Program-made: the position numbers and the translations under genes
From: an uncultured delta proteobacterium
GTDB lineage: Bacteria; Chloroflexota; Dehalococcoidia; Dehalococcoidales; BS750m-G39
DNA length: 64,000 nt
Assembly (NCBI GenBank): GCA_963739245.1
Contig: CAVTZP010000002.1
Span: 633-64,632 of the forward strand
Direction of reading: 5' to 3'
Shown here: positions 1 to 64,000 of the stretch, piece by piece
Layout of the letters: each line of letters begins with the position of its first letter
Numbering within the stretch: the first letter of the stretch is position 1
Notes under the pieces: model-generated
The model's database searches: none
Seen by the model: the letters and a program-made list of their open reading frames with translations, nothing else
What the model was told of the DNA's origin: nothing

Positions 1-365
1 GGTCCGGTTTCTAACTCCTCGACCTATTCAGGGCTAGGTCCTGTCTGCCTTACAACCCCCTATAAACTTAGGCCCCAGAGCCACTTAGCTTACAGGGTTT
101 GGGCTCTTCCCCTTTCGCTCGCCGCTACTAAGGGAATAACTATCTTTTCCTCGGGGTACTGAGATGTTTCACTTCCCCCACTTACCTCCTCCCAGCCTAT
201 TTGTTGAGCTGGGGGTGCTCAAGGTTAATCTTGAGCGGGTTGCCCCATTCGGGAATCCTCGGCTAGGCTTGCTAGACAGCTCACCGAGGCTTATCGCAGT
301 CCTGCCACGCCCTTCTTCGGCCCTTGATGCCAAGGCATCCACCGTGCGCCTTATTCCGCTTGATC
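1..365 (-). rRNA. rrl: 23S rRNA, 5' portion (continues beyond window start)
   Basis: Reverse complement reads GATCAAGCGGAATAAGGCGCACGGTGGATGCCTTGGCATC...GCGATAAGCCTCGGTGAGC...GAATGGGGCAACCC...GAAACATCTCAGTACCCCGAGG, the conserved 23S 5' domain. Confidence 0.97.
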
Positions 366-514
366 TACTTCAGATTTGATATTAGCCCTCAGTATTCAAT
401 TGTTAATGTACAAGACATAAAAAGGCGGCTTGGTGAAACTTCACCAAGCCGTTGCTTGGCTTACAATCACCAAGTTAACCGAATTATGTCTCCGCGTTCT
501 TCATCGCTGGTAGT

Positions 515-543
515 AGTATAGCCTACTTTTACCACTTTGTCAA
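515..543 (-). promoter_or_regulatory. sigma70-type promoter for the 23S rRNA gene
   Basis: Minus strand TTGACA (543-538), 17 bp spacer, TATACT (520-515). Confidence 0.85.
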
Positions 544-574
544 TAGTTTTTTTAGAATTGTTTATTAACCTCTA

Positions 575-590
575 CCCCCTTTATCCCCCT
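575..590. repeat. CCCCCTTTATCCCCCT motif, copy 1
   Basis: Exact 16-nt match to 47154-47169. Confidence 0.6.
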
Positions 591-626
591 CTCAAAACTA
601 CTTCATAATCTATTTATTTAGGTTTG

Positions 627-655
627 TTGACATCCAGCCGTGAGTGTGCTAATAT
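627..655 (+). promoter_or_regulatory. sigma70-type promoter of the rpsL/ribosomal superoperon
   Basis: TTGACA (627-632), 17 bp spacer, TGn-TAATAT (650-655). Confidence 0.8.
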
Positions 656-785
656 TACACCCTAACGCTCAGTAGTTTCAGTTGAGGGCCGAGGGATTGG
701 AAGTGAACTTTCAATCCCTAACCTTCAGCTTTAAATGGATGAGTTATAGCTCATCCATTTAAATTGTAGGGGCAAGGAGGAAGAG

Positions 786-1259
786 GTGCCTACAGTTAAT
801 CAGCTTATCCGTAAAGGACGCAAGCGGGTGTTCAAGAAGACCAAAACGCCAGCACTGCGCCTTAGCTACAATGCACTTAAGAATAGGCTGGTGCAGGGGA
901 GAAGCTCCCCACAGAAGAGGGGGGTCTGCATCCAGGTTAAGACTACCACCCCAAAGAAGCCTAATTCGGCACTGCGCAAAATAGCTAGGGTGAGGTTGAC
1001 CAGTGGTATAGAGGTAACCGCTTATATCCCCGGCGAGGGGCATGAGCTTCAGGAACACTCGGTGGTTCTGATTCGCGGCGGAAGGGTGAAGGATTTACCC
1101 GGTGTTCGCTACCACATTATCCGCGGCGCACTGGATGCCACCGGCGTGGTCAACCGTCGCCAGGGGCGCAGCAAGTACGGAAGCAAACGAACTGCCCAAC
1201 CGGTTGAGGCTGCCCCAGTAGCTGAGGCAGCGCCACCGGCTGAGGCTACTGAGACATAA
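786..1259 (+). CDS. rpsL: 30S ribosomal protein S12
   Basis: [35 protein letters not shown]; GTG start after AGGAGG. Confidence 0.99.
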
Positions 1260-1270
1260 GAGATAGAGAA

Positions 1271-1741
1271 ATGCCAAGACGAGTTCGGGTAATAACAAGA
1301 CAGACACCCACTGATGCCAAATATGATAGCGAAATTGTCGCCAGGTTTATTAACCGGGTGATGATGCGGGGCAAGAAGAGCGTGGCGGAGAGGATAGTCT
1401 ATGATGCCCTGGACATCATTGAGCAGCAGGGGGCAAAAGAGCCAGCCAGTGTTCTGGAACAGGCGGTGAGGAATGTCACCCCCCAGCTTGAGGTCAAGGC
1501 TCGCCGGGTTGGGGGCGCCACCTATCAGGTGCCAATAGAGGTTAGACCTGAGCGGGGGCGGTCTCTGGCTCTACGCTGGCTGATAGCTACAGCCCGAGCC
1601 AGGGCGGGCAAATCTATGGCAGCAAAGCTAGCGGCAGAACTTAGTGATGCCTCAAAAGGGCAAGGAACAACGGTAAAGAAGCGTGAGGATACTCACAAGA
1701 TGGCTGAGGCTAATAGAGCCTTTGCCCACTACCGATGGTGA
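1271..1741 (+). CDS. rpsG: 30S ribosomal protein S7
   Basis: [33 protein letters not shown]. Confidence 0.99.
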
Positions 1742-1751
1742 GGAGGGGAGT

Positions 1752-3830
1752 GTGCCCAGGAATTTCCCATTAAACCACATACGTAATATTGCTATTATTG
1801 CCCATATTGATGCCGGTAAGACCACCATTACCGAAAGAATCCTATACTGCACCGGTATAACCTATAAGATTGGTGAGGTGGATGATGGCACGGCAGTAAT
1901 GGACTGGATGGCGGAGGAGAAGAGGCGCGGCATTACCATCACCGCTGCCGCTACCACCTGTTACTGGCAGGAGCACCGCATTAATATCATTGATACCCCG
2001 GGGCATGTTGATTTTACCGCCGAGGTGGAGCGAAGCCTTAGAGTGCTGGATGGTGGGGTGGTGGTCTTTGACGCCGTGTCTGGGGTTGAGGCTCAGTCAG
2101 AGACGGTATGGCGGCAGGCTGATAGATATGGTGTATCCAGGATCTGCTTCATCAATAAGATGGACCGAATTGGCGCCAACTTTGACCGCACCCTGTCTAT
2201 GATTAAAGAGCAGCTACATGCCAATCCCCTGCCCGTGCAACTCCCCTTGGGCAGTGAAGAATCGTTTAACGGCATTATTGACCTTGTGGAGAACAAGGCA
2301 TGGCATTTTGACGCCAACCCTGATTTACCACCGGTTGAGGTGCCTATTCCTGAATCAGAACGGGAAAGGTGTAATCAGTTTCGCCAGAGTCTGATTGAGA
2401 AATTGGCTGAGATTGATGACCAGATTCTGGAAGCTTATCTCGGGGGCAGCACTATTACCCCCGCTGAGTTAAAACAAGCGCTAACACGGGTAACCCGGGC
2501 GGCAAAAGGGGTACCTATTCTTTGCGGCAGCGCCCTGAAGAACAAGGGTATTCAGCCACTACTTGATGCTATCGTGAGCTATCTCCCTTCGCCGGCGGAT
2601 ATGCCACCGGTAAAGGCTATTGATACCAGGACAGGCGGCGAAGTCAGCCGCCCACCGAAAGACGATGCCCCCTTTTCCGCACTAGCGTTTAAGGCAGTCT
2701 CCGACCCCTTTGTCGGCAGACTGGTCTATTTCCGAGTTTATTCGGGCAGGGTAAAGGTGGGGGCGCAGGTGCTCAACTCAACCCGGGGCAAGAGGGAGCG
2801 CATTGGACGATTGCTACGGATGCACGCCAACCGTCGTGAGGAGATAACCGAGGCCGATACCGGAGACATCGCGGCCACCCTAGGTCTTAAGAATACCTTC
2901 ACCGGCGATACCCTGTGCCATTATTCCCAGCCGGTGCTTCTGGAACCAATCCGCTTTCCTGAGCCGGTTATCGCGGTGGCCGTTGAGCCCACAAGCCGGG
3001 CTGACCAGGACAAGCTGGGAGAAGCCCTGAAGCGCCTGACCGAGGAAGACCCCACCTTCAAGGTAAACTACGACCGTGAGGCGGGGCAGACAATTATTTC
3101 CGGTATGGGCGAGCTTCACCTGGAGTACCTGGTAAGCAGACTGCTCAGTGAGTTTGGGGTCGGGGCAAAGGTGGGCAAGCCCAAGGTTGCCTATAAGGAG
3201 ACTATTACCCAACCGGTGGCGGTGGAGGGGAGGTTTATTCGGCAAAGCGGGGGGCATGGGCAGTATGGCCATGTCTGGCTCCGGCTTGAGCCTATGGAGC
3301 GGGGCAGCGGCTTTCAATTTGTCGATGGGATTAGAGGCACGGCTATTCCCAAGCAGTATATTCCGGCAGTACAGATGGGCATTAAGGAGGCGATGGAGAC
3401 CGGCGTAGTGGCCGGCTATCCGGTAGTTGATATCAGGGCAACCATCTATGATGGTAGCTACCACGAGGTTGACTCATCAGAAATGGCGTTCAAGATGGCA
3501 GCTTCAATGGCGCTACGAGGCGGGGTCATGAAAGCCAAACCTATCCTTCTTGAGCCGATTATGAAACTGGAAATAGTTGCACCAGAGCAGTTCCTTGGTG
3601 ATATAATGGGTGACCTGAACTCAAGGCGGGGACATATTGAGTCTATCGGGACACGCCACGAGATGGTTGTTATTCGTGCCCTTGTCCCCTTAGCCGAGAC
3701 CTTCGGCTACGCCACCAGTCTCAGGTCGCTAACCCAGGGTAGGGCAAGCCATACCCTGGAATTTTATCGCTATCAGGAGGTGCCAGCCGAGCTGGCTGAC
3801 CAGATAACGGGTAAGGCTATGGTTAGATAG
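1752..3830 (+). CDS. fusA: Elongation factor G
   Basis: [34 protein letters not shown]; GTG at 1752 follows GAGGAGGGG (ORF-track start 1683 overlaps rpsG). Confidence 0.98.
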
Positions 3831-3838
3831 GTGAGGTT

Positions 3839-4147
3839 ATGCCAAAGCAGAAAATTCGGATTAAGCTAAAGGGTTATGACCACAAGATTCTTGACCAGTC
3901 GGCAGAGCAGATTGTAGCTGCCGTAGAGCGGACGGGAGCGGTGGTTATTGGACCGGTGCCACTACCCACCCGCATTCAGCGGTTCAGCGTTATCCGCTCC
4001 CCGTTTATTGATAAGGACTCGCAGGAGCAGTTTGAGATTAGAACCCATAAGCGTCTAATTGATATTGTTGAGATGACGTCTAAGACGATAGACGCCTTGA
4101 GCAGCCTGAATCTACCAGCAGGGGTTGAAATAGACATTAAGTTATAA
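3839..4147 (+). CDS. rpsJ: 30S ribosomal protein S10
   Basis: [30 protein letters not shown]. Confidence 0.99.
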
Positions 4148-4158
4148 GGTCTAAGGAT

Positions 4159-4761
4159 ATGGTTGAAGGGATTATTGGCCGAAAGCTGGGCATGGGGCGG
4201 ATATTCAGAGACAATGGCAAGGTTGAGGCAGTTACCGCCATTGAGGCTGGCCCATGCGTTGTGACCCAGGTTAAAACCAAGACTAAGGAGGGATATAACG
4301 CCGCCCAGCTCGGATTTGGTGAAACCAAGGGGACTCCCTCTCGGCAGGGGCAGTTTAAGTACCTGAGAGAATTCAGGGTAGCTGATACTGAAGCGATTAA
4401 AGTGGGAGACAAGATAGACGCCAGCCTGTTTAAGGAGGGCGACCTGGTTGATATTAGCGGGGTGTCAAAGGGTAAAGGCTTTGCCGGGGTGGTGAAACGT
4501 CATCACTTTGCCGGCGGACCAAAGACCCACGGGCAGTCTGACCGCCACCGTGCCCCCGGCTCTATCGGCCAAACTACCTCCCCGGGCAGGGTGCTCAAGG
4601 GGATGCGTATGGCAGGACATATGGGCAATAGTCGGGTGACGGCTCGCAATCTGGAGGTAAGTAAGGCTGACCCCAGCCGTAACCTGTTGCTGATTAAGGG
4701 GACTGTCCCTGGGGCAAGGAATGGACTACTCGTGATAAGGAAAGCAGGGGGAAGGAAGTAA
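4159..4761 (+). CDS. rplC: 50S ribosomal protein L3
   Basis: G.K.GM, SKGKGFAGVVKRHHF, HRAPGSIG, KGMRMAGHMG. Confidence 0.98.
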   Translation: MVEGIIGRKLGMGRIFRDNGKVEAVTAIEAGPCVVTQVKTKTKEGYNAAQLGFGETKGTPSRQGQFKYLREFRVADTEAIKVGDKIDASLFKEGDLVDISGVSKGKGFAGVVKRHHFAGGPKTHGQSDRHRAPGSIGQTTSPGRVLKGMRMAGHMGNSRVTARNLEVSKADPSRNLLLIKGTVPGARNGLLVIRKAGGRK

Positions 4762-5439
4762 GTGCAAGTCCCAGTTTATAGCCTTAGCGGCGAGGTGGTT
4801 AAACACATAGAAATAAGCGATAACGTCTTTGCCGTGCCCTTTAATGAGGCAGTGGTGCATCAAGCAGTGGTAAGGCAAAAGGCGAATGCCCGCCAGGGAA
4901 CGGCCAGTACCAAAACTCGCGGTGAGGTCTCCGGCAGCGGTAAAAAGCTATATCGGCAGAAGCATACCGGAATGGCTCGGGCTGGTGGCAGAAGGTCACC
5001 AACACGCCGGGGTGGTGGCATCATCTTTGGTCCTAAGCCAAGGAGCTATCGCCAGGAAATGCCAAAGAAGATGCGCCGAGTGGCACTGAGGTGTGCCCTA
5101 TCCGCCAAGGCAAGAGAGAAGGAGCTAACGGTCCTGGAAAAGCTGGAGCTTGAGCAGCCTAAGACCAGACAGATGGAGGCGATTCTGGCGGCGCTGGGGG
5201 TGGATTCCTCAGCCCTTATCGTTACCGGCAAGCCGGAGGGAAACGTAGTTAAGTCAGCGCGCAATATGGCCGGGGTTAAGACCCTGCCCGCCAGTATACT
5301 CAATGTGGTCGACATCCTCACCTACAAGAGATTATTGATGACCGAGGCAGCGGTGCGCAGGGCAGAGGAGCTATGGGGCCCCCAGAAATCGGAGATTTCT
5401 GGGGTAAAGCTATGGGGAGGTGGCAATGCATCTGTATGA
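4762..5439 (+). CDS. rplD: 50S ribosomal protein L4
   Basis: RQGTASTKTRGEVSGSGKKLYRQKHTG.AR, GGGIIFGPKPR; GTG start; 13-codon insertion near the C-terminus. Confidence 0.98.
   Translation: MQVPVYSLSGEVVKHIEISDNVFAVPFNEAVVHQAVVRQKANARQGTASTKTRGEVSGSGKKLYRQKHTGMARAGGRRSPTRRGGGIIFGPKPRSYRQEMPKKMRRVALRCALSAKAREKELTVLEKLELEQPKTRQMEAILAALGVDSSALIVTGKPEGNVVKSARNMAGVKTLPASILNVVDILTYKRLLMTEAAVRRAEELWGPQKSEISGVKLWGGGNASV
5369..5417. repeat. Palindromic insertion flanked by 10-bp direct repeats inside the rplD 3' end
   Basis: AGCTATGGGG at 5369-5378 and 5408-5417 flank CCCCAGAAATC-GGA-GATTTCTGGGG (perfect 11-bp stem, 5380-5404). Confidence 0.85.
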
Positions 5440-5710
5440 GGTATTGCGCCGCCCGCTGGTAACGGAGAAGAATGCCGCCCTTCAGGCTCAAGGCAAATAT
5501 GCCTTTGAGGTCGCGGAAGAGGCGAATAAAGAACAGGTTAAACAGGCGGTGGAAAAAGCATTTAATGTCACGGTAACACAGGTTAATGTGATGATAGTGT
5601 CGGGTAAGGGGCGGAGGATGCGGGGAAGATGGGTCATGAACCCACCGTGGAAAAAGGCTATTGTTTCCCTTAAGCCAGGGGACAAGATAGAAATAGTGGA
5701 GGGGGTCTAA
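5426..5710 (+). CDS. rplW: 50S ribosomal protein L23
   Basis: RRPLVTEK, ANKEQVKQAVEKAFNV.V, WKKAIVSL; ATG 5426 after GGAGG. Confidence 0.97.
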   Translation: MHLYEVLRRPLVTEKNAALQAQGKYAFEVAEEANKEQVKQAVEKAFNVTVTQVNVMIVSGKGRRMRGRWVMNPPWKKAIVSLKPGDKIEIVEGV

Positions 5711-6538
5711 GTGCCATTAAAGATATATCGCCCGACCTCCCCCGGTAGACGGGGTATGACCGGCGCTACCTTTGAGGAAATAACCAAAAGTAAGCCGGAA
5801 AAATCATTGCTTCTACCACTGAAGAAGAAGGCGGGGCGCAGTAATCAGGGGAAGATAACCGTTCGTCACCGCGGTGGTGGCGCCAAGCGGAGGCTACGCT
5901 TACTGGATTTTAAGCGTGATAAGCTTGGCATCCCGGGCCGGGTGGCTTCAATTGAATACGACCCCAACCGCTCCGCCCGTATTGCCCTGATTTACTACGC
6001 TGACGGGGAGAAGCGTTACATTCTGGCTCCCTCTGAACTTAATGTTGGCAATATTATAAAGTCAGGTAGTGATGCCGAGATAAAACCGGGTAATGCCTTA
6101 CCACTAAAGCTAATGCCGACCGGCACGCTAATACACAATATTGAATTGGAGGTAGGGGGAGGCGGGCAATTGGTGCGAAGTGCTGGAGTCGCGGCTCAAC
6201 TAATGGCGAAGGAGGGTGAACATGCCCTGGTCAGGTTACCCTCTGGCGAGTTGCGGCGTATCCGCAGCGATTGCATGGCGACTATCGGGCAGGTAGGGAA
6301 TGTTGACCATCGGAGTATCAGCCTGGGCAAGGCAGGCCGTAAACGGTGGTTGGGCGTGCGCCCAACAGTAAGAGGCTCGGCGATGTCCCCGCGCGACCAT
6401 CCTCATGGTGGCGGGGAAGGTAGATCCCCGATAGGCATGCCCGGACCGAAAACACCCTGGGGTAAGCCAGCCATGGGCTATAGGACTCGCAAGCCCAAGG
6501 CTTCAGATAGAATGATTATTAAGCGTAGAGGGAAGTAA
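5711..6538 (+). CDS. rplB: 50S ribosomal protein L2
   Basis: [43 protein letters not shown]. Confidence 0.99.
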
Positions 6539-6541
6539 AGG

Positions 6542-6817
6542 ATGTCAAGGTCAACCAAGAAAGGCCCAGCCGTTGACAGCAAACTAATAAAGAAGGTTGA
6601 GGCACTGAGCCGCTCTGGCGAGAAGACAGTAATCAAGACCTGGTCACGCTGGTCTACCATCGTGCCGGAGATGGTGGGGTTTACCATCGGCGTCCATGAT
6701 GGCCGGAGGCATGTACCCATCTATATCACCGAAAATATGGTCGGGCACAAGCTGGGCGAGTTCGCTGCCACCCGAACCTTCAGGGGGCATCAGACCAGGG
6801 GAGATAAAACTACCTAG
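6542..6817 (+). CDS. rpsS: 30S ribosomal protein S19
   Basis: [28 protein letters not shown]. Confidence 0.99.
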
Positions 6818-6836
6818 GTAAGGAAATAAGGCGGAG

Positions 6837-7175
6837 ATGGAAGTGAAGGCAGTAGCTAAAAATATCAGCATATCACCACGCAAGGTACGCCTGGTGATAG
6901 ACCTGGTGCGGGGAAAGAGGATAGATGAGGCGTTAGCCTTACTTAAGTTTACCCCTACCCCCACGGCTAAGGCTGTCGCCAAGGTAGTGAAATCAGCAGC
7001 GGCTAATGCTGAGAACAATTTTCAGCTCTCCCCGGCTGATTTGAAGATTGTCAAAATCTTTGCTGATGAGGCGAGAACCCTAAAGCGGTATCGCCCCGGG
7101 ACACGAGGGCGGGTAAACCCCATCCTTAAGCGTTCTAGCCATATAACAGTTATCGTTGCTGAGGAGGAGCAGTAA
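6837..7175 (+). CDS. rplV: 50S ribosomal protein L22
   Basis: [31 protein letters not shown]. Confidence 0.99.
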
Positions 7176-7176
7176 G

Positions 7177-7845
7177 TTGGGTCATAAGGTTCATCCTTTA
7201 GGCTTTAGAATCGGAGTCATACGTGATTGGCAAGCCAGATGGTATGCCGATAAGAACTACGCCGAATTTTTACACGAAGACCTGAAACTTCGCCAGGCTA
7301 TTCAGTCCAAAAATGCTGAGGCCGGTATCTCTGAGGTGGAAATTGACCGCCAGGCAAATAAGGTAACGGTAACCATTCATACCGCCCGACCTGGTGTGGT
7401 CATCGGGCGGGGAGGACAGCGGGTTGATGAACTGAGGCTCCATCTTGAGAGCCTTATTGGGAAGAGGATTCAACTCAATATCCTTGAGGTTCAGCAGCCT
7501 GAACTTGATGCCTATCTGGTAGCCAGGGCGATAGCCGACCAGATTGAGCATCGCGTTGCCTTCCGCCGGGCAATGAAGCAAACAGTATTCCGCACCATGC
7601 AGGCCGGGGCTAAGGGGATAAGACTAAGCTGTGCCGGCAGACTTGGTGGTACTGAGATAGCTCGCCGCGAGATTGTACATCAGGGGCAAGTGCCACTACA
7701 TACGCTGCGGGCTGATATCGATTATGGCTTTGCCGAGGCGCATACCACCCTGGGTCAGATTGGGGTGAAGGTCTGGATTTACCGGGGTGATATTCTGACC
7801 AAGCCAACCAAGCTGGAGGCTGAGGAGACTCCGGCTGAGCCATAG
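7177..7845 (+). CDS. rpsC: 30S ribosomal protein S3
   Basis: [43 protein letters not shown]; TTG start after GAGGAGGAG. Confidence 0.98.
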
Positions 7846-7858
7846 CTAGGGGAAAAGG

Positions 7859-8305
7859 ATGATACAGCCGAAGCGGGTAAAATATCGCAAGAGTCACCGG
7901 GGGCGGCTTAAGGGTAAGGCCAACGCCGGGAATAAGGTTGAATTTGGCGATTTTGGCTTACAGGCATTGGAACCGGCCTGGATTACCAGCCGCCAGATTG
8001 AAGCGGGACGGCGCGCCATCACTCGTCACATCCGCCGTGGTGGCAATGTCTGGGTCCGTATCTTACCCGATAAGCCCGTGACCAAGAAGCCAGCGGAAAC
8101 CCGCCAGGGCGGCGGCAAGGGTCCCCCAGACCACTGGGTGGCCGTGGTTAAGCCGGGAAGAATCATGTTTGAAATGGGGGGGGTTAGTGAGACAATAGCC
8201 AAAGAGGCAATGCGCCTGGCGGCGCATAAGCTGCCAATAAGCAGCAGATTTGTAACTCGGGAAATCGCCCTAGCCGCTGGCACCAAGTCAGAAACCGGGG
8301 GTTAA
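7859..8305 (+). CDS. rplP: 50S ribosomal protein L16
   Basis: [35 protein letters not shown]. Confidence 0.99.
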
Positions 8306-8309
8306 ATAA

Positions 8310-8507
8310 GTGAAGGTTGAAGAGATTAGGGTTCTCACCACTGAAGAACTGGCTAAGCAACTGGAGGAGGCTCATCACGAGCTGTTTAACCTTCGCTTTC
8401 GGTTGGCAACCAAGCAACTGGTAAACCATCGTGAGATCCCCAGGGTTAAAAAGAAGATTGCCACACTCAAGACAATACTAAGGGAAAGAGAAGCGGGTAT
8501 AAGGTAG
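8310..8507 (+). CDS. rpmC: 50S ribosomal protein L29
   Basis: ELFNLRF..AT.QL.N, IA..KT.L.ER; position in the S10 operon. Confidence 0.97.
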
Positions 8508-8512
8508 TGTCT

Positions 8513-8794
8513 ATGGAAACAAAGCGCAAGACTAGGCTTGGTCTTGTTGTAAGCAACAAGATGAATAAGACGGTGGTGGTGGCGGTGGAAACCCCCAAGC
8601 GCCACCCACTATACAAAAAGACCATCAAGAAGGTGGTCAAGTATAAAGCTCATGATGAGGGTAACGAGTGCAAGATGGGGGACAAGGTAAGAATTATAGA
8701 AACCCGCCCCCGGTCCCGAGATAAGCGGTGGCGGGTAGCTGAGATAATAGCCAAGGGAAAGGTGGTGGAGGTTCCACCTGAGGAAATAACATGA
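8513..8794 (+). CDS. rpsQ: 30S ribosomal protein S17
   Basis: G.VVSNKM.KTVVV.V, HPLY.K, AHDE.N, ETRP.S..KRW. Confidence 0.98.
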
Positions 8795-9159
8795 TTCAAT
8801 CCTATACCAGACTGAAAGCAGCCGATAACACTGGCGCCAAAGAGCTTATGTGTATTAACGTTTTGGGTGGTAGCGGCCGGAAATACGCCCGAATCGGTGA
8901 TGTTATTGTGGCATCGGTGAAAAAGGCAACCCCCAGGGGAATGGTAAAGAAGGGGGAGGTGGTCAGGGCGGTTGTCATTCGCTGCGCCCGCCAGCATCGA
9001 CGCCTTGATGGCTCTTATATCAGGTTTGATGAGAATGCCGCGGTGATTCTCAACGATAAGAATAACCCTAAAGGGACAAGAATATTTGGACCGGTAGCCA
9101 GGGAGCTGAGAGACAAGAATTTTGCCAAGATTATATCTCTGGCACCTGAGGTGGTATGA
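8791..9159 (+). CDS. rplN: 50S ribosomal protein L14
   Basis: [37 protein letters not shown]. Confidence 0.99.
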
Positions 9160-9166
9160 GGCAAGG

Positions 9167-9478
9167 ATGAGGATCAGAAAGAACGATACCGTGCTCGTTA
9201 TTGTCGGTAAGGACAAGGGGAAAAAGGGTAAGGTGCGCTTTGCTTACCCCAAGGATGAACGATTGCTGGTGGACGGCATCAACCTTATCAAGAAGCATAG
9301 CCGGGCGAGTGGGGCAGTCAGGCAGGCAGGCATAATTGAGCGTGAGGCGCCAATTCATGTGTCAAATGTTATGCTGCTGTGCAATAAGTGCAGCCATCCG
9401 GCTCGGGTTGGCTTCCGCTTCCTAGCTGATGGCAAAAAGGTTCGGATTTGTCGCGTCTGCGGTGAGGTGATTGACTAA
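9167..9478 (+). CDS. rplX: 50S ribosomal protein L24
   Basis: MRIRKND.V.VI.GKDKGK.G, EAPIHVSNV, RVGF. Confidence 0.98.
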   Translation: MRIRKNDTVLVIVGKDKGKKGKVRFAYPKDERLLVDGINLIKKHSRASGAVRQAGIIEREAPIHVSNVMLLCNKCSHPARVGFRFLADGKKVRICRVCGEVID

Positions 9479-10021
9479 ATGGCAAATCTAAAGGAAAAAT
9501 ATATAAAAGAGGTTGTTCCCCGAATGAGGGAGCTCTTCGGCTACAAGAATGTAATGGAGGTGCCGCATCTAGAAAAGATTGCCCTTAACATCGGCTTGAG
9601 TGAGGCAATCCAGAATGCCAAGGCTCTGGAAGCGGCAGAGAGGGATTTGGCTACTATCTCAGCGCAACACCCGGTCATCACCCGGGCCAAGAAATCCATC
9701 GCCGCCTTCAGGCTGAGGGCGGGGATGCCTATCGGATTAAAGGTAACCCTGCGGGGAGAGCGCATGTACCACTTCTTTGAGCGGCTGGTTAATGTCACCC
9801 TGCCCCGGATGCGTGAGTTTCGCGGAGTTCCCCGCAACTCCTTTGACGGGCGGGGCAATTATACCCTGGGGATTAAGGAGCAGACCATCTTCCCCGAGAT
9901 AGAGTACGATAAGATAGACAAGGTGCGGGGACTGGAGATATCAATTATGACCACGGCTAAGACCGACGAGGAAGGCAGACAACTGCTGGAATTATTAGGC
10001 GTGCCGTTTACCAAGGATTAA
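9479..10021 (+). CDS. rplE: 50S ribosomal protein L5
   Basis: [37 protein letters not shown]. Confidence 0.99.
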
Positions 10022-10031
10022 GAGGATAGTA

Positions 10032-10217
10032 ATGGCTAAACTGTCGCAAATCTTAAAATCGCAACGCCCTCCCAAATACAAGGTGCAGCGGCGTAACCGC
10101 TGCTACCTGTGTGGTCGACCTAGAGCCTATATTCGCAAGTTTGGCTTGTGCCGGATTTGCTTCCGCAAGTTAGCTTTAGCCGGGCAAATCCCCGGCGTAA
10201 CGAAAGCAAGCTGGTGA
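10032..10217 (+). CDS. rpsN: 30S ribosomal protein S14, zinc-binding type Z
   Basis: 61 aa; RC..CGRPR....[18 protein letters not shown]. Confidence 0.99.
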
Positions 10218-10224
10218 GGTAGAT

Positions 10225-10623
10225 ATGAGCGTCTCTGACCCAATAGCTGATATGCTAACCAGAATACGCAACGCCGTTGCCGTGAGGCATGATTTTGTGC
10301 TGGTGCCATCATCAAGGATGAAACTGGCGATTGCCAAAATCCTCAAAGAGGAGGGGTTCGTCACTGATTACGAGGTGCTCAGGGGTAAGCCACACCGGGT
10401 AATTAAGCTCCACCTCAAATATGATGATAAAAATCAGCCCATCATCTCCGGCTTGGAACGGGTTAGTAAGCCGGGGCTGAGGGTATATGTGGAGCGGAAG
10501 GAGATCCCCAGGGTCCATAGTGGTCTGGGGGTGGCTATCCTTTCCACGGCTAAGGGTGTAATGACCGGGCAGCAAGCCTGGCGCCACAGGACTGGTGGTG
10601 AACTTCTATGCTATGTATGGTAA
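10225..10623 (+). CDS. rpsH: 30S ribosomal protein S8
   Basis: [29 protein letters not shown]. Confidence 0.99.
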
Positions 10624-10641
10624 AAGGTCACGGGGTGATAT

Positions 10642-11196
10642 ATGTCTAGGATAGGGCAGATGCCGATACCGGTGCCAGAGGGGGTAAAGGTGGGCTTTGA
10701 AAAGGACATGCTCACTGTAACCGGTCCTCGGGGGGAGCTTCGTCGCCGCTTCAACCCGGATATAGTTATTACCCTGGAGAATAATAACCTGATAGTATCG
10801 CGACCCAGTGATAGCAAGGTGCATCGCTCACTACATGGGCTGACGCGAAGCCTTTTAGCCAACATGGTGGAGGGGGTAACCAAAGGCTTTGACAAAAGCC
10901 TTGAGATAGTGGGGGTGGGCTATCGGGCGGAAAAGGTCGGGGATAAGCTAGTACTTCGTATCGGCTTTTCCCAGACGGTGGAGGTATCACCACTACCGGG
11001 GGTGTCCCTGAATGTGGAGGGAGCAACCCGCATCAAGGTGTCAGGTATTGATAAGGAGGTAGTGGGTGAGATGGCCGCCGAAATTCGGGCGATTCGTCCC
11101 CCTGATACTTACAAGGGCAAGGGGATTAGATATCTTGGAGAGCTAGTCCGTCTCAAGGCGGGCAAGGCCGGTAAGGCTATAGGTAAGAGGGAATAA
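10642..11196 (+). CDS. rplF: 50S ribosomal protein L6
   Basis: [40 protein letters not shown]. Confidence 0.99.
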
Positions 11197-11561
11197 TGGC
11201 AAAACTTGAGCCAAGGTTAGCACGTAAGAGAAGACACAACCGGGTCAGAGCCAAGGTAATAGGCACGGAGCTAAGACCGCGGCTTTGCCTGTTTCGTAGC
11301 GTGAACCATATTTACGCTCAGGTGATTGATGATGCTAAAGGGTACACCCTCGCCTCCGCCTCAACCCTTGAGCCGGAGATTAAGGGCGAGGCTCAAGGCA
11401 AGGCAAAAACAGCTGAAGCCGAACTAGTTGGTTCATTGGTGGCTAAGCGGGCAATAACCAAAGGGATAAGCCAAGTGGTTTTTGACCGTGGTGGCTACAA
11501 ATACCATGGCCGGGTTAAAGCCCTCGCCGAGGCAGCTCGGCAGGCAGGATTGAAATTTTAG
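11196..11561 (+). CDS. rplR: 50S ribosomal protein L18
   Basis: [36 protein letters not shown]. Confidence 0.99.
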
Positions 11562-11576
11562 GGAGTTTGAGGACAA

Positions 11577-12101
11577 GTGAAACCACCGATAAGCAAGATA
11601 GACGCTACGGAACTGACACTAAATGACAAGCTGATCTATATCAACCGGGTGACCAAGGTGGTGAAAGGCGGCAAACGCCTCAGCTTCAGCGCCCTGGTAG
11701 TAACCGGGGACGGCAATGGACACGTGGGCGTTGGAATGGGTAAGGCTAACACTGTCCCCGAGGCGATTAGCAAGGCTGGCGCCAGCGCCAAAAAGAGCCT
11801 GATTAAGATTCCCTTACTCGGGACGACCATCCCTCAGGAAATAAGGGTTAAATTCGGTGCCGCCAATGTCCTGTTAAAGCCGGCAGCACCAGGTACTGGC
11901 ATTATTGCCGGTGGCAGCATTAGGGCCGTGACTGAGGCCGCCGGCATCAAGGACATCCTGACCAAGTCGCTGGGCAGTTCAAATCGGATTAACACGGCTA
12001 AGGCGACGATGATCGCCCTTAGCCGCCTCAAGGACTCAAAAGAGGAGTTAGCCCGACGCAAGCCAGCCCCTCAGGTTGAGGAGGGGGTAAGTGGTGACTA
12101 A
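11577..12101 (+). CDS. rpsE: 30S ribosomal protein S5
   Basis: [43 protein letters not shown]. Confidence 0.99.
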
Positions 12102-12276
12102 ATTGCGTATCACCTGGATCAAAAGTGGCATTGGCTATGCCAAGACCCAGAAAAGAACACTAAAGTCTCTGGGGTTTAATCGGCTAAACCAGAGTGTTAT
12201 CCATGAGGACTCACCCTCAATCCGGGGTATGATTAACAAGGTGAGGCATCTGATTAAGGTGGAGGAAGAAGGCTGA
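12091..12276 (+). CDS. rpmD: 50S ribosomal protein L30
   Basis: [22 protein letters not shown]. Confidence 0.97.
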
Positions 12277-12740
12277 TGACGCTGGAAAAACTCTCCCCAG
12301 CCCTTGGCGCTAAAAAGAAAAGGAAGAGGGTAGGGCGGGGGAATGGTAGTGGACACGGCACCTACTCCGGGCGTGGTTGCAATGGGCAAAAATCTCGCAC
12401 CGGTAATAAGATGCGCCCTGGCTTTGAAGGCGGACAGCTGCCTCTAATCAAGCGCCTGCCAGAAAAGCGGGGCTTCGTCAATATCTTCAGGACAGAATAT
12501 AGCACGGTCAATATTGACCAGCTCGCCGTCTTTGAGCCAGGAAGCGAGGTAACGCCGGAGAAACTGCTAGATAGCGGGATAGTGAAATCTCTACGCCGCC
12601 CGATTAAGATTCTGGGGAATGGTGAAATTTCTCGTCCCCTGGTGATAAAGGCAAATAAGTTCTCGGCGGCAGCTAAAGCCAAGATAGAGGCCGCCGGGGG
12701 AAAAGCGGAGGAGGTTGGGCATGAGACCAAGGCCGACTAG
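12276..12740 (+). CDS. rplO: 50S ribosomal protein L15
   Basis: RVGRG.GSG.G...GRG..GQKSR, GFEGGQ.PL..RLP.KRGF. Confidence 0.99.
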   Translation: MTLEKLSPALGAKKKRKRVGRGNGSGHGTYSGRGCNGQKSRTGNKMRPGFEGGQLPLIKRLPEKRGFVNIFRTEYSTVNIDQLAVFEPGSEVTPEKLLDSGIVKSLRRPIKILGNGEISRPLVIKANKFSAAAKAKIEAAGGKAEEVGHETKAD

Positions 12741-14028
12741 ACCACGGCTTCTGCAGGCAATGATTGACGCCTTCACCCTGCCCGATTTAAGGCGGAGGAT
12801 TCTTATTACCTTTGGCATTCTGATAGTCTTCCGCTTTGTCGCTCATGTGCCTCTTCCCGGGGTAAACCTTCCCGCCCTGCAGGACCTGTTTCAGCGCAAT
12901 GCCCTACTGGGCATGCTTGACATGTTCAGTGGCGGCGCCATGAGGCAGCTTAGCGTGGCCGCGATGGGGGTTTACCCCTATATAACGGCGTCAATTGTTA
13001 TCCAGCTACTACTGCCTATCATCCCCCAACTGCAAGCCCTTTCTCAAGAAGGGGAGACGGGCAGGAACAAGATTAACCGCATTACCCACTGGCTGACTGT
13101 CCCCTTGGCCGGTCTTGAGGGCTATGGGCAGCTGGTCTACCTCCAGCGTGAAGGGGTCATCTCTTCTACTGCGGCACTGCCCATGGCAACCATGGTTATA
13201 TCCCTAATTGCCGGCACTATGTTCTTGGTGTGGCTGGGGGAGCGTATTACTGAGTACGGCATCGGCAATGGCATATCAATACTAATCTTTGGTGGTATCG
13301 TGGCTGGCTATTGGCAAACGGCGGGCCAGGTTTTCATGGCGGCGGGACAAGGGCAGTGGATAGGTACCGTTGTTTATATTCTTATGGCCATAGCCACCAT
13401 TGTCTTTATCGTCATCTTTACCGAGGCACACCGCCGCATCCCGGTCCAGTACTCGCGCAGCATCTTCCGCGGCGGTCGCATGTACCGGCAGTCCGGCTCA
13501 ACCCATATCCCGCTGCGGGTAAACACCGCCGGGATGATACCCCTCATCTTCGCCATGTCAATCGTTGTCTTCCCTGGCGTCGTTGCCAGCTATTTTGCCA
13601 ATCCGGCTACCGCCGATCCTAACATAGCTAATCATATTATGAATCTGTTTAACGCCAATGGCTTATTTTACTGGGTACTTTATTTTCTGCTGACAATTGG
13701 CTTTGCTTTCTTCTATACCATGATTATTTTTGAGCAGCAGGATTTGCCCAATACCCTACAGCGGCAGGGAGGGTTTATCCCCGGAATCAGACCCGGAGCC
13801 CATACCAAGGAATACCTTGACGGGGTGATAAGACGTCTTACCTGGGCAGGAGCCTTGTTTTTGGCGATAGTGGCGATAATGCCCTTCATTGCCCAGCGGA
13901 TTACTACCGTTCAGGGGATACAGCTATCCAGCATGGGCCTACTTATTGTGGTCGGTGTTGTCCTGGATACCATGAAGCAGATGGAAGCACAACTGGTAAT
14001 GCGCCGCTATGAGGGCTTCATCAAATAG
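12721..14028 (+). CDS. secY: Preprotein translocase subunit SecY
   Basis: Multi-TM; MG..PYITASI, WLGERIT.YGIGNG.S, RIPVQY, IPGIRPG..T; ATG 12721 after GGAGG. Confidence 0.98.
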   Translation: MRPRPTRPRLLQAMIDAFTLPDLRRRILITFGILIVFRFVAHVPLPGVNLPALQDLFQRNALLGMLDMFSGGAMRQLSVAAMGVYPYITASIVIQLLLPIIPQLQALSQEGETGRNKINRITHWLTVPLAGLEGYGQLVYLQREGVISSTAALPMATMVISLIAGTMFLVWLGERITEYGIGNGISILIFGGIVAGYWQTAGQVFMAAGQGQWIGTVVYILMAIATIVFIVIFTEAHRRIPVQYSRSIFRGGRMYRQSGSTHIPLRVNTAGMIPLIFAMSIVVFPGVVASYFANPATADPNIANHIMNLFNANGLFYWVLYFLLTIGFAFFYTMIIFEQQDLPNTLQRQGGFIPGIRPGAHTKEYLDGVIRRLTWAGALFLAIVAIMPFIAQRITTVQGIQLSSMGLLIVVGVVLDTMKQMEAQLVMRRYEGFIK

Positions 14029-14036
14029 GGAAAAAG

Positions 14037-14702
14037 ATGTATATTATCTTTCTGGGTGCTCCAGGGGCAGGTAAGGGAACACAGGCAACTAATGTAGCCC
14101 GGGAGCTTGGGTTGGTTCATATCGCCACTGGCGACCTGTTCCGTCAGGCGCTGGGAAAGGGAACTAAATTAGGCATAAAGGCTAAGTCTTATATGGAAAG
14201 GGGGGAGCTAGTCCCTAACCAGATAACAATAGCCATGACTCTGGAGCGTTTGTCAGCCCCAGACAGCAAAAGCGGGGCAATCCTTGACGGTTTCCCCCGG
14301 AACCTAGAACAGGCTGAGGCACTAGATAAGGCCTTAGCCGAGCAGGACAGGACTGTGGATAAGGTGATATATATTAAGGTCTCGGAAGAGGAGCTAATTA
14401 GGCGCCTAAGTGGGCGCTGGATTTGCCGCCAGTGCCCAACCCCATACCATATCATCAGTGCCCCCCCAAAGGTGTGGGGTAAGTGTGACAAGTGCGGCGG
14501 TGAGCTATATCAACGCCCCGATGATACTGAGGAAAGCATCAAAAAGCGGCTTGAGGTCTACTTTGCTGAGACAACCCCGCTAATTGATTATTACACCCGG
14601 GCAAGTAAGTTAGTGGCAGTAGATGGGGAGGGGGATGTGGCTGAGGTGGCAAGGAGAATAACCACCACCGTTAAGGGAGCGTCCATAGCTAGATGGGCAT
14701 AA
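14037..14702 (+). CDS. adk: Adenylate kinase with zinc-type LID
   Basis: GAPGAGKGTQA, LDGFPRN..QA, CRQC...CDKC, QRPDD. Confidence 0.98.
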   Translation: MYIIFLGAPGAGKGTQATNVARELGLVHIATGDLFRQALGKGTKLGIKAKSYMERGELVPNQITIAMTLERLSAPDSKSGAILDGFPRNLEQAEALDKALAEQDRTVDKVIYIKVSEEELIRRLSGRWICRQCPTPYHIISAPPKVWGKCDKCGGELYQRPDDTEESIKKRLEVYFAETTPLIDYYTRASKLVAVDGEGDVAEVARRITTTVKGASIARWA

Positions 14703-15457
14703 TTATTAAATCGGAGCGAGAGATTGCCACCATGCGCCAGGCAGGCAGGATTGTAGCTTCTGTTCTAAAGCTACTATGCCGGCAGGTGAGACTGGGAATG
14801 AAAACTAAAGAGTTAGACGTTATCGCGGCAAGAGAGGTGGAAAGGCTGGGGGCTAACCCCTCGTTTAAGGGATACCGGGGGTTCCCGGCTAACCTCTGCG
14901 TGTCAGTAAATGATGAGGTAGTGCACGGGATTCCCGGCGAGCGCATCTTACGCGATGGTGATATAGTATCCCTTGACGTGGGGGTGTCATTTATGGGTTT
15001 TCAGGGCGATGCTGCCGTTACTATCGGCGTGGGGAAAATCTCCCCGCTGGCTCAAGACCTTATCGCCACTACCGAAGGGGTACTAAAAGCCGGCATCGCT
15101 GCTGCCCGTGCCGGGGCAAGATTGGGGGATATTTCAGCTACCATGCAAAACCATGCCGAGTCAAAGGGCTATTCCGTGGTGCGTGATTATTCCGGTCATG
15201 GCATCGGGCGAGAGATGCATGAGGAGCCTCAGATACCTAACTTTGGGCTACGGGGGACGGGGCCGGTGCTAGAGAAAGGCATGACCCTTGCCCTTGAGCC
15301 TATGGTAAATGTGGGTGACTGGCGTATCCGGCCTGGCGATGACCACTGGACAGTGCTCACCGCCGATGGGAGCCTCTCCGCCCACTTTGAACATACCATC
15401 GCCCTTACTGACGGCGAAGCCGAGGTGCTTACGGCATGGGAAGGAGCTTATGCCTAA
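14693..15457 (+). CDS. map: Methionine aminopeptidase type I
   Basis: [42 protein letters not shown]. Confidence 0.98.
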
Positions 15458-15668
15458 GAAGGAGGCTATTGAGGTTGAAGGGAAGGTAACCGAGCCATTG
15501 CCTAATGCCATGTTTCGTGTTGAGTTGGCTGACGGGCATAAGGTGCTGGCTCACATCTCGGGCAAAATAAGATTACACTATATCAGAATCCTACCCGGTG
15601 ATAAGGTCTTGGTCGAGCTTTCTCCCTATGACCTGAGTCGGGGCAGGATTACTTATCGGTTTAAGTAG
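15450..15668 (+). CDS. infA: Translation initiation factor IF-1
   Basis: [42 protein letters not shown]; ATG 15450 after AAGGAG. Confidence 0.98.
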
Positions 15669-15682
15669 TACGGGGGCTAATT

Positions 15683-15796
15683 ATGAAAGTAAAGGCTTCG
15701 GTTAAGGTTAGATGCGAAAAGTGCAAGGTGATAAAGCGGCGTGGGGTGGTTATGGTCATCTGTTCCAACCCGAAACATAAGCAGAGGCAGGGATAA
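15683..15796 (+). CDS. rpmJ: 50S ribosomal protein L36, zinc-binding
   Basis: Read by hand (below ORF-track cutoff): [37 protein letters not shown]. Confidence 0.98.
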
Positions 15797-15814
15797 CTAG
15801 TAAGGAGGATTTAG

Positions 15815-16204
15815 ATGGCGCGTATCGCCGGGATAGATATACCCAAAAATAAGCAAATTTTAATCTCATTACAGTATATCTACGGCATTGGTCCTACCTT
15901 GAGCCGGAAGATTCTAGAACAAGCCAGTGTTAATCCATCGACTGTAGTAAGCAAACTGGCTGAGGAGGAGGTCAATCGCATCCGGGAGGTTATTGACCGT
16001 GGGTATCATATTGAGGGTGAGCTACGGAAAGAGGTTGACCTCAACATTAAACGCCTTATTGAGATTGGCAGCTATCGGGGCACCAGGCATCGGCATGGTT
16101 TGCCGGTTAGGGGGCAGAGAACCAGAACCAATGCTCGCACCAAGCGTGGTCCCCGTAAGACAGTAGCCGGTAGAGGGCAGAGGCGAGGCACAACCAAGAA
16201 GTAA
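15815..16204 (+). CDS. rpsM: 30S ribosomal protein S13
   Basis: [38 protein letters not shown]. Confidence 0.99.
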
Positions 16205-16229
16205 GGGGTTATAATTAAGCGGAGGTAAA

Positions 16230-16622
16230 ATGCCAGAGAAGAAGAAAACCAGGACGAGAAAGCGGGAACGCAAGTCCATCCCCGCCGGCAGGGCCTATAT
16301 CCAGGCTACCTTTAATAATATCATCGTGACCCTCACCGACCCTCAGGGTAATGTTATTGCCTGGGGAAGTTCAGGTACCGTCGGGTTTAAGGGTTCACGC
16401 AAGGGCACTCCCTATGCTGCTCAACTGGCAGCCCGCGATGCCGCCCGAAAAGGGATGGAGCATGGCTTACGCCAGATAGAGGTTTATGTTAAGGGAGCGG
16501 GCGGTGGACGGGAGGCGGCTATCCGTTCCCTCCAGGCTTCAGGGCTGACTATTACCAGCATTAGGGATATGACCCCAATCCCACATAATGGTTGTCGTCC
16601 GCGTAAGAGGAGGCGGGTGTAA
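16230..16622 (+). CDS. rpsK: 30S ribosomal protein S11
   Basis: [36 protein letters not shown]. Confidence 0.99.
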
Positions 16623-16626
16623 ACAG

Positions 16627-17253
16627 ATGGCAAGGTATGCAGAAGCAGTTTGCCGACTATGTCGGCGTAGCGGTGATAAATTAATGCTCAAGGGGAGCCG
16701 GTGTTTCACCCCTAAATGTGCGCTGGAGCGGCGGGGGAAACCACCGGGGCACCAGCCCATACGGCGTCGGCGGCTCTCCGACCGCGGGGTACAACTTCGG
16801 GAGAAGCAGAAAGCCCGCTACAGTTATGGAATCCTAGAAAGACAGTTCCGGCGATTCTTCAGCCTGGCAGGGAGTCAGGCCGGCATCACCGGTGAAAACC
16901 TGCTGGTGCTGCTGGAGAGGCGGCTGGACAATCTCGCCTATCGCCTGGGCTTCGCTGACTCCCGCTCGCAAGCCCGCCAGCTCGTACAACATGGGCATAT
17001 TCTGGTCAACGGGCAGAAGGTAGATATCCCCTCCTATCTGGTCAAGGAGGGTGACACCATTAGTTGGAGGGAAGCCAGTACCAAGAGCAGTTATTATGAG
17101 CAAATGGTCCAAGGTTTGGAAGCTAAGGTTATTCCAGGCTGGTTGAGCTTGGACAAGGAGAAGGGCGTTGGCCAGGTTATATCCCTGCCCACTCCGTCTG
17201 ACATTGAGGCTAAATTTGAGTGGCAGAGCATAGTTGAGTACTACTCGCGATAA
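16627..17253 (+). CDS. rpsD: 30S ribosomal protein S4
   Basis: MARY...VCRLCRR, QLREKQK, LERRLDN..YRLG, ARQLV.HGH. Confidence 0.98.
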
Positions 17254-17270
17254 GTTGAGGAGGTGGCACC

Positions 17271-18239
17271 TTGTCCCATCTAGCCGTAGCTAAGATTGAG
17301 TGTATTGAAAGTAAGGATAACTTTGGACGCTTCAGGGTTGAGCCGCTGGAAAAGGGCTTTGGCATTACCCTGGGCAACACCCTGCGGCGAGTTTTCCTTG
17401 GCTACCTTCCCGGCGCGGCAGTGGCTCGGGTTAAGATTGAGGGAATTCAGCATGAATTCTCCACTATACCGGGGGTAAAGGAAGACGTCACCGAATTTCT
17501 ACTCAACGTTAAGGCGCTGAGGTTAAAACCCCTTTCCGATCAACCGGGTAAGCTGATACTGAAGGTGGAGGGGGAGGGGCGAGCTTGTGCCGCTGATATT
17601 GAGCCATCAACCGACTTTGAAATTGCCAACCCTGAGCTTTATCTGGCCACCTTAGATTCGGCTAAGGCCAAACTTTATGTTGAGTTTGATATTGAACTGG
17701 GTGAAGGTTATCGCGAGGCTGAGCCCAGTGATAACCTGCCGATAGGGGTGATTCCAGTAGATGCCATCTTTACCCCAATACGCAAGATTAATTTTACCGT
17801 TGAGCCAACCCATATCAGCCGGGAGACAAGCCATGAGCGGCTGGAGCTGGAGGTATGGACCGATGGCACCATCTCACCGGTAGAAGCCATCAGCCAGGGG
17901 GCCAGGATTTTAACCGAGCAGCTAACTCCATTTATTGATTATGCCAAGGTTTCCCGCATTGAGGCAGAAAAGCAGCTTGTTCGCGCCTCCATCCCTGATG
18001 AAAAATATAATATGCTGGTGGAGCAACTAGAGCTGTCGGTGCGCACCATGAATTGCCTGAGGCGGGGTGGCATCACCACCGTAGGCGAACTAATAAACAA
18101 GGGGGATAAGGACCTGCTCTCACTACATAATTTCGGGCAGAAGTCGATGCAAGAGGTAAAGGAGCGGCTCAAGGCACTGGACTTATCCCTTGCTCCTCTC
18201 AGTGAGGGAGAGAGCCAGACGGAGGAGCAAGCGACATGA
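17271..18239 (+). CDS. rpoA: RNA polymerase alpha subunit
   Basis: [46 protein letters not shown]; TTG start. Confidence 0.99.
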
Positions 18240-18586
18240 GGCACAATGTAGCCGGGAGAAAACTGGGGCGGACCTCGGCTCACCGCAAGGCGCTGTATCG
18301 CAACCTGGTGACCGACCTGCTAAAGCATGAGAAGATTACCACCACCGAAGCCAAGGCTAAGGAAATACGCAGCCTGGCGGAGCAGATGATTACACTGGGT
18401 AAGAATGGAGAGCTCCGCTTCCGTCGCCAGGCACTATCATTTATTCTGGATGAGAAAGTAACGGAGAAGGTATTTACTGAGCTTGCTCCAAGGTATGCTG
18501 AGCGCCACGGCGGCTATACCCGCATCATCAAGTTAAGACCAAGACTGGGCGATGGGGCACCTATAGTTAAAATTGAGCTGGTATGA
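18236..18586 (+). CDS. rplQ: 50S ribosomal protein L17
   Basis: MRH...[30 protein letters not shown]. Confidence 0.99.
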
Positions 18587-19359
18587 AGATGACCAAGATT
18601 GTATTGGTTATAGAGTATAATGGCACACACTACCATGGCTTCCAGTGGCAGGCTGGCTTACCCTCCGTTCAGAGGGAGGTGGAGAAAGCCATAAAGAGCC
18701 TTAGTGGGGAGAGACGCCGGGTGATTGCGGCCAGCCGAACCGACGCTGGAGTTCACGCTGAGGGGCAGGTAGTCAGCTTCAGAACCGAGTCCTCCCTTCC
18801 CACCCAAACATTTATTAATGGCCTAAACTACTATCTACCCCGGGATATCGCAGTAAAGGCAGCATATAGAGTGGATGATTCAGTTAATGTCAGGCGTGAT
18901 GCCATTAGCCGGGAATATAGCTACTACATATTAAATAGCCCCACCCGCTCTCCAATGAGACAGGGCTTTTCTTACTTTGTTACCAGCCCTCTGGATATTG
19001 AAGCGGCCAATCGGGCAGCTCAGGCTCTCATTGGCGAGCATGACTTCGCCCCATTTGTCAGCGGCAACGGGACGAGGATAAGGAGCACGGTGAAGCACGT
19101 GTTCAAAGCCAATTTGGAAAGAAACGGGGAATTGGTTATTTTCAATATGGTGGCTAACTCCTTCCTGCCTCATCAGGTTCGTAATACGGTTGGTACCCTA
19201 ATCAGGGTTGCCTTGGGCAAGATGAGCGTTGATGAATTTAACAGCATAATTGAGACGAAAAAGCCAGGGATGGTTGGACCGACTGCCCCCGCCTGTGGGC
19301 TATGTCTTACCCGGATAAATTACACCAATCACTTCAGGAGGAATAATGAAAACCTATAG
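18583..19359 (+). CDS. truA: tRNA pseudouridine(38-40) synthase
   Basis: [42 protein letters not shown]. Confidence 0.97.
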
Positions 19360-19783
19360 CCCCAAAGCCTCCGAGATTAAGCGTCAGTGGCATGTGATTG
19401 ATGCCTCGGACAAGATTCTGGGCAAAGTCGCTACCCAGGCGGCTAGTTTGCTCATGGGCAAGCATAAGCCAATATTCAGTCGCCATCTGGATACCGGCGA
19501 TTTTGTTGTCATTACCAACGCCGAAAAGGTTCAGGTTACTGGCAATAAGACTAAACAGAAGCTATACTATAGACATTCAGGATATCCCGGGGGACTTAAG
19601 AGCATCAGCCTGGATAAACTATTACAGACTGACCCTACCCGGGTGATTGAATACGCCGTCAAGGGGATGTTGCCCAAAAATCGTCTCCGGGCGGGCATGA
19701 TGAAACGGCTCAGGGTCTATGCCGGTGAGGCTCACCCTCACCTAGCTCAGACCGAGACTAGTGCAAAGGGGGCTGAGAATTAG
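19346..19783 (+). CDS. rplM: 50S ribosomal protein L13
   Basis: W.VIDA....[30 protein letters not shown]. Confidence 0.99.
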
Positions 19784-20188
19784 GTGGTTCAAACGGAAAA
19801 GCAAAACTATTCTAAAGGCACAGGTAGACGTAAGACGTCAGTAGCTCAGGTAAAGCTGATGGCGGGGACGGGCGAGATTATCGTCAATGGCACCCCCTAT
19901 CAGGAACTATTCCCCTACCTTGAGCACCGCCGAATAATACTGGAGCCGCTTTTAGTCACGGAAAACCTGGGCAAGTATAATGCCGTGATTAAGGTAAATG
20001 GGGGTGGCATATCAGGGCAGAGTGGTGCCATCTCTCACGGTATTGCCCGAGCCCTGGTAGCGGCTGATGAGAGCCTTAAGCCGACGCTGCGCCAGCACGG
20101 CCTGCTGACCAGGGACTCGCGGGCCAAAGAGAGAAAGAAAGTCGGGCTCAAGCGGGCGCGCAAGGCACCTCAATACACCAAGCGATAG
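19784..20188 (+). CDS. rpsI: 30S ribosomal protein S9
   Basis: GTGRRKTSVA.V, GGG..GQ.GA, LTRD.R.KERKK.GL..ARK..QYTKR. Confidence 0.99.
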   Translation: MVQTEKQNYSKGTGRRKTSVAQVKLMAGTGEIIVNGTPYQELFPYLEHRRIILEPLLVTENLGKYNAVIKVNGGGISGQSGAISHGIARALVAADESLKPTLRQHGLLTRDSRAKERKKVGLKRARKAPQYTKR

Positions 20189-20255
20189 CTCTCCAGGCTA
20201 GTTCAGATAGACTGGTGGCAGAGACTATCACCTTTTGCTCCCCTTTTTTATTCTC

Positions 20256-20284
20256 TTGACGCCTCATTATGAAGCAGATATAAT
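20256..20284 (+). promoter_or_regulatory. sigma70-type promoter of the tRNA Leu-Arg-Val cluster
   Basis: TTGACG (20256-20261), 17 bp spacer, TATAAT (20279-20284). Confidence 0.85.
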
Positions 20285-20298
20285 CCCGTTGTATCTAT

Positions 20299-20381
20299 GC
20301 CGAAGTGGCGGAATGGCAGACGCGCTACGTTCAGGGCGTAGTGTCCGAAAGGATGTGGGAGTTCAAATCTCCCCTTCGGCA
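20299..20381 (+). tRNA. tRNA-Leu (CAG)
   Basis: Cloverleaf with long variable arm; anticodon arm CTACG-TTCAGGG-CGTAG; CCA not encoded. Confidence 0.97.
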
Positions 20382-20390
20382 CATTCTTGG

Positions 20391-20464
20391 GCGCTTGTAG
20401 CTCAACTGGATAGAGCGCAGCCCTGCGGAGGCTGAGGTTGTGGGTTCGAGACCCGCCAAGCGCA
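20391..20464 (+). tRNA. tRNA-Arg (GCG)
   Basis: Acceptor GCGCTTG/CAAGCGC; anticodon arm CAGCC-CTGCGGA-GGCTG; GGTTCGAG T-loop. Confidence 0.95.
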
Positions 20465-20470
20465 CTACTT

Positions 20471-20547
20471 GGGCGGTTAGCTCAGTTGGTTAGAGCACCT
20501 GCTTTACACGCAGGGGGTCAGAGGTTCAAGTCCTCTACCGCCCACCA
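20471..20547 (+). tRNA. tRNA-Val (TAC)
   Basis: Acceptor GGGCGGT/ACCGCCC; anticodon arm CCTGC-TTTACAC-GCAGG; encoded CCA. Confidence 0.97.
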
Positions 20548-20622
20548 TAGTGTACGGTAGATAGAACTTTTTCTTTTCAGCGGATAAAGATTCTCCTCTC
20601 TCTGGCTGTTTCATCACCGTAG

Positions 20623-21621
20623 TCAGTCTGGAATTGGATAGCGAACTGGCTGAAAACACCCACTTGTCCCAAGACGCCGCGTTAGCTCTCCGGCGTCATG
20701 GACTATTCGGTCTATAAGCTCTTTTACCGTAGGGATGTCTCTGATCAGGCCCACAGATTGGCCGCAATGGACCAGCCCTTTCTCTATGTCTCCCGTTTCA
20801 AAGACCTCTTTCTCTCCCCGCCCTGATAGGAAAGGTCTTAACTCCTCCAACTTGGCTCCCTGCCGTTCCATATCGGCTACTTTCTGGGCGATGCTATTCC
20901 TGAGCACCCGCGCTGTGTTTCGCAAGGTTCGTTGCAAGAGCATGGTATCTCTTTCAGAACATTGGATGAGCCACTCCTTAACCTTCGGATGGAGCGCACA
21001 CTCTTTGGTACCCATGAAGCGAGTGCCCATCAGCACTGCCTCAGCACCCAGCGCAAGTGCGGCTACTAAACCTCGCCCATCCCCAAAGCCCCCGGCAGCA
21101 ATAACAGGAATGCTCACCGCATCACGAGTAAGGGGAATAAGGATAAGAGAAGTCACATCCTCCTCACCGGGGTGCCCACCGCATTCGTAGCCATCAATAA
21201 TAACCGCGTCGCATCCAATCATTTCTGCTGTTCGGGCAAAACGGACGGCAGTGCATTTGTGCAGAACCTTAACCTTTGCTTCCCTTAAGCGCTGCATATA
21301 GGGTTTGGGGCTCCTCCCCGCAGTCTCCACAACCCTGACCCCTTCCGCAATAATAACATCGAAGAACTCTTCCACATTAATCGGCCGAATAGTCGGGAGC
21401 AAAGGGATGTTGACACCAAAGGGCTTGCTGGTGAGGCCTTTAGTTTTCCGGATTTCGCTAGCCAGCTCGCCAGCGGTGGGAAAGGTAATGGAACTGAGGA
21501 TACCCAGCCCGCCAGCATTAGAGACAGCCGCGACCAGCTCGGCCCGGGCCAGCCAAAGCATTCCTCCCTGGAGAACGGGATATTCTATCCCCAGCGTCTG
21601 TGTAACCCGTGTCTCAAACAT
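20623..21621 (-). CDS. Nitronate monooxygenase / FabK-like FMN oxidoreductase (2-nitropropane dioxygenase family)
   Basis: YPVLQGGM, AAVSNAGGLG, DGYECGGH, IPVIAAGG..DGRG, GAEAV.MGTRF. Confidence 0.88.
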   Translation of the reverse strand: MFETRVTQTLGIEYPVLQGGMLWLARAELVAAVSNAGGLGILSSITFPTAGELASEIRKTKGLTSKPFGVNIPLLPTIRPINVEEFFDVIIAEGVRVVETAGRSPKPYMQRLREAKVKVLHKCTAVRFARTAEMIGCDAVIIDGYECGGHPGEEDVTSLILIPLTRDAVSIPVIAAGGFGDGRGLVAALALGAEAVLMGTRFMGTKECALHPKVKEWLIQCSERDTMLLQRTLRNTARVLRNSIAQKVADMERQGAKLEELRPFLSGRGEKEVFETGDIEKGLVHCGQSVGLIRDIPTVKELIDRIVHDAGELTRRLGTSGCFQPVRYPIPD

Positions 21622-21739
21622 GGTCCCTCTTTTTTCTTGCCAATTTGATAACCTATCTTAATGACCAATTATAATCGGTGCCAAACTCGGGCACAACCAT
21701 TTGAACAAAGCGTTGGGCAGTGGCGAGTGCCGGATTAAC

Positions 21740-21769
21740 TTGACAAAGAACCGAGACGGCGGCTATCAT
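21740..21769 (+). promoter_or_regulatory. Candidate promoter of molybdoenzyme operon 1
   Basis: TTGACA (21740-21745), 18 bp spacer, TATCAT (21764-21769). Confidence 0.55.
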
Positions 21770-21838
21770 TTTAACACCATCGCTCTGTCCGAAAACGACT
21801 GAAGCACCACATTATTTTTTGCAGGTTGAGGAGGTCAA

Positions 21839-22711
21839 ATGATTGCGGATTTCGAATATTTTGCTCCCAAAACAGTTAAGGAAGCCCTTTCCCTACTTTC
21901 ACAGTATAAGGATGCCAAAATAATTGCCGGCGGGCAATCGCTGCTGGTGGTCTTAAAGCAACGGCTGCTTGCCCTGGAATATTTGATTGATATCAAAGGC
22001 ATATCGGCTCTAGACTATATTAACTACGAAGACGGCAGAGATTTGAGAATCGGAGCATTGACCGTACATCGAGCCATAGAGAAATCACCAGCGATTCAAA
22101 AGTATTTCCAGGTGCTCAGCGAGATGGAGAGAAACGTGGCCACAGTACAGACCCGAAACTGGGGCACAATTGGTGGCAACCTTTGCCATGGCGACCCCGC
22201 TGGCGACCCGGCCCCAGTTTTCATTGTGTTAAATGCCAAATTGAAGTTAGCCAGCTTGGGTGGGGAGAGAATCATTGACATGGAGGAGTTTTCCAAAGAC
22301 TATCTTGAGGTGGCCCTTGAACCAGGTGAGATGCTTACTGAGATTCAGGTGCCGACTCCGTCACCTCACACTGGTACTGCCCATGACAAGCTAATGGTGA
22401 TGAAAGGAGACATGGGAATTGTCGGGGCAGCGGTGTCAATCACTTTGAGTGGAAGGGATGGCGTTTGCAAGGATGTCCGAATAGCGCTCAGCAACACTGC
22501 TTCTGTACCTTTGAGGGTTAAAGAAGCAGAAAAGGTACTAATAGGAAAAACAATCAATGACAGCTTGCTTATTGAGGCTGCCGAGGTAGCCTCGACAGAG
22601 GCTAGCCCTCCTGTTGACGTCCATGGTTCGGCAGAATACAGACAGGAGATGGTGAAGGTCTTTGTCAGGCGGGTAGCAGGAATAGCTCTGGAAAGAGCCA
22701 AAGCGGCATAG
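21839..22711 (+). CDS. Xanthine dehydrogenase family FAD-binding subunit (CoxM/CutM type)
   Basis: IAGGQSL, IGAL, QTRN.GTIGGNLCH.DPA.D; 290 aa with no Fe-S insertion. Confidence 0.93.
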   Translation: MIADFEYFAPKTVKEALSLLSQYKDAKIIAGGQSLLVVLKQRLLALEYLIDIKGISALDYINYEDGRDLRIGALTVHRAIEKSPAIQKYFQVLSEMERNVATVQTRNWGTIGGNLCHGDPAGDPAPVFIVLNAKLKLASLGGERIIDMEEFSKDYLEVALEPGEMLTEIQVPTPSPHTGTAHDKLMVMKGDMGIVGAAVSITLSGRDGVCKDVRIALSNTASVPLRVKEAEKVLIGKTINDSLLIEAAEVASTEASPPVDVHGSAEYRQEMVKVFVRRVAGIALERAKAA

Positions 22712-22730
22712 TTGTCTGAGGAGGGTAGAT

Positions 22731-23216
22731 ATGAAAGACGAACTGAAGGAATTAAAGTTAACCGTTAACGGCAAGCCTTATGAGTTCAGGGTGAAACCAA
22801 GGACCTTACTTGTTGACCTGCTGAGGCAGGAGCTGAAGCTGACGGGCACCAAGATAGGTTGCCTTGAGAGTGCTTGCGGTGCCTGCACCGTTAATATTGA
22901 CGGCAAGGCGGTCAGGTCGTGTTCCGTACTGGCGTTGCAGACCAATGGTCGCAAAGTTACCACCATCGAAGGTTTGGCTGACGGGGATAAGCTGCACCCT
23001 ATTCAGCAGGCGATGATCGACCATGGCGCTATAGAGTGCGGATTCTGCACCCCGGGGATGGTGATGTCAGCGAAGGCGTTACTGGATGAGAACCCCAAGC
23101 CAACCCGTGAGGAGGTAAGAGAAGCGATACAGGGTAATCTGTGTGCTGATGAAGGCTATGTGAAATATATCGAGGCTATAGAAATAGCTGCGGAAAAGAT
23201 ACGAGGAGGTCAGTAG
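22731..23216 (+). CDS. Xanthine dehydrogenase family [2Fe-2S] subunit (CoxS/HcrC type)
   Basis: TGTKIGCLESACGACTV...RSC, TTIEGL, CGFCTPG; last Cys motif altered to GNLCADEGY. Confidence 0.93.
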   Translation: MKDELKELKLTVNGKPYEFRVKPRTLLVDLLRQELKLTGTKIGCLESACGACTVNIDGKAVRSCSVLALQTNGRKVTTIEGLADGDKLHPIQQAMIDHGAIECGFCTPGMVMSAKALLDENPKPTREEVREAIQGNLCADEGYVKYIEAIEIAAEKIRGGQ

Positions 23217-23217
23217 A

Positions 23218-25575
23218 ATGGGTGAGACTTTTGGGGAATATTCGATAATAGGAAAACCGATACCCCGAGTGGAGGCTAAGTTAAAGGTTACTGGTCAGGC
23301 AAAGTATGCCGCTGATTATGAATTAGCCGATATGCTGTGGGGTCAGATTAAGAGAAGCCCTTATCCTCACGCCAGGATACTAAATATTGACACCAGCAAG
23401 GCTGAGAGGTTACCCGGCGTAAAAGCGGTGACTACCGGCAAGGACTTTGGCGGTTTCAAGTGGGGCTGGAGCGGGCCGACTCGCGATGAAGAGCCCCTGG
23501 CAGTAAAAAAGGTACGCTACCTATATGAAGGGGTAGCGGCAGTGGCCGCTATTGATGAGGATATAGCTAATGAGGCCTGCGACCTCATTGAGGTTGAGTG
23601 GGAGCCACTCCCCGGCGTCTTTGATGTCTTTGAGGCAATGCAGGAAGGAGCACCCCTGGTTCATGAGAACCGCCCGGGGAACATTTGCGTTGAGTATCAT
23701 TGGGCCTTTGGTGACATGGACAAGGCTTTTGCTGAGTCTTACCTAGTTCGGGAAGATACCTTCCAGACCCCACGCATGGCCAAAGGATATCTAGAATCAC
23801 CGGCAGTGGTTGCCTACTGGCCCGATTCTAATCATGTCGTCTATATCGGGGCAAAAGGAAGCCCATATTTTCCATACCGGATTCTATCCCGGTGCTTTAA
23901 TTTGCCGCTCAGCAATGTTCGGATAATAACACCCTTTATCGGCTCCGACTTTGGTGGCACTAAGAATGATATGACGCCAGCTGATTACTCGGCAGTCATG
24001 CTCGCCAAGAAGACCGGCCGACCGGTGAAGATTGTGACCAGCCAGTTTGATGTCCTCACTACCGACCTGCGGCGTCACCCGATGTGGCTCACGGTAAAGA
24101 CGGGGGTTACCAAGGACGGCATACTAAAGGCTACATATCTCAAGGCTGTTGCCGACGGGGGAGCCTATACCCGAATGAGCCCGCTCACGATGATGCTTAC
24201 CGGCTGTCTTACGACCCTACCCTATAAGCTGCCAAATTACAAATATGATTGCTACAACTATTTTACCAATAACCCGAGTTCGGCCGCCATGAGAGGACAT
24301 GGACTATACCACAGCCGGTTTGCCGCTGATGTTCAGCTAGACATGATAGCCGAAGAGCTTGGGCTAGACCCGGTGGAGATAAGGCTAAAGAATGCCATTG
24401 AAAACCCTGAGCCGGGTAAGGTATATGAGACAATCAACGAGGTACATATGGCGACCTGCGGGGTAAAGGAATGCATTGAAAAGGTTGCCGAGGCGGTAGA
24501 CTGGGAAAAAAGAAGAAAGACGAAAAAAGAAGATGGTTATAAGGCCTATGGTATTGGCTTTGCCGCGGCAACATATAACAGCGGGACAAAGCTGAGTGCA
24601 CATAACGCTTGTGCCGCTATCATAAGGGTATGCGAGGACGGAAGTGTCAATTATCTGACCGGCGCCACTGACGTCGGGCAGGGGTCAGACACAATAATGT
24701 GCGCTATTGCCGCCGAGGTGCTCGGTATAAAACTAGAGGACATAGACCTGAAGAGGGTAGATACAGCATTTACCCCGGTTGACCCGGGAAGCTACGGCAG
24801 CCGGGTTACTGTGCTTGCCGGTCAGGCGGCAATAAATGCCGCCCTAGATGCCAAACGGCAGCTCCTCGAGGTTGCAGCACAGCAGTTTGGCGTAAAACCG
24901 GAAGATGTTGAGATTAAGAACAAGCAGGCCTTTGTCAAGTCAAATCCTGATAGGAATATGCCCTGGGAGAGGTTAGTGAGAACCGCCTGCTACGATACGC
25001 CGGGTAAGGTCATCATCGGCCGCGGCTATTCAACCCAGGGAATATCGCTATTAGGCCTGGCCGATTTCAGTAAGGGTGTCGGTGACATTGGAACCAATTA
25101 TAGCTTTACCGCCCAGGCCGTCGAGGTGGAGGTAGATGTGGAGACAGGCGTGGTAAAATGCACCGATAATAGCGTGATCGCCCACGACTGCGGCTTCCCA
25201 CTAAATACTCAGGCGGTAGAAACTCAAGTCCAGGGTGGGTCATACCACCAGGGGGTTTCTGCTGCCTTGTATGAGGAATTCAAGATGGACAAAGGGCAAA
25301 CCCTTAACCCCAATCTTGTCGACTACCAGCGACCTCGCGCCAATGAAGCACCGATGACACAGGTGATACACGTGGTAACCAATGACCCCTATGGCCCATT
25401 TGGGGCTAAAGAGGCCAGCGAGGGGAGTTGTTGTTCGGCACCACCGGCGGTGATTAATGCCATTTATAATGCTACCGGGGTCTGGATTAATAACCTCCCC
25501 GCCCAACCGGAGAAGGTCTTCTGGGCGCTAAAAGCCAAAAAAGAGGAAAAGAAGGAGAAGAAAAGGGGAAAATAG
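23218..25575 (+). CDS. Xanthine dehydrogenase family molybdopterin-binding subunit, 4-hydroxybenzoyl-CoA reductase alpha (HcrA)-like
   Basis: KVTG.AKYA.D, RSP.PHARI, AMRGHG, PGSYGSRVT, GPFGAKEASEG (HcrA-type motifs as recalled). Confidence 0.85.
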   Translation: MGETFGEYSIIGKPIPRVEAKLKVTGQAKYAADYELADMLWGQIKRSPYPHARILNIDTSKAERLPGVKAVTTGKDFGGFKWGWSGPTRDEEPLAVKKVRYLYEGVAAVAAIDEDIANEACDLIEVEWEPLPGVFDVFEAMQEGAPLVHENRPGNICVEYHWAFGDMDKAFAESYLVREDTFQTPRMAKGYLESPAVVAYWPDSNHVVYIGAKGSPYFPYRILSRCFNLPLSNVRIITPFIGSDFGGTKNDMTPADYSAVMLAKKTGRPVKIVTSQFDVLTTDLRRHPMWLTVKTGVTKDGILKATYLKAVADGGAYTRMSPLTMMLTGCLTTLPYKLPNYKYDCYNYFTNNPSSAAMRGHGLYHSRFAADVQLDMIAEELGLDPVEIRLKNAIENPEPGKVYETINEVHMATCGVKECIEKVAEAVDWEKRRKTKKEDGYKAYGIGFAAATYNSGTKLSAHNACAAIIRVCEDGSVNYLTGATDVGQGSDTIMCAIAAEVLGIKLEDIDLKRVDTAFTPVDPGSYGSRVTVLAGQAAINAALDAKRQLLEVAAQQFGVKPEDVEIKNKQAFVKSNPDRNMPWERLVRTACYDTPGKVIIGRGYSTQGISLLGLADFSKGVGDIGTNYSFTAQAVEVEVDVETGVVKCTDNSVIAHDCGFPLNTQAVETQVQGGSYHQGVSAALYEEFKMDKGQTLNPNLVDYQRPRANEAPMTQVIHVVTNDPYGPFGAKEASEGSCCSAPPAVINAIYNATGVWINNLPAQPEKVFWALKAKKEEKKEKKRGK

Positions 25576-25597
25576 CCCCAGTGGTAATCTCGCCTTT

Positions 25598-26335
25598 TTA
25601 TTGCTTGAGTGCCGTTGGTGAGCAAACGGGGCAATTCTCGTTTTTCTTGATGTCATAAATCTGGAACTTGATATCATCACCGTTAAAGAGCAGCAGTTTT
25701 CCGGCTAGTGCCGGGCGGCGACCAATAAGCAGTTTGATAGCTTCCAGAGCTTGCAGGTTGGCTATAATTGCCGGCGTCACTCCGAGAACGCCGAGCCCGC
25801 TGGTACCTTCAGGGCAAAGACATGCCAGGCATGGTGTTTGTCCGGGGATGATGGTGGTAATCATGCCCCTCAGGCGTGAGACACCAGCATAAATGTAGGG
25901 AATCTTTAGCTTAACACACGCCGCATTCACTATGAGCCGGGTGGTTACATTATCTGTGCCGTCAAGTACTACCTGGGCTCCATTGATGACACCAAGGACG
26001 TTGTCTTCTGTTATCTTGGTAAAGACGGGGGTGATTTGGACTAGGGGATTTAGTTTGGATAGCTTTCTTTGAGCGACTATTACCTTCTTCTCTCCGATGT
26101 CCTCTTCCCAGTAGAGAATCTGCCGATTCAAATCAGACAGTTCAACAATATCAAAATCAACGATGGTAATGTGTCCGACCCCAGCCGCCGTCAGGTAGGT
26201 TCCCGAGGCACAGCCTAGCCCGCCTACACCAACTATAGTAGCATGGGCGTTTTTTAACTTGTTTTGCCCTTCTTCACCAAAATCTGGGATTATCAGTTGC
26301 CGATTATATCTAACAAGTTCCTTTTGCTCAAGCAT
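25598..26335 (-). CDS. ThiF/MoeB/HesA family E1-like adenylyltransferase
   Basis: RYNRQL, GVGGLG, D...SDLNRQ, CLAC and CPVC zinc pairs; start reassigned to ATG 26335. Confidence 0.92.
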   Translation of the reverse strand: MLEQKELVRYNRQLIIPDFGEEGQNKLKNAHATIVGVGGLGCASGTYLTAAGVGHITIVDFDIVELSDLNRQILYWEEDIGEKKVIVAQRKLSKLNPLVQITPVFTKITEDNVLGVINGAQVVLDGTDNVTTRLIVNAACVKLKIPYIYAGVSRLRGMITTIIPGQTPCLACLCPEGTSGLGVLGVTPAIIANLQALEAIKLLIGRRPALAGKLLLFNGDDIKFQIYDIKKNENCPVCSPTALKQ

Positions 26336-26352
26336 TTTTTCTCCGCCGATGC

Positions 26353-26730
26353 CTAGCCATCCCAGCGCCACAGCATCTTGACCTTCACTTCGTCGCCGTC
26401 TCTTAGCATTGTATCAAGACCAGCCGGCAATGATAAATAATTTTTACCGTTAACAAAGACGTCGTAGTCAAAGTCAAGTTGATTAGTTTCTTGGACGACG
26501 GGGTCAAAATCGACATTAGCCTGCTTATATCGATGTGACAGCTCGGCGAGCAGTGCTTTCAGGGTGTTACCTGCCACCTCTATTTCAATAACCCCCCTTT
26601 CCCTAGCCTCAGGCCAGGGTGCATAAAGCCAGGGCATAATAATGGTGAGCAGACCCTCTCGGGTTACTTCCTTAGCAGGATTAATTATGATTATCAATTC
26701 CGAGAAACCGGGCATTACCGCCGCTTTCAC
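26353..26730 (-). CDS. MoaD/ThiS-like ubiquitin-fold protein with N-terminal extension and non-canonical C-terminus
   Basis: G.TL..LL.EL, VFVNG......GLDT.L.DGDEV pattern; ends WRWDG; GTG 26730 after GGAGG. Confidence 0.72.
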   Translation of the reverse strand: MKAAVMPGFSELIIIINPAKEVTREGLLTIIMPWLYAPWPEARERGVIEIEVAGNTLKALLAELSHRYKQANVDFDPVVQETNQLDFDYDVFVNGKNYLSLPAGLDTMLRDGDEVKVKMLWRWDG

Positions 26731-26861
26731 ACCCACCTCCGGTACAGTTCATTCGCCAAGCGTCTGGCTTCTCCCCCACCAAGGCTGTGTCCCATAATTG
26801 GTGGAGATTCTTCGACCATATCATATATCCTATGGTAATGAGCGTCAATTACTTTAGACAT
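26727..26861 (-). CDS. Possible 44-aa peptide or gene remnant
   Basis: MSKVIDAHYHRIYDMVEESPPIMGHSLGGGEARRLANELYRRWV; GGAG upstream; stop overlaps the next start (GTGA). Confidence 0.3.
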   Translation of the reverse strand: MSKVIDAHYHRIYDMVEESPPIMGHSLGGGEARRLANELYRRWV

Positions 26862-26900
26862 TGGCGCATGCTCCGATGGGGCGATACAACTAGGGACGGC

Positions 26901-26929
26901 TTGACAGTAAGACCGCAACGAACTACGAT
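26901..26929 (+). promoter_or_regulatory. Candidate promoter of the polyprenol kinase-like gene
   Basis: TTGACA (26901-26906), 17 bp spacer, TACGAT. Confidence 0.6.
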
Positions 26930-26995
26930 TAATATTTAGTAACAAATGGGACCGGCTTGAACATCAAGTCGGTCATTCTAAAAAACCGAGGTGAT

Positions 26996-27589
26996 ATGCA
27001 AAGTAAGCCGTGGCGAAGACTATGGCACCTGGTTGGTGGCTCACTCTTCCCTGTCCTGGCTCTATTTATCTCTACTCCGGCACTACTTATCAGTCTCGGA
27101 GCAACGGCTGCTCTCTCTGTTGCCTTTGAGATAACCAGATTTACCTCTCATAGCTTAAACCAGTGGACGGTGACACACCTTAGGGTGATTCTGAAGCAGC
27201 AGGAGAGGTTTCACCTAACTGGAACCACCTATCTTCTCCTTTCTTCCTTTGCCGTCTTTGTCTTATTTGACAAATATGTGGCTATCACCTCTCTTCTCTT
27301 CGTGGCTATCGGTGACCTTATGGCTACGATAATCGGGGGGAAGTTTGGCCGACGAAGAATATTTGATAAAAGCCTGGAGGGAAGCCTCGCCTGTCTGGCA
27401 TCCTGCCTCTTAATCGGATTGGGGATGAGCCGGGTTAGCCCGGCCTTAGTTCTGCCAGCAGCTATTGCCGGGGCTATCTCAGCCACGCTAGTTGAGCTAT
27501 TGCCTATCCCTATTGATGATAACCTTACTATCCCCCTCTTTAGTGCCGGTATTATGACACTCACTGCGTTTTATCTTGGTAGGGTTTAG
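26996..27589 (+). CDS. Membrane diacylglycerol/polyprenol (phytol/dolichol-type) kinase family protein
   Basis: RRLWHL, IGD..A..IG.KFG, KSLEGS, ELLP..IDDN..IP; hydrophobic; ATG 26996 after GAGGTGA. Confidence 0.85.
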   Translation: MQSKPWRRLWHLVGGSLFPVLALFISTPALLISLGATAALSVAFEITRFTSHSLNQWTVTHLRVILKQQERFHLTGTTYLLLSSFAVFVLFDKYVAITSLLFVAIGDLMATIIGGKFGRRRIFDKSLEGSLACLASCLLIGLGMSRVSPALVLPAAIAGAISATLVELLPIPIDDNLTIPLFSAGIMTLTAFYLGRV

Positions 27590-27634
27590 ATAGCATAGGG
27601 GAGGAAATCACCAGCATGACACAATAGCAAAAGT

Positions 27635-27683
27635 GCAGGCTGCCTCCAGGGTGGAGGAAATAACCACCCTCAAGACAGCCTGC
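27635..27683. terminator. Stem-loop between convergent genes, probable terminator
   Basis: GCAGGCTG...CAGCCTGC outer stem with inner AGGGTGG/CCACCCT stem. Confidence 0.5.
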
Positions 27684-27716
27684 TTACTATTACCGCTAAA
27701 CTCCTAAATTCAATAA

Positions 27717-28976
27717 CTACTTTGGCCACGCCGGCTTGGGGTATTCAAAGTCTGCGGTAAGCTTGGTGGCAGACCATGGACCTCCGCCGACGACTTCATA
27801 TAGACCATTCTGCCACTGGCCAACCTCCCCTTGATGGGTTTCCTTGGCCAGAAGCCCGCCGCCGCCACCGATTGTCGTGTAATAGGTATCTCCCAGAAGC
27901 GTAGTGAAATGCCCGGTAGCGTATATATCCCTTATCGCCTTCTGGTCAAGGGCCCCGGCCTTCTCTATAGCCTGCTTCCAGAAATCCAATGCCCCATAAA
28001 AGAGGTCTGACCCCCACCCATTCCAGACATCCTCAGGCGCGTTGCCGTAGAGTTTTACAAATAATGTCTCCATCTCGGGAGACTGTTTCCGGTTCCAGGT
28101 AGCCCAAGCACATACCCCCTCCACCGCCGGGCCAAACGCGGTATGGAAGAAACCGTAGTTGCCTCCAGGTCCCAATATAAAAGCCTTGGGGTTGTAGCCA
28201 AGGGCTATCGACGTACCGGTAACCGGCATAATCTGGTCGGGATAGGCAAAGCAGCAGAAGGCATCGGCACCAGACGCCTGAGCATCCAGTATCACGGGGG
28301 CAAAGTCCTTAAGGCCGGGGGGAAGGCTCACGTTGCCCAGGACCTTAATCCCCACCCTGGCAAATTCGTTACCGGCAACACCGGCGTACTCAATGCCATG
28401 GAGGTCGGCAATATAGGTCACATATGCCGTCTTGGCGCCGGCTTTGGCAAGCATGTCAGCCCAAACCGGAACCTCGTACCAGTCGGAAAAACTCAGGTTG
28501 ATGAACACATAGGGCAGGCTGGGGAGCATGTCCTTCATCGTGGTAGCACCACCCTCAAAGGTCGGCAGTACATACCCCAACTTATTGGCGATAGGGGCCT
28601 GAGCAAAAAGCATGGCGGTGCTATTAGAAGACCATATAGAGTCAACCTTGTCCTCAACGATGAGCTTCTCCGTTAGCCTCACCGCCGTGCCCACGTCAGA
28701 TTTATCATCATAGATGAGTGTCTCTACGGGCAATTTCTTGCCGTACTCGGTCACAAATATCCCGCCGGCGGCATTGACCTCGGGAACAAATGCCTTATAG
28801 ATTGGCCCGAATCCCGAAACCTCAATCGCAGTCAGTGGGCCGGAGAGGGACCTTGCCATGCCAACAACGATTTTATCCTTGACTGGCGCTTTTGGGGCAC
28901 AGGCAGAGCACAAAGGCAATACTACCAGTGCTACCAACACTATGGCTATCAAACTAAAAAATACCTTTTTGTTCAC
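27717..28976 (-). CDS. ABC transporter substrate-binding lipoprotein, branched-chain amino acid (LivK-like) family
   Basis: Hydrophobic signal ending LCSAC, SLSGP, YDDKSD...A..L.EKLI..DKVD; GTG 28976 after AGGAG. Confidence 0.88.
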   Translation of the reverse strand: MNKKVFFSLIAIVLVALVVLPLCSACAPKAPVKDKIVVGMARSLSGPLTAIEVSGFGPIYKAFVPEVNAAGGIFVTEYGKKLPVETLIYDDKSDVGTAVRLTEKLIVEDKVDSIWSSNSTAMLFAQAPIANKLGYVLPTFEGGATTMKDMLPSLPYVFINLSFSDWYEVPVWADMLAKAGAKTAYVTYIADLHGIEYAGVAGNEFARVGIKVLGNVSLPPGLKDFAPVILDAQASGADAFCCFAYPDQIMPVTGTSIALGYNPKAFILGPGGNYGFFHTAFGPAVEGVCAWATWNRKQSPEMETLFVKLYGNAPEDVWNGWGSDLFYGALDFWKQAIEKAGALDQKAIRDIYATGHFTTLLGDTYYTTIGGGGGLLAKETHQGEVGQWQNGLYEVVGGGPWSATKLTADFEYPKPAWPK

Positions 28977-29128
28977 TTGTTTCTCCTTTCTAAAGATTCT
29001 TACCGTTATATTAGACTTCTTATCATATAATCTCACATATCTCGGCCCTCCTCTTCATTATGATATCAGCTCTAGTAGCTTAGTAGACTATGAGGTGAGT
29101 TAAAGACTAAGGCATTACCTCCCCTTTG

Positions 29129-30160
29129 TCAAGCAACCTGAAGCAATATTTTGATGTTATCCTCCTTACTGGTAACCAGCTTTTCAAACCCCATCTCTAC
29201 CGCATCCTTAAGCGGCACTTTTGCCGTAATTAAGCGGCGGGGGTCAATTCTTTTATCCGCTAGCAAAGCGATAGCCATCTTCCCCTCGTGGACATAAATG
29301 GGGCTACCGACAATAGTTTTCTGATTAAACATCACGCTCTGAAAGTGAATCGAGCTCGGCTTTTCAAAGACCCCCACAATCACGATGGTCCCACCTTTTC
29401 GAGCTAGGTCTATAGCTAGCTGGGGGGTAGCCGGGTGGCCAACACACTCAAAGGATATGTCCACACCTAATCCATCGGTCAGACTGGCAACCTGCTTCAC
29501 CGGCTCACCATCGTCAGGGTTGATAAACGCCGTAGCTCCCATAGCCAAGGCAATCTCCCCTCTACGCTTAATCTTATCCGCAACATAAACTTCGGCTGCC
29601 CCGGCCGCCCTGGCGGCCAATAGAACGCAAAGACCGATAGTACCCGAGCCGACAATTGCCACCCTATCCCCGGGACGGACATTACCCTGGCGAACAGCGT
29701 GAATGGCTACTGCCAAAGGCTCTACCAGAGCCCCAACTTCATCGGACACCGAATCGGGAAGCTTATAAACGGCGTAACTGGGAATGACCACATACTCAGC
29801 CATACAGCCATCCACGGTCAGACCGGTGAAACCCGCCTTCAGGCAAATATTATACATGGCTCTTTTACAAAAAAAACATTCGCCGCAGAACCAATAACCG
29901 ACTCCGGTTACCCGCTCGCCAACCTTAAAGTCTGTCACCCCTTTACCCACCTCGGCGACTCTGCCCGCAAACTCATGCCCTAAAGTCAGCGGCACCTTGT
30001 CGACAGCAATCATGCCCGGACCAGATTCATATTCCTTCAAGTCGCTACCGCAGATACCAGCCAGGTTAACTTTCACCTTTACCTGCCCCGGCCCCGGAGA
30101 CGGTTCAGGTACATCTTCATAGCGAAGGTCTTTTCTACCATACCACCTTAAGGCTTTCAT
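29129..30160 (-). CDS. Zinc-dependent alcohol dehydrogenase (2,3-butanediol/sorbitol dehydrogenase family)
   Basis: GICGSD, GHEF.G, C..C..C.......C structural Zn, G.GTIG, VEPLAVA.HA. Confidence 0.93.
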   Translation of the reverse strand: MKALRWYGRKDLRYEDVPEPSPGPGQVKVKVNLAGICGSDLKEYESGPGMIAVDKVPLTLGHEFAGRVAEVGKGVTDFKVGERVTGVGYWFCGECFFCKRAMYNICLKAGFTGLTVDGCMAEYVVIPSYAVYKLPDSVSDEVGALVEPLAVAIHAVRQGNVRPGDRVAIVGSGTIGLCVLLAARAAGAAEVYVADKIKRRGEIALAMGATAFINPDDGEPVKQVASLTDGLGVDISFECVGHPATPQLAIDLARKGGTIVIVGVFEKPSSIHFQSVMFNQKTIVGSPIYVHEGKMAIALLADKRIDPRRLITAKVPLKDAVEMGFEKLVTSKEDNIKILLQVA

Positions 30161-30171
30161 ATCTCACCCTC

Positions 30172-32529
30172 CTATTTACAGGCTAGTATTGCTCGTTTAA
30201 CCAGCGTCTTGGCTATCTGAATCTTGTACCGGTTGTTTATCACTGGACAGGTGTCGGTGACTACCGCATTAGCCGCACCTTCGGCAGTTGAATCGTTAAT
30301 CGATTTACCTCTTATGTACTCCTCTGCCCTGGTTGCCCGGTAGGGGTTGTTATACACCGCGTTCAGGCATATCCTGGCTTTCTTAACTACCCCCTTCTCA
30401 CTTTCTATGGCGGCGGCACAGTTAACTACCGGGAAGTCTATCGACTTCCTGAGGGCAAACTTAATGAACTTGGACCTCGTGCTAGCACCAGGTATCGGAA
30501 CTTCAATTTCCAGAACTATCTCATCGTCATCCAGGACTGTCGCCTTATCGCCGGCCACAGTGAAAAACCTTTCTGCCTCAATAACCCGTTTTGTGGTCTT
30601 GATTTTAGCCCCCAAAGCTATCAAAGCCGGGGCCATGTCTGATGAGCTAACGGCCACACAGCCGCAATTGAAACATCTATTGGCTTCGGTCTCGACGGCA
30701 CTCAAGCCCAGACTGCTAACCTCCTCAATATCTATGCTCTTAATTCTCTTTGCTACCGGGAGTTCCGGGGTTTTAACCCGGCTTGTTTTCTTAAGGTATG
30801 AACTGTTGAACTTCTCCGGAAGCTTAACCGCCTCGCTGTCTTTATATCGGGTTCCCGTGCCTCCAAGATATTGGTCTATGGAGCTTGCCGCTCTCCTCCC
30901 ACTAGCTATGGCGGCAACAACTGTTGATGGGCCGGTGACGAAATCCCCACCGGCAAAGACATTCTTGCCCAAGGAATGCGTAGCGGTATCCACCTTCAGC
31001 CGTCCGTTTTTGTCCAAGAACTCGGCAGGGATAGTTGAGGTGTCTGGTTCTTCCCCGATTGCCTTTATTACCGCATCAAACTCAGTGGTAAATTCCGAGC
31101 CTTCTACCGGCACGGGCTGAGGTCTTCCCGTCTCGTCTAAAGGCCCCAGCCGCATTCTGGTGCACTTAAGGACTATCTGGCTACCCTTCTTCGACGCTTC
31201 CACGGGCAGGGTAAGGAACTGGATTCTAATGCCTTCCTCCTCTGCCCTGTTAACCTCCTCCTTTACCGCGGGCATCTCCGCCTTGCTGCGCCGATAGATA
31301 ATCACCGGTTCCGCTCCTAGCCTCAGCAGCGTTCTGGCAACATCTATGGCGGCGTTGCCACCGCCTATCACTGCGATTTTCTTTCCCGGCAGTTCTCTAA
31401 CCCCAAGATTCGAATTTCTCAGGAACTCCAAGCCAGATATCATCAATTTCTCGCCCTTTACCCCTGATAGCCTTTCTTTCCCGGCTCCGCAGGCCATGAA
31501 GACAGCATCAAAGCGTTTCATAAGCTCTTCCACTTTGATATCCTCACCGACATTAGCCTTAAGCTTGAATTGGATTCCGGTGCCCTCAAGGGCTTTGACC
31601 TGCCGCCGGACAATGTCCTTAGGCAGCCGGTACGGCGGTATACCATAGGTGAGCAGCCCGCCCGCTTCTTGCATCTGGTCAAAGACAGTTACGCCGTAGC
31701 CAAGCCTCCTGAGGTAATATGCCGCCGAAAGCCCGGCCGGCCCAGAACCGACGATAGCCACGCTCTTTTTGACCTCACTTTGCGGAGATTTAAATATCTC
31801 GTCCATATTCTCCAGGACATAATCACCAATGAACCTCTCGGCGCCCTTAATGGATATTGGTTCGTCAAAATTACCCCGATTGCACTCGCCCTCGCAGAAA
31901 TGGGGGCAGACCCTCCCCGTTATTGCCGGGATGGGGTTGAAATCAAGCAGTATTCTGGCGGCGCCAGCCAGGTCGCCGTCCCTGATTTTACTCAGGTAGG
32001 AGGGTATATCCACGCTAGCCGGGCAATCAGTGGCGCAAGGCGTGCCATTTACCCTGGTGCCGCCGAATATGGAATGGTATCTCCCATCCCCGGTTAAAGC
32101 GTAGCACACCCTGCCCCCCTTCCTCAGGCAGTAGAACCTATTATCAGGAACCCAGTAGTACCAGCACCGGTTACTCTGACAGATGTTACCGCCGATAGTA
32201 CCCATCTCCCTGATATGTGGCGAGGCGGTGCTACGAGCGGCCTCAGCCAATATGGCGCACTTTTCTTTTACCGTCTTGTCCCGGGCGATGTCCTCGAGCC
32301 GAGTCAGGGCGCCAAGCCTTAATATTTTGCCTTCTTCCCTGATATAATCCAGGCCGGAAATGGTCTTGATATTGACTAGGACATCCGGGTATTCCGGCAA
32401 TATCTCATCCTTCATCTGGCCCAACAGGTCAGTACCACCGGCGATGACCCTCGCCTTTTCCCCGTAGTCCTTGAGGACTGAGGTTGCCTCTTCTATTGAA
32501 CCGGCGTTTATATGTTTGAATCTCTTCAT
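30172..32529 (-). CDS. XDH-family FAD/[4Fe-4S] subunit (HcrB/PaoB-like) carrying an internal GltD/NfnB-like Fe-S flavoprotein module
   Basis: N-terminal AGGTDL, SPHIR.MGTIGGN; internal CPA.VDIP, GRVCPH.CE..C, GSGPAGL, GIPPYRLP, GGGNAAID, FAGGD; C-terminal CVA...SD.APAL, K...R..IDF; start reassigned to ATG 32529. Confidence 0.9.
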   Translation of the reverse strand: MKRFKHINAGSIEEATSVLKDYGEKARVIAGGTDLLGQMKDEILPEYPDVLVNIKTISGLDYIREEGKILRLGALTRLEDIARDKTVKEKCAILAEAARSTASPHIREMGTIGGNICQSNRCWYYWVPDNRFYCLRKGGRVCYALTGDGRYHSIFGGTRVNGTPCATDCPASVDIPSYLSKIRDGDLAGAARILLDFNPIPAITGRVCPHFCEGECNRGNFDEPISIKGAERFIGDYVLENMDEIFKSPQSEVKKSVAIVGSGPAGLSAAYYLRRLGYGVTVFDQMQEAGGLLTYGIPPYRLPKDIVRRQVKALEGTGIQFKLKANVGEDIKVEELMKRFDAVFMACGAGKERLSGVKGEKLMISGLEFLRNSNLGVRELPGKKIAVIGGGNAAIDVARTLLRLGAEPVIIYRRSKAEMPAVKEEVNRAEEEGIRIQFLTLPVEASKKGSQIVLKCTRMRLGPLDETGRPQPVPVEGSEFTTEFDAVIKAIGEEPDTSTIPAEFLDKNGRLKVDTATHSLGKNVFAGGDFVTGPSTVVAAIASGRRAASSIDQYLGGTGTRYKDSEAVKLPEKFNSSYLKKTSRVKTPELPVAKRIKSIDIEEVSSLGLSAVETEANRCFNCGCVAVSSSDMAPALIALGAKIKTTKRVIEAERFFTVAGDKATVLDDDEIVLEIEVPIPGASTRSKFIKFALRKSIDFPVVNCAAAIESEKGVVKKARICLNAVYNNPYRATRAEEYIRGKSINDSTAEGAANAVVTDTCPVINNRYKIQIAKTLVKRAILACK

Positions 32530-32530
32530 G

Positions 32531-34984
32531 CTACGCCTTTCCCACCGCCTTAAGAACTTTGTCCGGTGTAACCGGGAAGCCATCGACCCATTTGCCGATA
32601 GCATTGTGGACAGCGGGGCTAATAAGCGCCGGTACCACGGTGGCAACGTCCTCACCGATACCAACGAGCCCATAGGGACCATAACCCATCCCGGTTTCGA
32701 CGAGGATAGTATCTATATGTCCAATGTCAAGCATTGTCGGGACTTTGTAATTTAGAAGATTGCCGTTAAGCATGACACCCGTCACTGGGTCATGGACAAC
32801 CTCCTCGCTTCGCCCCCTGCCCACCCCCATATAAGCTCCACCGTATTGCTGCCCTTCGCAACCCTCCCAGTTTATTACCTTGCCAACATCATTGACGGTA
32901 ACTACCCGCACCACATCAACCTCACCAGTCTCAGTATCCACCTCGACTTCCATGAAATGTGCCTGCCGGCAGAAGCGGAGACGTGCCCCGGAGTAAGCCC
33001 CAACTTGCATTTGCCAAGCATATTCAAAGAGAGGCCAAGTAAAAGGATGCCTGACACCCTTCTCACCGGAGGGCACTGGCTCACCGCGAGGCGAGCCAAT
33101 CGGGCCCATAGCACCAGAGGAACCAACAAATTCTGCCAGCGTCCTTCTATTTGACGGATTTGCCTTCTCGTAGATTACGCTCTCTTTGATGTCCAATTCT
33201 TCAGGTTTCTTTCCCGGGAAGGCAGGGGGAGCACTACCTAGTTGCGTCGCCCCCCTGGGACTGGTAGCGGCTTCAAGAATCTTTCGTTTCAGAAGTCGGG
33301 CCGCATTTCTGATGGCAAAGCCATTAACCGACATATTAGTCGACGAATCGGGGGCCATAGTGAAGAAACCAGCATCAATTTGCGGTCGGTAATAAACATC
33401 TTCAAGGCGCATCCCCAGTTCATCAGCGGCAATCTGGCAATAAGCGGTCTCAGCATTAATTCCAACATCGGCGCGACAGCCCAGGATAGTAGCCGTGCCG
33501 TCGTTACGCTCAATGCGTATCGCCATTTCACTCGACCCGGCTGAATCCTCCCACTCATGTGTCCAGGTAAAGCCAAGCCCATGCATCTTGCCGTTGGGAA
33601 GCCTCTTTGTTCCCGGGGCATGCCACTTCTTATCCCAACCTATGGCTGCCTTCCCCTTCTCTATGCACTCCTTCAGGCTATCTCTAACCTTGAATCCCAT
33701 CTCCGCCTTACGACTATTTAGCCATGTCATGTCGTGGCCATCAGCGCCGTCGTTTTTAAGTGCCACCTCTACCGGATCAAGCCCGAGCGCATCGGCGACA
33801 TGATTAAATACCAGGGTAAGACTATGGCAATTTGAGTTTTGTTCGCAACGCGTTGGCACGGTTAGCCCTTTATTTATCCTCACTACCTCTGTCTTACCAT
33901 ATATGTTGTGAATCTTAGTGTTGTCATGAAAATGTCTGACAAAACCAAAAAACGGCAAAAGTTGGTTGGCAACCACCGATCTCCCCTTTACTGCGGTGAT
34001 TGTCCCATCCAGTTTAGCCCCTACCTTAAAATAATATACCCCCTCATCCATCTCCCCACCATAGAAGTCTTCCCGCCGATTAAATATCCACTTAACTGGT
34101 CGGCCCGTTCTCTTAGCCAGGACGGCAGCACAATAGTGCCCCCCCATATTCCAGGGCATCTGACTCCACCCACCAAAACTTGCCCCTTGATAAGGACAGT
34201 GGATCTGAATCTTATTCATGGGTATGCCACCAAACCAGGAAGCTATGACACGCTTGCATATATGTGGACGCTGTTGCTTAAGCCAGACCTCCGGGCAGTC
34301 TCCATTCCATCGGAACACACCGCAAGGACGCTCTGGCCCAATCCAGGTATTAAGGCCCTGCCGGAAGTTGAATTCAATTATCTTATCCGCCTCGGCAAAA
34401 CCTTTCTCCACATCGCCGTGCTCCTCCACATCTAAAACCTGGGGGTAAAGATTGCCATTAGGGTATGACTCAGGGTCGGCTAAAGGAGCACCTGGCTGCA
34501 ACGCCTCCTCCACATCTAGGACAAAGGGGCGTTCTTTCCATGCCACATCTATCAACTTCAGCGCCTGCTCAGCTATTTCCTCGCTATCAGCAGCGACAAT
34601 AGCACCAACCTCCTCCCCCTGGAAGTGAGCTATCTTAGGCAGAACCGGCTCGGTTGATGGTTCATGCCCACCCAGGTCCGCCACCGGTGGTAGCTCCGGG
34701 TCGTCATACCTCAGTATAGCCCTTACCCCGGGCAACACCTCGGCCTTGCTGGTGTCCATGCTCTTTATCTCGGCATGAGGGTAAGGAGAGGTAAGGAATC
34801 TGGCGTACAGCATCCCCGGCAGCTTCACATCCATGGTATATTTCGCCATTCCCGTCGCCTTCTCATAGCCATCTAAACGGCGGACACCGCGTTTCCCTAT
34901 GCTGTTGTATTTCTCCAGGGGATACTTATCCGCCCTTAGATTATCAAACAGCTCTTGTATCTTTGACATCTCATCGCTACCCAT
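32531..34984 (-). CDS. Xanthine dehydrogenase family molybdopterin-binding subunit (divergent active site)
   Basis: KATG.AKYT.D, SPYPHA.I, D.LG.DPVE...KN, G..INAET...QIAA.ELG, DVGKVIN, GP.G..GIGE. Confidence 0.9.
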   Translation of the reverse strand: MGSDEMSKIQELFDNLRADKYPLEKYNSIGKRGVRRLDGYEKATGMAKYTMDVKLPGMLYARFLTSPYPHAEIKSMDTSKAEVLPGVRAILRYDDPELPPVADLGGHEPSTEPVLPKIAHFQGEEVGAIVAADSEEIAEQALKLIDVAWKERPFVLDVEEALQPGAPLADPESYPNGNLYPQVLDVEEHGDVEKGFAEADKIIEFNFRQGLNTWIGPERPCGVFRWNGDCPEVWLKQQRPHICKRVIASWFGGIPMNKIQIHCPYQGASFGGWSQMPWNMGGHYCAAVLAKRTGRPVKWIFNRREDFYGGEMDEGVYYFKVGAKLDGTITAVKGRSVVANQLLPFFGFVRHFHDNTKIHNIYGKTEVVRINKGLTVPTRCEQNSNCHSLTLVFNHVADALGLDPVEVALKNDGADGHDMTWLNSRKAEMGFKVRDSLKECIEKGKAAIGWDKKWHAPGTKRLPNGKMHGLGFTWTHEWEDSAGSSEMAIRIERNDGTATILGCRADVGINAETAYCQIAADELGMRLEDVYYRPQIDAGFFTMAPDSSTNMSVNGFAIRNAARLLKRKILEAATSPRGATQLGSAPPAFPGKKPEELDIKESVIYEKANPSNRRTLAEFVGSSGAMGPIGSPRGEPVPSGEKGVRHPFTWPLFEYAWQMQVGAYSGARLRFCRQAHFMEVEVDTETGEVDVVRVVTVNDVGKVINWEGCEGQQYGGAYMGVGRGRSEEVVHDPVTGVMLNGNLLNYKVPTMLDIGHIDTILVETGMGYGPYGLVGIGEDVATVVPALISPAVHNAIGKWVDGFPVTPDKVLKAVGKA

Positions 34985-34989
34985 ACTCT

Positions 34990-35493
34990 CTACCTCCGGG
35001 GCAAATTACTGGCCACTTCCAGCACAGCTAGGGTGTGTCGGGGATATGTGCCGCACCGACACAGATTGCCAACAAGGGCCTCCTCCACCTCTTCTTTTGT
35101 TGGATTGGGATTCTTGTCCAACAAAGCCTTCACCGTAACGATAAAACCCGGCGTACAGTAACCACACTGCATAGAGCTATGCTTGACATAGGCTTCGATA
35201 AGGGGATGGTTGGCTCTGGCAATCCCCTCTATAGTCTCTATGGTTTTGCCATCACACTCTATAGCCAGTGTCATACAGGAGAGGATTGGCCTCCCGTCCA
35301 GAATCACAGCACAAGCACCACAGGCTCCCTCATTGCAAAGCTCTTTAGTTCCGGTCAACCCAAGCTCATTATGAAGCACGTACTGCAGGGTCCAGTTCGA
35401 CTTGACCCTCACTTCATATAAATCCCCGTTCACCGCAAATTTTATTTCTTCCTCGGCTATTGGAACTTTCTTGGCTGGTGGCGACATACCCAA
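34990..35493 (-). CDS. Xanthine dehydrogenase family [2Fe-2S] subunit
   Basis: TGTKELCNEGACGAC...SC, QCGYCTPG, GNLCRCGTY. Confidence 0.95.
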   Translation of the reverse strand: MGMSPPAKKVPIAEEEIKFAVNGDLYEVRVKSNWTLQYVLHNELGLTGTKELCNEGACGACAVILDGRPILSCMTLAIECDGKTIETIEGIARANHPLIEAYVKHSSMQCGYCTPGFIVTVKALLDKNPNPTKEEVEEALVGNLCRCGTYPRHTLAVLEVASNLPRR

Positions 35494-35512
35494 ATATTCT
35501 CCTTTCTGGCGT

Positions 35513-35536
35513 CTAGATATATACTAGATATATAAT
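35513..35536. promoter_or_regulatory. Tandem 11-bp repeat / quasi-palindrome over a -10 box in a divergent promoter region
   Basis: CTAGATATATA at 35513-35523 and 35524-35534; TATAAT at 35531-35536. Confidence 0.5.
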
Positions 35537-35612
35537 GGTATTTCGGTGTATTATAGCACAGGCGGACAAGGAGAAAAGACCTGACAAGAGAATATCTGAG
35601 GGAGTTATAGTT

Positions 35613-36938
35613 ATGAGTTCGGAAAAGTACTGGAATCCAATTCTGGAAACACTACCCCGTGAGAAACTTCAGCAATTGCAGCTAAAGAAGTTTCAGGAAA
35701 TATTCAAGTGGGCTTATGAGCACTCCAAGTTCTATCATAAACTATATAGCGAAGCCGGCATAGAACCTGGCGACATCAGGACGTTTGATGATATACCAAA
35801 GGTGCCCAAGATAGAAAAGGCCATGATGAGAGGCATTCAGGGCAAGGACCCCTTTCCCTACGGGGACATCCTGTGCGTGCCCTTAGAGCAGGTAACGGAA
35901 TACCGCCAGACCAGCGGCACGACGGGACAGCCGGTATATCAGGCTGATACGTGGCAGGACTGGGAGGGCGGCGTTGAAGCCTATTGCTATGCATTATACG
36001 CCCAGGGATATCGCGATAGCGACCGCGTGTTCGTACCCTTTGGCTACAACATATTTATCGCCTTCTGGGTATATCATTATGCGGCGGAGAAACTGGGCTG
36101 TGAGGTAATCCCCGGCGGGGTCTTAAATACCGAGGCGCGAATATTAAAGATGCAGGAGCTAAGAGCCACGGGGATGGGAGCCACGCCAACCTACGTGCTC
36201 GGTATGGCCGAGACCGCCAGAAAAATGGGTATAAACCCGCCCAAGGATTTATTTATCCGGAAAATCACCGTCGCCGGAGAGCCGGGAGGCAGTGTTCCGG
36301 CAACCAGGAAAAGAATGGAGGATGCCTGGGGAGCCAAGGTCTACGACCAGGCAGGCAGCACGGAAATGGGCCACTGGGGCTGGGAATGCCAGTATCAATG
36401 CGGGCTGCATGTCAATGAGGCTTTCTACCTTATGGAGATAGAAGATGTTGATACCGGTGAAATTATCACCGAGCCCGGCAGGAGGGGCAAGATGGTTGTC
36501 ACTACCTTTCACCGTCTGGCTCAGCCATGCATCAGGTTCGATGCTAAGGATATAGTTGAGTGGAGCCCGATAGACAGGTGCGAATGTGGCCGAACCTTCC
36601 ACCTTCTTCGGGGTGGTGTTACGGGACGGGCGGATGACATTACCAAGGTGAAAGGGGTGCTCTTGGCTCCGGCTTCCATTGAGGAGGTGGTCAGAAGCAT
36701 CCCCGAGCTCGGCAACGAGTATGAGGTGACGGTAATTAAAAAGGGCGATATAGACGATATTACATTAAAAGTTGAGTTAATGCCGGGGCAAGAGGGTAAT
36801 GTTGACGCCATCAGGCCTAAGCTGGTTGACCAACTCCGGCTAAAGACCAATTTAGGGTATAACCTGGAGTTTCTTCAGCATGGCGCTTTACCCAGGTATG
36901 ATACTAAGGCAAAAAGGTTTAAGGACCTGAGACATTAA
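35613..36938 (+). CDS. Phenylacetate-CoA ligase (PaaK-like) family acyl/aryl-CoA ligase
   Basis: YWNP.LETLPRE.L, TSGTTGQP, AGEPG, GRADD..KVKGV; ATG 35613 after GAGGGAG. Confidence 0.9.
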   Translation: MSSEKYWNPILETLPREKLQQLQLKKFQEIFKWAYEHSKFYHKLYSEAGIEPGDIRTFDDIPKVPKIEKAMMRGIQGKDPFPYGDILCVPLEQVTEYRQTSGTTGQPVYQADTWQDWEGGVEAYCYALYAQGYRDSDRVFVPFGYNIFIAFWVYHYAAEKLGCEVIPGGVLNTEARILKMQELRATGMGATPTYVLGMAETARKMGINPPKDLFIRKITVAGEPGGSVPATRKRMEDAWGAKVYDQAGSTEMGHWGWECQYQCGLHVNEAFYLMEIEDVDTGEIITEPGRRGKMVVTTFHRLAQPCIRFDAKDIVEWSPIDRCECGRTFHLLRGGVTGRADDITKVKGVLLAPASIEEVVRSIPELGNEYEVTVIKKGDIDDITLKVELMPGQEGNVDAIRPKLVDQLRLKTNLGYNLEFLQHGALPRYDTKAKRFKDLRH

Positions 36939-36949
36939 GGAGTAATAAG

Positions 36950-37129
36950 TTGGTTAAAGAATATAAAATAGGGGATATGGCGGAAAAGATACAGTTACTA
37001 AAACAGACCGCCACCGAGCTAAAGCGTATCTCCGGGGGAATTCAGGCAGTAGACCGGAATGTTGACCGTATCCAGGCAAATATCAAGATGCTGGAGATAA
37101 GCATCAGTGACGTTGTCGGTCTCCTTTAA
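36950..37129 (+). CDS. Small helical hypothetical protein (59 aa)
   Basis: Read by hand: TTG start after AAGGAG; MVKEYKIGDMAEKIQLLKQTATELKRISGGIQAVDRNVDRIQANIKMLEISISDVVGLL; fills the gap after paaK. Confidence 0.7.
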   Translation: MVKEYKIGDMAEKIQLLKQTATELKRISGGIQAVDRNVDRIQANIKMLEISISDVVGLL

Positions 37130-37143
37130 GAGGAGATTGACGG

Positions 37144-37671
37144 CTATAGCCCCCCTTGCTCTTTATAGCGCTTAACCAATTTAGCATAAATTTGAGGGGC
37201 TTCTTTTATCCAGAATGATTGTTTTGCTGAAACCCGCCCTTTGATTTTCCCCGGAACGCCGACAACGAGTGAGTTGTCGGGAATCTTCATCCCCTCGCTG
37301 ACCAGGCAGCCAGCCCCAATGATACAAAAGTTGCCAATCTCAACCTCATGGAGGATGGTGGCGTTCATGCCGATGAGAACATTATTCCCGATTTTACGGC
37401 AGTTAATCACTGCCCCATGACCGAGGTGCACATCATTCCCGATGGTGACATCCTTTATATCAGAGTGGGGTGAACCGGAATGAATAACGCAGTTATCCTC
37501 TATAGCGGTATTTTTGCCAATTGTTATCTTGCCAAAGTCACCACGAATTACCGCTCCCGGCCAGACACTGGAGTTTTCCCCGATTTCAACATCACCGATA
37601 ATATGTGCCGCCTCGCTGACCAGGGCTGATTTGGCTATCTTGGGCGTCTTACCCTCAAAGGCTTTAATCAA
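37144..37671 (-). CDS. Gamma-carbonic anhydrase / PaaY-CaiE-like hexapeptide-repeat protein
   Basis: IGDV.IG...SVWPGAV.RGD, IG...IEDNCV.H, GHGA, IGM.ATIL. Confidence 0.9.
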   Translation of the reverse strand: MIKAFEGKTPKIAKSALVSEAAHIIGDVEIGENSSVWPGAVIRGDFGKITIGKNTAIEDNCVIHSGSPHSDIKDVTIGNDVHLGHGAVINCRKIGNNVLIGMNATILHEVEIGNFCIIGAGCLVSEGMKIPDNSLVVGVPGKIKGRVSAKQSFWIKEAPQIYAKLVKRYKEQGGL

Positions 37672-37746
37672 TTAAAATCTCCTTTACTCGGTAATATTTT
37701 TAACTTATACTCCTTGAAGGATGTTGTGTCAAATAGGAGGGTATTG

Positions 37747-38004
37747 ATGTCTGAGGTGATAGCCAGGGTAATATCCCAAAAGGGGACTTGTGCTGGTGGG
37801 CACAAGGTCGGCGATGAGTTTATCATCGGGGAAAAGGCTCCACCCAACCTGTGTGCTTGGGCGTTTCACTCCCTGTTTCCCTTCGTTGCCGTGCTGCAAC
37901 TTGGCGGCTCATTCCCCTGGGAGGAGGACCCAAACAAGGCTGCTGTTGCCTGCCCTGACCCGGCAAATCCGGTGGTGTTTGAATTAAGGTGCACCCGGCC
38001 TTAG
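37747..38004 (+). CDS. TIGR04076-like small Cys-containing protein
   Basis: V....G.C..GHKVGD.F, C.WA..SL.P, CPD..N.VVF; ATG 37747 after GGAGG. Confidence 0.75.
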   Translation: MSEVIARVISQKGTCAGGHKVGDEFIIGEKAPPNLCAWAFHSLFPFVAVLQLGGSFPWEEDPNKAAVACPDPANPVVFELRCTRP

Positions 38005-38105
38005 TCAGAGGGCACTCTCCGGCCCATTCGGAGCCGGTTACAATCCAGGGCAAAAAGGTCTATAATAGCCACGAATTAAGTACTGGCTTGTTTAAAGGAG
38101 CATAG

Positions 38106-39167
38106 GTGGCAGAACTCTTGTCCAATACTATCAAAATGCTCAAGCCTCTGGATAAGGGGGCAATGGACAGCGCCCGCGCCAGGCAAGACACCCTGACCAA
38201 GCCGCAGGGCAGTCTGGGCCGGCTGGAGGAGCTGTCCATCAAGCTGGCGGGCATTCAGGGTAAACCTATCCCCCAAATCAGACATAAGGTCATTTTTACC
38301 CTGGCTGGCGACCATGGGGTTGTGGCGGAAGGGGTAAGTGCCTACCCACAGGAGGTTACCGCCCAAATGATTTATAACTTTTTGAGGGGCGGGGCGGGGA
38401 TAAATGTGCTGGCTCGCCAGGTTGGGGCAAGGGTTGTCGTCGTTGACATGGGGGTGGCAGCTAAGCTTGAGCCGCACCCCCAGCTTATATCCAGGAAGAT
38501 TGCCCCCGGCACCCGGGATATGTTTTTACGCCCAGCGATGACTCAAGAGCAGGCAGTGAGGGCAATAGAGGCCGGGATTGAGTTGGTGGGAGGTGAGGTG
38601 ACCAAGGGTCTTGATATCGTTGGCACCGGTGATATGGGCATCGGCAATACCACTGCCAGCAGCGCTATCTGCGCGGTGATGACGGGGAAATCGGTAGCCG
38701 AGGTGGTGGGCAGGGGCACGGGGATAGACGATAGGCAGCTCAAGCACAAGGTGGATGTGATAAGCCAGGCCCTAGCCGTGAACCGCCCCGACCCTAAAAA
38801 GCCCTTAGATGTGCTGGCCAAGGTGGGAGGCTTTGAGATTGGCGGGCTGGTGGGGGTGATGCTGGCCGCGGCTGCTTACCGCATACCGATAGTTTTAGAC
38901 GGCTTTATCTCCGGGGCCGCCGCCCTTATCGCAGTGGCGATGGCACCTAAACTTAAGGATTTTCTTATCGCTGCCCATGTCTCGGCAGAACCCGGGCATA
39001 AGGTGGTGCTCAGGCACCTGAGGCTTAAGCCGCTGCTTAATCTGGGTATGCGCTTGGGTGAAGGCAGCGGTGCTGTCCTGGGAATATTTCTGGCTGAGGC
39101 CGCCGCCAGGATTCTGGCTGAGATGTCAACCTTCGCTGAAGCCGGAGTATCAGAAAAGGAGAAATAA
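38106..39167 (+). CDS. cobT: Nicotinate-nucleotide--dimethylbenzimidazole phosphoribosyltransferase
   Basis: LTKP.GSLGRLE, AGDHGV, GDMGIGNTT, GGFEI, LDGFI, MRLGEGSG. Confidence 0.97.
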   Translation: MAELLSNTIKMLKPLDKGAMDSARARQDTLTKPQGSLGRLEELSIKLAGIQGKPIPQIRHKVIFTLAGDHGVVAEGVSAYPQEVTAQMIYNFLRGGAGINVLARQVGARVVVVDMGVAAKLEPHPQLISRKIAPGTRDMFLRPAMTQEQAVRAIEAGIELVGGEVTKGLDIVGTGDMGIGNTTASSAICAVMTGKSVAEVVGRGTGIDDRQLKHKVDVISQALAVNRPDPKKPLDVLAKVGGFEIGGLVGVMLAAAAYRIPIVLDGFISGAAALIAVAMAPKLKDFLIAAHVSAEPGHKVVLRHLRLKPLLNLGMRLGEGSGAVLGIFLAEAAARILAEMSTFAEAGVSEKEK

Positions 39168-39935
39168 TTGGGGTTCTTGGCGGCGCTAAGATTTTTAACC
39201 ATTATACCCTTGCCCGGGCGGCGCGAGATTAGCCCCGAGGAAGTGGGACGCTCCATTGTTTACTTCCCCTTGGTCGGGGTTATCATTGGACTCATTCTGG
39301 CTGGCTTGAACTGGCTACTCGGTCTTGGCCTGCCTTCAGCATTAGTTAATGTACTGCTGGTCGTTTCCCTGGTAGTAATCAGCGGCGGTCTGCACCTTGA
39401 CGGTTTCGTTGATACCTGCGACGGCATGGTTGGACACAAGACAGTGGCGCAGAGATTGCGGGTGATGAAAGATAGCCGTGCTGGTGCCTTTGGCATAATC
39501 GGCGTCTCCTGCCTCTTGCTGGTGAAATATGTCTCACTAAATAGTGTGCCGGCTTGCTGGCTGATGCCAACCCTGGTGCTTATGGCGGTGGTAAGTCGCT
39601 GGGCAATGGTCTACGCTGTCTTTGCCTATCCCTATGCCAAACCATCAGGGCTGGGAAGGGTATTTAAGCAGGGGACAAATCGGACAAGGTTTATCGTAGC
39701 AACAGTGGTTGCTTTAGTGGTGGCAGTGATTCTGGCACAACTCGCTGGTTTGGTTATAATGTTTAGTACCTGGGTTATAGTCATGGCTACGGCTTTCTAT
39801 CTCAAGGGCAGGTTTGGCGGGCTCACCGGTGACACCTATGGGGCAATAAATGAGATAGCTGAGGTCTCAGTCCTTATTCTGGTTTGTCTGCTGGCTCACT
39901 TCCAGTGGCCAGGTGGAAATATCTTTTGGGGATAA
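39168..39935 (+). CDS. cobS: Adenosylcobinamide-GDP ribazoletransferase
   Basis: A.RFLT..P, GGLHLDG..DT.DG, MKDSR.GAFG, GG.TGD.YGA..E. Confidence 0.96.
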   Translation: MGFLAALRFLTIIPLPGRREISPEEVGRSIVYFPLVGVIIGLILAGLNWLLGLGLPSALVNVLLVVSLVVISGGLHLDGFVDTCDGMVGHKTVAQRLRVMKDSRAGAFGIIGVSCLLLVKYVSLNSVPACWLMPTLVLMAVVSRWAMVYAVFAYPYAKPSGLGRVFKQGTNRTRFIVATVVALVVAVILAQLAGLVIMFSTWVIVMATAFYLKGRFGGLTGDTYGAINEIAEVSVLILVCLLAHFQWPGGNIFWG

Positions 39936-39941
39936 GGGGGA

Positions 39942-40508
39942 GTGAAAGCACTAACCATTCTGATAATTGGCGGTGCCGGTAGTGGCAAAAGCCATTTTGC
40001 CGAGGAGCTTGCCCTGAAGCTGGGTGGGGCAGTCCTCTTTGTAGCGACGGCAGTGGCTGGCGATGAGGAGATGCGTCAGCGCATTGACCAGCATCGGAGA
40101 AAAAGACCACCAGCCTGGAGTACCCTCGAGGTCACCACCTTGGTGGGTAAAAGGATTCTGGAGAAGCTCGGCAGTGCTCAGGTAGTGATTGTTGATTGCG
40201 TCACGCTTCTGGCTAACAATATCTTCAGCCAATATAGCGACCAGACTGGTGAGCCGATTGACGTTCCCCTTATCAAGAAAAGGCTTACCGCGGAAATAGA
40301 CGAGCTAATTGAGTGCACGGCGCAGGTTGATGCCAGCTTCATTATTGTTACCAATGAGGTTGGGCTGGGCGTGGTGCCACCGAGTCGGCTGGGCCGGTTA
40401 TACCGTGATTTGCTGGCTGGAGCCAACCAGATGCTGGCACAGGCGGCTGATGAGGTCTACCTGATGGTTGCCGGCCTACCGATACCAATAAAACCAGCCA
40501 AGAAGTAG
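39942..40508 (+). CDS. cobU: Adenosylcobinamide kinase / phosphate guanylyltransferase
   Basis: GGA.SGKS..AE, DEEM..RI..H...RP..W, DC.T, VTNEVG.G, MVAG.P. Confidence 0.96.
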   Translation: MKALTILIIGGAGSGKSHFAEELALKLGGAVLFVATAVAGDEEMRQRIDQHRRKRPPAWSTLEVTTLVGKRILEKLGSAQVVIVDCVTLLANNIFSQYSDQTGEPIDVPLIKKRLTAEIDELIECTAQVDASFIIVTNEVGLGVVPPSRLGRLYRDLLAGANQMLAQAADEVYLMVAGLPIPIKPAKK

Positions 40509-40539
40509 CTCTAATCTGTTCTCATCTATATTCAGCAAA

Positions 40540-40568
40540 TTGCGAACGAGACCCTCTATTGCTATAAT
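40540..40568 (+). promoter_or_regulatory. Promoter of tRNA-Ala
   Basis: TTGCGA (40540-40545), 17 bp spacer, TGn-TATAAT (40563-40568). Confidence 0.75.
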
Positions 40569-40580
40569 ATCTCTGATTAT

Positions 40581-40656
40581 GGGGCCGTAGTTCAGTTGGG
40601 AGAACGCCTGATTTGCATTCAGGAGGTAAGGGGTTCGAATCCCCTCGGCTCCACCA
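40581..40656 (+). tRNA. tRNA-Ala (TGC)
   Basis: Acceptor GGGGCCG/CGGCTCC with G3:U70; anticodon arm CCTGA-TTTGCAT-TCAGG; encoded CCA. Confidence 0.97.
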
Positions 40657-40740
40657 AAAGGGTAAGAGATTTATCGGTACTTTTATAAGCGGGCTAGACT
40701 CGCGGCTTTACAACCTATATAATGGCCTTAGAGCAAGAAA

Positions 40741-42816
40741 ATGAGACTTGCCAATCTTCGTGAGGGGTGTTGCCTTAGACGGGCGGCTAAATACAGTGTT
40801 CTCCTTGTGCTTGCCTTTTTCCTCGTTGTCTCCGCCGTTTTATTCCTCTTACCCAGCCCCGTTTTGGCGGCACCTACCATCTTTCCTTCAGTCTTGCCAT
40901 CGGGTCAGGTTGGCACCCCTTATTCTACAGTTCTGCTCGCGGCGCCAATCACTCCTCCTGCTGCCTGGGCGGTAACTGGTGGCATTCTGCCACCGGGGCT
41001 AGCCTTGGACGCGCCTACGGGGACTATCTCGGGTACGCCGACTACGGCGGGGACGTACAACTTTATCGTGCAGGTCACCGATGCCACCGGACCCTCACCC
41101 CAGCAGGGCTTTTCCATCGTTATTGCCGCCACGCCCATAACCTTCACCACCACCTCTCTCCCCCAGGCAAAGGAGGGTGCCGCTTATTCGGCAACCATCA
41201 CCGTTAGCGGAGGTGTATCCCCCTATACCTACAGCCTCTCTGGCGGGACGCTACCCGCGGGGTTAGCCCTGACTTCTACTAATGGCATTATCTCTGGTAC
41301 CCCTGCTAAAGGTACTGCCGGCAACTATGTCTTCACCATAGGGGTGACCGATAGCTCCTCGCCACGCCTCTCTGCCAGCCAGTCCTTCACCCTCACTGTC
41401 ACCAAAGGCTTTTTTGACACCGTGGTAACTATTACCTCCAGCCTAGCCGCCGGGGAGACTAACGTCTATGTTGATGGCGCACTGGTAGCCGCACTAGGCG
41501 GTGGTCAGACAACCCGTCTCAACTTCGCCGCGGGCACAAGGCCGGTGATAACTGTTGACACCATAGTCTCTGACCCGAGCCGGACTGATGTCAGGTTCAA
41601 GCCTAATATACAAAAAATAACCGTCAGCGAAACCGCCCCTGATGCTACCTTCACCTTCTTCCCGGAGTATTTTATTAGCCTTGCCACTGACCCACCCCAG
41701 ATTGCCTCACTATCTGACTCCGACTGGTATAAGGGAGGCGCGGCGCTGAGAACCGCAGCTCAGGCTCAGATAGACAAGGGGGCAGACACCCAATACCGCT
41801 TTTCCTACTGGCTTTTACCCACTGGCGAAAAGCTCCAGGGCGTGGACCTAAACTGGATGGTTTCAGAGGGAGGAAAGGTCACTGCCACCTATGACACCTA
41901 CTATCTGTTGACAGTAACCTCCCCTCAGGGAAAGGTCGATGGCAACGGGTGGTATAAGTTAGGAGCCGCAGCTAAATGGAGCGTCAGCCCTCCTGAGGTA
42001 ACCATGTCCGGCATTCTCGGTTTCTTCCAGGGCAAGCTAAAACCGGAAAACGCCAGTGACACCGAGGTCATGGATGCCCCAAAGACAATAGCCGTAGACT
42101 GGAAACCAGACTATACCATGCCCGCTATATTTATTTCCCTGTCGCTCATTGCCATCTTAGCTGTCATCTTCGGGGTCCGTCGTCTGTTGTATCCCCCGGC
42201 GCCCAAGCCAGTTCCGGCACCGACGCCGCCAACAATATTAGTCTTAGAGGGAGGGCAGAAACGTGGCCTGGACACAACCAAGGAGCAGCTCGTGGAACAA
42301 TTTCGCCAACTCCTAGAGAAATATGAAAGCGAGGTCAAGACCTCTATAAAATCTGAAGAGTTGCCTGAGGCAAAGCTTGTTCCTGAGTCGCAAAGACTGC
42401 CTTCGCCCAAAGAGGAGGCTTCAGCCTGCGGCTATACGGCAAAAAAGCTCCTCAGAACCGTAGTTGGTAAGTGGCTCAAGAAAGAAGAAAGAATTGTACC
42501 ACCCTCCAAGAAAAAAGGCGTGGAAAAGGGCGTTACCACCATCACCCTCTGGGCACGGGATATTTACAACGAGTGGGAGATCTTTACCTGCTCTCTAGCG
42601 CCGGGACATAGTGGAAAACACAAAGGTACCTCAAGCGTAGCCTATAGCCTTCAAGATACCGTAACCGAAGAGAGAACCTACACTACCAAACAAAGGATTG
42701 TACCACCCAGACCCCACTTCACTGACCAGTTGCCCAGGGTTGATGTCGTTCCAAGTCAAGTAATAACCCCTGACTCAACCGAGACCTTTGAGGAGGTCAT
42801 CGCCCCAGACGAATGA
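40741..42816 (+). CDS. Membrane-anchored surface protein with putative Ig (He_PIG-like) repeats
   Basis: N-terminal hydrophobic segment; two LP.G..G.PY...G.LP.GL.L...G.ISGTP...G.Y.F...VTD repeats; YYL..T...G..WY repeats; TM near aa 460-485; charged C-terminal tail. Confidence 0.8.
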   Translation: MRLANLREGCCLRRAAKYSVLLVLAFFLVVSAVLFLLPSPVLAAPTIFPSVLPSGQVGTPYSTVLLAAPITPPAAWAVTGGILPPGLALDAPTGTISGTPTTAGTYNFIVQVTDATGPSPQQGFSIVIAATPITFTTTSLPQAKEGAAYSATITVSGGVSPYTYSLSGGTLPAGLALTSTNGIISGTPAKGTAGNYVFTIGVTDSSSPRLSASQSFTLTVTKGFFDTVVTITSSLAAGETNVYVDGALVAALGGGQTTRLNFAAGTRPVITVDTIVSDPSRTDVRFKPNIQKITVSETAPDATFTFFPEYFISLATDPPQIASLSDSDWYKGGAALRTAAQAQIDKGADTQYRFSYWLLPTGEKLQGVDLNWMVSEGGKVTATYDTYYLLTVTSPQGKVDGNGWYKLGAAAKWSVSPPEVTMSGILGFFQGKLKPENASDTEVMDAPKTIAVDWKPDYTMPAIFISLSLIAILAVIFGVRRLLYPPAPKPVPAPTPPTILVLEGGQKRGLDTTKEQLVEQFRQLLEKYESEVKTSIKSEELPEAKLVPESQRLPSPKEEASACGYTAKKLLRTVVGKWLKKEERIVPPSKKKGVEKGVTTITLWARDIYNEWEIFTCSLAPGHSGKHKGTSSVAYSLQDTVTEERTYTTKQRIVPPRPHFTDQLPRVDVVPSQVITPDSTETFEEVIAPDE

Positions 42817-42847
42817 CCTTCAGCCCAGTATCGCCCACCATAACTGT

Positions 42848-42970
42848 CTATTTGCCGAGGGCAGCCTCTTCCTTCTTCCTTATCGGGCGCCCGCCATGAC
42901 CGTGCTTAACCTTCTTAAACGCCTCTTTGTACCGTCTTCTTTGCTCTGCCTTTTCTTGCTTTCGTCCCAT
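42848..42970 (-). CDS. Small basic protein (40 aa)
   Basis: Read by hand: GGAGG, short spacer, ATG; MGRKQEKAEQRRRYKEAFKKVKHGHGGRPIRKKEEAALGK. Confidence 0.6.
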   Translation of the reverse strand: MGRKQEKAEQRRRYKEAFKKVKHGHGGRPIRKKEEAALGK

Positions 42971-43089
42971 CGTTAGCCTCCAGATTGCAATTGTCTCAAA
43001 CCTGTGCTATAAAAAAGAGAGAATAAACCATTTAGTATACACCAAAACCAATGGTATATACTATTATTTGAAGTTGTCAATAGGCTTTT

Positions 43090-44562
43090 ATGAAACGGTT
43101 AGTATTACTAATAATCATTGGACTTTGCCTCCAGCTCAGCTTCTGTAGCTCAGTGCAAGCAGCGCCGGAGGAACCACTTCAGGCCAAGGAGCTAAATTTT
43201 GTTTTCCTTCACGGTGCTGGGGGCAATTCCTGTTCTTTCCAGCTTCTGGCTGATTCTATCACAGCGCAACTGCCAACATATACCCTTGACTATGAACAAG
43301 CCAACCCCGGGACTAAGATTCAGGTTGATTCATTACTAAGATGCTACCCCGGCGATGTGGATATTAAGACCTGGGCGGAAAACATTGCCAACGGCATCAA
43401 TGAGCATTTCCAGAATAAGAAGAACCTGGTCTTAATTGGGCACAGCATGGGAGGCAAAGCCGCCCTTTATGCCGTAGTCCAGAATATCGGCAATCTAGCT
43501 GACAAGGTAATAATGGTGGTAACCATCAATAGCCCGATTAAGAGCATGCAAAATTATTATATTGCCGGTGGCGTAACAGCGTTGGATTATTATCGCGCCC
43601 GATGGCTACTTTCCGGCTGGGGGGTTGCTGACTCTGTGGTCCACTATGATAGCTCCCGAGATGGGAGGTTGGTAGCTGAGACTAAGCACTGGTTAGCTTT
43701 CGTATCGGGTGAGTCAGCCCCGCTTAGCCCGCAGTTTGATGTTGGTGGGGTTGACGCTCTACCCAGAGACATGGATGACAGCATCATACCGATTTCGGCT
43801 CAATACTCTGAGGGGGCTGATGTAGTCTACTATGGAGAGTATTCTCATAACGACTTTGGCACCCGAAGCGAGGTAACCGACTTCATGGCGGAGCAAATCC
43901 TCCGCTATATCTTTGGCGGGAGCATAGAATGCTCTGTTTTTGCCAGAGGCGGCAGCTTTGAGCATAAGGCTGGTTGGCTACCGGGGACAGATTCCTGGGA
44001 TGAAGTTGCCGGTGAAGTTCTTGCCGCTAGCGGTAGCATACAGCACTGGAACGAGTCCTATACCACGTGGCAGGAGTGGAATGATGTGGTTGGGAAGAAC
44101 CTTCCCCAGGCCCAGCGGAGTAGTTACCAGATCAGTCAAGTGAGCCATTTCCCATCTCTAGCCAGCGTTAAGGAAGCGCGCTGGTTTCTTCCTGATAACC
44201 CTAATAGTTGCCTGCTCTACATACGCACCAGGGCCGCCCCGAGAAGTCATGTTCAGGTGAACTGGAGCACCTATCAATGTGGGTTACTGCCCCCCGGGGT
44301 TAAGCGTGACCATTATGTGGTTGAAATAACCACCGGCACGCCGCTGACCAACATTAAGCAGGTATCATGGTTAAATGATGACCCCACCGACATCAGGTTA
44401 AGAATATACTCGGAAGCAGCAGGCCCCTTCCGCTGGTTCAAAGCTAACTGGAGGACCTACTTTAAAGAAAGCCGACAAAGGAAAGTCATTGATGAAATTC
44501 CGGCACAGGCGCTGTCGGAAACCACCCCACTAGGTCTACGGGAAAACAAGTGCTGCAATTAG
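43090..44562 (+). CDS. Secreted alpha/beta-hydrolase with beta-rich C-terminal region
   Basis: Signal peptide, VFLHG, GHSMGG nucleophile elbow, DD..IP, YSH. Confidence 0.82.
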   Translation: MKRLVLLIIIGLCLQLSFCSSVQAAPEEPLQAKELNFVFLHGAGGNSCSFQLLADSITAQLPTYTLDYEQANPGTKIQVDSLLRCYPGDVDIKTWAENIANGINEHFQNKKNLVLIGHSMGGKAALYAVVQNIGNLADKVIMVVTINSPIKSMQNYYIAGGVTALDYYRARWLLSGWGVADSVVHYDSSRDGRLVAETKHWLAFVSGESAPLSPQFDVGGVDALPRDMDDSIIPISAQYSEGADVVYYGEYSHNDFGTRSEVTDFMAEQILRYIFGGSIECSVFARGGSFEHKAGWLPGTDSWDEVAGEVLAASGSIQHWNESYTTWQEWNDVVGKNLPQAQRSSYQISQVSHFPSLASVKEARWFLPDNPNSCLLYIRTRAAPRSHVQVNWSTYQCGLLPPGVKRDHYVVEITTGTPLTNIKQVSWLNDDPTDIRLRIYSEAAGPFRWFKANWRTYFKESRQRKVIDEIPAQALSETTPLGLRENKCCN

Positions 44563-44573
44563 GTTAGGCTTTA

Positions 44574-45686
44574 TTACTTCTCAAGCTCAGCCCGGGTCTT
44601 TGCCAAACGCGTTAGACTATCCCGCGCCACAATGCCAATCACCCTATGCCGTTCCAACACTGGCATATAGTCAATTTGCCACTCATTCATTTGCTCAAGC
44701 AGGCTTGCTGCCGGTTGTTTCGCCTGAGCCGTCCTAAGCTCACTGGCCGGCGTCATAATTTCACCTATGGTGGTTGAGTCCCAGCGGTCTTTGGGTACCC
44801 GCTTGATATTACGCATGTCCACAATCCCCTGCAATCTAACCTCATCAGCAACAATGAAATAACGCTGCCCGGTAGCCAGCATGTAACCGCGGACCAACTG
44901 ACCAAGGCTGAGCCCCCGGCTGATAAGCGGGCAATCTCCAGCCACTACATCCCGAGCCATAGTACCACGAAGAACCCTATGCATTATCATGGGGCGACGA
45001 CTCTGCACGGCTGCGGTATATAAAACCCATCCGATAAATGCCAGCGCCACCCCGTTAAACCATTGATGTGCCAAGGCCAGTAACAGAATGCCACCAGCAA
45101 TAAAGAGTAAGCCAAGCCCCTGTCCCGCCCGGCTAACAATACCTGTTGCCCGGTCATAATCACCGGTCACCTTCCATAGCAGTGCCAGCAAAAGCCTGCC
45201 CCCATCAAGGGGAAAAGCCGGGATAAAGTGGAAGAAAGACAGCATAAGATACATAAAGGCTGACCACAGGATGAGCCCATTAATCAGAACGTTGCCGGTG
45301 TGCGCTAGCGCCGCATGAACCCCGTAAAATATTCCGGCTATTATCAGGTTACATAGAAGTCCCGCCAGAGCCAACAACGACTCAAGAATCGGGGAGGTCT
45401 CCTCTCTGGCTACGTGAGACACCCCACCGAAGATAAATAGAGTAATCCTCCTCACCGGGATACCTCTATCGAGCGCCAAAAGATTGAGGATAACTTCACG
45501 CATACTCACCGCGGCAAAAAAGAGCAAGCCGGCGACAATCCCAAAGACTATCCTTTCCCAAAAGGGATAAGCCTCGGGGAACTGGGTCACCATCATGGCA
45601 GTTATAAAGATAAAGGCGATAATCCAACTACTATGTAGTCGTAGGGAAAGCCTAAAAAACCGACCCAAACTAGGTAAACCCCTCAT
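44574..45686 (-). CDS. Site-2 protease (M50) family protein with tandem CBS domains, HExxH degenerate
   Basis: ITLFIFGGVS, AG.L.N, P.FPLDGGR.L, C-terminal CBS pair; ATG 45686 after GGAGAG. Confidence 0.88.
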   Translation of the reverse strand: MRGLPSLGRFFRLSLRLHSSWIIAFIFITAMMVTQFPEAYPFWERIVFGIVAGLLFFAAVSMREVILNLLALDRGIPVRRITLFIFGGVSHVAREETSPILESLLALAGLLCNLIIAGIFYGVHAALAHTGNVLINGLILWSAFMYLMLSFFHFIPAFPLDGGRLLLALLWKVTGDYDRATGIVSRAGQGLGLLFIAGGILLLALAHQWFNGVALAFIGWVLYTAAVQSRRPMIMHRVLRGTMARDVVAGDCPLISRGLSLGQLVRGYMLATGQRYFIVADEVRLQGIVDMRNIKRVPKDRWDSTTIGEIMTPASELRTAQAKQPAASLLEQMNEWQIDYMPVLERHRVIGIVARDSLTRLAKTRAELEK

Positions 45687-45799
45687 CCTCTCCTCCAAAA
45701 ATATAGCTAGTAATGGCATTTTGAGCATGTAGCCTATTTTTGTCAAGCCATGCTTGAAAGCGTTTCATGAAGGGTGTAATATATTTGAGCCTGAAACAT

Positions 45800-45872
45800 G
45801 CCCCTGTAGCTCAGATGGATAGAGCAGCGGTTTCCTAAACCGCGTGCCCGGGTTCGAGTCCCGGCAGGGGTA
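45800..45872 (+). tRNA. tRNA-Arg (CCT)
   Basis: Acceptor GCCCCTG/CAGGGGT; anticodon arm GCGGT-TTCCTAA-ACCGC. Confidence 0.95.
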
Positions 45873-45919
45873 GGAGTTAATTTTTGCCTAAATTTATGGT
45901 AATATAATTTATGAGAGGT

Positions 45920-45995
45920 AGGAGTGTAGCTCAGTTGGTAGAGCAGCGGTCTCCAAAACCGCAGGTCGCGGGTTCGAATCCTGCCACTCCTGCCA
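45920..45995 (+). tRNA. tRNA-Trp (CCA)
   Basis: Acceptor AGGAGTG/CACTCCT; anticodon arm GCGGT-CTCCAAA-ACCGC; encoded CCA. Confidence 0.97.
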
Positions 45996-46026
45996 GTATT
46001 ATGAAGTGAGGAGGTAACAGACGCCA

Positions 46027-46119
46027 ATGTGTTGTATCAAAAAGCCAAAGGTCAAAAAGGCCATCACCCCAAAGAAAAAGACCATTGTCACGAAGAAAAA
46101 GACGCAAAAGAGTAGGTAA
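46027..46119 (+). CDS. Lysine-rich peptide (30 aa)
   Basis: Read by hand: GAGGAGG upstream; MCCIKKPKVKKAITPKKKTIVTKKKTQKSR; stop 3 nt before the next ATG. Confidence 0.45.
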   Translation: MCCIKKPKVKKAITPKKKTIVTKKKTQKSR

Positions 46120-46122
46120 AAG

Positions 46123-46329
46123 ATGAGGGTGTTTATTGGTCTTATCCTGATTGCGGTAGGTGTTTTTGCCTTACTGGTCAAGCTTGATGTGCTCAGTGGC
46201 TCACTCTGGAGCTATGTTTGGCCGAGCATTATTATTGCCCTGGGGCTGTCTTTCCTTTGGGGCCGACGCTCCGGTCGCAGCTGGCACCGCTGGTGCTGCC
46301 ACGGTGAAGAAAAGGAGAAAAAACACTGA
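46123..46329 (+). CDS. Small two-TM membrane protein (LiaI/DUF5668-like)
   Basis: FIGLILI..G...L...L.......W...WP.I.I..GL pattern. Confidence 0.7.
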   Translation: MRVFIGLILIAVGVFALLVKLDVLSGSLWSYVWPSIIIALGLSFLWGRRSGRSWHRWCCHGEEKEKKH

Positions 46330-46335
46330 AGCTAT

Positions 46336-46423
46336 GCCGAGGTGGCGGAAGCTGGTAGACGCGCCATCTTGAGGGGGTGGTGAGCGTAAGCTCGTCGGAG
46401 TTCAAATCTCCGCCTCGGCACCA
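46336..46423 (+). tRNA. tRNA-Leu (GAG)
   Basis: Acceptor GCCGAGG/CCTCGGC; anticodon arm CCATC-TTGAGGG-GGTGG; long variable arm; encoded CCA. Confidence 0.96.
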
Positions 46424-46434
46424 AGAAATAGACT

Positions 46435-46461
46435 CCCACGAAAATCAAGGGTTTTCGTGGG
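46435..46461. repeat. Palindrome in the tRNA spacer, similar to the rplD insertion
   Basis: CCCACGAAAATC-AAG-GGTTTTCGTGGG (12-bp stem, one G:U). Confidence 0.6.
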
Positions 46462-46467
46462 TGATAG

Positions 46468-46542
46468 GCGGAAGTAGTTCAGCGGTAGAACGCCTCCTTG
46501 CCAAGGAGGAGGTCGCGAGTTCGAATCTCGTCTTCCGCTCCA
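46468..46542 (+). tRNA. tRNA-Gly (GCC)
   Basis: Acceptor GCGGAAG/CTTCCGC; anticodon arm CCTCC-TTGCCAA-GGAGG; encoded CCA. Confidence 0.97.
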
Positions 46543-46555
46543 AAAATGGTTGAGA

Positions 46556-46631
46556 GGCGACGTAGCCAAGTGGTTAAGGCGGGGGTCTGCAAAACCCCTA
46601 TTCACCGGTTCGAATCCGGTCGTCGCCTCCA
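46556..46631 (+). tRNA. tRNA-Cys (GCA)
   Basis: Acceptor GGCGACG/CGTCGCC; anticodon arm GGGGT-CTGCAAA-ACCCC; U73 discriminator; encoded CCA. Confidence 0.97.
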
Positions 46632-46653
46632 ATTTATGCCTGCCAGAGTAAAA

Positions 46654-47076
46654 TCAAGCTGACAATTTTTCCGCCAAATCACCAGCCACAGGGACCTTGT
46701 ATCGCTGATTGTGATAGGCTTTAACCATCAGCACTATCCACAGAATAAAACCAAGAACGCCGATTATAGAACCAAAGAACCAACCAACAAACGGTATGTG
46801 GCTAAGCATAACGCTGATAAGATGGAGAGCGCCAAAGACGATAATTGACTGGATGGCATGAAAACGAACAAACTTATTCTTTTGCTCCAGGAGGAGAAAG
46901 ATAACACCACTTATCCACCCGGCAACATAACATAGTAATCCGGCAACATTTGGCTCAAGGTCTACCGTTGAGACCGTCTTGGCTTTTTGTCTTTCCCTCT
47001 TCAGTCTCTCCTCTGCCTCAATCCGCGTCTTCTCCTCCTCATAGATTCTTCTCCTCTCCTTCGGTGACAACTTCAT
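46654..47076 (-). CDS. DUF4870-like membrane protein
   Basis: N.AG.LCY..GWISG...LLLE.KN.FVRFHA.QSI, KAY....YK.P..G..A. Confidence 0.8.
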   Translation of the reverse strand: MKLSPKERRRIYEEEKTRIEAEERLKRERQKAKTVSTVDLEPNVAGLLCYVAGWISGVIFLLLEQKNKFVRFHAIQSIIVFGALHLISVMLSHIPFVGWFFGSIIGVLGFILWIVLMVKAYHNQRYKVPVAGDLAEKLSA

Positions 47077-47153
47077 TTAAATAATCCCCCTTTCCCGGTT
47101 AGCCTGCCTTATTTTATCACTTTTGACAAGCCCCCTGCTCTTTAGCACCCCAT

Positions 47154-47190
47154 CCCCCTTTATCCCCCTTCCCTTAATAAGGGAAGGGGG
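47154..47190. repeat. CCCCCTTTATCCCCCT motif (copy 2) with a 12-bp hairpin
   Basis: CCCCCTTCCCTT-AAT-AAGGGAAGGGGG at 47164-47190; the first 16 nt match 575-590. Confidence 0.7.
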
Positions 47191-47526
47191 AATGGGCAGG
47201 AATTATTGAGAAAAATATCTGGGGTGAAACAACCATAAAACATGAATGACATTATGCTTAGAAATTGCACATTAGGTAACATTCACTCAGATTGTGCAGT
47301 TCTACCAATTAGATGAACTGCGCAGTGACGCTATACATGCCATCAAACGACTGGTGATACATGCTTAATTAGCTTGAAATCGAATGTTTTGTTGCTCAAG
47401 GTGGGTTAGGAGTGCTTCAGCTCAAAGATTTCTCTCGTTAGATTTATTGTTTCGATTTTCATGTTGCTCCTACCTCCATAAGGTATATTCTACTGAATGC
47501 GTTTGGATAAAGCCAATATTGGGAGT

Positions 47527-47555
47527 TTGACAAGACAGTAGGTAAATGATAATAT
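47527..47555 (+). promoter_or_regulatory. Candidate promoter of mobB-radical SAM-bamB2
   Basis: TTGACA (47527-47532), 17 bp spacer, TAATAT (47550-47555). Confidence 0.65.
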
Positions 47556-47601
47556 TAATATAGCGTAAAATTAACGCAATACTAAATGTGAGATATACTG
47601 A

Positions 47602-48177
47602 ATGATACCAATTATTTCTTTTATTGGCAGTTCCGGTTCAGGTAAGACTACTTTGCTTGAAAAAGTGGTTACCGAGCTTAAAAAACGCGGCATCAGGGTT
47701 GCCGTCATTAAACATTCGCATTATGGCGACCTTGGCTTCGACAAAAACGGTAAGGATAGTCAACGTTATACAACAGCCGGGGCTGAGGTAGTCATTGTTA
47801 GTAGTCCGCAGGAAATAGTCTTCATGAAAAAGACAGATCATGATCTATCACCCGATGAGATTACACGCCTTATTGATCCCGATATTGACCTTGTTCTCAC
47901 CGAAGGTTTTAAAAGTGCTGGTACTTTTAAAATTGAAGTACACCGAAAGGTACTGGAATCAGAGTTGCTGGCAAAGCCAGAGCAGCTTCTGGCGGTGATA
48001 ACTGATGAACCGCTCGATATTCAGGTTCCCCAATTTGATGTAATGAAAAATAATACCGTCGAAATCGCTGATTTAATCGAAAAATGGCTGTCAGGTCAGC
48101 CCAAAAGAGACATTGAACTTGTAATCAATAAAGAATTCGTTGAATTAATAAAGAAAAGCAAGGCACTAAAATTGTGA
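47602..48177 (+). CDS. mobB: Molybdopterin-guanine dinucleotide biosynthesis protein B (copy 1, short C-terminus)
   Basis: G.SGSGKTTLLEK, IKH, GKDS, D..L.EGFK, KIEVHR. Confidence 0.9.
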   Translation: MIPIISFIGSSGSGKTTLLEKVVTELKKRGIRVAVIKHSHYGDLGFDKNGKDSQRYTTAGAEVVIVSSPQEIVFMKKTDHDLSPDEITRLIDPDIDLVLTEGFKSAGTFKIEVHRKVLESELLAKPEQLLAVITDEPLDIQVPQFDVMKNNTVEIADLIEKWLSGQPKRDIELVINKEFVELIKKSKALKL

Positions 48178-48212
48178 GAAGACTAACAGACCATAATAAA
48201 CAATTAAAAAGA

Positions 48213-49337
48213 ATGTATTCTACTAAAGATGGAAGATTGCAGGGAGAAGCTGGTTGGGCGAAACTTGCTTTCTTCTGGTTCATCTTATTTCTATCATACA
48301 AGTGCACAAGAAGGTGTAGCTATTGTTATGCTTTTAATCAAGTTGGTGATGATAATAAGATGGAAATGGATGAGAATACATTTTCAAGGTTATTAGAGTG
48401 GATCCCAGAAGTCTGGAAAGTTAATAACGTTAAAGTGAACGCCATTAGCTTTCTTGGTGGGGAACCATTATTGAGAACGGATAGAATTAAGAAAATTATG
48501 GATTCTGTCTATAAAAATACTGACGGCATGCAGGGAGATGTTTATACAAATGGTGATTTAATAGATTCTGTAAATTGGGATGACCTTGAAGATATCCAAT
48601 GGATGGTAACAAATATTACAGATATTAGTATTGAAGAACTATCGAGAAGAATGAAGATAATCAGCGAAAGGTCAAATGTTAAAGGTCAAACAATAACAGC
48701 TACCTTGGACGATTATAACTTAGAGAGAGTTCTTGATATAACAAGATTCGGAATAGAAAATGGATATCGCTTGAGATACTATAGGAATTTATACCGAGGA
48801 TTGGATACTGAATATAAGAAAATATTATTGAAGAAATATCACGAAGTATGTGATTTATTGGAAAATTATATTATTAAGGGATACGATGTCCAGACTACTT
48901 TCTTGTTTGATACTTTAATTCCTTCCTGGAATCTTGAATCTTCTCCATATCTTTGCGGGAAAAGTATTGCCACAGTATATCCCGATGGAACGGTTGGGCC
49001 ATGTCTTAGAAACCAATCATTTAAAACCGGAACAATATTTGACGCAAATCCTTTAAGTAAAATTCAATGTGACACATTTCTTTATGATTTTAGAAAACCA
49101 GACATCCCGGATGAATGTAGGGAGTGTGAATCTAAAACCGCCTGCCAGGGAGGATGCCCGTTTGATAAGTTGTTGTTGACCGGTACTACATCAGGAAAAT
49201 CTGTTGTATGTGATATACACAAAGAAATTATTCCAAGATTAAGATATTTAGATAAATTAAAAAACGATATGAAAAACCCAGTACATAGAGGTGATAAAAA
49301 TGAGATACGCAGAGACAGGATACAACCTAGAAATTGA
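48213..49337 (+). CDS. Radical SAM protein with SPASM domain
   Basis: CTRRCSYC, GGEPLL, C......PDG.V.PC, CRECESKTACQGGCP...C; start uncertain (48174 GTG or 48213 ATG). Confidence 0.9.
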   Translation: MYSTKDGRLQGEAGWAKLAFFWFILFLSYKCTRRCSYCYAFNQVGDDNKMEMDENTFSRLLEWIPEVWKVNNVKVNAISFLGGEPLLRTDRIKKIMDSVYKNTDGMQGDVYTNGDLIDSVNWDDLEDIQWMVTNITDISIEELSRRMKIISERSNVKGQTITATLDDYNLERVLDITRFGIENGYRLRYYRNLYRGLDTEYKKILLKKYHEVCDLLENYIIKGYDVQTTFLFDTLIPSWNLESSPYLCGKSIATVYPDGTVGPCLRNQSFKTGTIFDANPLSKIQCDTFLYDFRKPDIPDECRECESKTACQGGCPFDKLLLTGTTSGKSVVCDIHKEIIPRLRYLDKLKNDMKNPVHRGDKNEIRRDRIQPRN

Positions 49338-51288
49338 CCTATCCCGAGGAACCATTGAGAGGGTAGCAACTGACCCGAAATTAACCGAACTTCACCTTGG
49401 CGGGTTAGGTACCAGCGTCAAGATGCACTGGGATAGGGTTCCCCCTGAAACTAAACCATTTGATGCCGAGAATCTGCTAATATTCAGCGCCGGTCTTTTA
49501 TGCGGCACACCAGCTTTCAGCTGCAATCGTACCGTTGTTACCTTCGTTTCTCCTCAGTCGGAGTTATTAGCATATCCAATGATGGGGGGATTCTGGGCAC
49601 CAGAACTGAAATTTGCCGGTTATGACAAAGTGGTCATTCAGGGCAAGTCCCCCAAGTGGGTTTATTTGTGGATAAACGATGACAAGGTAGAAATCCGTGA
49701 TGCCTCTCATTTAAAGGGCAAAGGCGCTCTTGAAACTGTAGAGCTTATTCGACAGGAGCTGAATGAGCCGAAAGCCCAGGTGGCAGCTATTGGCCTGGCC
49801 GGTGAAAATCGGGTCTTCACGGCTTCCATCGAGCAGGGCAGGTCCAGCGCCAGCCGACTCGGAGGAGGCGCCGTTATGGGGGACAAAAAATTAAAGGCGA
49901 TAGCTGTTCGTGGAACAAAAGACGTCAATCTTGCCCGAGGGGCTGAATTCATGGAGCATATGAATGCTGTGCTGGAATATATAAAGTTCCGAAATGCAAA
50001 TCCCATTCCAAACGTAATGACCATTTTATCCGGGATTGGGTCGCCACAGGAGATGAAAAACACTGATGAGAAGTGGCACACTGAAAGTTTCATGTGGGGA
50101 AATGCCCGTGTTCGGAGAAGAGACTTCTGGACCAAGGAACACGAAGAGGAATGGACGACGACTCAATTAAGTGCGATAAAGCGGCTAATAAGTTGCTATA
50201 ACTGTCCGCAGCAATGCGGAGCATTAATTTCCTACAAGGATGTTCCAAATTACATGGCGAAATGCTTCGGGAAACTTACCTATTCAATGGCGGCCCAGGT
50301 AGACAGGCTGGATTTTAACTTTAGAATCCTTCAGCGTGCTACGGAGTATGGAGTGGACTCATTCTCAACCCCGCAAATTTTGGCCTTCGGTGTCGAGCTC
50401 TATGAAGCCGGCATTCTAACTGACCAGGACATGCCAGGATTTCCGTCCGATAACGAGGGGAGATTTTTCTGGTTGCTTGACCGGGTTGCCCGGCGGGAAG
50501 GAATTGGAGATATTCTGGCCGACGGCACTTATTGGGCGGCCAAAAAGATTGGCAAGGGCGCAGAAGTATTTGCTCATAATATCATCAAGAAACACGAGCA
50601 GCTTCCTCTCAAGCTGGGAACGCTGGATCCCCTTTATTTCCTTATGTATTCTACCAACGAGAAGATAAGCATTACCCAAATTGAAGGGAATTGGCCCCAG
50701 GCGGCTTTCCCGACGAGGGAGGAGAGAGAAGAGTTTGTAAAGGATTGGCCCCAGCTTCCTGATGAAAAGTTTAAGCAATATTTACTGGACTGGGAACCAC
50801 GGGGAGATCACGGGATACCATATTTCCCAACTCCTGAAATGTGCTGCGAAATTGTGGATTGGATGGAGACGCTGCACAACATTGATGACGCCATCGGATT
50901 GTGCGCCGGTATGGGATCATTTTGCTTAAAGCCTCCCTATCATATACACAATTACCCGAAAATAATCTCGGCGGCGACTGGGATGGATATAGATGAAGCC
51001 GGACTAAAGAAAATAGTCAGGAGGAGCCGTAATTTACACAGAGCATTTAATGTAAAAAGAGGCATGAGGAGAGCTGATGAGAAGCCGCCTGAAGACCATT
51101 GGAAAAAAAGATATCCCGAGCTCGAAGAAAAACTCCTAGATACGTATTACAAATTCAAGGGATGGAATAATGACGGTATTCCTACTAAAGAAACTTTACG
51201 GGAATTAGATTTGGGTTATGTTGCGGAAGACTTAGAACAGAGAGGGATACTAAAAAACGGCCAATCCGACCACCCCGACCATAAATAG
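49300..51288 (+). CDS. bamB: Tungsten aldehyde-oxidoreductase family, class II benzoyl-CoA reductase catalytic subunit BamB paralog
   Basis: MRYAETGY.LE.DL, MMGGFWAPELK, SIEQGRSSASR, SPQEMK..DEKWHTE, SCYNCP..C, KCF, KKHEQLPLKL; E251, H260 and C322 fall at the residue numbers I recall for Geobacter BamB. Confidence 0.9.
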   Translation: MRYAETGYNLEIDLSRGTIERVATDPKLTELHLGGLGTSVKMHWDRVPPETKPFDAENLLIFSAGLLCGTPAFSCNRTVVTFVSPQSELLAYPMMGGFWAPELKFAGYDKVVIQGKSPKWVYLWINDDKVEIRDASHLKGKGALETVELIRQELNEPKAQVAAIGLAGENRVFTASIEQGRSSASRLGGGAVMGDKKLKAIAVRGTKDVNLARGAEFMEHMNAVLEYIKFRNANPIPNVMTILSGIGSPQEMKNTDEKWHTESFMWGNARVRRRDFWTKEHEEEWTTTQLSAIKRLISCYNCPQQCGALISYKDVPNYMAKCFGKLTYSMAAQVDRLDFNFRILQRATEYGVDSFSTPQILAFGVELYEAGILTDQDMPGFPSDNEGRFFWLLDRVARREGIGDILADGTYWAAKKIGKGAEVFAHNIIKKHEQLPLKLGTLDPLYFLMYSTNEKISITQIEGNWPQAAFPTREEREEFVKDWPQLPDEKFKQYLLDWEPRGDHGIPYFPTPEMCCEIVDWMETLHNIDDAIGLCAGMGSFCLKPPYHIHNYPKIISAATGMDIDEAGLKKIVRRSRNLHRAFNVKRGMRRADEKPPEDHWKKRYPELEEKLLDTYYKFKGWNNDGIPTKETLRELDLGYVAEDLEQRGILKNGQSDHPDHK

Positions 51289-51365
51289 GAGAAGCAGGCT
51301 CTAGACAACCTGAACCGGGCGGGCTCCCCGAAAAGCCATGGTTCAGCAAGCATCGAAGGCTTCGA

Positions 51366-52013
51366 TTATGAGGATTTCTTCTTCAGGAAAATCTGGACGC
51401 TTGTAATCTCTTTTACCCCCTTGAGAGATGAGGCGATAGCGGTAACGATATTGCTAATAATCTCTCTGGGGAAGATACTCAGGGATATAGGGGCGTTGTT
51501 TACACAAAGTATGACGCGTTCACTTTGTGGTTTGATAAAACCTTGCTCCAAAAGGTCGGCTAAGCCTTTAATATCATCAAGGGGGAACTGCCTGGTCTTG
51601 GTTTCCACAGGTTCGTCGGTGACTATGGCGCAAAGCTTCTTAACAGAAGCAAAGGGTGGGCCGGCTTCCTTGCGGTGAACCTCTATTTCGGGCGCATCGC
51701 CCTCTTTGAAGCCTTCACTCAGGATGATGTCATAATCCTCGCCAAGGAAGCGGGCTATCTCCTCAAGGCTAGTATCTGGGGCAATAGGTTTGATTAACAT
51801 AATCTTATCTGAGCCACTAATAATGGTAGCCTCGCTTCCAGCCTGGATGTGGCGCCAGCTATCCTTACCCGGCTCGCCAAGGGTCAGGTTTTGGCGGGTG
51901 TGCTTAATGGTAGCCACCCGATAGCCCCTTGATTTTAGCTCCTGAACCAGCTTCTCAATAAGGGTCGTTTTTCCTGATTTTGTTTTACCTATAATTGAAA
52001 CGATGGGAGGCAT
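51366..52013 (-). CDS. mobB: Molybdopterin-guanine dinucleotide biosynthesis protein B (copy 2, C-terminal extension)
   Basis: GKTKSGKTTLIEKL, TIKH, GKDSWRH..AG, EGFK, IEVHR. Confidence 0.9.
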   Translation of the reverse strand: MPPIVSIIGKTKSGKTTLIEKLVQELKSRGYRVATIKHTRQNLTLGEPGKDSWRHIQAGSEATIISGSDKIMLIKPIAPDTSLEEIARFLGEDYDIILSEGFKEGDAPEIEVHRKEAGPPFASVKKLCAIVTDEPVETKTRQFPLDDIKGLADLLEQGFIKPQSERVILCVNNAPISLSIFPREIISNIVTAIASSLKGVKEITSVQIFLKKKSS

Positions 52014-52238
52014 TGTTTATCGCTTTCGTGTTGAGTTAACGGTATGAAACCAGGGAGTTATGATAACACACTGCCAATATGCTGTCAAAGAATTGGATAC
52101 CTCTAGCCTTTTGGTATACATTTCGGTTATAATTATAGGCAACGTTTTCGGTTAAATTCGGAACCCAACCATTGAAAATCGGCATTCGATATTTGATGCC
52201 TAGAATTTAGATTCATCTGGATTAAGGGGGAATAAATA

Positions 52239-54272
52239 ATGCAGGGTACAGTCTACTTTTATTTGCTGTTCTGGGGAGTATTTATCGTGTCCTTGGGAGT
52301 ATTCATGTATCGTACCAGACAGCTATGGCAATATATGTTCCTGGGACAGAAAGAAAGCACGGCGGGCAGGCTAAGGCAGATCGTTAATACTCTAGTCTAT
52401 GTTTTCAGTCAACTTTGTCAGCTCAAAAACTTCCGCTCTAAAGACCGGGCACCTTTAGGTCATGCCTTGCTGGTATGGGGTTTCTTTGTTTCCGTACTCT
52501 TTTATTTCTTCTTTATTATACTCTCGGAAGGTCTTGGTCTAGTTGGTTTACAGGATACACAGTTCTATTTCTATTTCACCTGGATAATGGACTTCATGGC
52601 TGCCTTCATCTTCATCGGCGCGGCGTGGGCTCTCATCAGGCGGTATATCATCAGACCGGCCCGCCTTAAAGGAGAGCAGACCTGGGAGGCATTTATCATC
52701 CTCCTTTCTGTATTGGCCCATCCCGTCACCCATGTTTTTGAAGTCGGAACGAAGATTGCCCTGGGGGATGCGCCCGCGGGGCTGGGACACACCTTATTGC
52801 CACCGATTAGCGCCTGGATCAGTAACTTGTTTGTGGGAAATCCTGGCCTGGATGGATGGCATATCGGTTTCTTCTGGGCACACTGGCTCACTGTGGTCCT
52901 GGTGTTGATCCTCATTCCTTATACAAGATACATACATATTATAGCCTCCGTCTTCAATGGAATTCTGCGTAACCCCCAGCGTATGGGTACGTTGAAATCA
53001 ATTGACCTTGAAAACGCAGAGTCTTTCGGGGCAGCAAAAATCGATAGTCTTAGCTGGAAGCAAAACCTGGACTTATATTCCTGCGTGGTCTGCGGCAATT
53101 GCCAGGAGTTGTGCCCGGCTTACGCCACCGGCAAACCACTTAACCCCAAGAAGGTGATTCAAGACCTGAAAAAACAACTCTTAAAGGTTGGGCCGGTAAT
53201 ATTAAAAGCGAGGGCAAAAGGTGGAGAGGTACCGGCAGACATTAATGTCACTCTGGCAGGGAATATCGTTACCGAAGATGAGATATGGGCATGCACCACC
53301 TGTGGCGCCTGCGATAATGTTTGTCCGGTCTGGGTAGACCACATCGATAAGCTGGTAGACCTCAGGCGTAACCTCATTCTCGAACAATCTGCTATGCCAG
53401 ATACCGCTAAGGTAGCCCTTGAAAGTATTGAGAAACGGGGTCATCCCTGGCGCGGGACTACTATGACCCGTACCGATTGGACACAGGGACTTAATATCAA
53501 GACTATGTCTGAAAATGCCAATGTGGACATTCTCTTCTGGGTCGGTTGTACGGAAGCCCTGGAAGATAGGAGTCTCAGGATATCTCAAGCGTTCGCCAGG
53601 GTAATGCAGCAAGCAGGAATTAATTTTGGTATTCTCGGTACAGAAGAAAGTTGCTGCGGCGACCCGGCGCGCCGCTTAGGCAATGAATACCTCTTCCAGA
53701 TGCAGGCACAGAAAAATATCGAGGTCTTAAAGGGTTATAACGTTAAGAAGATAGTTGCCGCCTGCCCGCACTGTTATAACACCCTGAAGAATGAGTATCC
53801 CCAGTTCGGCGGCAACTTCGAGGTCATTCACCATACCGAATTCATTGGTAACCTTATTAAAGAAGGTAAGCTACAAATTAATAAAGGTGGCTACGGGAAA
53901 ATCACCTATCACGATTCCTGCTACTTAGGACGGCATAACGAGATTTACCAGCCTCCCCGGCAAGTACTGAAATCTCTACCTGACATCAAGCTGGTCGAAA
54001 TGGAGAATAATAAAAAACGTGGCTTTTGCTGCGGGGGTGGCGGCGGCCAGATGTGGATGGAAGAGCGCATTGGTACCCGTATATCCGAAAACCGGATGGA
54101 CCAGATAATTGCCACCAGAGCTGACATGGTAGCCACCGCCTGTCCTTACTGCCTACAGATGTTCGATGATGCCATCAAAGCCAAACAGGTTGAGGAAAAG
54201 CTGAAGGTAAAGGATATCGCCGAGATTATTGCCGAATCAGCTCAGACGAAGAGAAAATGTGCCTTCCTCTGA
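52239..54272 (+). CDS. Membrane-bound heterodisulfide-reductase-like (HdrE/D, FadF-type) Fe-S oxidoreductase
   Basis: N-terminal TM helices with His; CVVCGNCQELCP, CTTCGACDNVCP; two CCG domains (SCCGD, FCCGGGG). Confidence 0.88.
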   Translation: MQGTVYFYLLFWGVFIVSLGVFMYRTRQLWQYMFLGQKESTAGRLRQIVNTLVYVFSQLCQLKNFRSKDRAPLGHALLVWGFFVSVLFYFFFIILSEGLGLVGLQDTQFYFYFTWIMDFMAAFIFIGAAWALIRRYIIRPARLKGEQTWEAFIILLSVLAHPVTHVFEVGTKIALGDAPAGLGHTLLPPISAWISNLFVGNPGLDGWHIGFFWAHWLTVVLVLILIPYTRYIHIIASVFNGILRNPQRMGTLKSIDLENAESFGAAKIDSLSWKQNLDLYSCVVCGNCQELCPAYATGKPLNPKKVIQDLKKQLLKVGPVILKARAKGGEVPADINVTLAGNIVTEDEIWACTTCGACDNVCPVWVDHIDKLVDLRRNLILEQSAMPDTAKVALESIEKRGHPWRGTTMTRTDWTQGLNIKTMSENANVDILFWVGCTEALEDRSLRISQAFARVMQQAGINFGILGTEESCCGDPARRLGNEYLFQMQAQKNIEVLKGYNVKKIVAACPHCYNTLKNEYPQFGGNFEVIHHTEFIGNLIKEGKLQINKGGYGKITYHDSCYLGRHNEIYQPPRQVLKSLPDIKLVEMENNKKRGFCCGGGGGQMWMEERIGTRISENRMDQIIATRADMVATACPYCLQMFDDAIKAKQVEEKLKVKDIAEIIAESAQTKRKCAFL

Positions 54273-54875
54273 CTCAGCTTCGAAAGAAGGTGAGGAAGAC
54301 TTTAGAGCTTCAATAAGGACGTAGGCGGCTTGCAGTGCCTCTGTAGGGCAAAGCGGAAAACATTCTTTGCAGTTCCAGCATTCCTTGGAGGCTATCTCCG
54401 GAATGAAACTTATCTCTCGCCTTGTTCCTCTGTCGACAAAGCCGATAGCGTTCTTCTTCTTGACCTCAGCACAGTATCTAACACATAGACCACAAAGAAT
54501 GCAAAATGAGTGCTCTTTTTCAAAATGGGCTTTATTTGCTCCATACTCTTGAGCCAAATCCTGCAATACCCCGGCTTCTGGAGCATGAGCTAGCACCAGC
54601 TCCAAAAGCATTTTGCGAATTTTATCTACCTTCTCCGACCTGGTTCTTACCACCAAATTTTCTTCAACGGGGTAAAGACAGGCAGCAACGAGATTTGTCC
54701 TACCGCGAGTCTCTACTTCTACTGTGCAAATTCGGCAGGCCCCATAAGGTTCTAATTTCTCGTGGTGGCAAAGTGTAGGAATAGATATCCCCGCACTTTG
54801 GGCTGCCTCCAAAATGGTCATCCCTTCCCTGGCTTTAACTTCTCTTCCATCAATCTGTAAAATGATTTCACTCAT
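54237..54875 (-). CDS. bamI: BamI / NuoG N-terminal-like Fe-S subunit
   Basis: IPTLCHH..L.P.GACR.C.VE, CILCGLCVRYC, CWNCKECFPLCPT; position after bamH. Confidence 0.82.
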   Translation of the reverse strand: MSEIILQIDGREVKAREGMTILEAAQSAGISIPTLCHHEKLEPYGACRICTVEVETRGRTNLVAACLYPVEENLVVRTRSEKVDKIRKMLLELVLAHAPEAGVLQDLAQEYGANKAHFEKEHSFCILCGLCVRYCAEVKKKNAIGFVDRGTRREISFIPEIASKECWNCKECFPLCPTEALQAAYVLIEALKSSSPSFEAESEEGTFSLRLS

Positions 54876-56800
54876 CTTTCTTTACTCTCTCTGGCTATAA
54901 CCCTTGCTTCTTCAGGTATGGGAGACGGAACAGGCTCGCCAGAAATCTTCTTCACCGCACCAAAACGAGGGGGGCAAACTTCAAAACAAGTTCCGCACTT
55001 TGTGCATTTCTCCTGGTCGATTACATGGATCTGTTTCTTGTCACCTACAATCGCCCCGGCAGGGCATTGCCTAAGGCAAATCATACAGGCCTGGCACTTC
55101 TTTGGGTCGATATAGTACGAGATTAGCTCCTTGCAGAAATAAGCTGGGCACCTCTTCTCCTTGATGTGTGCCTCATACTCGTCCCTGAAGTAGCGTATCG
55201 TGCTTAGAACCGGGTTAGGGGCAGACCTGCCTAAAGCGCAAAGCGAGGCATCTCTTGTTACCTCGGCTAGCTCCTCCAAAAGCTCGATGTCGCCCTCTCT
55301 TCCCTTTCCTTTGGTGATATTAGATAGAATCTTAAGCATCTGCCTGATGCCTTCACGGCAGGGGACACATTTGCCACACGATTCATCACTGAGGAAGTTA
55401 AGGAAGTACCTGGCGACATCAACCATACAGGTATCTTCATCCATTACAATCATCCCACCTGAACCCATCATTGAGCCAACCTTGGTGAGTTCATCGAAAT
55501 CAACTTTCATATCCAGCTGTTCCGCGGGGATGCATCCTCCGGATGGACCCCCGGTCTGCACTGCTTTGAACTTCTTACCTGTGGGGATGCCACCACCTAT
55601 ATTAAAAATAATCTCTCTTAAAGTAGTGCCCATGGGTACTTCAACTAAGCCAGTATTATTGACTTTGCCCACGAGGGAGAACACCTTTGTGCCTTTGCTT
55701 CCTGCGGTGCCGAGACCGGCAAACCAATCAACGCCCTTGTTGATTATCTGAGGGACAAAAGCCCATGTCTCAACATTATTCAAGTTGCTGGGTCTATCCC
55801 AAATGCCCTTAATGGCGGTGTGGATATACTTCGGTCTGGGCTCTCCTACCCTGCCTTCTATTGCCGTCATCAGAGCACTCGATTCACCAGAGACGAAAGC
55901 ACCGGCTCCTTGGTGTACTTTAACAGTGAAATCAAAGCCTGAGCCAAGGATATTTTTGCCCAGGAGACCATACTCCTCAGCCTGCTTGATAGCGATGGTC
56001 ACATTCTCTACTGCTAAGGGGTATTCCTGTCGAACGTAAATATAGCCCTCGTGAGAACCAATGGCATAGGCTCCGATGATCAACCCCTCAAGAACCATGT
56101 GAGGGTTCCCCTCAAGTTCAGCTCTATTCATATAAGCTCCGGGGTCTCCCTCGTCGGCATTGACGATCACATACTTTATCTCACCGGGGGCATTGCGACA
56201 TTCCTCCCACTTTCTCCCTGCGGGAAATCCACCGCCTCCCCTCCCTCTCAGGTTAGATTTTTTCACTTCCTCCAATACTTGCTCGGGGGTCATCTGGGAA
56301 AGAACTTTGGCCAAGGCAGAATAACCACCGAGCGCCAGATAGTCATCGATGTTCTTAGGGTCAATTCTTCCGTTGGAACCCAAAACAAGCCGCTCCTGGT
56401 TCTTGTAGAAGGGAATTTCAGATTCATGAATTATCTTTTCATTGGTGTTGGGGTCGGTATAGAGTAAACGCTCTATGACCTTCTTCTCCTTTATGGTCTG
56501 GGAGACAATTTCGGGAACATCCTTAGGCTCTATCTGTAAGTAACATATTTCCTCAGGGTGAATAACTATGATAGGGCCCCTCTCACAAAAACCATGGCAA
56601 CCAGTCCTTCTAAAGTCTACCTCGGCGCTTAATCCTTGTTTTTTAATCTCCTCTTCAATACTCGCCGCAATTTCGCCGCTACCGGAAGCGTGGCAAGCAG
56701 TTCCGGAACAGAGTGTAATACAAGGCTTATTCGGGTCTCTTTTGGACAGGATTCCCTTCCTGAGTTCTTCCAATTCAGCGGGTGATTTTATCCGCGCCAT
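54872..56800 (-). CDS. bamH: BamH / NuoF-like NADH-binding FMN subunit with 2x[4Fe-4S] tail
   Basis: LRGRGGGGFP.G.KW, NADEGDPGA, G.GGPSGG, ESCGKC.PCREG, CALG, C..C..C...CP twice. Confidence 0.88.
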   Translation of the reverse strand: MARIKSPAELEELRKGILSKRDPNKPCITLCSGTACHASGSGEIAASIEEEIKKQGLSAEVDFRRTGCHGFCERGPIIVIHPEEICYLQIEPKDVPEIVSQTIKEKKVIERLLYTDPNTNEKIIHESEIPFYKNQERLVLGSNGRIDPKNIDDYLALGGYSALAKVLSQMTPEQVLEEVKKSNLRGRGGGGFPAGRKWEECRNAPGEIKYVIVNADEGDPGAYMNRAELEGNPHMVLEGLIIGAYAIGSHEGYIYVRQEYPLAVENVTIAIKQAEEYGLLGKNILGSGFDFTVKVHQGAGAFVSGESSALMTAIEGRVGEPRPKYIHTAIKGIWDRPSNLNNVETWAFVPQIINKGVDWFAGLGTAGSKGTKVFSLVGKVNNTGLVEVPMGTTLREIIFNIGGGIPTGKKFKAVQTGGPSGGCIPAEQLDMKVDFDELTKVGSMMGSGGMIVMDEDTCMVDVARYFLNFLSDESCGKCVPCREGIRQMLKILSNITKGKGREGDIELLEELAEVTRDASLCALGRSAPNPVLSTIRYFRDEYEAHIKEKRCPAYFCKELISYYIDPKKCQACMICLRQCPAGAIVGDKKQIHVIDQEKCTKCGTCFEVCPPRFGAVKKISGEPVPSPIPEEARVIARESKER

Positions 56801-56809
56801 AATTTTCCC

Positions 56810-57262
56810 CTAATCATAGTTTTTTAACACGTCTCCTGTCTTGGCTGGTACCATCTTACCGTGATACTTCCCATCAACTTCCATCACCGGTCCTAAAGCA
56901 CAGCAGCCGAGACAGTTAACAGTCTCCAGGCTAAACTTTAAATCCGAGTCCGTTTCGCCAGGTCTAATTCCAATCAGGTCTTGAACCGTGTCAAGGACTC
57001 GCGGCGCACCACGAACATGACAGGCAGTACCCATACAAATATGAATTTCATGACGTCCTTTAGGAACTAAACTAAAGGCTTTATAAAATGTAGCTATATG
57101 CTGTATCCGGCTTAAAGGCACTTGTAATTTCTTACTGACCTTCTCTAATACTTCCTTGGGAAGCCAGCGATTTTCGCTCTGAATCTCCAGTAATATTTGA
57201 ATTAGCGAATCGGCTTTGCCCTGATGTTTATCAATAATCTGCTCGATTTTACCCTCATCCAT
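56810..57262 (-). CDS. bamG: BamG / NuoE-like [2Fe-2S] subunit
   Basis: ATFY..F, C.GTACHVRG, V.CLGCC..GP. Confidence 0.88.
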   Translation of the reverse strand: MDEGKIEQIIDKHQGKADSLIQILLEIQSENRWLPKEVLEKVSKKLQVPLSRIQHIATFYKAFSLVPKGRHEIHICMGTACHVRGAPRVLDTVQDLIGIRPGETDSDLKFSLETVNCLGCCALGPVMEVDGKYHGKMVPAKTGDVLKNYD

Positions 57263-57291
57263 AGCTGCTGTCCTAACCCTCTTCTTTCACT

Positions 57292-58059
57292 TTAAGCGGG
57301 AACAAAACGCTTCTGGCTTTCGTCAAACCTGATTAATCCTTGCCTTGCTGAACTATTAAGGTGTCTTGATACTTCAGACGGATTTAAGCCTAAAATCTCA
57401 GAAATTTCTCCAGTGGAAAGGGGCCTTTCTCGCAGGAGTAACATAATTTGGCTTATTGCCAATTTATCTACAATTAATTCATGAAATAACCTATCTAACT
57501 CCTCACTGGTGAAAAATTTCTTATATTCTTCGTCTGTAGCAAAATGCACTCTCAGCCTCTCCCTTTCCACCAGCTTAATGTAGGGGACTAAATTTTTAAC
57601 TGCTTCAAGTTTTAACTTTAATCCCTTTTCATCTATTCCTTCGCCTTTTCCCAGAGGTCCTAATTCCTTCAGCTTCTTGGTAAAGTCAGTAATAACTTCG
57701 GCGAAACGGATTCCTTCAGAGGCAGATACCCATTCCAGCCTTAGCCTTTCGGGGTTCACCCCTATCTGTCCCAGTAATTTTTTAGTTAGATGCATCATGC
57801 TTAATGCATCGTAATTTCCCTCCGTGATGTAATGGCATTCGCCAAGCCAACAACCGCCGATAAACACCCCGTCTGTTCCGTTTGAGAAAGCCCGGAGTAT
57901 AAATGCCGGGTCAACTCTACCGGAGCACATCACCCTTATCACCCTTATATTAGTGGGGTATTGATACCGGGAAACTCCGGCAAGGTCTGCCCCTGCGTAG
58001 CAACACCAATTACATAAAAACCCTAACATCCTTGGTTCAAAATCGTAGCTCGCAACCAT
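57292..58059 (-). CDS. bamF: BamF / MvhD-like subunit with C-terminal winged HTH
   Basis: FLCNWCCYAGAD.AG, CSGRVDP, GC..GECHY..GN, W.SASEG; C-terminal PLSTGEISEILG..PSEVSRHL. Confidence 0.85.
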   Translation of the reverse strand: MVASYDFEPRMLGFLCNWCCYAGADLAGVSRYQYPTNIRVIRVMCSGRVDPAFILRAFSNGTDGVFIGGCWLGECHYITEGNYDALSMMHLTKKLLGQIGVNPERLRLEWVSASEGIRFAEVITDFTKKLKELGPLGKGEGIDEKGLKLKLEAVKNLVPYIKLVERERLRVHFATDEEYKKFFTSEELDRLFHELIVDKLAISQIMLLLRERPLSTGEISEILGLNPSEVSRHLNSSARQGLIRFDESQKRFVPA

Positions 58060-58093
58060 GTCTTAGCTCACTCCTAAGGTAATCCCTCTTTGT

Positions 58094-61000
58094 TCATACA
58101 AGGGCTTGAACCTTCGCCAGGTCTGGAACCGCCGCGTCAATTTGGCGAAAGATCTCTTCATCAGTAAAGTGCTTCAGAGAAATAGCCCCTGTCGGACACT
58201 TCGAATTACAGAGACCGTCTCCCTTACAGAGGACAGGAATAACCCTGGCCTTTTTGCCTTGTGGTGTATCATAAAACTCTATAGCACCATACTTACAAAC
58301 CGAAATACAAGCCCCACACGCTATACACTTACTCTCATTTACCTCGCAAATAGCACCAGAGGCGGTGACTGAATCCTTGGAAAGAATGGTTGCCGCCCGG
58401 CCGGCAGCTCCGTAAGCCTGGCTAATCGCTTCCGATATATGCTTGGGGTAGTGAGCCATCCCGCACAGGAAAACGCCATCGGCAGCAAAATCAACCGGCC
58501 GTAATTTTACATGGGCTTCCTGGAAGAAACCATCCGGGTTCAAAGGTACCTTGAATAACCGGGATATTTCAGTATTCGTTGCCGAAGGAATAACGGCGGC
58601 AGCTAAAGCGAGTAAATCGGCATCTATAGCAATTTTCTTACCTAAAATCGGATCGGTCACGGTAACCCTTAGAATACGCTGACCACCCTCTTCGATAGCT
58701 TCCACCTCGGGTTTATCATCCGGCTCATAGCGGATGAACTTCACTTCCCGCTCCGCCGCTTCCCGGTAATAATCCTCTTTAAACCCATAAGTTCTCATAT
58801 CCCGATAGATAATGTAGATATCCATCTCGGGGTTTTTCTCTTTTAGTTTCAAGGCGTTCTTTATAGAATGACTGCAACATACCCGGCTGCAATAATTTCT
58901 GTCTTTTTGTCGGCAACCTACACATTGAATCATCACCAGGCTCTTGGCGTTAACCACCCTCGGTTCCCCTTTGGCGATTTGCTCCTCTAACTCCACCAGG
59001 GTCAATACCCTGTCATCTTTCCCATAAAGGTACTCGGTAGGTTTATATTCTTCAGCACCGGTAGCGATGACGGCTATTCCATGGTGTATCTCCCTGACCC
59101 TTCCTCCAGACGTTACCTTGGTTATGAAATTCCCCACATAACCGGAAGCCTCGGTGATGGTAGAATCAGTAGATACTTGTGAATTAAGGGGTGCTGGTAA
59201 ACCTTGCGGATAATATCACTCAGATATGCTTGAACATCCATCCCTTCCAGGGTGTAATGAATTCTTCGAGCCATTGGGATGCTGGTTAACTCGGCGTATG
59301 ACTTCGGCCAGGTATGTTTGTACATCCATGCCTTCCAGGGTGTAATGAAGCTCTTCGCGCCATTCCCCCCAACTCTGTATCCTTTTCCACCAGGTAAACC
59401 TCAAATCCCTGGTTGGCTAAGCTCAGAGCACTGGTCATCCCGGCCACGCCTCCGCCGACTACTAACGCCCTTTTGTCGACCGGCAGGTCAAATTCCTGTA
59501 AAGGCTGTAAAAGAGCGGCTCGGGCTACCGACATCCGGACTATATCCTTTGCCTTTTGGGTGGCAGCTTCCTTTTCTCGAGAGTGGACCCAGGAGCAATG
59601 TTCCCTTATATTGGCAAATTCAAAGTAATATTGATTAATTCCCCCCTCGCGAAGCGTATCCCGGAATAACGGCTCATGTGTCCTGGGGGTACAGGCGGCG
59701 ACAACCACGCGATTGAGTCCCTTTTCTTTGATTGCGTCTGCTATCCGTTGGGCAGCATCAGTAGAACACGAAAAGAGGTCTTCTTGAGCGTGGACAACAT
59801 TGTCTAGGGTCAAAGCATATTCAACTACCGAAGGAACATCCACCACTCTTCCGATATTAGCTCCACAATGACAGACAAAGACCCCCACCCTTGGTTCCTC
59901 ACCTCGAGACATCCCTTTCCGGTGGATATACCCTTTCTCTGGCCAGCTTCCCTCGCCGGTGGGCAAGGAGTTGACTGCAAAGGGCATCAGCCCCGCTGGC
60001 GGTCATAACCGACTCGGGGATATCTATAGGACCCTGGAAGGCTCCGCTGACAAAAATTCCCGGGCGGGAGGTCTCAATAGGAGTAGCAGGATTGGTTTTG
60101 CAGAATCTGGTGAGCGTTAAGTTCGATGCCGAACTTATCAGCCAATTCTTCCACATCATCAGGAGGGTTCAACCCGACGGATAATACCACCAGGTCGAAT
60201 TCCTCTTCCTTTACTCCGTCATCGGTAGTAGAGTATTTTATGGTTACATTCTTGCTTTCTGGCAGCTCTTTCCCTATTGATACGTAGCTTCTTATAAATC
60301 GAACGCCGGGAAGGTTCTCCGTTCTTTGATAGAATCGCTCGAAGTCCTTGCCAAATGACCGAATATCATTATGGAATATAGTAGCCTCAATCTCACTGTC
60401 ATGGTCTTTTGCCAGAATCACCTGCTTCTGGGTGTAGGTGCAGCATACGGCTGAACAATAGCTGTTGCCGCCCGGGATAACCTGTCTGGAACCGACGCAC
60501 TGAATCCAGGCTATCTTCTTCGGATGCTTCCCGTCAGAAGGGCGCCTTATCTCACCTTCGTAAGGCCCGGTGGAACATAATATCCGTTCAAAGTCAAGGC
60601 TGGTTACTACATTCCTGAACTTTCCGTAGCCATAGTCGCCCCTCAGCTTGGGGTCAAATGTCTCATAGCCCGGAGACAGAATTATCGCCCCTACCTCTAC
60701 TTCTACCTTCTCCTCCTTTTGATGAAGGTCTATAGCGTTATTCTTGCAGACTCCTACGCAAATGTTACATTTTCCGTCTTTAAGGAAAAGGCAGGTTTCA
60801 GGGTCTATATAAGTGACAAGCGGAACTGCTTGAGAAAAGTATATATGGCTGCATTTACTAAAAGATAAGTTTTGATTATATTTATTGGGGACCTTAACCG
60901 GGCAGTACTCAGTACAGGTAGTACAACCCCGGCATTTGTCATCTGATAATGTATCTGGGCTTTTTAATCAGGGTTACCTTGAAGTCTCCTGCTTCCCCTT

Positions 61001-61298
61001 CTACCCTGTCAACTTCAGTATAGGTCAGGATTTCTATATTGGGATGCCGGCTGCATTCAATAAACTTGGGAGATTCAATGCACATGGAGCAGTCATTGGT
61101 GGGGAAGGTCTTATCAAGCTGGGCCATCTTGCCGCCGATAGCCGGTGATTTGTCAACCAAGTAAACCTTAAAACCCATATCGGCCAGATCAAGGGAGGCT
61201 TGGATACCGCTGATCCCTCCACCGACAACCATAACATCGCCAATATTACTTTCTGCGGGACTATTAACTAATTGTCCTTCAACTGGTTCTTTTTCCAC
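58094..61298 (-). pseudogene. bamE: BamE / HdrA-like flavoprotein, broken by about six indels and an internal duplication (pseudogene or sequence error)
   Basis: Fragments join into HdrA: [23 protein letters not shown]...YCS.VCC, GVFVCHCG.NI, AACTPRTHE, GGGVAG, QCVGCR, FFQEAHVKLRP; frame changes near 60944, 60108, 59904, 59351, 59275 and 59177. Confidence 0.85.
59188..59363 (-). repeat. Diverged tandem duplication of a 29-codon segment inside bamE
   Basis: Copy 1 at 59275-59363 and copy 2 at 59188-59274 both encode MARRxHYTLEGMDVQxYLxxxIRxVxQHP. Confidence 0.9.
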
Positions 61299-61331
61299 TT
61301 TTCTCCGTCCTTATCAGGATTCTTCGCTTCC

Positions 61332-62475
61332 CTAAATCACTTCCTGGATAATTTCTGTGATGTCTTTAATCTCTATGACTTCACTATTCTCCAGGGTTAA
61401 CCTGCTATCCTCAAAATTGATGATGCAATATGGGCAGGAAGTAACCAGCACCTCAGCCCCGACCTCAATAGCTTGTTCTAATCTGAGGTCGGAGAATCTT
61501 TCACCCTTTGGAGTGTCCATCCAAATCCTGCCTCCTCCCCCTCCGCAACAGAGACTATCTTCCCGCGAATCAGCCATCTCAATCAGTTCTAAACCAGGTA
61601 CCTTCTTTAAGACCTCTCGGGGTTCGTCATATATGCCATTATGCCGACCCAGGTAACATGGGTCATGATAAGTAACTTTCTTCCCATACTCCTTGGTGAG
61701 CTCAAGCCTTCCCTCATTAATAAGCTCGAATAAATATTGGGAGATATGAACCACCTCAAAGTTGACCTTAAATTCGGGATACTCGTTTTTGAAGGTGTGG
61801 TAGCAATGAGGGGAAGAAACAAGGATTTTCTTCACCCCATTATCGATAAAAGTTTTGATGTTTTCCCTGGCTAAGCGTTTGAATAATTCCTCATCGCCCG
61901 CCTTGCGGATGCTTTCTCCACAGCAATTCTCCTTGGGACCCAGTATCCCAAAATCTACCCCTGCCCTGTTAAGGATATTGGCTGTGGCAGTAGCTACCTT
62001 TTTTAATCTTGGGTCATAGCTGAGGTAGCAGCCGGGGAAATATAAAATTTCCGTCCCCTCGGTGAACGTTTTTACAGACAGACCTTCTGCCCAATCTGCC
62101 CTCTTTGCTCGTTCTTCACCCAAGGGGTTACCTTCAGCACCGAGGCTTGCACTTACGGTGTGGATTGGAGCCGGAGAAATCCCTGCTTCCGAGGCAATCC
62201 TGCGGAAGGATAGCACTAACGTCTATCGTTCCTACTCCCCTGGGGCACCGCTGAGGGCATCTTCCGCAGGTAGTACAACGCCATATATCTTCACCTTCTA
62301 TCTCAGGCAAACCGAACGTAGCCTGTCGGACTATGTTGCGCATACTGAAGTTTCTAACCCTGTTCCACGGACAAACAGTATCACACAATCCGCATTGATA
62401 GCAGAATTTGAAGGCTTCTCCACCAGCCTCTTTTATGGCATCTATTGCCTCTTTGAAGGGGGCTACAATCTCCAC
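61332..62475 (-). pseudogene. bamD: BamD / HdrCD-like protein with one frameshift near 62216
   Basis: CYQCGLCDTVCPW and CTTCGRCPQRCP in 62134-62475; CCG motifs (NCCGE, SPHC, YHDPCYLGRHN, LCCGGGGG) in 61332-62216. Confidence 0.85.
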
Positions 62476-62508
62476 TATCTTTTAATCCTCTTCTTTCGCC
62501 TTAATGTT

Positions 62509-63033
62509 TTAGCCCTTTGCTAATCGGGTAACGGTATCCATTACCTTCTTCACTCCATGTTTTTTTACTAATGATTCTAATCCTATCTCCATCTCCTCCC
62601 GCTTCTCTTCTTCTTCCCCTTCCTCTTCCCTTTCTTCGTAAGTCAGGGCATCATTTAAGCACCACTGAACACACATCGGCTCTTGTAGTGGCGGTTCTTC
62701 TTCACACATATCACATTTTAGAGGGAGATCGGAATCAGGGTCTTTGAAAAGCTTCCGGGATGGGCAGGAAGCCCGGCAGAAGCCACACTCGTCATATTCC
62801 TTTCCGTCAATCGTATAAATGTCTCTGCCATTACATTCGGCTTCAGTATACTCACCGGCAATTACCGGAACATAAATATCTTTTAGTGGCTCAAAAAGCA
62901 CCCGAATCCGAGACCTCTCCGGATTAGTGCTGCTATATTTTGGCGCAGCGTGAAAGGCGGAGCAGATTACCTCACATGCCCGGCAACCATTGCATTTATC
63001 AACATCGATCTTGATTACTTTAACTTTTTTCAT
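62509..63033 (-). CDS. bamC: BamC electron-transfer Fe-S subunit
   Basis: IDVDKCNGCRACEVICSAFH, RSRIRV, ECGFCRASCPSR, LPLKCDMCE..P...EP.CV.WC; in frame with the bamB C-terminus. Confidence 0.87.
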   Translation of the reverse strand: MKKVKVIKIDVDKCNGCRACEVICSAFHAAPKYSSTNPERSRIRVLFEPLKDIYVPVIAGEYTEAECNGRDIYTIDGKEYDECGFCRASCPSRKLFKDPDSDLPLKCDMCEEEPPLQEPMCVQWCLNDALTYEEREEEGEEEEKREEMEIGLESLVKKHGVKKVMDTVTRLAKG

Positions 63034-64000
63034 TTCTTTATAAATCCCTCTTTGTTCTAAGTCTTCGCTAACGTAATCCAAACCTAATTCGTGCAAGGTC
63101 TCTTTAGTAGGAATACCTTCATTATTCCATCCCTTAAATTTATAATACTCGTCAAGCAGCTTAGCTTCAAACTCAGGGAATCTCTTCTTCCAATGGTCCT
63201 CAGGAGGCTGCTCGTCCTTTCTCCTTAAGCCTCTTCTTACATTAATGGCTCTAATTAAAGTTCGGTTCCTTTTAGCTATTTTCCATAGTCCAGCTTCATC
63301 AATATCCATCCCGGTCGCAAATGAGATTAAACGTCGGTAAATTGTGTATATGATACGGAGGCTTCAGGGGAAATGATGACAAACCGGCGCAGATCCCGGT
63401 GGCGTCATCAATGTAATGCATCGTCTCTTGCCATTCAACAAGTTCACAAGTTGCTTGAATAGATGGGTAATATGGAAATGAGGTGCCTGGTTCCCCCCAG
63501 TTCAAGATAAATTCCTTAAACTTTTCCTTAGGAACCTGGACCCAATCCTTTACAAACTCTTCTCTCTCCTCTCTGGTAGCAAAAGGCGCCTGGGGTAACT
63601 GCCCTTCAATTTGGGTAATGTTGATTTTCTCACCTGTGGACCACATGAGAAATAAATAGGGTTCAGCATCCCTAGTTTGATAGGGATCTGCTCATGTTTC
63701 TTAATAGTATTATGGTCGTAGGCCTCAGCCCCCTTGCCAATCTGACGGGCCGCCCAATAAACACCATTGGCCAAAACATCTCCAATCCCTTCTCGCCGAA
63801 CAATTTTGTCAAGCAACCAGAAGAATCTCTCCTCGTTATCGGACGGAAATCCTGGCAGGTCCTGGTCAGTCAAAATGCCAGCTTCATAAAGCTCAAGGGC
63901 GAAGGCCATAACTTGCGGGGTTGTGTATCCGTCCACTCCATACTCCTGAGCAAGACCAGCGATTTTAAAACCAAAATCCAGGTCTGACATGGCCGCCATT
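63034..64000 (-). pseudogene. bamB: BamB C-terminal part (5' end outside the window), two frameshifts, no stop before bamC
   Basis: EYGVDG...PQVMAFA.EL, KKHEQ.P.KL, GEKINITQIEGQ, MHYIDDA.G.CAGLSSFPLKPPYHIHN, HWKKRFPE; indels near 63650 and 63327. Confidence 0.87.

Follow-up and report, generated by a model that had tools for sequence, protein, structure and literature searches.

A circularly permuted GltD/NfnB-type cassette nested in the [4Fe-4S] loop of an HcrCAB-like molybdoenzyme: a candidate NADPH-driven reductase of uncultured Dehalococcoidia

The 4-hydroxybenzoyl-CoA reductase (4-HBCR) HcrCAB of Thauera aromatica (PDB 1RM6/1SB3) carries a four-cysteine [4Fe-4S] loop in its FAD subunit, HcrB, which contains no nested cassette and receives electrons from an external ferredoxin. 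The oxidative enzymes Methylobacillus aldehyde oxidase (AOX, 5Y6Q) and E. coli PaoABC (5G5G, periplasmic) have the four loop cysteines and likewise lack a cassette. The modules of NfnB/NfnL in NfnAB (4YLF, 5JCA), GltD and DPD, with FAD and NADPH sites and two [4Fe-4S] clusters, are free-standing and unpermuted; NADPH is the donor for GltD and DPD, and NfnB bifurcates only with NfnA. Nested cassettes occur in StnC of Sporomusa ovata StnABC and in the Bfu-type NfnA of NfnABC (8OH5, 9BOV, 9N5U), both Fe-S proteins with a NuoG/FdhF-like scaffold on a NuoEF-like bifurcating core: residues 102-565 of StnC are nested in a NuoG-like protein and serve as a linear NADPH input (PMC10482914), and the cassette of Bfu-type NfnA passes electrons of NADPH to an Fe-S chain in a linear manner (PMC11829005). 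Finally, UxdC, the coenzyme subunit of the urolithin 10-dehydroxylase encoded by uxdFOC in Enterocloster asparagiformis/citroniae/pacaense, contains additional 4Fe-4S and FAD/NAD(P) domains, with two FADs predicted; Uxd activity was shown in vivo only (PMC12658268). The nested design that we describe below was thus already noted in 2025 for this gut-bacterial enzyme. An initial annotation of our locus had known of no characterised example, a statement overtaken by the description of UxdC in November 2025 (PMC12658268).

The gene studied here lies in a window of 64,000 nucleotides, which is the whole stretch of DNA that was analysed. On the minus strand, positions 30172..32529 encode 785 amino acids plus a stop in a frame that, as the initial annotation had stated, is uninterrupted, and represent the predicted beta (FAD) subunit gene of a cytoplasmic HcrCAB-like molybdoenzyme of the xanthine oxidase family. 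That annotation named no strand; the plus-strand reading of the same interval is full of stops and was rejected. The ATG of the beta gene is one base past the stop of the Mo (alpha) subunit gene, gamma and alpha are separated by 5 nt, and the operon runs gamma-alpha-beta-ADH entirely on the minus strand (Table 1), the order of its first three genes being that of hcrCAB. Its subunits show the domains of three-subunit xanthine oxidase / CO dehydrogenase enzymes, with Fer2_2 and Fer2 in gamma, an a/b hammerhead and two MoCo-binding domains in alpha (PF01315, PF02738, PF20256), and FAD_binding_5 and CO_deh_flav_C in beta. For the ADH encoded by the last gene, the best PDB match was (R,R)-butanediol dehydrogenase (6ie0_A, 227 bits), and an aryl-alcohol or Had-type dehydrogenase was ruled out by its NCBIfam and PDB matches; four of the nearest relatives (L002, L003, L009 and L011) have an ADH homologue directly 3' of beta, and in relatives L006, L020 and L029 one lies near the operon (cluster 8). 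The neighbouring solute-binding protein had weak PDB matches, to urea-binding proteins only, which give no clue to its ligand, and the PaaK-family ligase matched phenylacetate-CoA ligase 4r1l_A (220 bits). At 17 kb from the operon, the BamB homologue aligned over its full length with Geobacter metallireducens BamB (4z3w_A, 1046 bits); HdrD-, NuoF-, HoxU-, MvhD- and HdrA-like genes follow it (52239-59137).

Table 1. Predicted features of the beta-subunit locus and its surroundings (positions in the window).
Feature	Coordinates	Strand	Support
ABC-type solute-binding protein (Peripla_BP_6)	27717..29036	-	Pfam 1.2e-37
Zn-dependent medium-chain dehydrogenase (ADH), secondary-alcohol/polyol type, 343 aa, last operon gene	29129..30160	-	Pfam ADH_N + ADH_zinc_N
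Beta, host C-part: residues 624-785 + stop, C624, rest of FAD domain, CO_deh_flav_C	30172..30660	-	
Beta, displaced GltD N-terminal segment: residues 583-623, ending EANRC619FNC622G	30661..30783	-	
Beta, linker between GltD C-terminus and displaced N-terminal segment: residues 557-582	30784..30861	-	
Beta, nested cassette core: residues 158-556, corresponding to GltD 51-470	30862..32058	-	
Beta, host N-part: residues 1-157, FAD_binding_5, C122/C134/C142 then H152SIFGG	32059..32529	-	
Alpha subunit, molybdopterin (Moco), 817 aa	32531..34984	-	Pfam Ald_Xan_dh_C, MoCoBD_1, MoCoBD_2
Gamma subunit, two [2Fe-2S], HcrC/CoxS type, 167 aa	34990..35493	-	Pfam Fer2_2 3.2e-27 + Fer2
PaaK-family aryl/acyl-CoA ligase, 467 aa, divergently transcribed	35535..36938	+	NCBIfam PaaK 221-224 bits, below cutoff
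BamB homologue (class II benzoyl-CoA reductase catalytic subunit), outside operon	49291..51288	+	

The initial annotation had read beta as an HcrB/PaoB-type FAD subunit with a GltD/NfnB-like module of about 466 residues inserted between the third and fourth cysteines of its [4Fe-4S] loop, and both Pfam and the alignment of the host part agree with this reading. Pfam placed FAD_binding_5 at residues 3-120 (E 1.2e-36) and CO_deh_flav_C at residues 689-782 (E 3.7e-15), these host domains being split around Fer4_20 (residues 163-241, E 7.5e-22) and Pyr_redox_2 (residues 256-544, E 3e-32). When the host part alone, with the insert removed, was aligned with the solved [4Fe-4S]-bearing medium subunits 5y6q_B and HcrB (1rm6_B), it aligned from 10 to 325, end to end, with 5y6q_B, its best match (137 bits vs 95 to HcrB); PaoB matched too. 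C122, C134, C142 and C624 matched the four loop cysteines of both structures, which places the insert (residues 158-623 approximately, nt 30661-32058) between ligands 3 and 4. Every motif that had been listed is present in the 785-residue translation: NRC122WYY, YC134LRK, VC142YA, H152SIFGG and GC624VAVSSSD in the host, and PC165ATDC169P, GRVC208PHFC212EGEC216, AE231RFIGD, GSGPAGL, GIPPYR301LP, GGGNAAID, FAGGD and EANRC619FNC622 in the cassette. The host FAD motifs AGGTDL and TIGGN are conserved as well. An additional cysteine ahead of the insert, C117, is also found in HcrB and is probably not a cluster ligand, since it is conserved in just 64 of 70 homologues.

The insert corresponds in sequence and fold to the two-cluster FAD/NAD(P)H unit of GltD, DPD and NfnB, as had been claimed. 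Its core is 36% identical to E. coli GltD 51-470 (insert residues 162-555 aligned), and the cassette scores 344-384 bits against NfnB 4ylf_B and NfnA 9n5u_A and 9bov_A, with a Foldseek TM of 0.78 to NfnL 5jca_L. The core carries C165/C169, C208/C212/C216 and E231, for two [4Fe-4S] clusters, followed by the FAD Rossmann motif GSGPAGL, R301, the NADPH Rossmann motif GGGNAAID with Y412-R413-R414, and FAGGD. Residues 583-623 aligned by BLASTP with GltD 12-51, which lies directly upstream of the GltD residue aligned to insert residue 162, and the linker at 557-582 had no homology to GltD in the alignment with the E. coli protein. At the level of sequence, these alignments show the insert to be a circularly permuted GltD/NfnB-type cassette with FAD, an NADPH site and two [4Fe-4S] clusters; the permutation is a new observation of the present analysis. 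The segment ending in RCFNCG is, by alignment, the displaced GltD N-terminus, directly followed by the predicted fourth host ligand, C624, and is predicted to supply the first two cysteines (C619 and C622, invariant among the 70 homologues) of the distal cassette cluster; C619 and C622 are part of the cassette rather than of the host. The permutation puts both cassette ends at the distal cluster, and in C619-x-x-C622-G-C624 two cysteines are assigned to the distal cassette cluster and the next one to the host cluster. An AF2 model of beta (pLDDT 90.3, pTM 0.85) forms a confident single rigid body, whose sole run with pLDDT <50 (residues 563-570) lies inside the linker.

The closest solved relatives of the cassette, in both sequence and fold, are StnC (8oh5_C) and Bfu-type NfnA (9n5u_A, 9bov_A). 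These proteins hold a cassette of the same permuted topology, which is also a new observation: like the insert in beta, it lacks the N-terminal CxxC, starts with PxCxxxCP and ends with RCxxCGC (9bov_A, 8oh5_C). They differ from beta in their host, which here is a molybdenum hydroxylase subunit in an operon (gamma-alpha-beta-ADH only) from which a NuoE/NuoF-like bifurcating core is absent, and in the fourth ligand of the proximal cluster, where the Lys of the Stn/Bfu cassette (K170 of 9bov_A and 8oh5_C) is replaced by Glu in beta (E231). The source genome encodes the same permuted cassette in two HdrA-like proteins and one NuoF fusion as well.

To the distribution of the architecture, which the initial annotation had left to be checked, we can now add 70 colinear homologues from at least five phyla with 40-82% identity. 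All 12 Cys/Glu ligand positions are invariant among them, including C122, C134, C142 and C624 (70/70), and so are S630 and D631. The homologues fall into a YRR clade (NADPH-type), which includes the 785-residue beta, and an xLE clade (NADH-type), which includes the gut Clostridia members, a split that is new to the present analysis. In a neighbourhood survey of 80 loci, no partner was conserved apart from the three core genes gamma, alpha and beta, whose neighbours vary widely, with CoA ligases mostly absent.

We propose, at a probability of roughly 60%, that the enzyme dehydroxylates an aromatic substrate reductively, driven by NADPH and independently of ferredoxin, with the cassette acting as a linear wire. 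Electrons would pass from NADPH to the cassette FAD, the proximal [4Fe-4S] cluster (three Cys and E231) and the distal [4Fe-4S] cluster, and from there through the host [4Fe-4S] cluster, the host FAD and two [2Fe-2S] clusters to Mo. The cassette would thereby stand in for the external ferredoxin that 4-hydroxybenzoyl-CoA reductase needs and make the enzyme a self-contained NADPH-dependent reductase. Less certainly, the enzyme would run reductively and take a hydroxyl off an aromatic acid that is probably present as the CoA ester, and the product would feed the class II (BamB) benzoyl-CoA reductase pathway encoded nearby. A preference for NADPH is suggested by the YRR after the second Rossmann strand, which beta shares with NADPH-dependent GltD, NfnB, StnC and Csac NfnA. 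No NfnA-like or ferredoxin gene was found in the conserved gamma-alpha-beta core (80 loci) and no NfnA-like gene on the beta-subunit contig; the three PF10418 genes of the genome are all on other contigs, one of them adjoining a canonical NfnB-like gene, and a separate canonical NfnA/NfnB-like pair is kept elsewhere in the genome. The reductive direction is suggested by the HcrB-type cluster loop, by the hcrCAB order, by the reductive UxdFOC, and by HcrA (1rm6_A, E 1.7e-60, 208 bits) being the best solved relative of alpha, ahead of CoxL, QorL and aldehyde oxidase; the aromatic context is suggested by the PaaK-type ligase and the BamB homologue. The likeness to HcrCAB extends to the four-Cys loop and to a setting of anaerobic aromatic metabolism, and stays below equivalog level, with 306 bits for alpha against TIGR03194 (HcrA, cutoff 995), 144 bits for beta against TIGR03195 (HcrB, cutoff 405) and 142 bits for gamma against TIGR03193 (HcrC, cutoff 258). 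We leave the substrate broad because alpha scores far below the HcrA cutoff, keeps the VGIGE Glu used by hydroxylases and shares only 27% identity with its counterpart from an Enterocloster paralogue. Some observations run counter to parts of this proposal: [4Fe-4S]-loop medium subunits, including the best host match 5y6q_B, also occur in oxidative aldehyde oxidoreductases, and the VGIGE Glu too counts against reduction; an ADH of the secondary-alcohol type has no obvious role in a 4-HBCR-like step; and the neighbours of the core vary, mostly without CoA ligases among them.

It is possible, though in our view rather unlikely, that the wire runs in reverse and that the enzyme is an oxidative hydroxylase or aldehyde oxidoreductase of the PaoABC / Methylobacillus aldehyde oxidase type that reduces NADP+. 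Electrons from Mo would then reach the cassette FAD and NADP+ by way of the host FAD and three [4Fe-4S] clusters, and the PaaK-type ligase would activate the acid product. This direction would suit the closeness of the host part to 5y6q_B, the catalytic-Glu motif of alpha and the presence of an ADH in the operon with a CoA ligase adjoining, but the ADH is of a polyol/secondary-alcohol type, not an aryl-alcohol dehydrogenase, and alpha is closest to HcrA. Where members of the xanthine oxidase family reduce pyridine nucleotides, the reaction takes place directly at the canonical FAD domain, so that an extra cassette would be needless for this purpose. Moreover, the cassettes of StnC and Bfu-type NfnA are described as NADPH-oxidising inputs, and UxdFOC, the sole tested member of the design, is reductive.

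The initial annotation had suggested electron bifurcation. Under this alternative, the NfnB-like FAD would be a bifurcating or confurcating centre that splits the electrons of NADPH, or combines NADPH with reduced ferredoxin, and sends low-potential electrons to Mo for a Birch-type dehydroxylation. We regard this as improbable, and see an equally slim chance that the cassette is an internal generator of low-potential electrons in a wider sense, through bifurcation/confurcation with ferredoxin or some other energised one-electron delivery. The chemistry of 4-HBCR reportedly requires about -500 mV at Mo, which counts for bifurcation. So do the Glu-ligated proximal cluster and the N5 Arg of NfnB, which were correctly noted as retained (E231 and, in the xxRLP motif, R301) and are both invariant in the homologues, and the Glu in place of the Lys of the non-bifurcating StnC/NfnA cassettes. 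The insert indeed has each feature of an NfnB-type module (FAD, NADPH site, two [4Fe-4S], three Cys plus Glu, N5 Arg). However, these features are not specific and fail as hallmarks of bifurcation, because the Glu is also present at the E231 position in non-bifurcating E. coli GltD and the Arg in StnC (R239), whose FAD is no bifurcating site (PMC10482914). In addition, the topology predicts a single flavin exit into a two-cluster wire. NfnAB needs a second electron branch from the flavin, supplied by NfnA ([2Fe-2S] plus a-FAD), to bifurcate, and across the 80 loci the operon has no conserved partner of the NfnA-like, [2Fe-2S]/a-FAD or ferredoxin kind. Half of the homologue family has apparently exchanged NADPH-type for NADH-type binding, as one would expect of a plain input module. 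Judging by published NfnI potentials, a strongly crossed-potential flavin would also be unable to pass its first electron via a very low-potential proximal cluster in a linear chain, which would argue further against it. Literature searches turned up no relevant account of a 4-HBCR that is fused or bifurcating. Of the earlier interpretation, the coupling of a two-flavin Mo enzyme to NAD(P)H is natural and supported, and bifurcation is not supported; if it were true, the xanthine oxidase family would have its first bifurcating enzyme here, a molybdoenzyme performing Birch-type aryl dehydroxylation from NADPH without ATP.

That two unrelated genes were joined by mis-assembly, or that the gene is a pseudogene, has practically no likelihood and is refuted by the colinear homologues across phyla and by independent metagenome contigs of other studies (peat, sediment), which cross both junctions at ~97% identity without indels or joints; the frame is uninterrupted, identical or 97%-identical proteins are found on other contigs, the single-body model is of high confidence, and nothing was found in favour. 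This confirms that the nested architecture is real and widespread, not a chance or assembly effect.

Among described enzymes, UxdFOC is the one that shares the gene order 2Fe-2S, Mo subunit and coenzyme subunit with the soil operon together with the extra 4Fe-4S and FAD/NAD(P) domain and second FAD, a likeness that we drew from the published description of UxdC (PMC12658268). In E. asparagiformis, an F-O-C operon contains a protein colinear with beta, P0176 (788 aa, 44% identity), as at least one homologue of it in that species; because the ucd operon is absent within 10 kb, P0176 is probably a paralogue and not UxdC. The gut Clostridia members belong to the xLE (NADH-type) clade, whereas the soil beta is of the YRR (NADPH-type) clade. 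The Mo subunits of the soil and P0176 operons are 27% identical and would therefore differ in substrate, and Uxd acts on a free polyphenol, whereas the context of the soil operon suggests an aryl-CoA. Two other candidates were set aside: in UcdCFO, the first urolithin dehydroxylase, both the cassette and the [4Fe-4S] loop are absent, and E. coli YgfK, considered as a trans-acting partner of XdhD, is a DPD-like reductase itself, with XdhD-YgfM using NADH directly (PMC12507026).

In summary, the proposed NADPH wire suggests how a molybdenum reductase of the ferredoxin type can become self-sufficient in strict anaerobes, through an NADPH module placed in the loop that otherwise takes up electrons from ferredoxin. 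From the clean YRR/xLE split, one subfamily specific for NADPH and one for NADH would be expected. Because the permuted cassette is also found in HdrA-like proteins, a NuoF fusion and the NuoG-like scaffold of StnC, it behaves as a redox building block that is used repeatedly and always docks at CxxCGC. For anaerobic aromatic degradation in uncultured Dehalococcoidia, the enzyme described here is a candidate for an NADPH-dependent dehydroxylation step ahead of class II benzoyl-CoA reductase.

The gene for the FAD subunit (beta) is a single open reading frame of 785 residues, unbroken as the initial annotation had read it, on the minus strand, and the plus strand over the same interval is full of stops. 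Its ATG, at 32529, lies 1 base past the stop codon of the upstream gene for the Mo-cofactor subunit (alpha), and the genes for the [2Fe-2S] subunit (gamma), alpha, beta and a Zn dehydrogenase are close-packed on the same strand. All the motifs quoted in that annotation were found in beta, and Pfam assigned FAD_binding_5 (3-120), Fer4_20 (163-241), Pyr_redox_2 (256-544) and CO_deh_flav_C (689-782), with E-values of 1e-36 to 4e-15, so that host domains flank an insert. When the insert was spliced out and the remainder compared with solved structures, this host part aligned over its full length with three medium subunits that carry a [4Fe-4S] cluster: that of Methylobacillus aldehyde oxidase (5y6q_B), HcrB (1rm6_B) and PaoB. 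C122, C134, C142 and C624 fell on their four loop cysteines. The central claim, that a module of ~466 residues sits between the third and fourth ligands of the host cluster, is therefore correct.

Features of the operon, its surroundings and related cassettes in the same genome
Feature	Position	Strand	Remark
Zn dehydrogenase	29129-30160	-	secondary-alcohol type
beta	30172-32529	-	nested cassette
alpha	32531-34984	-	Moco
gamma	34990-35493	-	[2Fe-2S]
Second XDH-family operon, ordinary type	21839-25575	+	CoxM-like FAD subunit (290 aa, without cluster loop or cassette), 2Fe-2S subunit, Mo subunit (785 aa)
ThiF/MoeB-like E1 and small ThiS/MoaD-like genes	25598-26736	-	between the two Mo-enzyme operons
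cobT (DBI_PRT) and cobS	38106-39935	+	cobalamin lower-ligand attachment; just past the CoA ligase
BamB homologue	49291-51288		full length; 17 kb away; 1046 bits to 4z3w_A
Genes after BamB	52239-59137		HdrD-like, NuoF-like (2Fe-2S N-domain), HoxU/NuoG-like, MvhD/HdrA-like
Other cassette (L085)	G000:C5:124187-125584		YRR motif
Other cassette (L086)	C7:35247-36641		YRR motif
Other cassette (L084)	C7:12324-13703		YRR motif

BLASTP against E. coli GltD matched insert residues 162-555 to GltD 51-470 (36% identity) and residues 583-623 to GltD 12-51. The N-terminal 50 residues of GltD, which hold the first CxxC of the cluster motif RCxxCG-xPxCxxxCP, thus have their equivalent relocated behind the module C-terminus, to which a linker (557-582) connects it. 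The insert is a circularly permuted GltD-type cassette. As a consequence of the permutation, both cassette ends lie at its distal cluster, with C619, C622, C165 and C216 as predicted ligands; those predicted for the proximal cluster are C169, C208, C212 and E231. The fourth ligand of the host cluster, C624, is one Gly beyond C622. The ligands were assigned by alignment to NfnB/DPD-type modules, StnC and Bfu-type NfnA, together with the ligands reported for Csac NfnA (C108, C147, C151 and K170; PMC11829005). An AF2 model of beta built on a 70-sequence alignment is a confident single body (pLDDT 90.3, pTM 0.85) whose sole run below 50 is residues 563-570, within the linker. Its best fold matches were, in order, the Bfu-type NfnA of T. 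sibiricus and C. saccharolyticus, StnC, NfnL/NfnB, GltD and DPD. StnC, whose residues 102-565 form a GltD-like module within a NuoG-like protein (PMC10482914), and Bfu-type NfnA share the topology of the insert, including the terminal RCxxCGC.

The architecture is widely distributed and its junctions, which the initial annotation had named as a point of vulnerability, are well supported: contigs from other studies' metagenomes run through both at ~97% identity and show neither indels nor joints; one of these, from peat, extends over 30313-34911. A scan of species genomes gave colinear beta homologues at 80 loci (~40-82% identity) in Dehalococcoidia and other Chloroflexota, Actinomycetota (Gaiellales, Thermoleophilia), Thermodesulfobacteriota (Desulfatiglans, Desulfobacteraceae, Syntrophorhabdales), SAR324 and gut or rumen Bacillota (Hungatella, Mogibacterium), and at least 120 further clusters in a large protein collection share the four Pfam domains. 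The family is phylogenetically wide, yet sparse: of 201 genomes drawn from across the class, at least 3 have a full-length member, a lower bound as few candidates were scored per genome, and the genome under study (1.35 Mb, 94% complete) has one copy. C122, C134, C142, C624, C165, C169, C208, C212, C216, E231, C619, C622 and R301 are invariant in 70 full-length members.

After the second Rossmann strand, beta carries Y412-R413-R414, a motif common to the NADPH-dependent GltD, NfnB, StnC and Csac NfnA. YRR is present in 38 of the 70 aligned sequences and (C/S/T)LE in 31, and a single branch (SH-aLRT 99) separates the two groups in the maximum-likelihood tree. An acidic residue at this position is a classical NADH signature, and we infer that the xLE clade, which includes the gut Clostridia, is NADH-type and the YRR clade NADPH-type; the one well-supported branch suggests a single switch in preference. 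Horizontal transfer is likely because each clade mixes several phyla.

The closest solved relative of alpha is HcrA (208 bits), followed by CoxL, QorL and aldehyde oxidase, and all three subunits score far below the Hcr equivalog cutoffs. Identity to the Enterocloster homologue is only 27% for alpha and 44% for beta; the subunit for electron input is conserved, the catalytic one diversified. In several genomes, tandem or duplicated gamma-alpha-beta units, or extra alpha/gamma pairs beside one nested beta (L040, L043, L047, L050, L074, L076 and L080), hint at substrate diversification by swapping of Mo subunits. The local context includes a divergent PaaK-family CoA ligase gene beside the operon and a solute-binding protein, and the Zn dehydrogenase gene is conserved in the nearest relatives. 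In this very small Dehalococcoidia-like genome, the region at 49291-59137 has the look of an island for class II benzoyl-CoA reductase, and the setting is consistent with an aryl-CoA dehydroxylase that feeds such a reductase. An oxidative role, with an aldehyde or heteroarene oxidised and the electrons passed to NADP+, is unlikely. The ThiF/MoeB-like and ThiS/MoaD-like genes probably serve Moco sulfur transfer.

Electron bifurcation, as was initially proposed, is unsupported. Bifurcation by NfnAB requires a second branch via NfnA. Across the 80 loci the core holds no conserved NfnA-like partner: the conserved unit is solely gamma-alpha-beta or beta-gamma-alpha, and its neighbours vary (ABC, TRAP and MFS transporters, SDRs, ADHs, Moco-maturation genes). 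The three NfnA-type (PF10418) genes of the genome are all on other contigs, one of them adjoining a canonical 530-residue NfnB-like gene. The Glu and Arg taken as hallmarks are indeed retained (E231, R301), but neither is specific to bifurcation. GltD is non-bifurcating, and the E. coli protein has a Glu at the E231 position (NIERY) in the BLASTP alignment. StnC carries the Arg (R239), though bifurcation does not take place at its flavin; electrons there follow a linear path from the FAD/NADPH site through C7, C6 and C5 to the StnAB module, the site of bifurcation (PMC10482914). In Csac NfnABC, bifurcation likewise occurs at the B1-FMN-C1 flavobicluster of the BC core and not at the NfnL-like FAD (PMC11829005). 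From the sequence topology, the cassette flavin is predicted to have a single exit. The proximal ligand of beta is a Glu as in NfnB, where StnC and Bfu-type NfnA have Lys, the one feature that lends bifurcation or confurcation by the nested cassette a small probability. A two-flavin Mo enzyme coupled to NAD(P)H holds as the interpretation of the sequence.

The statement that no characterised example is known is outdated. By its published description, the Enterocloster urolithin 10-dehydroxylase UxdFOC of 2025 has a coenzyme subunit, UxdC, with extra 4Fe-4S and FAD/NAD(P) domains; expressed in C. sporogenes, the enzyme dehydroxylates 10-hydroxy urolithins, and AF3 predicts two FADs that the authors suggest are linked by 4Fe-4S clusters (PMC12658268). 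The available part of that report does not mention the permutation or the relation to Stn/Bfu cassettes. In two other XDH-family reductive dehydroxylases, UcdCFO and XdhD-YgfM (PMC12507026), it is an ordinary FAD subunit that takes NAD(P)H. In E. asparagiformis DSM 15981 (L082/L083, GG657592.1:66856-89222; order TetR, MFS, 2Fe2S, Mo subunit, nested beta, NifU, MocA-like), the nested beta P0176 (788 aa) is of CLE type with the same architecture. It is probably a paralogue of UxdC: no ucd operon lies within 10 kb, so that two or more enzymes of this design are probably encoded in the species.

The enzyme described here belongs to a kind that was first reported in 2025; it is a new and distant member of that kind and falls in the NADPH-type clade. 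Three further proteins of the genome carry the cassette: two HdrA-like proteins (1472 and 1113 aa), in which it is nested, starting ..PPCxxxCP.. and ending ..RCLxCGVC.., and a NuoF-like protein adjoining a formate-dehydrogenase-like Mo/W subunit, in which it is fused at the C-terminus. With four hosts in a 1.35-Mb genome, the cassette acts like a plug-in NADPH unit that can be used again and again.

Follow-up and report, generated by a model that had tools for sequence, protein, structure and literature searches.

A radical SAM/SPASM enzyme encoded between mobB and bamB is probably a dedicated helper of the tungsten enzyme BamB

The stretch of DNA analysed here (64 kb, called the window below) carries on its plus strand three genes that are predicted to form one operon: mobB1, a gene for a radical SAM/SPASM enzyme, and bamB2. 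A second mobB gene converges on them from the other side.

47473-47601, + strand: upstream region of the operon, containing a sigma-70-like site
47527-47555, + strand: sigma-70-like site, TTGACA-17-TAATAT, 5' of mobB1
47602-48177, + strand: mobB1, a MobB-family GTPase, first gene of the operon
48174-49337, + strand: radical SAM/SPASM gene, encoding an enzyme of 387 aa, candidate maturase of BamB2
49300-51288, + strand: bamB2 (ATG at 49300), AOR-family, BamB orthologue
51366-52013, - strand: mobB2, second MobB, convergent

This gene order had been proposed in a preliminary description of the same DNA, and the open reading frames are indeed found at these positions. The junctions agree with it as well: the radical SAM gene abuts mobB1, its GTG start overlapping the mobB1 stop by 4 nt, the 38-nt overlap with bamB2 consists of a non-conserved tail of the radical SAM gene that runs past the bamB2 ATG, and bamC is absent downstream of bamB2. 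The GTG start is supported by the homologues, which keep the N-terminus MRxxTEHxxQLKRMYS. The single promoter that had been placed before mobB1 is a more delicate matter. A promoter scan of the upstream region does return one consensus match, but sites of this kind are about as frequent in shuffled sequence (16 found, 12.3 expected), so that the promoter can be called plausible and nothing firmer. A Moco/Tuco riboswitch or other RNA was also sought upstream of mobB1, and this search returned tRNAs only, five in number. The upstream region is itself 97% identical over 129 nt to C3:20145-20273, which lies on another contig (C3) upstream of paaX-bamC'D'E'F'G'H'I', and after position 47601 the Logan contigs show two continuations, one into mobB1 and the other into paaX. 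Across positions 47000-49000 the GC content passes from about 49% to 41% and then to 34%. Despite this drop to 34%, the junctions of the operon are no assembly chimera, because independent contigs span them: a Logan contig of run X2 (6963 nt) covers 47558-52300 with 2 differences, and a contig from another study (X5, 2805 nt) covers 47547-50351 at 98.8%.

Both mobB products are assigned to the MobB family by profile and motif. The first (GC 40%) matches Pfam MobB at 1.2e-38 and TIGR00176 at 125.6 bits (cut-off 76.2), with the Walker A sequence GSSGSGKT; the second reaches 134.3 bits with TIGR00176 (cut-off 76.2) and has the same GxxxxGKT motif. They are 41% identical to each other, mobB2 being 90% identical to a copy at C3:7728-8357. 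The genome further holds canonical moaA and moaC and a mobA-like gene beside moeA, and counts three copies of mobB in all; its MoaA (Radical_SAM + Mob_synth_C) is joined to MoaC in one operon on C3. Given the MobA-like gene and the three mobB copies, the preliminary description argues only weakly when it sees no obvious need for MobB. The inclusion of mobB2 in a four-gene cassette has to be abandoned, since this gene lies inside a duplicated segment (window 51355-63035, equivalent to C3:7698-19280, 94-96% identical) and belongs to the neighbouring module mobB2-hdrD-bamIHGFEDC. The surroundings of the operon are as follows.

45800-46628, + strand: cluster of five tRNAs (Rfam tRNA, 43-73 bits), just 5' of the low-GC stretch
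52239-54272, + strand: HdrD/DsrK-like iron-sulfur protein, membrane-anchored, with a NarI-like N-terminus and two CCG domains
54237-64000, - strand: bamI-H-G-F-E-D-C and the 3' part of bamB1, which continues past the window end

The HdrD/DsrK-like protein (Pfam CCG 7.3e-38, Nitrate_red_gam 2.2e-4) is 95% identical to a copy encoded on C3, and the Dehalococcoidales locus L007 has a homologue (73%) next to the cassette. The Pfam matches of the bamI-C products are NuoG-N, NuoF, NuoE, FlpD/MvhD, HdrA-like, CCG and ferredoxin, and bamB1 is the Geobacter-type copy (C2:65618-63669). A pseudogenisation of bamB1, bamD and bamE was considered and dropped, the frame breaks coinciding with 1-nt indels relative to independent contigs. 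The bamC-I genes near bamB2 are 3 kb away and on the opposite strand, and a second bamC-I set, devoid of bamB and preceded by the same upstream sequence as the operon, is present on C3.

The product of bamB2 is predicted to be the tungsten-pterin catalytic subunit of a class II benzoyl/aryl-CoA reductase, and a true BamB orthologue: it matches AFOR_N (3.9e-68) and AFOR_C (3.5e-65), aligns end to end (residues 1-654, 1046 bits) with the BamB of G. metallireducens (PDB 4z3w), and keeps the tungsten ligand C322 and the [4Fe-4S] ligands C299, C302, C306 and C534 (Gmet numbering). The Zn/proton-relay residues Glu251, His255, Glu257 and His260 of BamB have been called invariant (PMC12096430). BamB2 keeps E251, E257 and H260, but has Thr in place of His255, as does 74% of its clade. 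In our tree this clade is separate from the Geobacter-type BamB (100* support), and it contains all the BamB proteins linked to the radical SAM gene except that of locus L044, which is encoded on the opposite strand about 2.4 kb away. One position next to the FeS/pterin loop, 7 residues past the fourth [4Fe-4S] ligand, distinguishes the two groups:

50923-50925, + strand: codon of Cys542 of BamB2, equivalent to position 541 of G. metallireducens, where the residue is Pro

This cysteine is invariant in the 73 BamB sequences of the radical-SAM-linked clade and occurs in none of 7 Geobacter-type sequences. His580 and Met538 are likewise specific to the clade. However, clade members from genomes devoid of the radical SAM gene keep Cys542 too, and it should therefore be regarded as a candidate target of the enzyme, nothing stronger. 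Within the clade, a search for any BamB residue that tracks the presence of the radical SAM gene found none, the best column differing by only 0.53.

The second gene of the operon is placed in the radical SAM/SPASM superfamily by its cluster motif CxxxCxxC (C44-x3-C48-x2-C51), by matches to PF04055 (Radical_SAM, 35.7 bits, cut-off 29.5), SPASM PF13186 (23.6 bits, cut-off 21.5) and TIGR04085 (37.9 bits, cut-off 27), and by a 7-Cys SPASM set (C261, C277, C315, C318, C324, C328 and C346) that is invariant in 38 homologues. No named NCBIfam family reaches its cut-off with this protein, and there is no curated family for it; membership of TIGR04317 (25.2 bits against 380, with the match confined to the radical SAM core at model positions 10-113), of the anSME family TIGR03942 (49.3 bits against 349) and of PapB NF047865 (64.6 bits against 340) was rejected. 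Our literature search returned no paper on this family and none tying a radical SAM/SPASM gene to bamB, and the published descriptions of the bamB-I set that were searched do not mention it, in agreement with the preliminary description. With 17 close homologues as input, AF2 gave an unusable model (pLDDT 49); with a 38-sequence alignment that included distant relatives, the pLDDT rose to 89. The latter model is closest to CteB, ChlB and anSME (Foldseek TM 0.61-0.68), CteB being the best match (E 5.5e-14), and compares with the small-molecule enzymes BtrN and MoaA at TM 0.3-0.45. The predicted fold is anSME-like, with no peptide-recognition domain. Fold similarity does not by itself fix the substrate.

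Since the nearest sequence matches in NCBIfam and the PDB are peptide maturases (PapB, CteB at 33.5 bits, and PqqE), one may ask whether the substrate is a small ribosomal peptide encoded by an overlooked gene. We consider this highly improbable. The scores are far under the family cut-offs, and there is no RRE domain, only about 35 residues preceding the radical SAM motif. The operon leaves no intergenic space on either side of the gene, and no conserved small ORF that could encode a precursor peptide was found beside it in about 80 loci, nor in the 525-nt upstream region (about 100 loci).

The main argument for a connection with BamB comes from the neighbourhood analysis that the preliminary description had called for, with rare linkage to bamB/AOR genes named as the outcome that would speak against it. 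In 79 species loci (or genomes) of anaerobes that carry the radical SAM family, BamB is encoded within 3 kb and on the same strand in 61, a strong and specific linkage and the opposite of that outcome. Some bam gene or moeA is present in 75 of the 79 loci, the other 4 being cut contigs, and BamC accompanies the radical SAM locus in 40; because BamC normally follows the linked BamB, its absence after bamB2 is a local feature of the window. The linkage holds through at least three gene orders (rSAM-BamB, rSAM-MoeA-BamB and BamB-BamC-rSAM) and at least 8 phyla. Twelve carrier genomes were examined and all twelve contain BamB, even though in five of them the radical SAM locus itself had not revealed it. 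Cultivable carriers include Desulfoprunum benzoelyticum, Desulfosarcina cetonica, Desulfosporosinus and Syntrophus buswellii, and Syntrophorhabdus aromaticivorans is a carrier as well.

The reverse relationship is much looser. In a sample of 118 BamB-bearing genomes of Desulfobacterota, 5 have the radical SAM gene (beside BamB in 4 of these), and it is absent from the other 113, of which 16 encode a BamB of the same clade, some of them on megabase contigs. No alternative radical SAM gene occurs within 6 kb of BamB in genomes devoid of this one. As most BamB genomes do without it, the gene is no general requirement, and would be better described as an optional enhancer or adaptor.

An alternative reading is that of a mobile, phage-related radical SAM gene of unrelated function that is prone to land in bam regions, and there is evidence of mobility. 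The gene of the window has a GC content of 34% (GC3 29%), and GC is likewise anomalous for the gene in loci L004, L016, L060 and L068. Its DNA is 85-88% identical to alleles from Desulfosporosinus, Pelotomaculum and Syntrophorhabdales and 78.5% identical to the Dehalococcoidales allele, and the best DNA matches of bamB2 lie elsewhere. The low GC and the proximity to Desulfosporosinus-type alleles show that the radical SAM gene was acquired separately, by horizontal transfer, and that it was inserted and kept directly before bamB2. Besides, a tRNA cluster is located just upstream in the window, and the nearest sister clusters of the family (35-48% identity) are found on phage-like contigs with no AOR or MoeA genes, so that specificity for tungsten enzymes does not extend to the wider family. 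Nevertheless, we think that a mere passenger is quite improbable. Neither chance nor an insertion bias explains same-strand adjacency to one BamB clade in 61 species, often with overlapping genes, and in different gene orders and phyla; the proteins retain 60-91% amino acid identity across at least 8 phyla, with evident purifying selection; and in the window the radical SAM gene has no defence-island or prophage context.

If the enzyme does work with BamB, the question is on what it acts, and here the other neighbours have to be considered. Apart from BamB and BamC, the closest recurring neighbour is the metal-insertion gene moeA: 39 of the 79 loci have it no further than 3 kb from the radical SAM gene, 24 of them directly adjacent, and it is sometimes present on both sides. 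Where the radical SAM gene is absent, moeA is generally not beside BamB (3 of 20 such loci), which indicates that MoeA follows the presence of the radical SAM gene and not that of BamB. MobB, by comparison, is found within 3 kb in only 2 of the 79 loci, in addition to the window; it flanks the radical SAM gene in the window, in L007 and in L030. The sole homologue of mobB1 itself among the loci (71% aa) is located upstream of the radical SAM gene in L007. The linkage to MobB is therefore local to the lineage of the window, the general partner being MoeA, and the four-gene cassette that had been proposed is not a conserved unit. FdhD is encoded within 3 kb in 5 loci. Neighbours such as MoeA, MobB and FdhD are equally compatible with a chemistry performed on the cofactor.

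One could accordingly propose that what the enzyme serves in this BamB clade is the pyranopterin/tungsten cofactor and not a protein, either by acting on it directly or by taking part in the assembly or insertion of the bis-pterin, as the recurrence of these cofactor genes would suggest. We regard this as unlikely, although less so than a passenger. The predicted fold is nearest to SPASM enzymes that modify proteins or peptides, and the small-molecule SPASM/twitch enzymes and MoaA match it far worse; the genome is already equipped with canonical moaA and moaC, a mobA-like gene and moeA; and the solved Geobacter BamB is described in reviews with an ordinary W-bis-pterin (PMC12096430), even if that protein belongs to the other clade.

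Alternatively, the enzyme might serve another component or need of the bam system, by modifying BamC or another subunit, or by repairing or reactivating a damaged cluster or cofactor, leaving BamB untouched. In favour of this idea, 15 loci combine the radical SAM gene with bamD/E/F, bamG/H/I-like genes or moeA without BamB in the fetched locus (including those of Syntrophus buswellii, Sporotomaculum and Pelotomaculum), and the gene is dispensable for most BamB genomes. However, by far the commonest position is directly adjoining BamB, and the operon of the window consists of mobB1, the radical SAM gene and bamB2, with no bamC or other bam gene. To us this scenario is decidedly unlikely.

We therefore come back to an enzyme devoted to BamB. 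That it functions with BamB2 or with the cofactor of BamB2 we consider likely. The fuller proposal, that it is a dedicated accessory (maturation) factor of one BamB clade, encoded with mobB1 and bamB2 in one operon, has in our opinion about an even chance of being correct, and that its substrate is the BamB2 polypeptide itself is a tentative suggestion, somewhat on the doubtful side. A maturase acting on BamB2 or its tungsten cofactor is nonetheless the best reading, the modification being what we infer. If the substrate is BamB2, SAM would be reductively cleaved at the CxxxCxxC cluster. The resulting 5'-deoxyadenosyl radical would abstract hydrogen from some residue of BamB2 soon after its synthesis, and the electron would pass to the two SPASM clusters, as it does in anSME and thioether-forming enzymes. 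Close to the [4Fe-4S]/pterin loop this would leave an oxidation or a cross-link, for which Cys542 is the best single candidate site, and the reaction might precede or accompany the loading of the W-bis-pyranopterin by MoeA, in the window together with MobB.

The breakdown of aromatic compounds by strict anaerobes has class II benzoyl-CoA reductase as its key enzyme, and the reduction that this enzyme performs is among the hardest in biology. How to produce it heterologously and how to mature its tungsten site are practical problems that, to our knowledge, still lack a solution. A conserved and independently mobile gene, kept repeatedly beside one BamB clade and moeA, offers a concrete candidate for a missing maturation step. 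It also marks this clade as biochemically distinct from the Geobacter type, the sole one studied structurally. BamB proteins outside the Geobacter clade could then carry a novel feature installed by the radical SAM enzyme, either a cross-link or oxidation at or near Cys542 or a tailored pyranopterin, but we find this rather unlikely. If real, the feature would adjust the tungsten site, for instance to other aryl-CoA substrates or to the very low potential on which fermenting and syntrophic degraders depend, and the SPASM enzyme would become the first known post-translational or cofactor maturase of a tungsten enzyme. Radical SAM enzymology, for its part, would gain an anSME-like enzyme whose client is a metallo-pterin enzyme.

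Among known systems, the closest parallel is anSME/AtsB (PDB 4K36-4K39; TIGR03942), an enzyme of about 370 aa with a radical SAM core, a 7-Cys SPASM domain, two auxiliary clusters and no peptide-recognition domain, which is encoded beside its client enzyme and acts on a protein side chain; the AF2 model resembles it over the full length (Foldseek TM 0.65-0.68). Several sources give homologues of the radical SAM enzyme the name "arylsulfatase regulator". In contrast with anSME, no sulfatase gene lies near the radical SAM gene of the window, which has MobB and BamB for neighbours, and the C/S-x-P/A-x-R motif plays no part; the sequence at the candidate site is C-L-K-P-P and the client would be a tungsten-pterin enzyme. 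TIGR04317 (W_rSAM_matur) likewise groups radical SAM enzymes with extra Fe-S clusters, annotated by NCBI as maturases of AOR-family tungsten enzymes. This "tungsten cofactor oxidoreductase radical SAM maturase" is uncharacterised as far as we know, and it forms a separate family, whereas the family of the window accompanies MoeA and, within the AOR superfamily, the BamB branch. CteB (PDB 5WGG/5WHY) and PapB, thioether-forming SPASM maturases, provide the best structural and the best sequence-family match, respectively, but have an N-terminal RRE and leader-bearing peptide substrates, neither of which is seen here. MoaA (GTP 3',8-cyclase) is also a radical SAM enzyme, belongs to the Mo/W pterin-cofactor pathway and is encoded near cofactor genes; it differs by having no SPASM domain, and its match to the AF2 model is poor (TM 0.35-0.44). 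Finally, QhpD is a similar case: this SPASM enzyme introduces cross-links into the small subunit of quinohemoprotein amine dehydrogenase, and thereby sets a precedent for the cross-linking of Cys residues within a subunit of a redox enzyme.

The four genes that the preliminary description read as a maturation cassette were all found at the coordinates it named, and their arrangement is confirmed:

47602-48177 (+): mobB1, a MobB gene (TIGR00176, 125.6 bits against a cut-off of 76.2)
48174-49337 (+): the radical SAM/SPASM gene, with a C44-x3-C48-x2-C51 motif and a seven-cysteine SPASM domain
49300-51288 (+): bamB2, starting at ATG 49300 and matching the crystallised G. metallireducens BamB end to end (1046 bits)
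51366-52013 (-): mobB2, a second MobB gene (TIGR00176, 134.3 bits against a cut-off of 76.2)

BamB2 is a genuine BamB, with the tungsten-binding Cys322 and all four cluster cysteines of the G. metallireducens protein preserved. The radical SAM gene starts with GTG in a 4-nt overlap with the mobB1 stop, a start supported by the conserved N-terminus that its homologues share; its 38-nt overlap with bamB2 also stands (the overlapping tail is non-conserved and of low confidence), as does the absence of bamC downstream of bamB2. The promoter placed ahead of mobB1 fares less well: a single sigma-70-like site is present, but the region shows no excess of such matches. Because the radical SAM gene has a GC content of 34% (GC3 29%), whereas bamB2 and the contig are at about 47-50%, we checked for a chimeric assembly. 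A Logan contig of 6963 nt (sequencing run X2) spans 47558-52300 with two differences, and a contig from a separate study (run X5) runs from mobB1 through the radical SAM gene and halfway into bamB2 at 98.8% identity.

Rare linkage to bamB or AOR genes, which would have refuted the maturase reading, is not what homologues of the radical SAM gene show. Scanning one genome for each species turned up 83 carriers, from which 80 loci were retained and 79 were usable for counts; in 61 of these 79 a BamB homologue lies on the same strand within 3 kb (64/79 for BamB anywhere in the locus), so that the linkage is strong. BamC and MoeA lie within the same distance in 40 and 39 loci respectively, MoeA being the immediate neighbour in 24 (in some, one per side), and FdhD in five. 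MobB does so in only two, and is therefore not a conserved partner as the cassette model implied; BamB, BamC and MoeA are. Some bam gene or MoeA is present in 75/79 loci, the other four being truncated contigs. The orders seen are rSAM-BamB (in many loci with an overlap or a gap below 40 nt), rSAM-MoeA-BamB and BamB-BamC-rSAM. All 12 carrier genomes searched whole possess a BamB, which in five of them is elsewhere in the genome, none being in the fetched locus. That the radical SAM gene is a pure passenger does not fit these adjacency statistics, and we consider it quite improbable. Almost all carriers are known or suspected anaerobic aromatic degraders, such as Pelotomaculum terephthalicicum, Syntrophorhabdus aromaticivorans, Sporotomaculum syntrophicum, Syntrophus buswellii, Desulfoprunum benzoelyticum, Desulfosarcina cetonica, Desulfobulbus Tol-SR, Desulfosporosinus species and Dehalococcoidales MAGs.

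The reverse linkage is much looser. In 401 evenly drawn genomes of the Desulfoprunum phylum, 118 have a BamB-like gene (E <= 1e-150) and only five the radical SAM gene, beside BamB in four; among 201 genomes of the window's class, the window's own is the sole carrier. As many genomes thus have BamB without it, the gene is an accessory of one BamB clade and not a BamB requirement. A tree of 80 BamB sequences has two clades: a Geobacter-type clade (support 100) with the crystallised enzyme and bamB1, the copy at the window's end, and a second with bamB2 and all radical-SAM-linked BamBs except that of one locus (L044), where BamB is on the opposite strand about 2.4 kb away. The second clade also includes 16 BamBs whose genomes lack the radical SAM gene, some on contigs of 0.7-4.4 Mb. 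In loci without the gene, BamB is always followed by BamC, only 3 of 20 have MoeA close by, and there is no other radical SAM gene. Invariant differences of the second clade from the Geobacter type include Pro541 to Cys, Val579 to His, Leu537 to Met and Tyr526 to Asn (Cys542, His580, Met538 and Asn527 in BamB2, none of them in Geobacter-type BamB), Cys542 lying seven residues past the fourth cluster ligand. At the Zn/proton-relay position His255, which has been called invariant in BamB (PMC12096430), BamB2 and 74% of the second clade have Thr. These differences hint at another substrate or proton path. Inside the second clade, no BamB column was found that tracks the presence of the radical SAM gene.

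The radical SAM DNA is 85-88% identical to alleles of a Syntrophorhabdales MAG, several Desulfosporosinus, Pelotomaculum and Desulfotomaculum, and only 78.5% to that of a Dehalococcoidales relative (L006), while the closest DNA matches of bamB2 are in other lineages. Together with the low GC (comparable deficits occur in loci L004, L016, L060 and L068), this shows that the gene was acquired on its own, apparently from a low-GC source of Firmicute type. It has been retained exactly ahead of bamB2, which argues for functional coupling over shared descent as a block. The only locus homologue of mobB1 (GC 40%) lies upstream of the radical SAM gene in the Dehalococcoidales locus L007, ordered paaX-moeA-mobB-rSAM-bamB-bamC-bamD. 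Five tRNA genes in a row (45800-46628, +), a possible integration site, immediately precede the low-GC stretch with mobB1 and the radical SAM gene.

The second MobB gene has another context. Positions 51355-63035 (mobB2, a membrane HdrD-like gene and bamIHGFEDC) recur over 11.7 kb at 94-96% DNA identity in C3:7698-19280 (L103), on another contig of this genome, so that mobB2 is part of a duplicated module and not of the cassette. In the C3 copy, paaX takes the place of bamB ahead of bamC', and fdhD is beside mobB2'; cobT and cobS are likewise duplicated in the assembly (83%). The duplication may reflect true paralogy or the binning of two strains together. The missing bamC would be explained if BamB2 relied on either the bamB-less set of C3 or the neighbouring one, as it may. 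The 129 nt before mobB1 (47473-47601) are 97% identical to C3:20145-20273, upstream of paaX-bamC'...I', and Logan contigs carry both continuations; the likeness suggests common regulation through a shared promoter or operator, possibly serving a PaaX-like regulator. Nor is MobB anomalous here, since the genome has a mobA-like gene adjoining moeA and three mobB copies, besides a canonical moaA-moaC.

Several bam reading frames are disrupted over 58094-64000 (-) and on to C2:65618 on the window's contig. In bamB1 two frame shifts some 318 nt from each other compensate, and no stop codon precedes bamC; the frame of bamD is broken once and that of bamE four or more times. The breaks (near 63650, 63332, 59907 and 59353, and over 104 nt at 59171-59276) fall where independent contigs (runs X3, X5 and X6) show 1-nt indels or a replacement; they therefore look like consensus errors in a repeat-confused region rather than gene decay. 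The gene at 52239-54272 (+) encodes a 677-aa protein (DsrMK/HdrD-like) in which a NarI-like membrane domain is fused to a ferredoxin and two CCG domains. It diverges from the bam cluster in each of the two copies and also in L007, and its product may give the Bam complex of this lineage an outlet to the membrane or to quinones. Elsewhere, 29129-36938 resembles a further module for degrading aromatics or heterocycles, with a xanthine-dehydrogenase-family molybdenum enzyme (32531-34984, -), an unusual 836-aa FAD/NAD(P)/CO-dehydrogenase-flavoprotein fusion (30172-32682, -), a zinc alcohol dehydrogenase and a PaaK-like ligase. Downstream of moaA (L105, G000:C3:190000-198000), ORF 4836-5780, read from its first start codon, matches an N-terminal RNase H domain and then MoaC; either a true fusion or a wrongly chosen start codon could account for this.

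The radical SAM protein belongs to no curated family in the NCBIfam profile comparison. Its best match is PapB (64.6 bits, cut-off 340); membership of anSME (49 bits against 349) and of TIGR04317, the "tungsten cofactor oxidoreductase radical SAM maturase" (25 against 380), was rejected. In a collection of 5.8 billion proteins it has 377 relatives, the best 120 of which are 72-91% identical and carry the names Peptococcaceae, Desulfosporosinus, Desulfocucumis, Syntrophorhabdus, Acidobacteriota, Chitinivibrionia and Planctomycetota. The family is well conserved (mean column identity 78% over 17 members), and identity falls sharply beyond it: in an exhaustive representative search the next clusters, equal in length and cysteine pattern, are at 34-48%. 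Three placeable contigs of these sister clusters are phage-like (tail-fibre chaperone, endolysin and head-tail adaptor genes) and have no AOR or MoeA genes; the nearest (35-48%; metagenome contigs L106, L107, L108 and L109) have as neighbours Peptidase_S74 tail-fibre chaperone, Peptidase_M15 endolysin, SU10 adaptor, Peptidase_G2, QueC and further radical SAM genes.

Our full-text literature search found no paper joining a radical SAM/SPASM gene with bamB or class II benzoyl-CoA reductase, and a maturase is mentioned neither in a 2025 review nor in a 2026 cryo-EM preprint on this enzyme. The analysis establishes the operon structure together with the conservation, specific linkage and fold class of the family, and the initial reading of the protein as a maturase of BamB2 or its W cofactor is partly supported. 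We propose that it would act on BamB2 by an anSME-like hydrogen abstraction, with Cys542 as a candidate site, and that this modification would be coordinated with W-pterin insertion by MoeA/MobB. A RiPP maturase is very unlikely; with only about 35 residues ahead of the radical SAM motif, the protein has no RRE domain. The main rival, chemistry on the cofactor itself, draws on the adjacency of MoeA, and we hold it unlikely given the fold: the top PDB matches of the AF2 model (pLDDT 89, from a 38-sequence alignment) are CteB, ChlB and anSME, all peptide- or protein-modifying SPASM enzymes. The candidate BamB2 maturase represents a previously undescribed, enzyme-specific SPASM family with the anSME pattern, tied to a distinct BamB clade; its best full-length fold match is anSME (TM 0.65-0.68), whereas the small-molecule relatives BtrN, SpeY, MoaA and viperin match its core only.

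Follow-up and report, generated by a model that had tools for sequence, protein, structure and literature searches.

The 64,000-nucleotide stretch of DNA analysed here, referred to as the window, encodes an intact BamB. Judged by sequence, this protein is a fully canonical tungsten benzoyl-CoA reductase subunit, and it is likely the functional BamB of an ATP-independent, tungsten-dependent class II benzoyl-CoA reductase that belongs to the type A clade, carries an inherited threonine at position 255, and takes its electrons from BamC-I subunits whose genes lie elsewhere in the genome. In the alignments, Thr255 is what a large BamB subgroup normally carries, and it is mostly ordinary. The particular feature of the window copy, on the same evidence, is Asn254, which is common to its six nearest database relatives.

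Table 1. Features of the window around bamB, with the neighbouring benzoyl-CoA reductase genes.
Feature	Coordinates	Strand	Remarks
Promoter and leader of the mobB-rSAM-bamB operon	47473..47601	+	promoter-like TTGACA-17-TAATAT at 47527-47555; 97-98% identical to the region before paaX-bamCDEFGHI on contig C3
mobB-like P-loop protein	47602..48177	+	Pfam MobB, NCBIfam TIGR00176
Radical SAM/SPASM protein	48174..49337	+	End overlaps bamB start by 38 nt
bamB, type A clade, N254/T255 sublineage	49300..51288	+	662 aa, intact
Zn loop E251-M-K-N254-T255-D-E257-K-W-H260	50050..50079	+	Aligned to Geobacter E-M-K-V-H255-D-E-K-W-H; codons E251 50050-50052, N254 50059-50061, T255 50062-50064, H260 50077-50079
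Cys322 codon, protein ligand of W	50263..50265	+	KCF
Second, convergent mobB-like gene	51366..52013	-	First gene of the 11.7-kb block duplicated on contig C3
Membrane HdrD/DsrMK-like protein	52239..54272	+	NarI-like domain, 4Fe-4S, two CCG domains
bamI, H, G, F, E, D, C of the "main" cluster	54237..63033	-	bamE in five successive frames with four frame changes (four ORF pieces), bamD split in two
bamB2, 3' part, type B	63034..64000	-	A-I-H255; gene continues to 64986, past the window end

The bamB start codon is preceded by an AGGTGA ribosome-binding site, and the product begins with MRYAETG, the N-terminus that it shares with its homologues. The protein matches Geobacter BamB (4z3w_A) at 1046 bits in phmmer, and because this alignment is gapless from residue 1 to approximately residue 335, the two can be numbered one to one. 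It contains the AFOR_N and AFOR_C domains (Pfam, E 4e-68 and 4e-65) and has the three-domain fold of the AOR family. An AlphaFold2 model built from a 66-row alignment (pLDDT 90.2, pTM 0.92) superposes on 4z3w_A with a TM score of 0.96 and an rmsd of 1.7 Å at 67% identity. AORs are the next structural matches, with TM scores of at most 0.78; AORs such as that of P. furiosus (1AOR, TM 0.78) share the fold, the bis-pyranopterin W, and the [4Fe-4S] cluster, but have neither the Cys322 W ligand nor the E251...H260 loop and are 27% identical to the window BamB. The BamB family collapses to a single representative when clustered at 50% identity.

Geobacter metallireducens BamB (Gmet_2087; PDB 4Z3W-4Z40) is the catalytic subunit of the Bam[(BC)2DEFGHI]2 complex. 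It shares with the window protein its length, domains, Cys322, His260, Glu251, Glu257, Asp256, Trp259, and iron-sulfur cysteines. At residues 254/255, Geobacter has V-H and the window BamB N-T, so that the latter is missing one of the four published Zn ligands. The window gene also differs in carrying type A residues at 17 clade positions, in having no bamC downstream, and in being preceded by mobB and a radical SAM/SPASM gene.

In Geobacter BamB, W is ligated by Cys322 (PMC12096430), a ligand that is found in BamB and YdhV and is absent from other AORs (PMC12096430). The window protein contains this cysteine within its KCF motif (residues 321-323), and it is kept in all 275 collected BamB sequences. 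The [4Fe-4S] cysteines Cys299, Cys302, Cys306, and Cys535 are all present; in the BamB alignment, Cys306 is at least 90% conserved and the other three are invariant. Both proton donors, His260 and Glu251, are also in place. A first-pass annotation of this DNA had read Glu251, Thr255, Glu257, His260, and Cys322 from the gene, all of which are borne out by the translation and its gapless alignment to 4z3w_A, and its claim that the catalytic residues are kept is likewise supported. At the 286 columns that are at least 95% conserved among 272 aligned BamB sequences, the window BamB has no deviations, and the median sequence deviates at three.

In the absence of substrate, Geobacter BamB binds Zn2+ through the "invariant" residues Glu251, His255, Glu257, and His260, at a distance of 11.5 Å from W (PMC12096430). 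The Zn is expelled once substrate binds, and protons are then delivered by His260 and Glu251 (PMC12096430). The first-pass annotation thus correctly named position 255 as a Zn ligand in the Geobacter structure (PMC12096430). The roles that it gave for Cys322 (W ligand), His260 (proton donor), and Glu251/His255/Glu257 (Zn ligands) also agree with this structure, but it omitted His260 as a further Zn ligand (PMC12096430). In the phmmer alignment to 4z3w_A, the window loop reads SPQEMKNTDEKWH and the Geobacter loop reads SPQEMKVHDEKWH. The four-residue Zn site is incomplete in the window BamB, in which asparagine at 254 and threonine at 255 leave no histidine at either position. Most close relatives have histidine at position 254, on which the first-pass annotation was silent.

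Threonine at position 255 is common throughout the relatives of this gene. Among its 120 closest homologues (79-98% identity), approximately 109 read H254-T255 and 115 have Thr255; Asn254 is confined to the query and six others, as NT, NY, or NF. Residue 255 is threonine in 201, valine in 36, and histidine in 21 of the 275 collected sequences, and residue 254 is histidine in 225. Asp256, Glu257, and Trp259 are each found in 272/275 of the same sequences and His260 in 273/275 (the rest being gaps), and Glu251 is found in 255/275, with methionine, alanine, or serine instead in one subclade. Of the 120 nearest relatives of bamB2, 119 were scorable, and 26 of these have phenylalanine, tyrosine, aspartate, or valine at residue 255.

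Because relatives of the two window bamB genes are over-represented in the collected alignments, an even scan was made of 401 genomes, all from the phylum of Desulfonema magnum, with a DNA pattern for P-Q-E-M-x-x-x-D-E-x-W-H. It returned 129 loop matches in 113 genomes. In a hand tally of codons, His255 is present in 77/129 loops, His254 without His255 in 30 (22 of them H-T), and neither histidine in 22, and residue 255 is not histidine in 40% of this one-phylum sample. Because His255 is absent from 52/129 of these loops and from the whole type A clade, the four-residue Zn site, as judged from sequence, is not truly defining for BamB.

A FastTree phylogeny of 182 sequences, with AOR-like proteins of 40% identity as the root, was the only tree built. 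From the root, it orders a basal grade of x-His255 forms (LH, VH, IH, TH), then forms with no histidine (LV, LI, IV), then His254-Val, and then type A. The type A clade is set apart by a branch of 0.21 with a support of 100, and its consensus loop is E251-M-x-H254-T255-D-E257-x-W-H260. Because His254-Thr255 is the consensus of this clade, Thr255 in the window BamB is inherited rather than a private loss. The Asn254 group (support 96) is nested within type A beside genes of related Dehalococcoidia, and members of its lineage at 82-98% identity occur in other assemblies; a metagenome scan for Asn254 relatives found no match closer than 85%. The presence of histidine at 254/255 changes at least 12 times on the tree, and 29/182 rows have none.

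These counts are at odds with the proposal of the first-pass annotation that Thr255 marks the window copy as specially altered. That annotation had itself named common variability of position 255 in active BamB as grounds against its view. The position is commonly variable, within the relatives of bamB2 as well, with the activity of the variants drawn from gene context and one isolate genome. The alignments therefore largely deflate the altered-gate interpretation, which is left partly supported.

The AlphaFold2 model of the window BamB places residues 249-254 in a short helix, 255-257 in a loop, and 258-263 in a second helix. Residues 241-260 have a lower pLDDT, approximately 68-73, as would suit a mobile loop. 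Residue 254 lies i+3 from Glu251 on the same helical face, so that in this model His254 is a plausible substitute Zn ligand. A compensating coupling between His254 and Cys381 was also considered, as the two co-occur and the Asn254 lineage also carries C381F; it was rejected in an independent-pairs test (p ~1, with only four independent contrasts). The fourth Zn ligand may be dispensable or replaceable. In the window BamB, closure of the substrate-free active site, if it occurs at all, would fall to the three ligands Glu251, Glu257, and His260, supplemented by water or the side chain of Asn254. The ring would be reduced by the Geobacter mechanism, with a hydrogen atom from W-bound water and protons delivered via His260 and Glu251.

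Many type A genes stand at the head of complete bamBCDEF(GHI) clusters, as at loci L007, L013, L027, L045, L111, and L129. Complete clusters are also headed by forms without histidine, including L175 (E-T, followed by bamC-I), L155 and L164 (both L-V), and L171 (E-V). The complete 8-Mb genome of Desulfonema magnum 4be13 contains a single BamB match, which reads H254-T255, and Desulfonema is among the genera whose BamBC pathway accompanies aromatic degradation (PMC11887813). Gene context and the gene content of this one isolate suggest that the non-His255 BamB forms are real reductases. Heads of type A clusters are found in D. magnum 4be13 (CP061800, L031), Desulfobulbus sp. Tol-SR (L039), and Dehalococcoidia MAGs (L017, L018, G021, G028). 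The window BamB is 78-84% identical to these proteins and has Thr255 and clade in common with them, and the upstream mobB and radical SAM genes are common to the window bamB and its Dehalococcoidia type A relatives. The type A heads have His254 and are directly followed by bamC and usually also bamD-F, whereas the window gene has Asn254 and its bamC-I are encoded apart.

Type A and type B BamBs are separated by 17 near-fixed differences: A40V, S55D, G74S, M90L, S93P, P214G, L246I, M304Q, N443D, G453N, N457S, F465W, V486L, Q522M, Y527N, L538M, and P542C. The window BamB has the type A residue at all 17 and is placed beyond the long branch of the tree. A homologue of the radical SAM/SPASM gene that precedes the window bamB lies within 3 kb in 18/52 type A loci and 0/19 type B loci, and one gene of each type is often found in the same genome, with eight VH+HT pairs in the even sample in addition to the window genome. 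Since the radical SAM association is limited to type A and the two types frequently co-occur, a functional difference between them is possible on this genomic evidence. Genomes with two BamB genes of approximately 64-66% identity, both linked to aromatic growth, have been described (PMC1924859, PMC5109826). These paralogues, Gmet_1802 (66% identical to Gmet_2087) and BamB1/BamB2 of Desulfococcus multivorans, each keep their own bamC, unlike the window bamB.

One form that such a difference could take, and the one proposed in the first-pass annotation, is substrate specialisation, in which the pocket of type A BamB, and especially of the N254/T255 sublineage, is gated or shaped differently and accepts another aryl-CoA, such as a substituted benzoyl-CoA, than BamB2. 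The 17 near-fixed differences, which include M304Q beside the iron-sulfur cysteines and L538M/P542C beside Cys535, the pairing of both types within genomes, and the type A-only radical SAM/SPASM gene all favour specialisation, as does the substrate-dependent abundance of the D. multivorans BamB paralogues (PMC5109826). However, His260 and Glu251, the reported ring contacts, are unchanged, and residues 254/255 vary within both clades. Moreover, the BamB of D. magnum is of type A only, and type A therefore probably handles benzoyl-CoA itself. Substrate specialisation is thus an unlikely account of the window gene, and an ordinary benzoyl-CoA reductase subunit is preferred.

The window bamB is the last gene of a mobB-rSAM/SPASM-bamB operon. 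A bamC gene lies directly downstream in 78/82 evaluable type A loci and 47/47 type B loci; the next gene after the window bamB is instead the convergent mobB. The nearest bamC is approximately 11 kb away on the other strand, and another is located on contig C3. The adjacent HdrD/DsrMK-like protein is 73-74% identical to its counterpart next to type A bam clusters in relatives. The genome, of 1.35 Mb in nine contigs, is 94% complete and belongs to a family of small genomes. Relatives within this family carry rSAM-bamB(type A)-C-D-E-F or bamB(type B)-C-D-E-F-hdrD, and neither bamB nor bamE is found in three genomes of the same genus.

The 11.7-kb block of mobB, the hdrD-like gene, and bamI-C recurs at positions 7702-19308 of contig C3 with 94-95% identity. 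In the C3 copy, each of bamE (1058 aa), bamD (389 aa), and bamC (179 aa) reads through as one open frame, and the sole defect is in bamH, which is split by one extra base (+1). This block is headed by a PaaX-family regulator rather than by bamB, and approximately 30 nt of a former bamB 3' end are left before its bamC. The 129 nt upstream of this block match the promoter and leader of the window bamB operon at 97-98% identity, and no further copy of this region occurs in the genome. Because it has the same promoter and leader as the mobB-rSAM-bamB operon, the bamB-less paaX-bamCDEFGHI operon is the best candidate partner of the window bamB, and the two operons are probably under the same control. 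Low-potential electrons would then reach the window BamB from these separately encoded subunits. The BamC here is of the type B kind, sharing 86-91% identity with the BamCs of type B clusters and 66-69% with those of type A clusters; with BamC-I of this kind, compatibility with a type A BamB is assumed. The first-pass annotation had called the window bamB an orphan. No bamC does lie beside the gene, but the term is too strong given the matching promoter of the bamB-less bamC-I operon on contig C3.

The gene could instead be a non-functional remnant of a decaying accessory island that has lost its bamC-F partners. The lack of an adjoining bamC is rare (4/82 type A loci), neither bamB nor bamE is found in the three same-genus genomes, and bamB2, bamD, and bamE nearby are interrupted, each of which would fit decay. 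Such a remnant would not be expected to keep a full-length open reading frame with no deviation at the 286 conserved columns, its own ribosome-binding site and operon, and a promoter that is duplicated before an intact bamC-G block. The Asn254 lineage is also maintained in other assemblies at 82-98% identity, and the nearby interruptions look like artefacts. A remnant is therefore very improbable.

The interruptions lie in the main cluster on the window's own contig, C2, and were scored against intact relatives and the C3 copy. In bamB2, one base is missing (-1) near 63653 and one is added (+1) near 63333, and two extra nucleotides at approximately 63035 fuse the gene in frame with bamC. A 65-nt deletion was considered as the source of this BamB2-BamC fusion and rejected, as the tail length is natural variation relative to the C3 copy and the cause is the two extra nucleotides. 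One +1 insertion breaks bamD, and bamE contains four +1 insertions, one +2 insertion, and an 88-nt tandem segment. The other genes of the 64-kb window are whole. The fraction of the genome in open reading frames of at least 150 aa is normal, which indicates that the assembly is not generally error-ridden, although this metric is too coarse for the bam indels.

These breaks are rather more likely to reflect a consensus artefact, arising in a repeat that is 95% identical or varies between strains, than real decay. If they were real, bamB2, bamD, and bamE of the main cluster would be pseudogenes, and the type A BamB would be the sole working catalytic subunit, served by bamC-G and bamI of contig C3 and bamH of contig C2, in a case of complementary decay after duplication. 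This less favoured but still credible alternative draws on the at least seven frame-breaking indels in approximately 5 kb of C2, the single open frames of bamE, bamD, and bamC on C3, and the restriction of the bamH break to C3, as well as on the intact state of the other window genes and the normal genome-wide metric. Against it, small insertions (+1, +2) account for nearly all of the changes; they fall outside homopolymers, between flanks that are perfectly conserved, and are accompanied by the 88-nt tandem, whose two halves match at only 69%. This pattern is better explained by merging of alleles or cross-mapping of reads within a repeat of 95% identity than by the natural, deletion-biased mutation spectrum. 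No nonsense substitutions are seen in the C2 main cluster, and its gene pieces are 85-95% identical to the proteins of intact relatives.

A broader proposal, put forward tentatively and with less than even confidence, is that BamB has three Zn-loop states (His255, His254, and no histidine) and that the Zn2+ plug is not universal. The N254/T255 lineage would have a three-ligand site or function without Zn, and the window BamB would be the head of a split, PaaX-controlled regulon, in which mobB-rSAM-bamB and paaX-bamCDEFGHI are expressed from copies of one promoter in a streamlined Dehalococcoidia genome.

For the window gene, the result is annotation as bamB, and little else changes. The type A/type B split provides a concrete enzyme pair for biochemical comparison, with the type A-only radical SAM gene and the split operons with one promoter as further handles. 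His255, which has been called invariant and is the basis of the gating model in which Zn2+ is expelled on substrate binding, is not invariant in BamB; in the even sample it is present in only approximately 60% of loops, moved by one position in approximately a quarter, and missing in the rest. This variability matters for generalising the Geobacter mechanism and for using the loop as a signature of bamB in metagenomes.

A radical SAM/SPASM gene adjoins the type A bamB (the clade with consensus H254-T255) that closes the mobB-rSAM-bamB operon. Homologues lie within 3 kb of bamB at 18 of 52 type A loci, as against 0 of 19 loci of type B, the kind represented by bamB2 of the main cluster. Among NCBIfam models, this gene is matched only by those for peptide maturases, weakly and below cut-off.

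Within type A, one subclade carries Met, Ala or Ser in place of Glu251, a residue proposed to serve as proton donor and Zn ligand (PMC12096430), and bamC still lies 3' of these substituted genes. At L024, in another Dehalococcoidales MAG, the rSAM-bamB pair lacks bamC, and an FmdE-like gene and a 4HBT thioesterase lie 3' of bamB instead; an integrase is close by.

The mobB/hdrD-like/bamI-C block has a second copy on contig C3 of the same genome, 11.7 kb long and 94-95% identical to its window counterpart. A PaaX-family regulator, not bamB, heads this block, and the 129-nt promoter/leader of the mobB-rSAM-bamB operon is duplicated ahead of it at 97-98% identity. Type B clusters of family relatives (L100-L102 and L107; genomes G013, G014, G015 and G009) run bamB-C-D-E-F and then a membrane HdrD-like gene, and they lack bamGHI; the present cluster, in contrast, includes bamGHI, and its HdrD-like gene is divergent rather than 3' of bamF. 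In the window, bamB2, bamD and bamE, which are single ORFs in relatives, are disrupted by clustered +1/+2 insertions at non-homopolymer sites and by an 88-nt tandem segment with halves 69% identical. Both the insertions and the tandem segment are probably an artefact of assembly or haplotype merging.

Features and their coordinates
Feature	Location	Other loci or counterpart
Radical SAM/SPASM gene adjoining bamB	window 48174-49337	L004, L010, L018, L024, L084, L086, L111, among others
Glu251-substituted type A bamB		L040, L042, L044, L048, L050, L051, L061, L067, L081, L149, L152, among others
rSAM-bamB, R-H-T loop, without bamC	L024:2220-4922	
Second mobB/hdrD-like/bamI-C copy	C3:7702-20273 (L192)	window 51358-63065 and 47473-47601
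Frame-breaking insertions, bamE, bamD and bamB2	window 58097-63653	also an insertion in bamH of the second copy, C3 about 12060
Two xanthine-dehydrogenase-family molybdoenzyme operons	window 21839-25575 and 30172-36938	

With the model for 4-hydroxybenzoyl-CoA reductase alpha, whose cut-off is 995 bits, the large subunit of one molybdoenzyme operon reaches only 662 bits. A PaaK-like aryl-CoA ligase is also encoded. The window looks like an aromatic-acid island.

Follow-up and report, generated by a model that had tools for sequence, protein, structure and literature searches.

The window, as we call the whole 64,000-nt stretch of DNA analysed here, ends in a series of genes resembling those of a class II benzoyl-CoA reductase (BCR), several of them interrupted by frameshifts. 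This raises the question of whether the series is a genuine class II BCR locus of its host, and whether the gene order and the frameshifts of the deposited sequence belong to the population that carries it. An open reading frame listing and Pfam matches place bamB, C, D, E, F, G, H and I in that order on the minus strand with the expected motifs, as an initial annotation had claimed, and a series of this kind is far beyond chance. The features of the locus are listed below by window position.

47473..47601, no strand: 129-nt segment; an inverted copy, 97% identical, lies at 20145-20273 of contig C3 (same bin)
47602..48177, plus strand: mobB, first copy (MobB 132.5 bits)
48174..49337, plus strand: radical SAM/SPASM gene ahead of bamB2 (Pfam); relatives G021 and G028 conserve it in front of bamB
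49300..51288, plus strand: bamB2, intact BamB, full-length match to 4Z3W_A
51366..52013, minus strand: mobB, second copy (MobB 133.8 bits)
52239..54272, plus strand: membrane-anchored HdrD-like Fe-S protein with a hydrophobic N-terminal part, Fer4 and 2 CCG (Pfam)
54237..54875, minus strand: bamI, [2Fe-2S] + 2 x [4Fe-4S] subunit (Fer2_4, Fer4_7)
54872..56800, minus strand: bamH, NuoF/HydB-like FMN subunit with C-terminal 2 x [4Fe-4S] (Complex1_51K, NADH_4Fe-4S, Fer4)
56810..57262, minus strand: bamG, NuoE-like [2Fe-2S] subunit (2Fe-2S_thioredx 172.4 bits)
57292..58059, minus strand: bamF, MvhD-like adaptor with C-terminal winged HTH (FlpD 178.6 bits, HTH_5)
58097..61298, minus strand: bamE, fused double HdrA, in six frames in the window; the intact C3 copy has 1035 aa
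58253..59187, no strand: crossover zone, in which C2 and C3 share 98-99.5% identity vs ~94-95% on either side (sliding identity)
59188-59275 / 59276-59364, no strand: 88-nt diverged tandem duplication, copies 78.7% identical
61335..62481, minus strand: bamD, HdrD/HdrBC-like, 2 x 4Fe-4S and 2 CCG (Pfam Fer4_8, CCG)
62512..63035, minus strand: bamC, polyferredoxin (Fer4 family matches)
63036..64000, minus strand: bamB1, AOR family, 3′ half in the window (AFOR_C Pfam matches); its start lies beyond the window, at window-equivalent 64986 of contig C2 (the window's own contig), and its end near 63036

Read through two frameshifts, BamB1 scores 1094 bits against BamB of Geobacter metallireducens (4Z3W_A) over 1-649, and BamB2 scores 1046 bits over the full length of the same chain; against any aldehyde oxidoreductase the two reach at most 232 bits. 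The protein-derived W ligand Cys322 is a mark of BamB that is missing from other AOR members except YdhV, and the residues that define BamB include C322, E251, E257, H260 and the FeS cysteines (PMC12096430). All of these are invariant throughout an alignment of BamB1 (read-through), BamB2, four relatives and 4Z3W_A. The stretch that forms the Zn site and proton conduit reads SPQEMAIHDEEWH in BamB1, with Glu251, His255, Glu257 and His260 all kept, and SPQEMKNTDEKWH in BamB2, which retains E251, E257 and H260, three of the four residues, and has Thr in place of H255. With these scores and the conserved Cys322 the proposed class II identity stands, and on sequence grounds the bam genes are true class II BCR genes.

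The remaining subunits have the corresponding domain content. BamE matches HdrA (5odc_A) at 662 bits in three stretches. In the C3 copy, BamD has 383 aa with Fer4_8 and two CCG domains, and BamE has two Pyr_redox/FAD regions plus Fer4 (Pfam); the window copies of both have the same content, split by insertions. BamC of the window is 93% identical (aa) to the intact C3 copy. The genes for BamF, BamG, BamH and BamI are unbroken, and the BamGHI input module 3′ of bamF is backed by contigs from sister samples. BamF (255 aa) matches FlpD over residues 12-134 and HTH over 204-251; its residues 6-143 are matched by MvhD chains of 129-141 aa (MvhD 5odc_D, 166.8 bits). With Cys as residue 19, it requires no selenocysteine codon. 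BamH scores 769-812 bits against the B subunits of electron-bifurcating hydrogenases. The membrane HdrD-like protein, which matches an “iron-sulfur-binding reductase” (9ojn_A) at 361.6 bits, is a candidate ETF:quinone-type (EMO-like) exit for high-potential electrons.

EF-G, L2, SecY and RpoA share the bam contig, at 1.7-18 kb. A same-family contig (G023) is identical to JASFEJ010000013.1, deposited as “MAG: Dehalococcoidia bacterium”, and the same GTDB order includes complete one-contig genomes of 1.4-1.9 Mb. The earlier placement in a Dehalococcoidia-like genome holds, the host being an uncultured soil/sediment member of this class.

The deposited sequence departs from intact reading frames at many places. 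Two frameshifts interrupt bamB1, near 63333 (+1) and 63650 (-1), and an insertion of 2 nt at 63035 joins the gene in frame to bamC. bamD is split by a 1-nt insertion at 62213, which was not found in C3, any relative or any metagenome contig examined, and bamE carries 1-2-nt insertions at 60946, 60106, 59907, 59353 and 59171 in addition to the 88-nt duplication. All insertions lie at non-homopolymer sites. At 59907 the window has CCT[CGA]GAC, the union of the C3 allele, CCT[CG]GAC, and that of relatives, CCT[GA]GAC. The same pattern is seen at 60106 ([CT]/[TC] giving [TCT]) and 60946 ([G]/[A] giving [GA]), and also at 59353 and 59171. Likewise, the 88-nt duplication pairs a G005/G019-like first copy (B type) with a C3-like second copy (A type). 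No obvious allele union is seen for the insertion at 62213 or for either bamB1 indel. dN/dS is 0.12-0.31 in the broken genes vs 0.17-0.29 in intact ones, with no in-frame stops; for the window copy of bamE against C3 it is 0.12, again with no in-frame stop. In relatives, bamB, C, D and E are single-frame throughout, save for one in-frame stop in bamB of G019. Wherever contigs of runs X1, X2, X4, X7, X51 or X52 cover the frameshift sites, the window alleles are absent, and environmental contigs lack either bamB1 indel.

Most of the locus is present twice in the bin. Window positions 51358-63065 recur at C3 7702-19308 with 94-95% identity. In the C3 copy bamC, D, E, F, G and I are intact, bamH has a 1-nt insertion, and a paaX-like gene stands where bamB would be. 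The inverted 129-nt copy lies upstream of this paaX-like gene, so that the two 129-nt segments bracket the whole locus. The sequence that flanks the C3 copy shows synteny with window 37.7-40.7 kb, and its identity of only 80-84% fits another species rather than a recent duplicate. Window 51.8-58.3 kb and the sister-sample strain (A) differ at 38 sites, and at 30 of these the window has the C3 (B) base. Other contig ends in the bin overlap one another at 96-99.8% identity, indicating unresolved strain variants in the assembly. Frameshifts are unevenly distributed, with one in the B-like part of C3 (7.8 kb) vs about nine in that of C2 (6.4 kb), an imbalance that a simple model of low coverage of B does not explain.

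Independent assemblies were available from four near-identical sister soil metagenomes (X25-X28), which are not proven sources of the bin and whose Logan contigs drop rare variants. They contain 0.94-0.95 of the words from window 36-46 kb, and overlapping contigs of equal depth tile window 28-59 kb. The bam locus occurs a single time in their contigs, with the same depth as its flanks (11-21x). These contigs track the window up to 59171, with differences climbing from ~0 to 1.5%; past this point they track C3 into paaX, with 0-3 differences beyond C3 17.8 kb. The 88-nt duplication is skipped, 59171 being joined to 59276 with 14 replacement letters. Neither the frameshift insertions of the window nor that of C3 bamH occur in X25-X28 contigs, which also hold no bamB1 contig at ≥95% identity and almost nothing matching C3 5600-7400 at ≥90% identity. 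In the bamB2 region (window 47.6-51.5 kb) they differ by a few letters only, and branching loose ends occur at 47473.

These assemblies bear on the gene order. BamC and BamB are fused in the window as assembled, apart in the sister assemblies and adjacent in many relatives. The main population does not have the full bamBCDEFGHI order of the initial annotation; its bamC lies next to the paaX-like gene, and its only bamB is the intact, detached bamB2, 12 kb off on the other strand. The claimed contiguity with the ribosomal part is borne out for the A-type bam genes, which match the remainder of the contig in depth and tile on from it in four independent assemblies, but not for the last ~5 kb of the window. 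A switch of the kind that a chimeric contig would contain does exist; it lies inside bamE, at about 59.17-59.36 kb, and not between the ribosomal and bam parts.

Taken together, the intact sister locus, the allele-union insertions and the absence of a rise in dN/dS argue that the locus is genuine and that its last ~6.5 kb are a mixed-population consensus. We consider it likely that a genuine class II BCR locus is present, the right end of which blends populations A and B in the assembly consensus. The locus of population A joins contig C2 to contig C3 with all genes intact: from the left, the 129-nt repeat, mobB-rSAM-bamB2 rightward, mobB leftward and the membrane HdrD-like gene rightward, followed by bamI-H-G-F-E-D-C leftward, the paaX-like regulator leftward and the inverted 129-nt repeat. 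In A, bamB stands at the far end of the locus and not beside bamC. Population B, related to A, with a locus about 94-95% identical and bamB1 directly before bamC, would have supplied the right end of the window (about 59.17 kb to the contig end) and C3 from 1 to about 15.5 kb, the A/B consensus being blended around the ~1-kb near-identical stretch. As to the exact cause of the consensus errors, we infer that this blending, and not decay, gave rise to the frameshifts, to the 88-nt “duplication” and perhaps also to the fusion of bamB1 with bamC. The tidy bamB-to-bamI order and the frameshifts most likely come from an assembly that blended two related populations.

Could both copies instead be real and reside in one genome, a B-type locus having entered by a single crossover in bamE or the locus having undergone segmental duplication, with the two copies since then decaying in complementary fashion and being homogenised by gene conversion? 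The reciprocal structure is that expected of a single crossover, since C2 is A on the left and B on the right, C3 is the reverse, and the switch falls in the same 1-kb zone. Every subunit is intact in at least one copy, gene conversion could give the gradient of B alleles, and the source strain could carry both copies given that X25-X28 are not its proven sources and rare variants are dropped. We nevertheless regard this account as unlikely. In the sister samples the same strain, with a handful of flank differences, shows single-copy depth and no B flanks. About ten private indels have accumulated with neither a stop codon nor a rise in dN/dS, and most are allele unions at adjacent-substitution sites, which mutation does not predict; the 80-84% identity of the C3 flank also counts against it. 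In its most specific form, in which diverged 11.7-kb copies coexist in a single 1.35-Mb genome through single-crossover integration, gene conversion and complementary frameshifts (bamB1, D and E in one, bamH in the other), we find it improbable; if true, the complete enzyme would be encoded only by the union of the copies and the detached bamB2.

A single contiguous bamBCDEFGHI operon undergoing pseudogenisation by real indels seems quite improbable. The indels do stand in the deposited contig, the bam cluster is accessory in the genus (it is missing from G001 and G003), and the bam block has a lower GC content, 45-49% vs about 52%. However, the same bin holds a second copy with intact bamC, D and E, the sister-sample assemblies are intact and have another right-hand neighbour, selection is not relaxed, and the frameshift alleles occur in no other run examined. 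The indels are most likely consensus artefacts rather than decay, and functionality is less doubtful than the initial annotation held; judging from its genes, the locus is probably a functional class II (tungsten, ATP-independent) BCR locus. The low GC, together with the 79-83% identity between BamB2 and the BamB proteins in Desulfobacterota MAGs (Desulfomonilaceae, Syntrophaceae, Syntrophorhabdus), might suggest that the bam part is contamination from that phylum, binned with or joined to a Dehalococcoidia contig. This is extremely improbable and is largely refuted by the equal-depth tiling of window 28-59 kb in independent assemblies and by the many same-family genomes with syntenic paaX-bamBCDEF loci (64-94% nucleotide identity), one carrier being itself deposited as “Dehalococcoidia bacterium”. 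The bam block was likely acquired horizontally and is resident in this Dehalococcoidia lineage.

With the mixed-population consensus as the preferred reading, the electron-flow scheme proposed for the Geobacter enzyme (bioRxiv 10.64898/2026.04.10.717634) can be applied by analogy. Reduced ferredoxin and NADH would enter at BamGH by confurcation, and electrons would pass by way of BamI and the adaptor BamF, with Cys for Sec19, to BamE's bifurcating FAD. The low-potential electron would travel through BamC to the W-pterin of BamB, where benzoyl-CoA would be reduced to 1,5-dienoyl-CoA; the high-potential electron would leave through BamD to ETF, of which the alpha subunit is present in the genome, and probably on to the membrane HdrD-like protein encoded alongside. 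The pathway would be completed by Had (476 bits, cut-off 339) and Oah (522.9 bits, cut-off 464), both on contig C5, and by benzoate-CoA ligase (635 bits, cut-off 375) on contig C7. No dienoyl-CoA hydratase (Dch) in the genome exceeds the TIGR03189 cut-off of 292.5; the best score, 144.7 bits, leaves only a generic enoyl-CoA hydratase as candidate. No class I BCR subunit reaches its cut-off in the genome.

Class I (ATP-dependent, bcr/bzd-type) BCRs have been reported from marine Dehalococcoidia (DEH-J10, DscP3/Dsc4; PMC5736913); they act at this metabolic step too, and within the same class of bacteria, but belong to an unrelated enzyme family. Closer counterparts are the short-form bamBCDEF loci of the same family (G019, G013, G015, G014, G009, G023, G017, G021 and G028), which share the order paaX-like regulator, (mobB, rSAM), bamB, C, D, E, F, and whose bamC-E are 64-94% identical in nucleotide sequence. 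Missing from them are bamG, bamI and most of bamH: downstream of bamF there is only a ~90-aa 2 x [4Fe-4S] piece resembling BamH's C-terminal domain (58-74% aa, 73-81% nt), and in several, though not in G021 and G028, a membrane HdrD-like gene comes next in the same direction. Of the 30 genomes in the family, only the source bin has the BamGHI module.

Class II BCRs form tungsten-containing complexes of about 1 MDa that convert benzoyl-CoA to 1,5-dienoyl-CoA. The Geobacter metallireducens complex is Bam[(BC)2DEFGHI]2, for which a cryo-EM preprint of the whole complex (10.64898/2026.04.10.717634) and BamBC crystal structures (4Z3W-4Z40) exist. Unlike that complex, the present locus needs an in-frame TGA nowhere in its bam genes: Geobacter BamF, which is MvhD-like, >100 aa longer than MvhD and has a winged HTH, carries Sec19, where BamF of the window has Cys. 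The main-population bamB is detached, at the other end of the locus and on the opposite strand, where mobB and a radical SAM/SPASM gene precede it, and in BamB2 the Zn-site residue His255 is replaced by Thr255. The locus also contains a membrane HdrD-like gene and two mobB, a PaaX-type regulator heads the operon, and the host genome is that of a ~1.35-Mb Dehalococcoidia. As read from the genes, the locus otherwise matches the Geobacter complex in all eight subunit types and in their domains, with a fused double HdrA as BamE, a long MvhD with wHTH as BamF and a NuoEFG/HydABC-like BamGHI; BamB keeps the W ligand Cys322 and the E251/E257/H260 proton path, and the window as assembled has the B-to-I order. 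These likenesses suggest that the locus adds a Dehalococcoidia example to an already known type of class II BCR, with predicted genes for ATP-independent, tungsten-based reduction of the benzene ring.

The source bin (G000) comprises 1.35 Mb in nine contigs, and the window covers positions 633-64632 of contig C2 (65,691 nt). Genes for a class II benzoyl-CoA reductase (BCR), the ATP-independent tungsten enzyme, were called on the minus strand by ORF listing, six-frame reading and Pfam. All eight bam genes named in the initial annotation were present by these means, as was the ribosomal superoperon that it had placed on the same contig (EF-G, L2, SecY and RpoA at 1.7-18 kb).

The bam genes of contig C2 (position; strand; gene and domains)
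start at window-equivalent 64986, beyond the window; minus; bamB1, AOR family
next after bamB1, reading inwards from the contig end; minus; bamC, Fer4
after bamC; minus; bamD, Fer4 and two CCG domains
after bamD; minus; bamE, double HdrA
after bamE; minus; bamF, FlpD/MvhD and wHTH
after bamF; minus; bamG, NuoE-like
after bamG; minus; bamH, NuoF-like
after bamH; minus; bamI, Fer2_4 and Fer4

The indels mentioned in the initial annotation were likewise found in the window sequence. bamB1 has two frame changes and continues into bamC in one frame, bamD has a single frame change, and bamE falls into six frames and carries an 88-nt diverged tandem repeat; bamF, bamG, bamH and bamI are intact. Relative to a second copy of the locus on contig C3, each frameshift in bamC-bamE results from 1-2 inserted nt, none at a homopolymer site, so homopolymer sequencing errors were rejected as their source. 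Selenocysteine was also rejected, since the breaks are 1-2-nt insertions that shift the frame, not in-frame TGA codons, and residue 19 of BamF is Cys. TGA read-through is required nowhere in the bam locus.

BamB1, read through its two frameshifts, scored 1094 bits against Geobacter metallireducens BamB (PDB 4Z3W_A, residues 1-649), versus 232 bits for its best aldehyde oxidoreductase match. A detached, intact bamB (bamB2, 49300-51288, plus strand) scored 1046 bits against the same protein. When these BamBs were aligned with the Geobacter protein and four relatives, Cys322, Glu251, Glu257, His260 and the cluster cysteines were invariant; as the tungsten ligand, Cys322 sets BamB and YdhV apart from other AOR enzymes (PMC12096430). 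Residue 255 of BamB2 is Thr. This zinc-site His is replaced by Thr or another residue in the BamB2 clade (G023, G017, G021 and G028; motif SPQEMK[NH]TDEKWH) and kept in the BamB1 clade, and the presence of a preceding radical SAM/SPASM gene also separates the two clades. BamE matched HdrA with 662 bits in three stretches, BamH matched B subunits of electron-bifurcating hydrogenases with 769-812 bits, BamF is of the MvhD type with a ~110-aa wHTH extension, and BamD is HdrBC/HdrD-like. Structure comparison of BamD-I was with Hdr, Mvh and HydB relatives in the PDB.

Searching relatives revealed a second occurrence of window 51358-63065 (mobB, a membrane HdrD-like gene, and bamI to bamC), at C3 7702-19308 with 94-95% identity. 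In the C3 copy bamC, bamD, bamE (a 1058-aa open frame), bamF, bamG and bamI are intact, bamH has a 1-nt insertion, and the gene before bamC encodes a PaaX-family regulator, not BamB. Over window 58253-59187 identity between the copies reaches 98-99.5%, against about 94-95% to its left and right. Beside the C3 copy lie cob genes, a TauE-like gene and fdhD; this flank is syntenic with window 37.7-40.7 kb but only 80-84% identical to it, which fits a species-level second population (B, beside the main population A) rather than a recent duplicate; its closest match is to other genomes of the same genus (85%).

A 129-nt segment at 47473-47601 has an inverted copy (97% identical) at C3 20145-20273, the pair bracketing a locus of ~15.5 kb. 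One copy lies just upstream of mobB-rSAM-bamB2 and the other just upstream of paaX-bamC, and the segment may be a duplicated promoter or leader. Short-read contigs branch there, and recombination between the inverted copies would flip the whole locus.

Independent assemblies of the A population came from four soil-metagenome runs of one study (X25-X28; Illumina, as shown by adapter sequences at contig ends), in which 0.94-0.95 of the words sampled from window 36-46 kb were present. The contigs of these runs form a tiling path over window 28-59.17 kb, even in depth (~20x and ~14x in two runs), with ~0.1% differences up to 46 kb. They track the window from 46.6 to 59.17 kb while differences climb steadily (successively 1 in 3952 nt, 7 in 2653, 8 in 1051, 14 in 1250 and 17 in 1168), omit the 88-nt duplication, and beyond it differ from the window by 4.8%. 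Compared with C3, they differ by 4.6-6.7% left of ~15.0 kb and by 1.3% over 15.0-18.9 kb; beyond 17.8 kb, a stretch that takes in bamC and paaX and continues past them, 0-3 letters differ. The insertions in bamE and bamD of the window and in bamH of C3 are all absent from these contigs, no contig matched bamB1 at ≥95% identity, and C3 5.6-7.4 kb had almost no contig coverage. Because the locus is a single contig layer at flank depth (11-21x) in all four runs, passing from the window into C3 without the insertions, the A strain in these samples has one intact locus joining C2 to C3, in the order mobB-rSAM-bamB2, mobB, HdrD-like gene, bamIHGFEDC, paaX.

Run searches for source reads gave a best share of 0.95 for the A part, in these sister samples, and no run above 0.46 for the B part. 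The B-part share was flat at ~0.4 across wetland, mangrove, marine and seawater runs, reflecting many related strains and no single holder. The B flank was best represented in X51 and X52, yet their contigs over the cluster were just 130-300 nt, too short to reconstruct B, and raw-read run X24 contained almost nothing of the region. At every covered site in contigs of X1, X2, X4, X7, X51 and X52 the frameshift alleles were absent, both bamB1 indels included.

The bam genes that the initial annotation reported are there, and its interpretation is supported in part, but their textbook B-to-I order at the contig end and the frameshifts are most likely products of a mixed-population consensus. Most window frameshifts combine two allele types into a union at places where adjacent bases differ between them. 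At 59907, C3 reads CCT[CG]GAC, relatives G005 and G013 read CCT[GA]GAC, and the window reads CCT[CGA]GAC; at 60106 [CT] and [TC] become [TCT], at 60946 [G] and [A] become [GA], and sites 59353 and 59171 follow the same pattern. In the 88-nt 'duplication' a G005-like copy comes first and a C3-like copy second. A consensus from a mixed-read pile-up yields such a union when it takes the insertion half of a two-base difference and drops the deletion half. Mutation does not predict unions. However, neither the insertion at 62213 nor the two indels of bamB1 can clearly be read as unions, and the frameshifts are unevenly spread over the two B-like parts. Over window 51.8-58.3 kb, 30 of the 38 listed sites that differ from the sister strain carry the C3 (B-type) base; B alleles are thus scattered through the A-like part, at a density that climbs toward the switch point. 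Private substitutions in a three-taxon count (36 in C2, 132 in C3 and 226 in G005) do not by themselves distinguish a mosaic from an unmixed lineage.

Single-crossover integration of B-type DNA would leave two real copies in one genome and give the layout seen here, A-left with B-right on C2 and B-left with A-right on C3, and gene conversion could mimic the B-allele gradient. Given the single layer in the sister samples and the diverged C3 flank, we regard such a duplication as unlikely. Decay of a single operon is less probable still: some 10 indels without any other lesion are unlike decay. No in-frame stop was found in the 'broken' genes, whose dN/dS between copies (bamD 0.25, bamE 0.12, bamC 0.31) stands beside 0.29, 0.22 and 0.17 for intact bamF, bamG and bamI. 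bamB, C, D and E are single-frame in all nine to ten relatives, except for one in-frame stop in bamB of G019 (locus L015, G019:C30, about 7560-7570; KIG*GAE at codon 418), a gene otherwise conserved; this stop may be an error or a recoded codon.

At window 63020-63060 a single frame, RGIYKE-MKKVKVIK, fuses BamB to BamC. BamB of G005 and G019 (L016 3950-4130; L015 6790-6910) has a Lys-rich C-terminal tail before the true bamC start; the tail echoes the first bamC codons, AAAAAAGTCAAGGTAA, two to three times, and this stretch is missing from the window. Either a deletion mediated by the repeats gave rise to the fusion, or the assembly collapsed where A/B homology ends.

Other contig ends of the bin overlap one another with 96-99.8% identity over 0.8-5 kb, indicating unresolved strain variants elsewhere in the assembly too.

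Overlaps between G000 contig ends (96.5-99.8% identity over 0.6-5 kb)
C6 42704-47852 with C9 75285-80432
C4 159314-162090 with C6 1-2776
C5 1-2370 with C8 1-2371
C2 1-858 with C8 19600-20431
C5 248567-249213 with C7 264447-265086

The bin can probably be closed further, and findings at its contig ends, which carry strain-variant sequence, call for caution. Multi-kb stretches with 86-91% identity are also common to C1 and C7 (C1 1-8974 and C7 136058-144439; C1 32775-34901 and C7 133987-136097), being either paralogous blocks or more second-population sequence.

Desulfobacterota contamination was considered as the source of the bam part and rejected. A contig of G023, from the same GTDB family, is identical to JASFEJ010000013.1 ('MAG: Dehalococcoidia bacterium'). 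A class-wide sample of 251 genomes gave 13 with BamB (E ≤ 1e-150), a protein that is common within the G000 family; complete 1.4-1.9-Mb genomes of the same order are without it. Loci of the family usually read paaX, (mobB, rSAM), bamB, C, D, E and F, then a ~90-aa ferredoxin piece. Nine such short-form loci were compared: L015 (G019), L017 (G013), L018 (G015), L019 (G014), L020 (G009), L021 (G023), L022 (G017), L023 (G021) and L024 (G028). Their 2 x [4Fe-4S] piece corresponds to the C-terminal domain of BamH (58-74% aa, 73-81% nt), and a co-directional membrane HdrD-like gene comes next in several, though not in L023 or L024. bamG, bamI and the FMN part and body of bamH are absent from all of them. 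Among 30 genomes of the family the BamGHI module occurs in G000 only. The lower GC of the bam block (45-49% vs about 52% elsewhere), its patchy presence in the genus (same-genus genomes G001 and G003 have no bam cluster) and the 79-83% identity of BamB2 to BamB of Desulfobacterota MAGs suggest that the block was probably acquired horizontally, yet is resident in the G000 lineage. Window 45800-46600 is a plausible insertion point; GC falls there from about 0.51 to 0.40-0.47, and it holds a tRNA-like sequence and short dispersed repeats (46332-46421 and 46457-46542, with copies on C5, C7 and elsewhere on C2).

Dehalococcoidia, best known for organohalide respiration, rank among the most abundant bacteria where soils and sediments are anoxic. 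Where reduction of aromatic rings has been reported in the class, the enzyme has mostly been the ATP-dependent class I type, which is the one described for marine Dehalococcoidia (PMC5736913, PMC10570749); a cold-seep survey lists bam or bcr genes in Dehalococcoidia MAGs, and bam genes of the class appear in survey lists only (PMC7673041). In G000, oah (bamA-type, 522.9 bits) and had (bamQ-type, 476 bits) are neighbours in an isolated two-gene unit (C5 223363-225592). C5 also encodes one ETF alpha, and C7 a benzoate-CoA ligase (635 bits). Neither a class I BCR subunit nor Dch reached its cut-off in this genome, and no dienoyl-CoA hydratase lies beside oah/had; the strongest Dch candidate (C5 202369-203106, 144.7 bits) sits at a distance of 20 kb amid several enoyl-CoA hydratase genes. 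On gene content, the very small genome has an apparently intact and complete set of long-form class II genes together with oah, had and a CoA ligase, which makes energy-limited ring reduction plausible. This lineage is very likely able to reduce benzoyl-CoA without ATP.

By analogy with Geobacter, reduced ferredoxin and NADH would be confurcated at BamGH, from where electrons would reach the bifurcating FAD of BamE via BamI and BamF. A low-potential branch would run through BamC to the W-pterin of BamB and benzoyl-CoA, and a high-potential branch would lead by way of BamD to ETF, after which the membrane HdrD-like protein, product of the gene next to bamI, would be the probable acceptor.

As the gene order and frameshifts are most likely assembly products, it would be wrong to label the operon pseudogenised or to count bamB1 as a gene of this organism, a lesson as important as the enzyme finding itself. 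A selenocysteine-free bam set would ease heterologous expression. The subunits encoded here match the architecture of the Geobacter complex (preprint 10.64898/2026.04.10.717634) but differ at BamF position 19, which is Cys here and selenocysteine in Geobacter; the long-form, Sec-free locus adds a Dehalococcoidia example to a known kind of enzyme, not a new kind.
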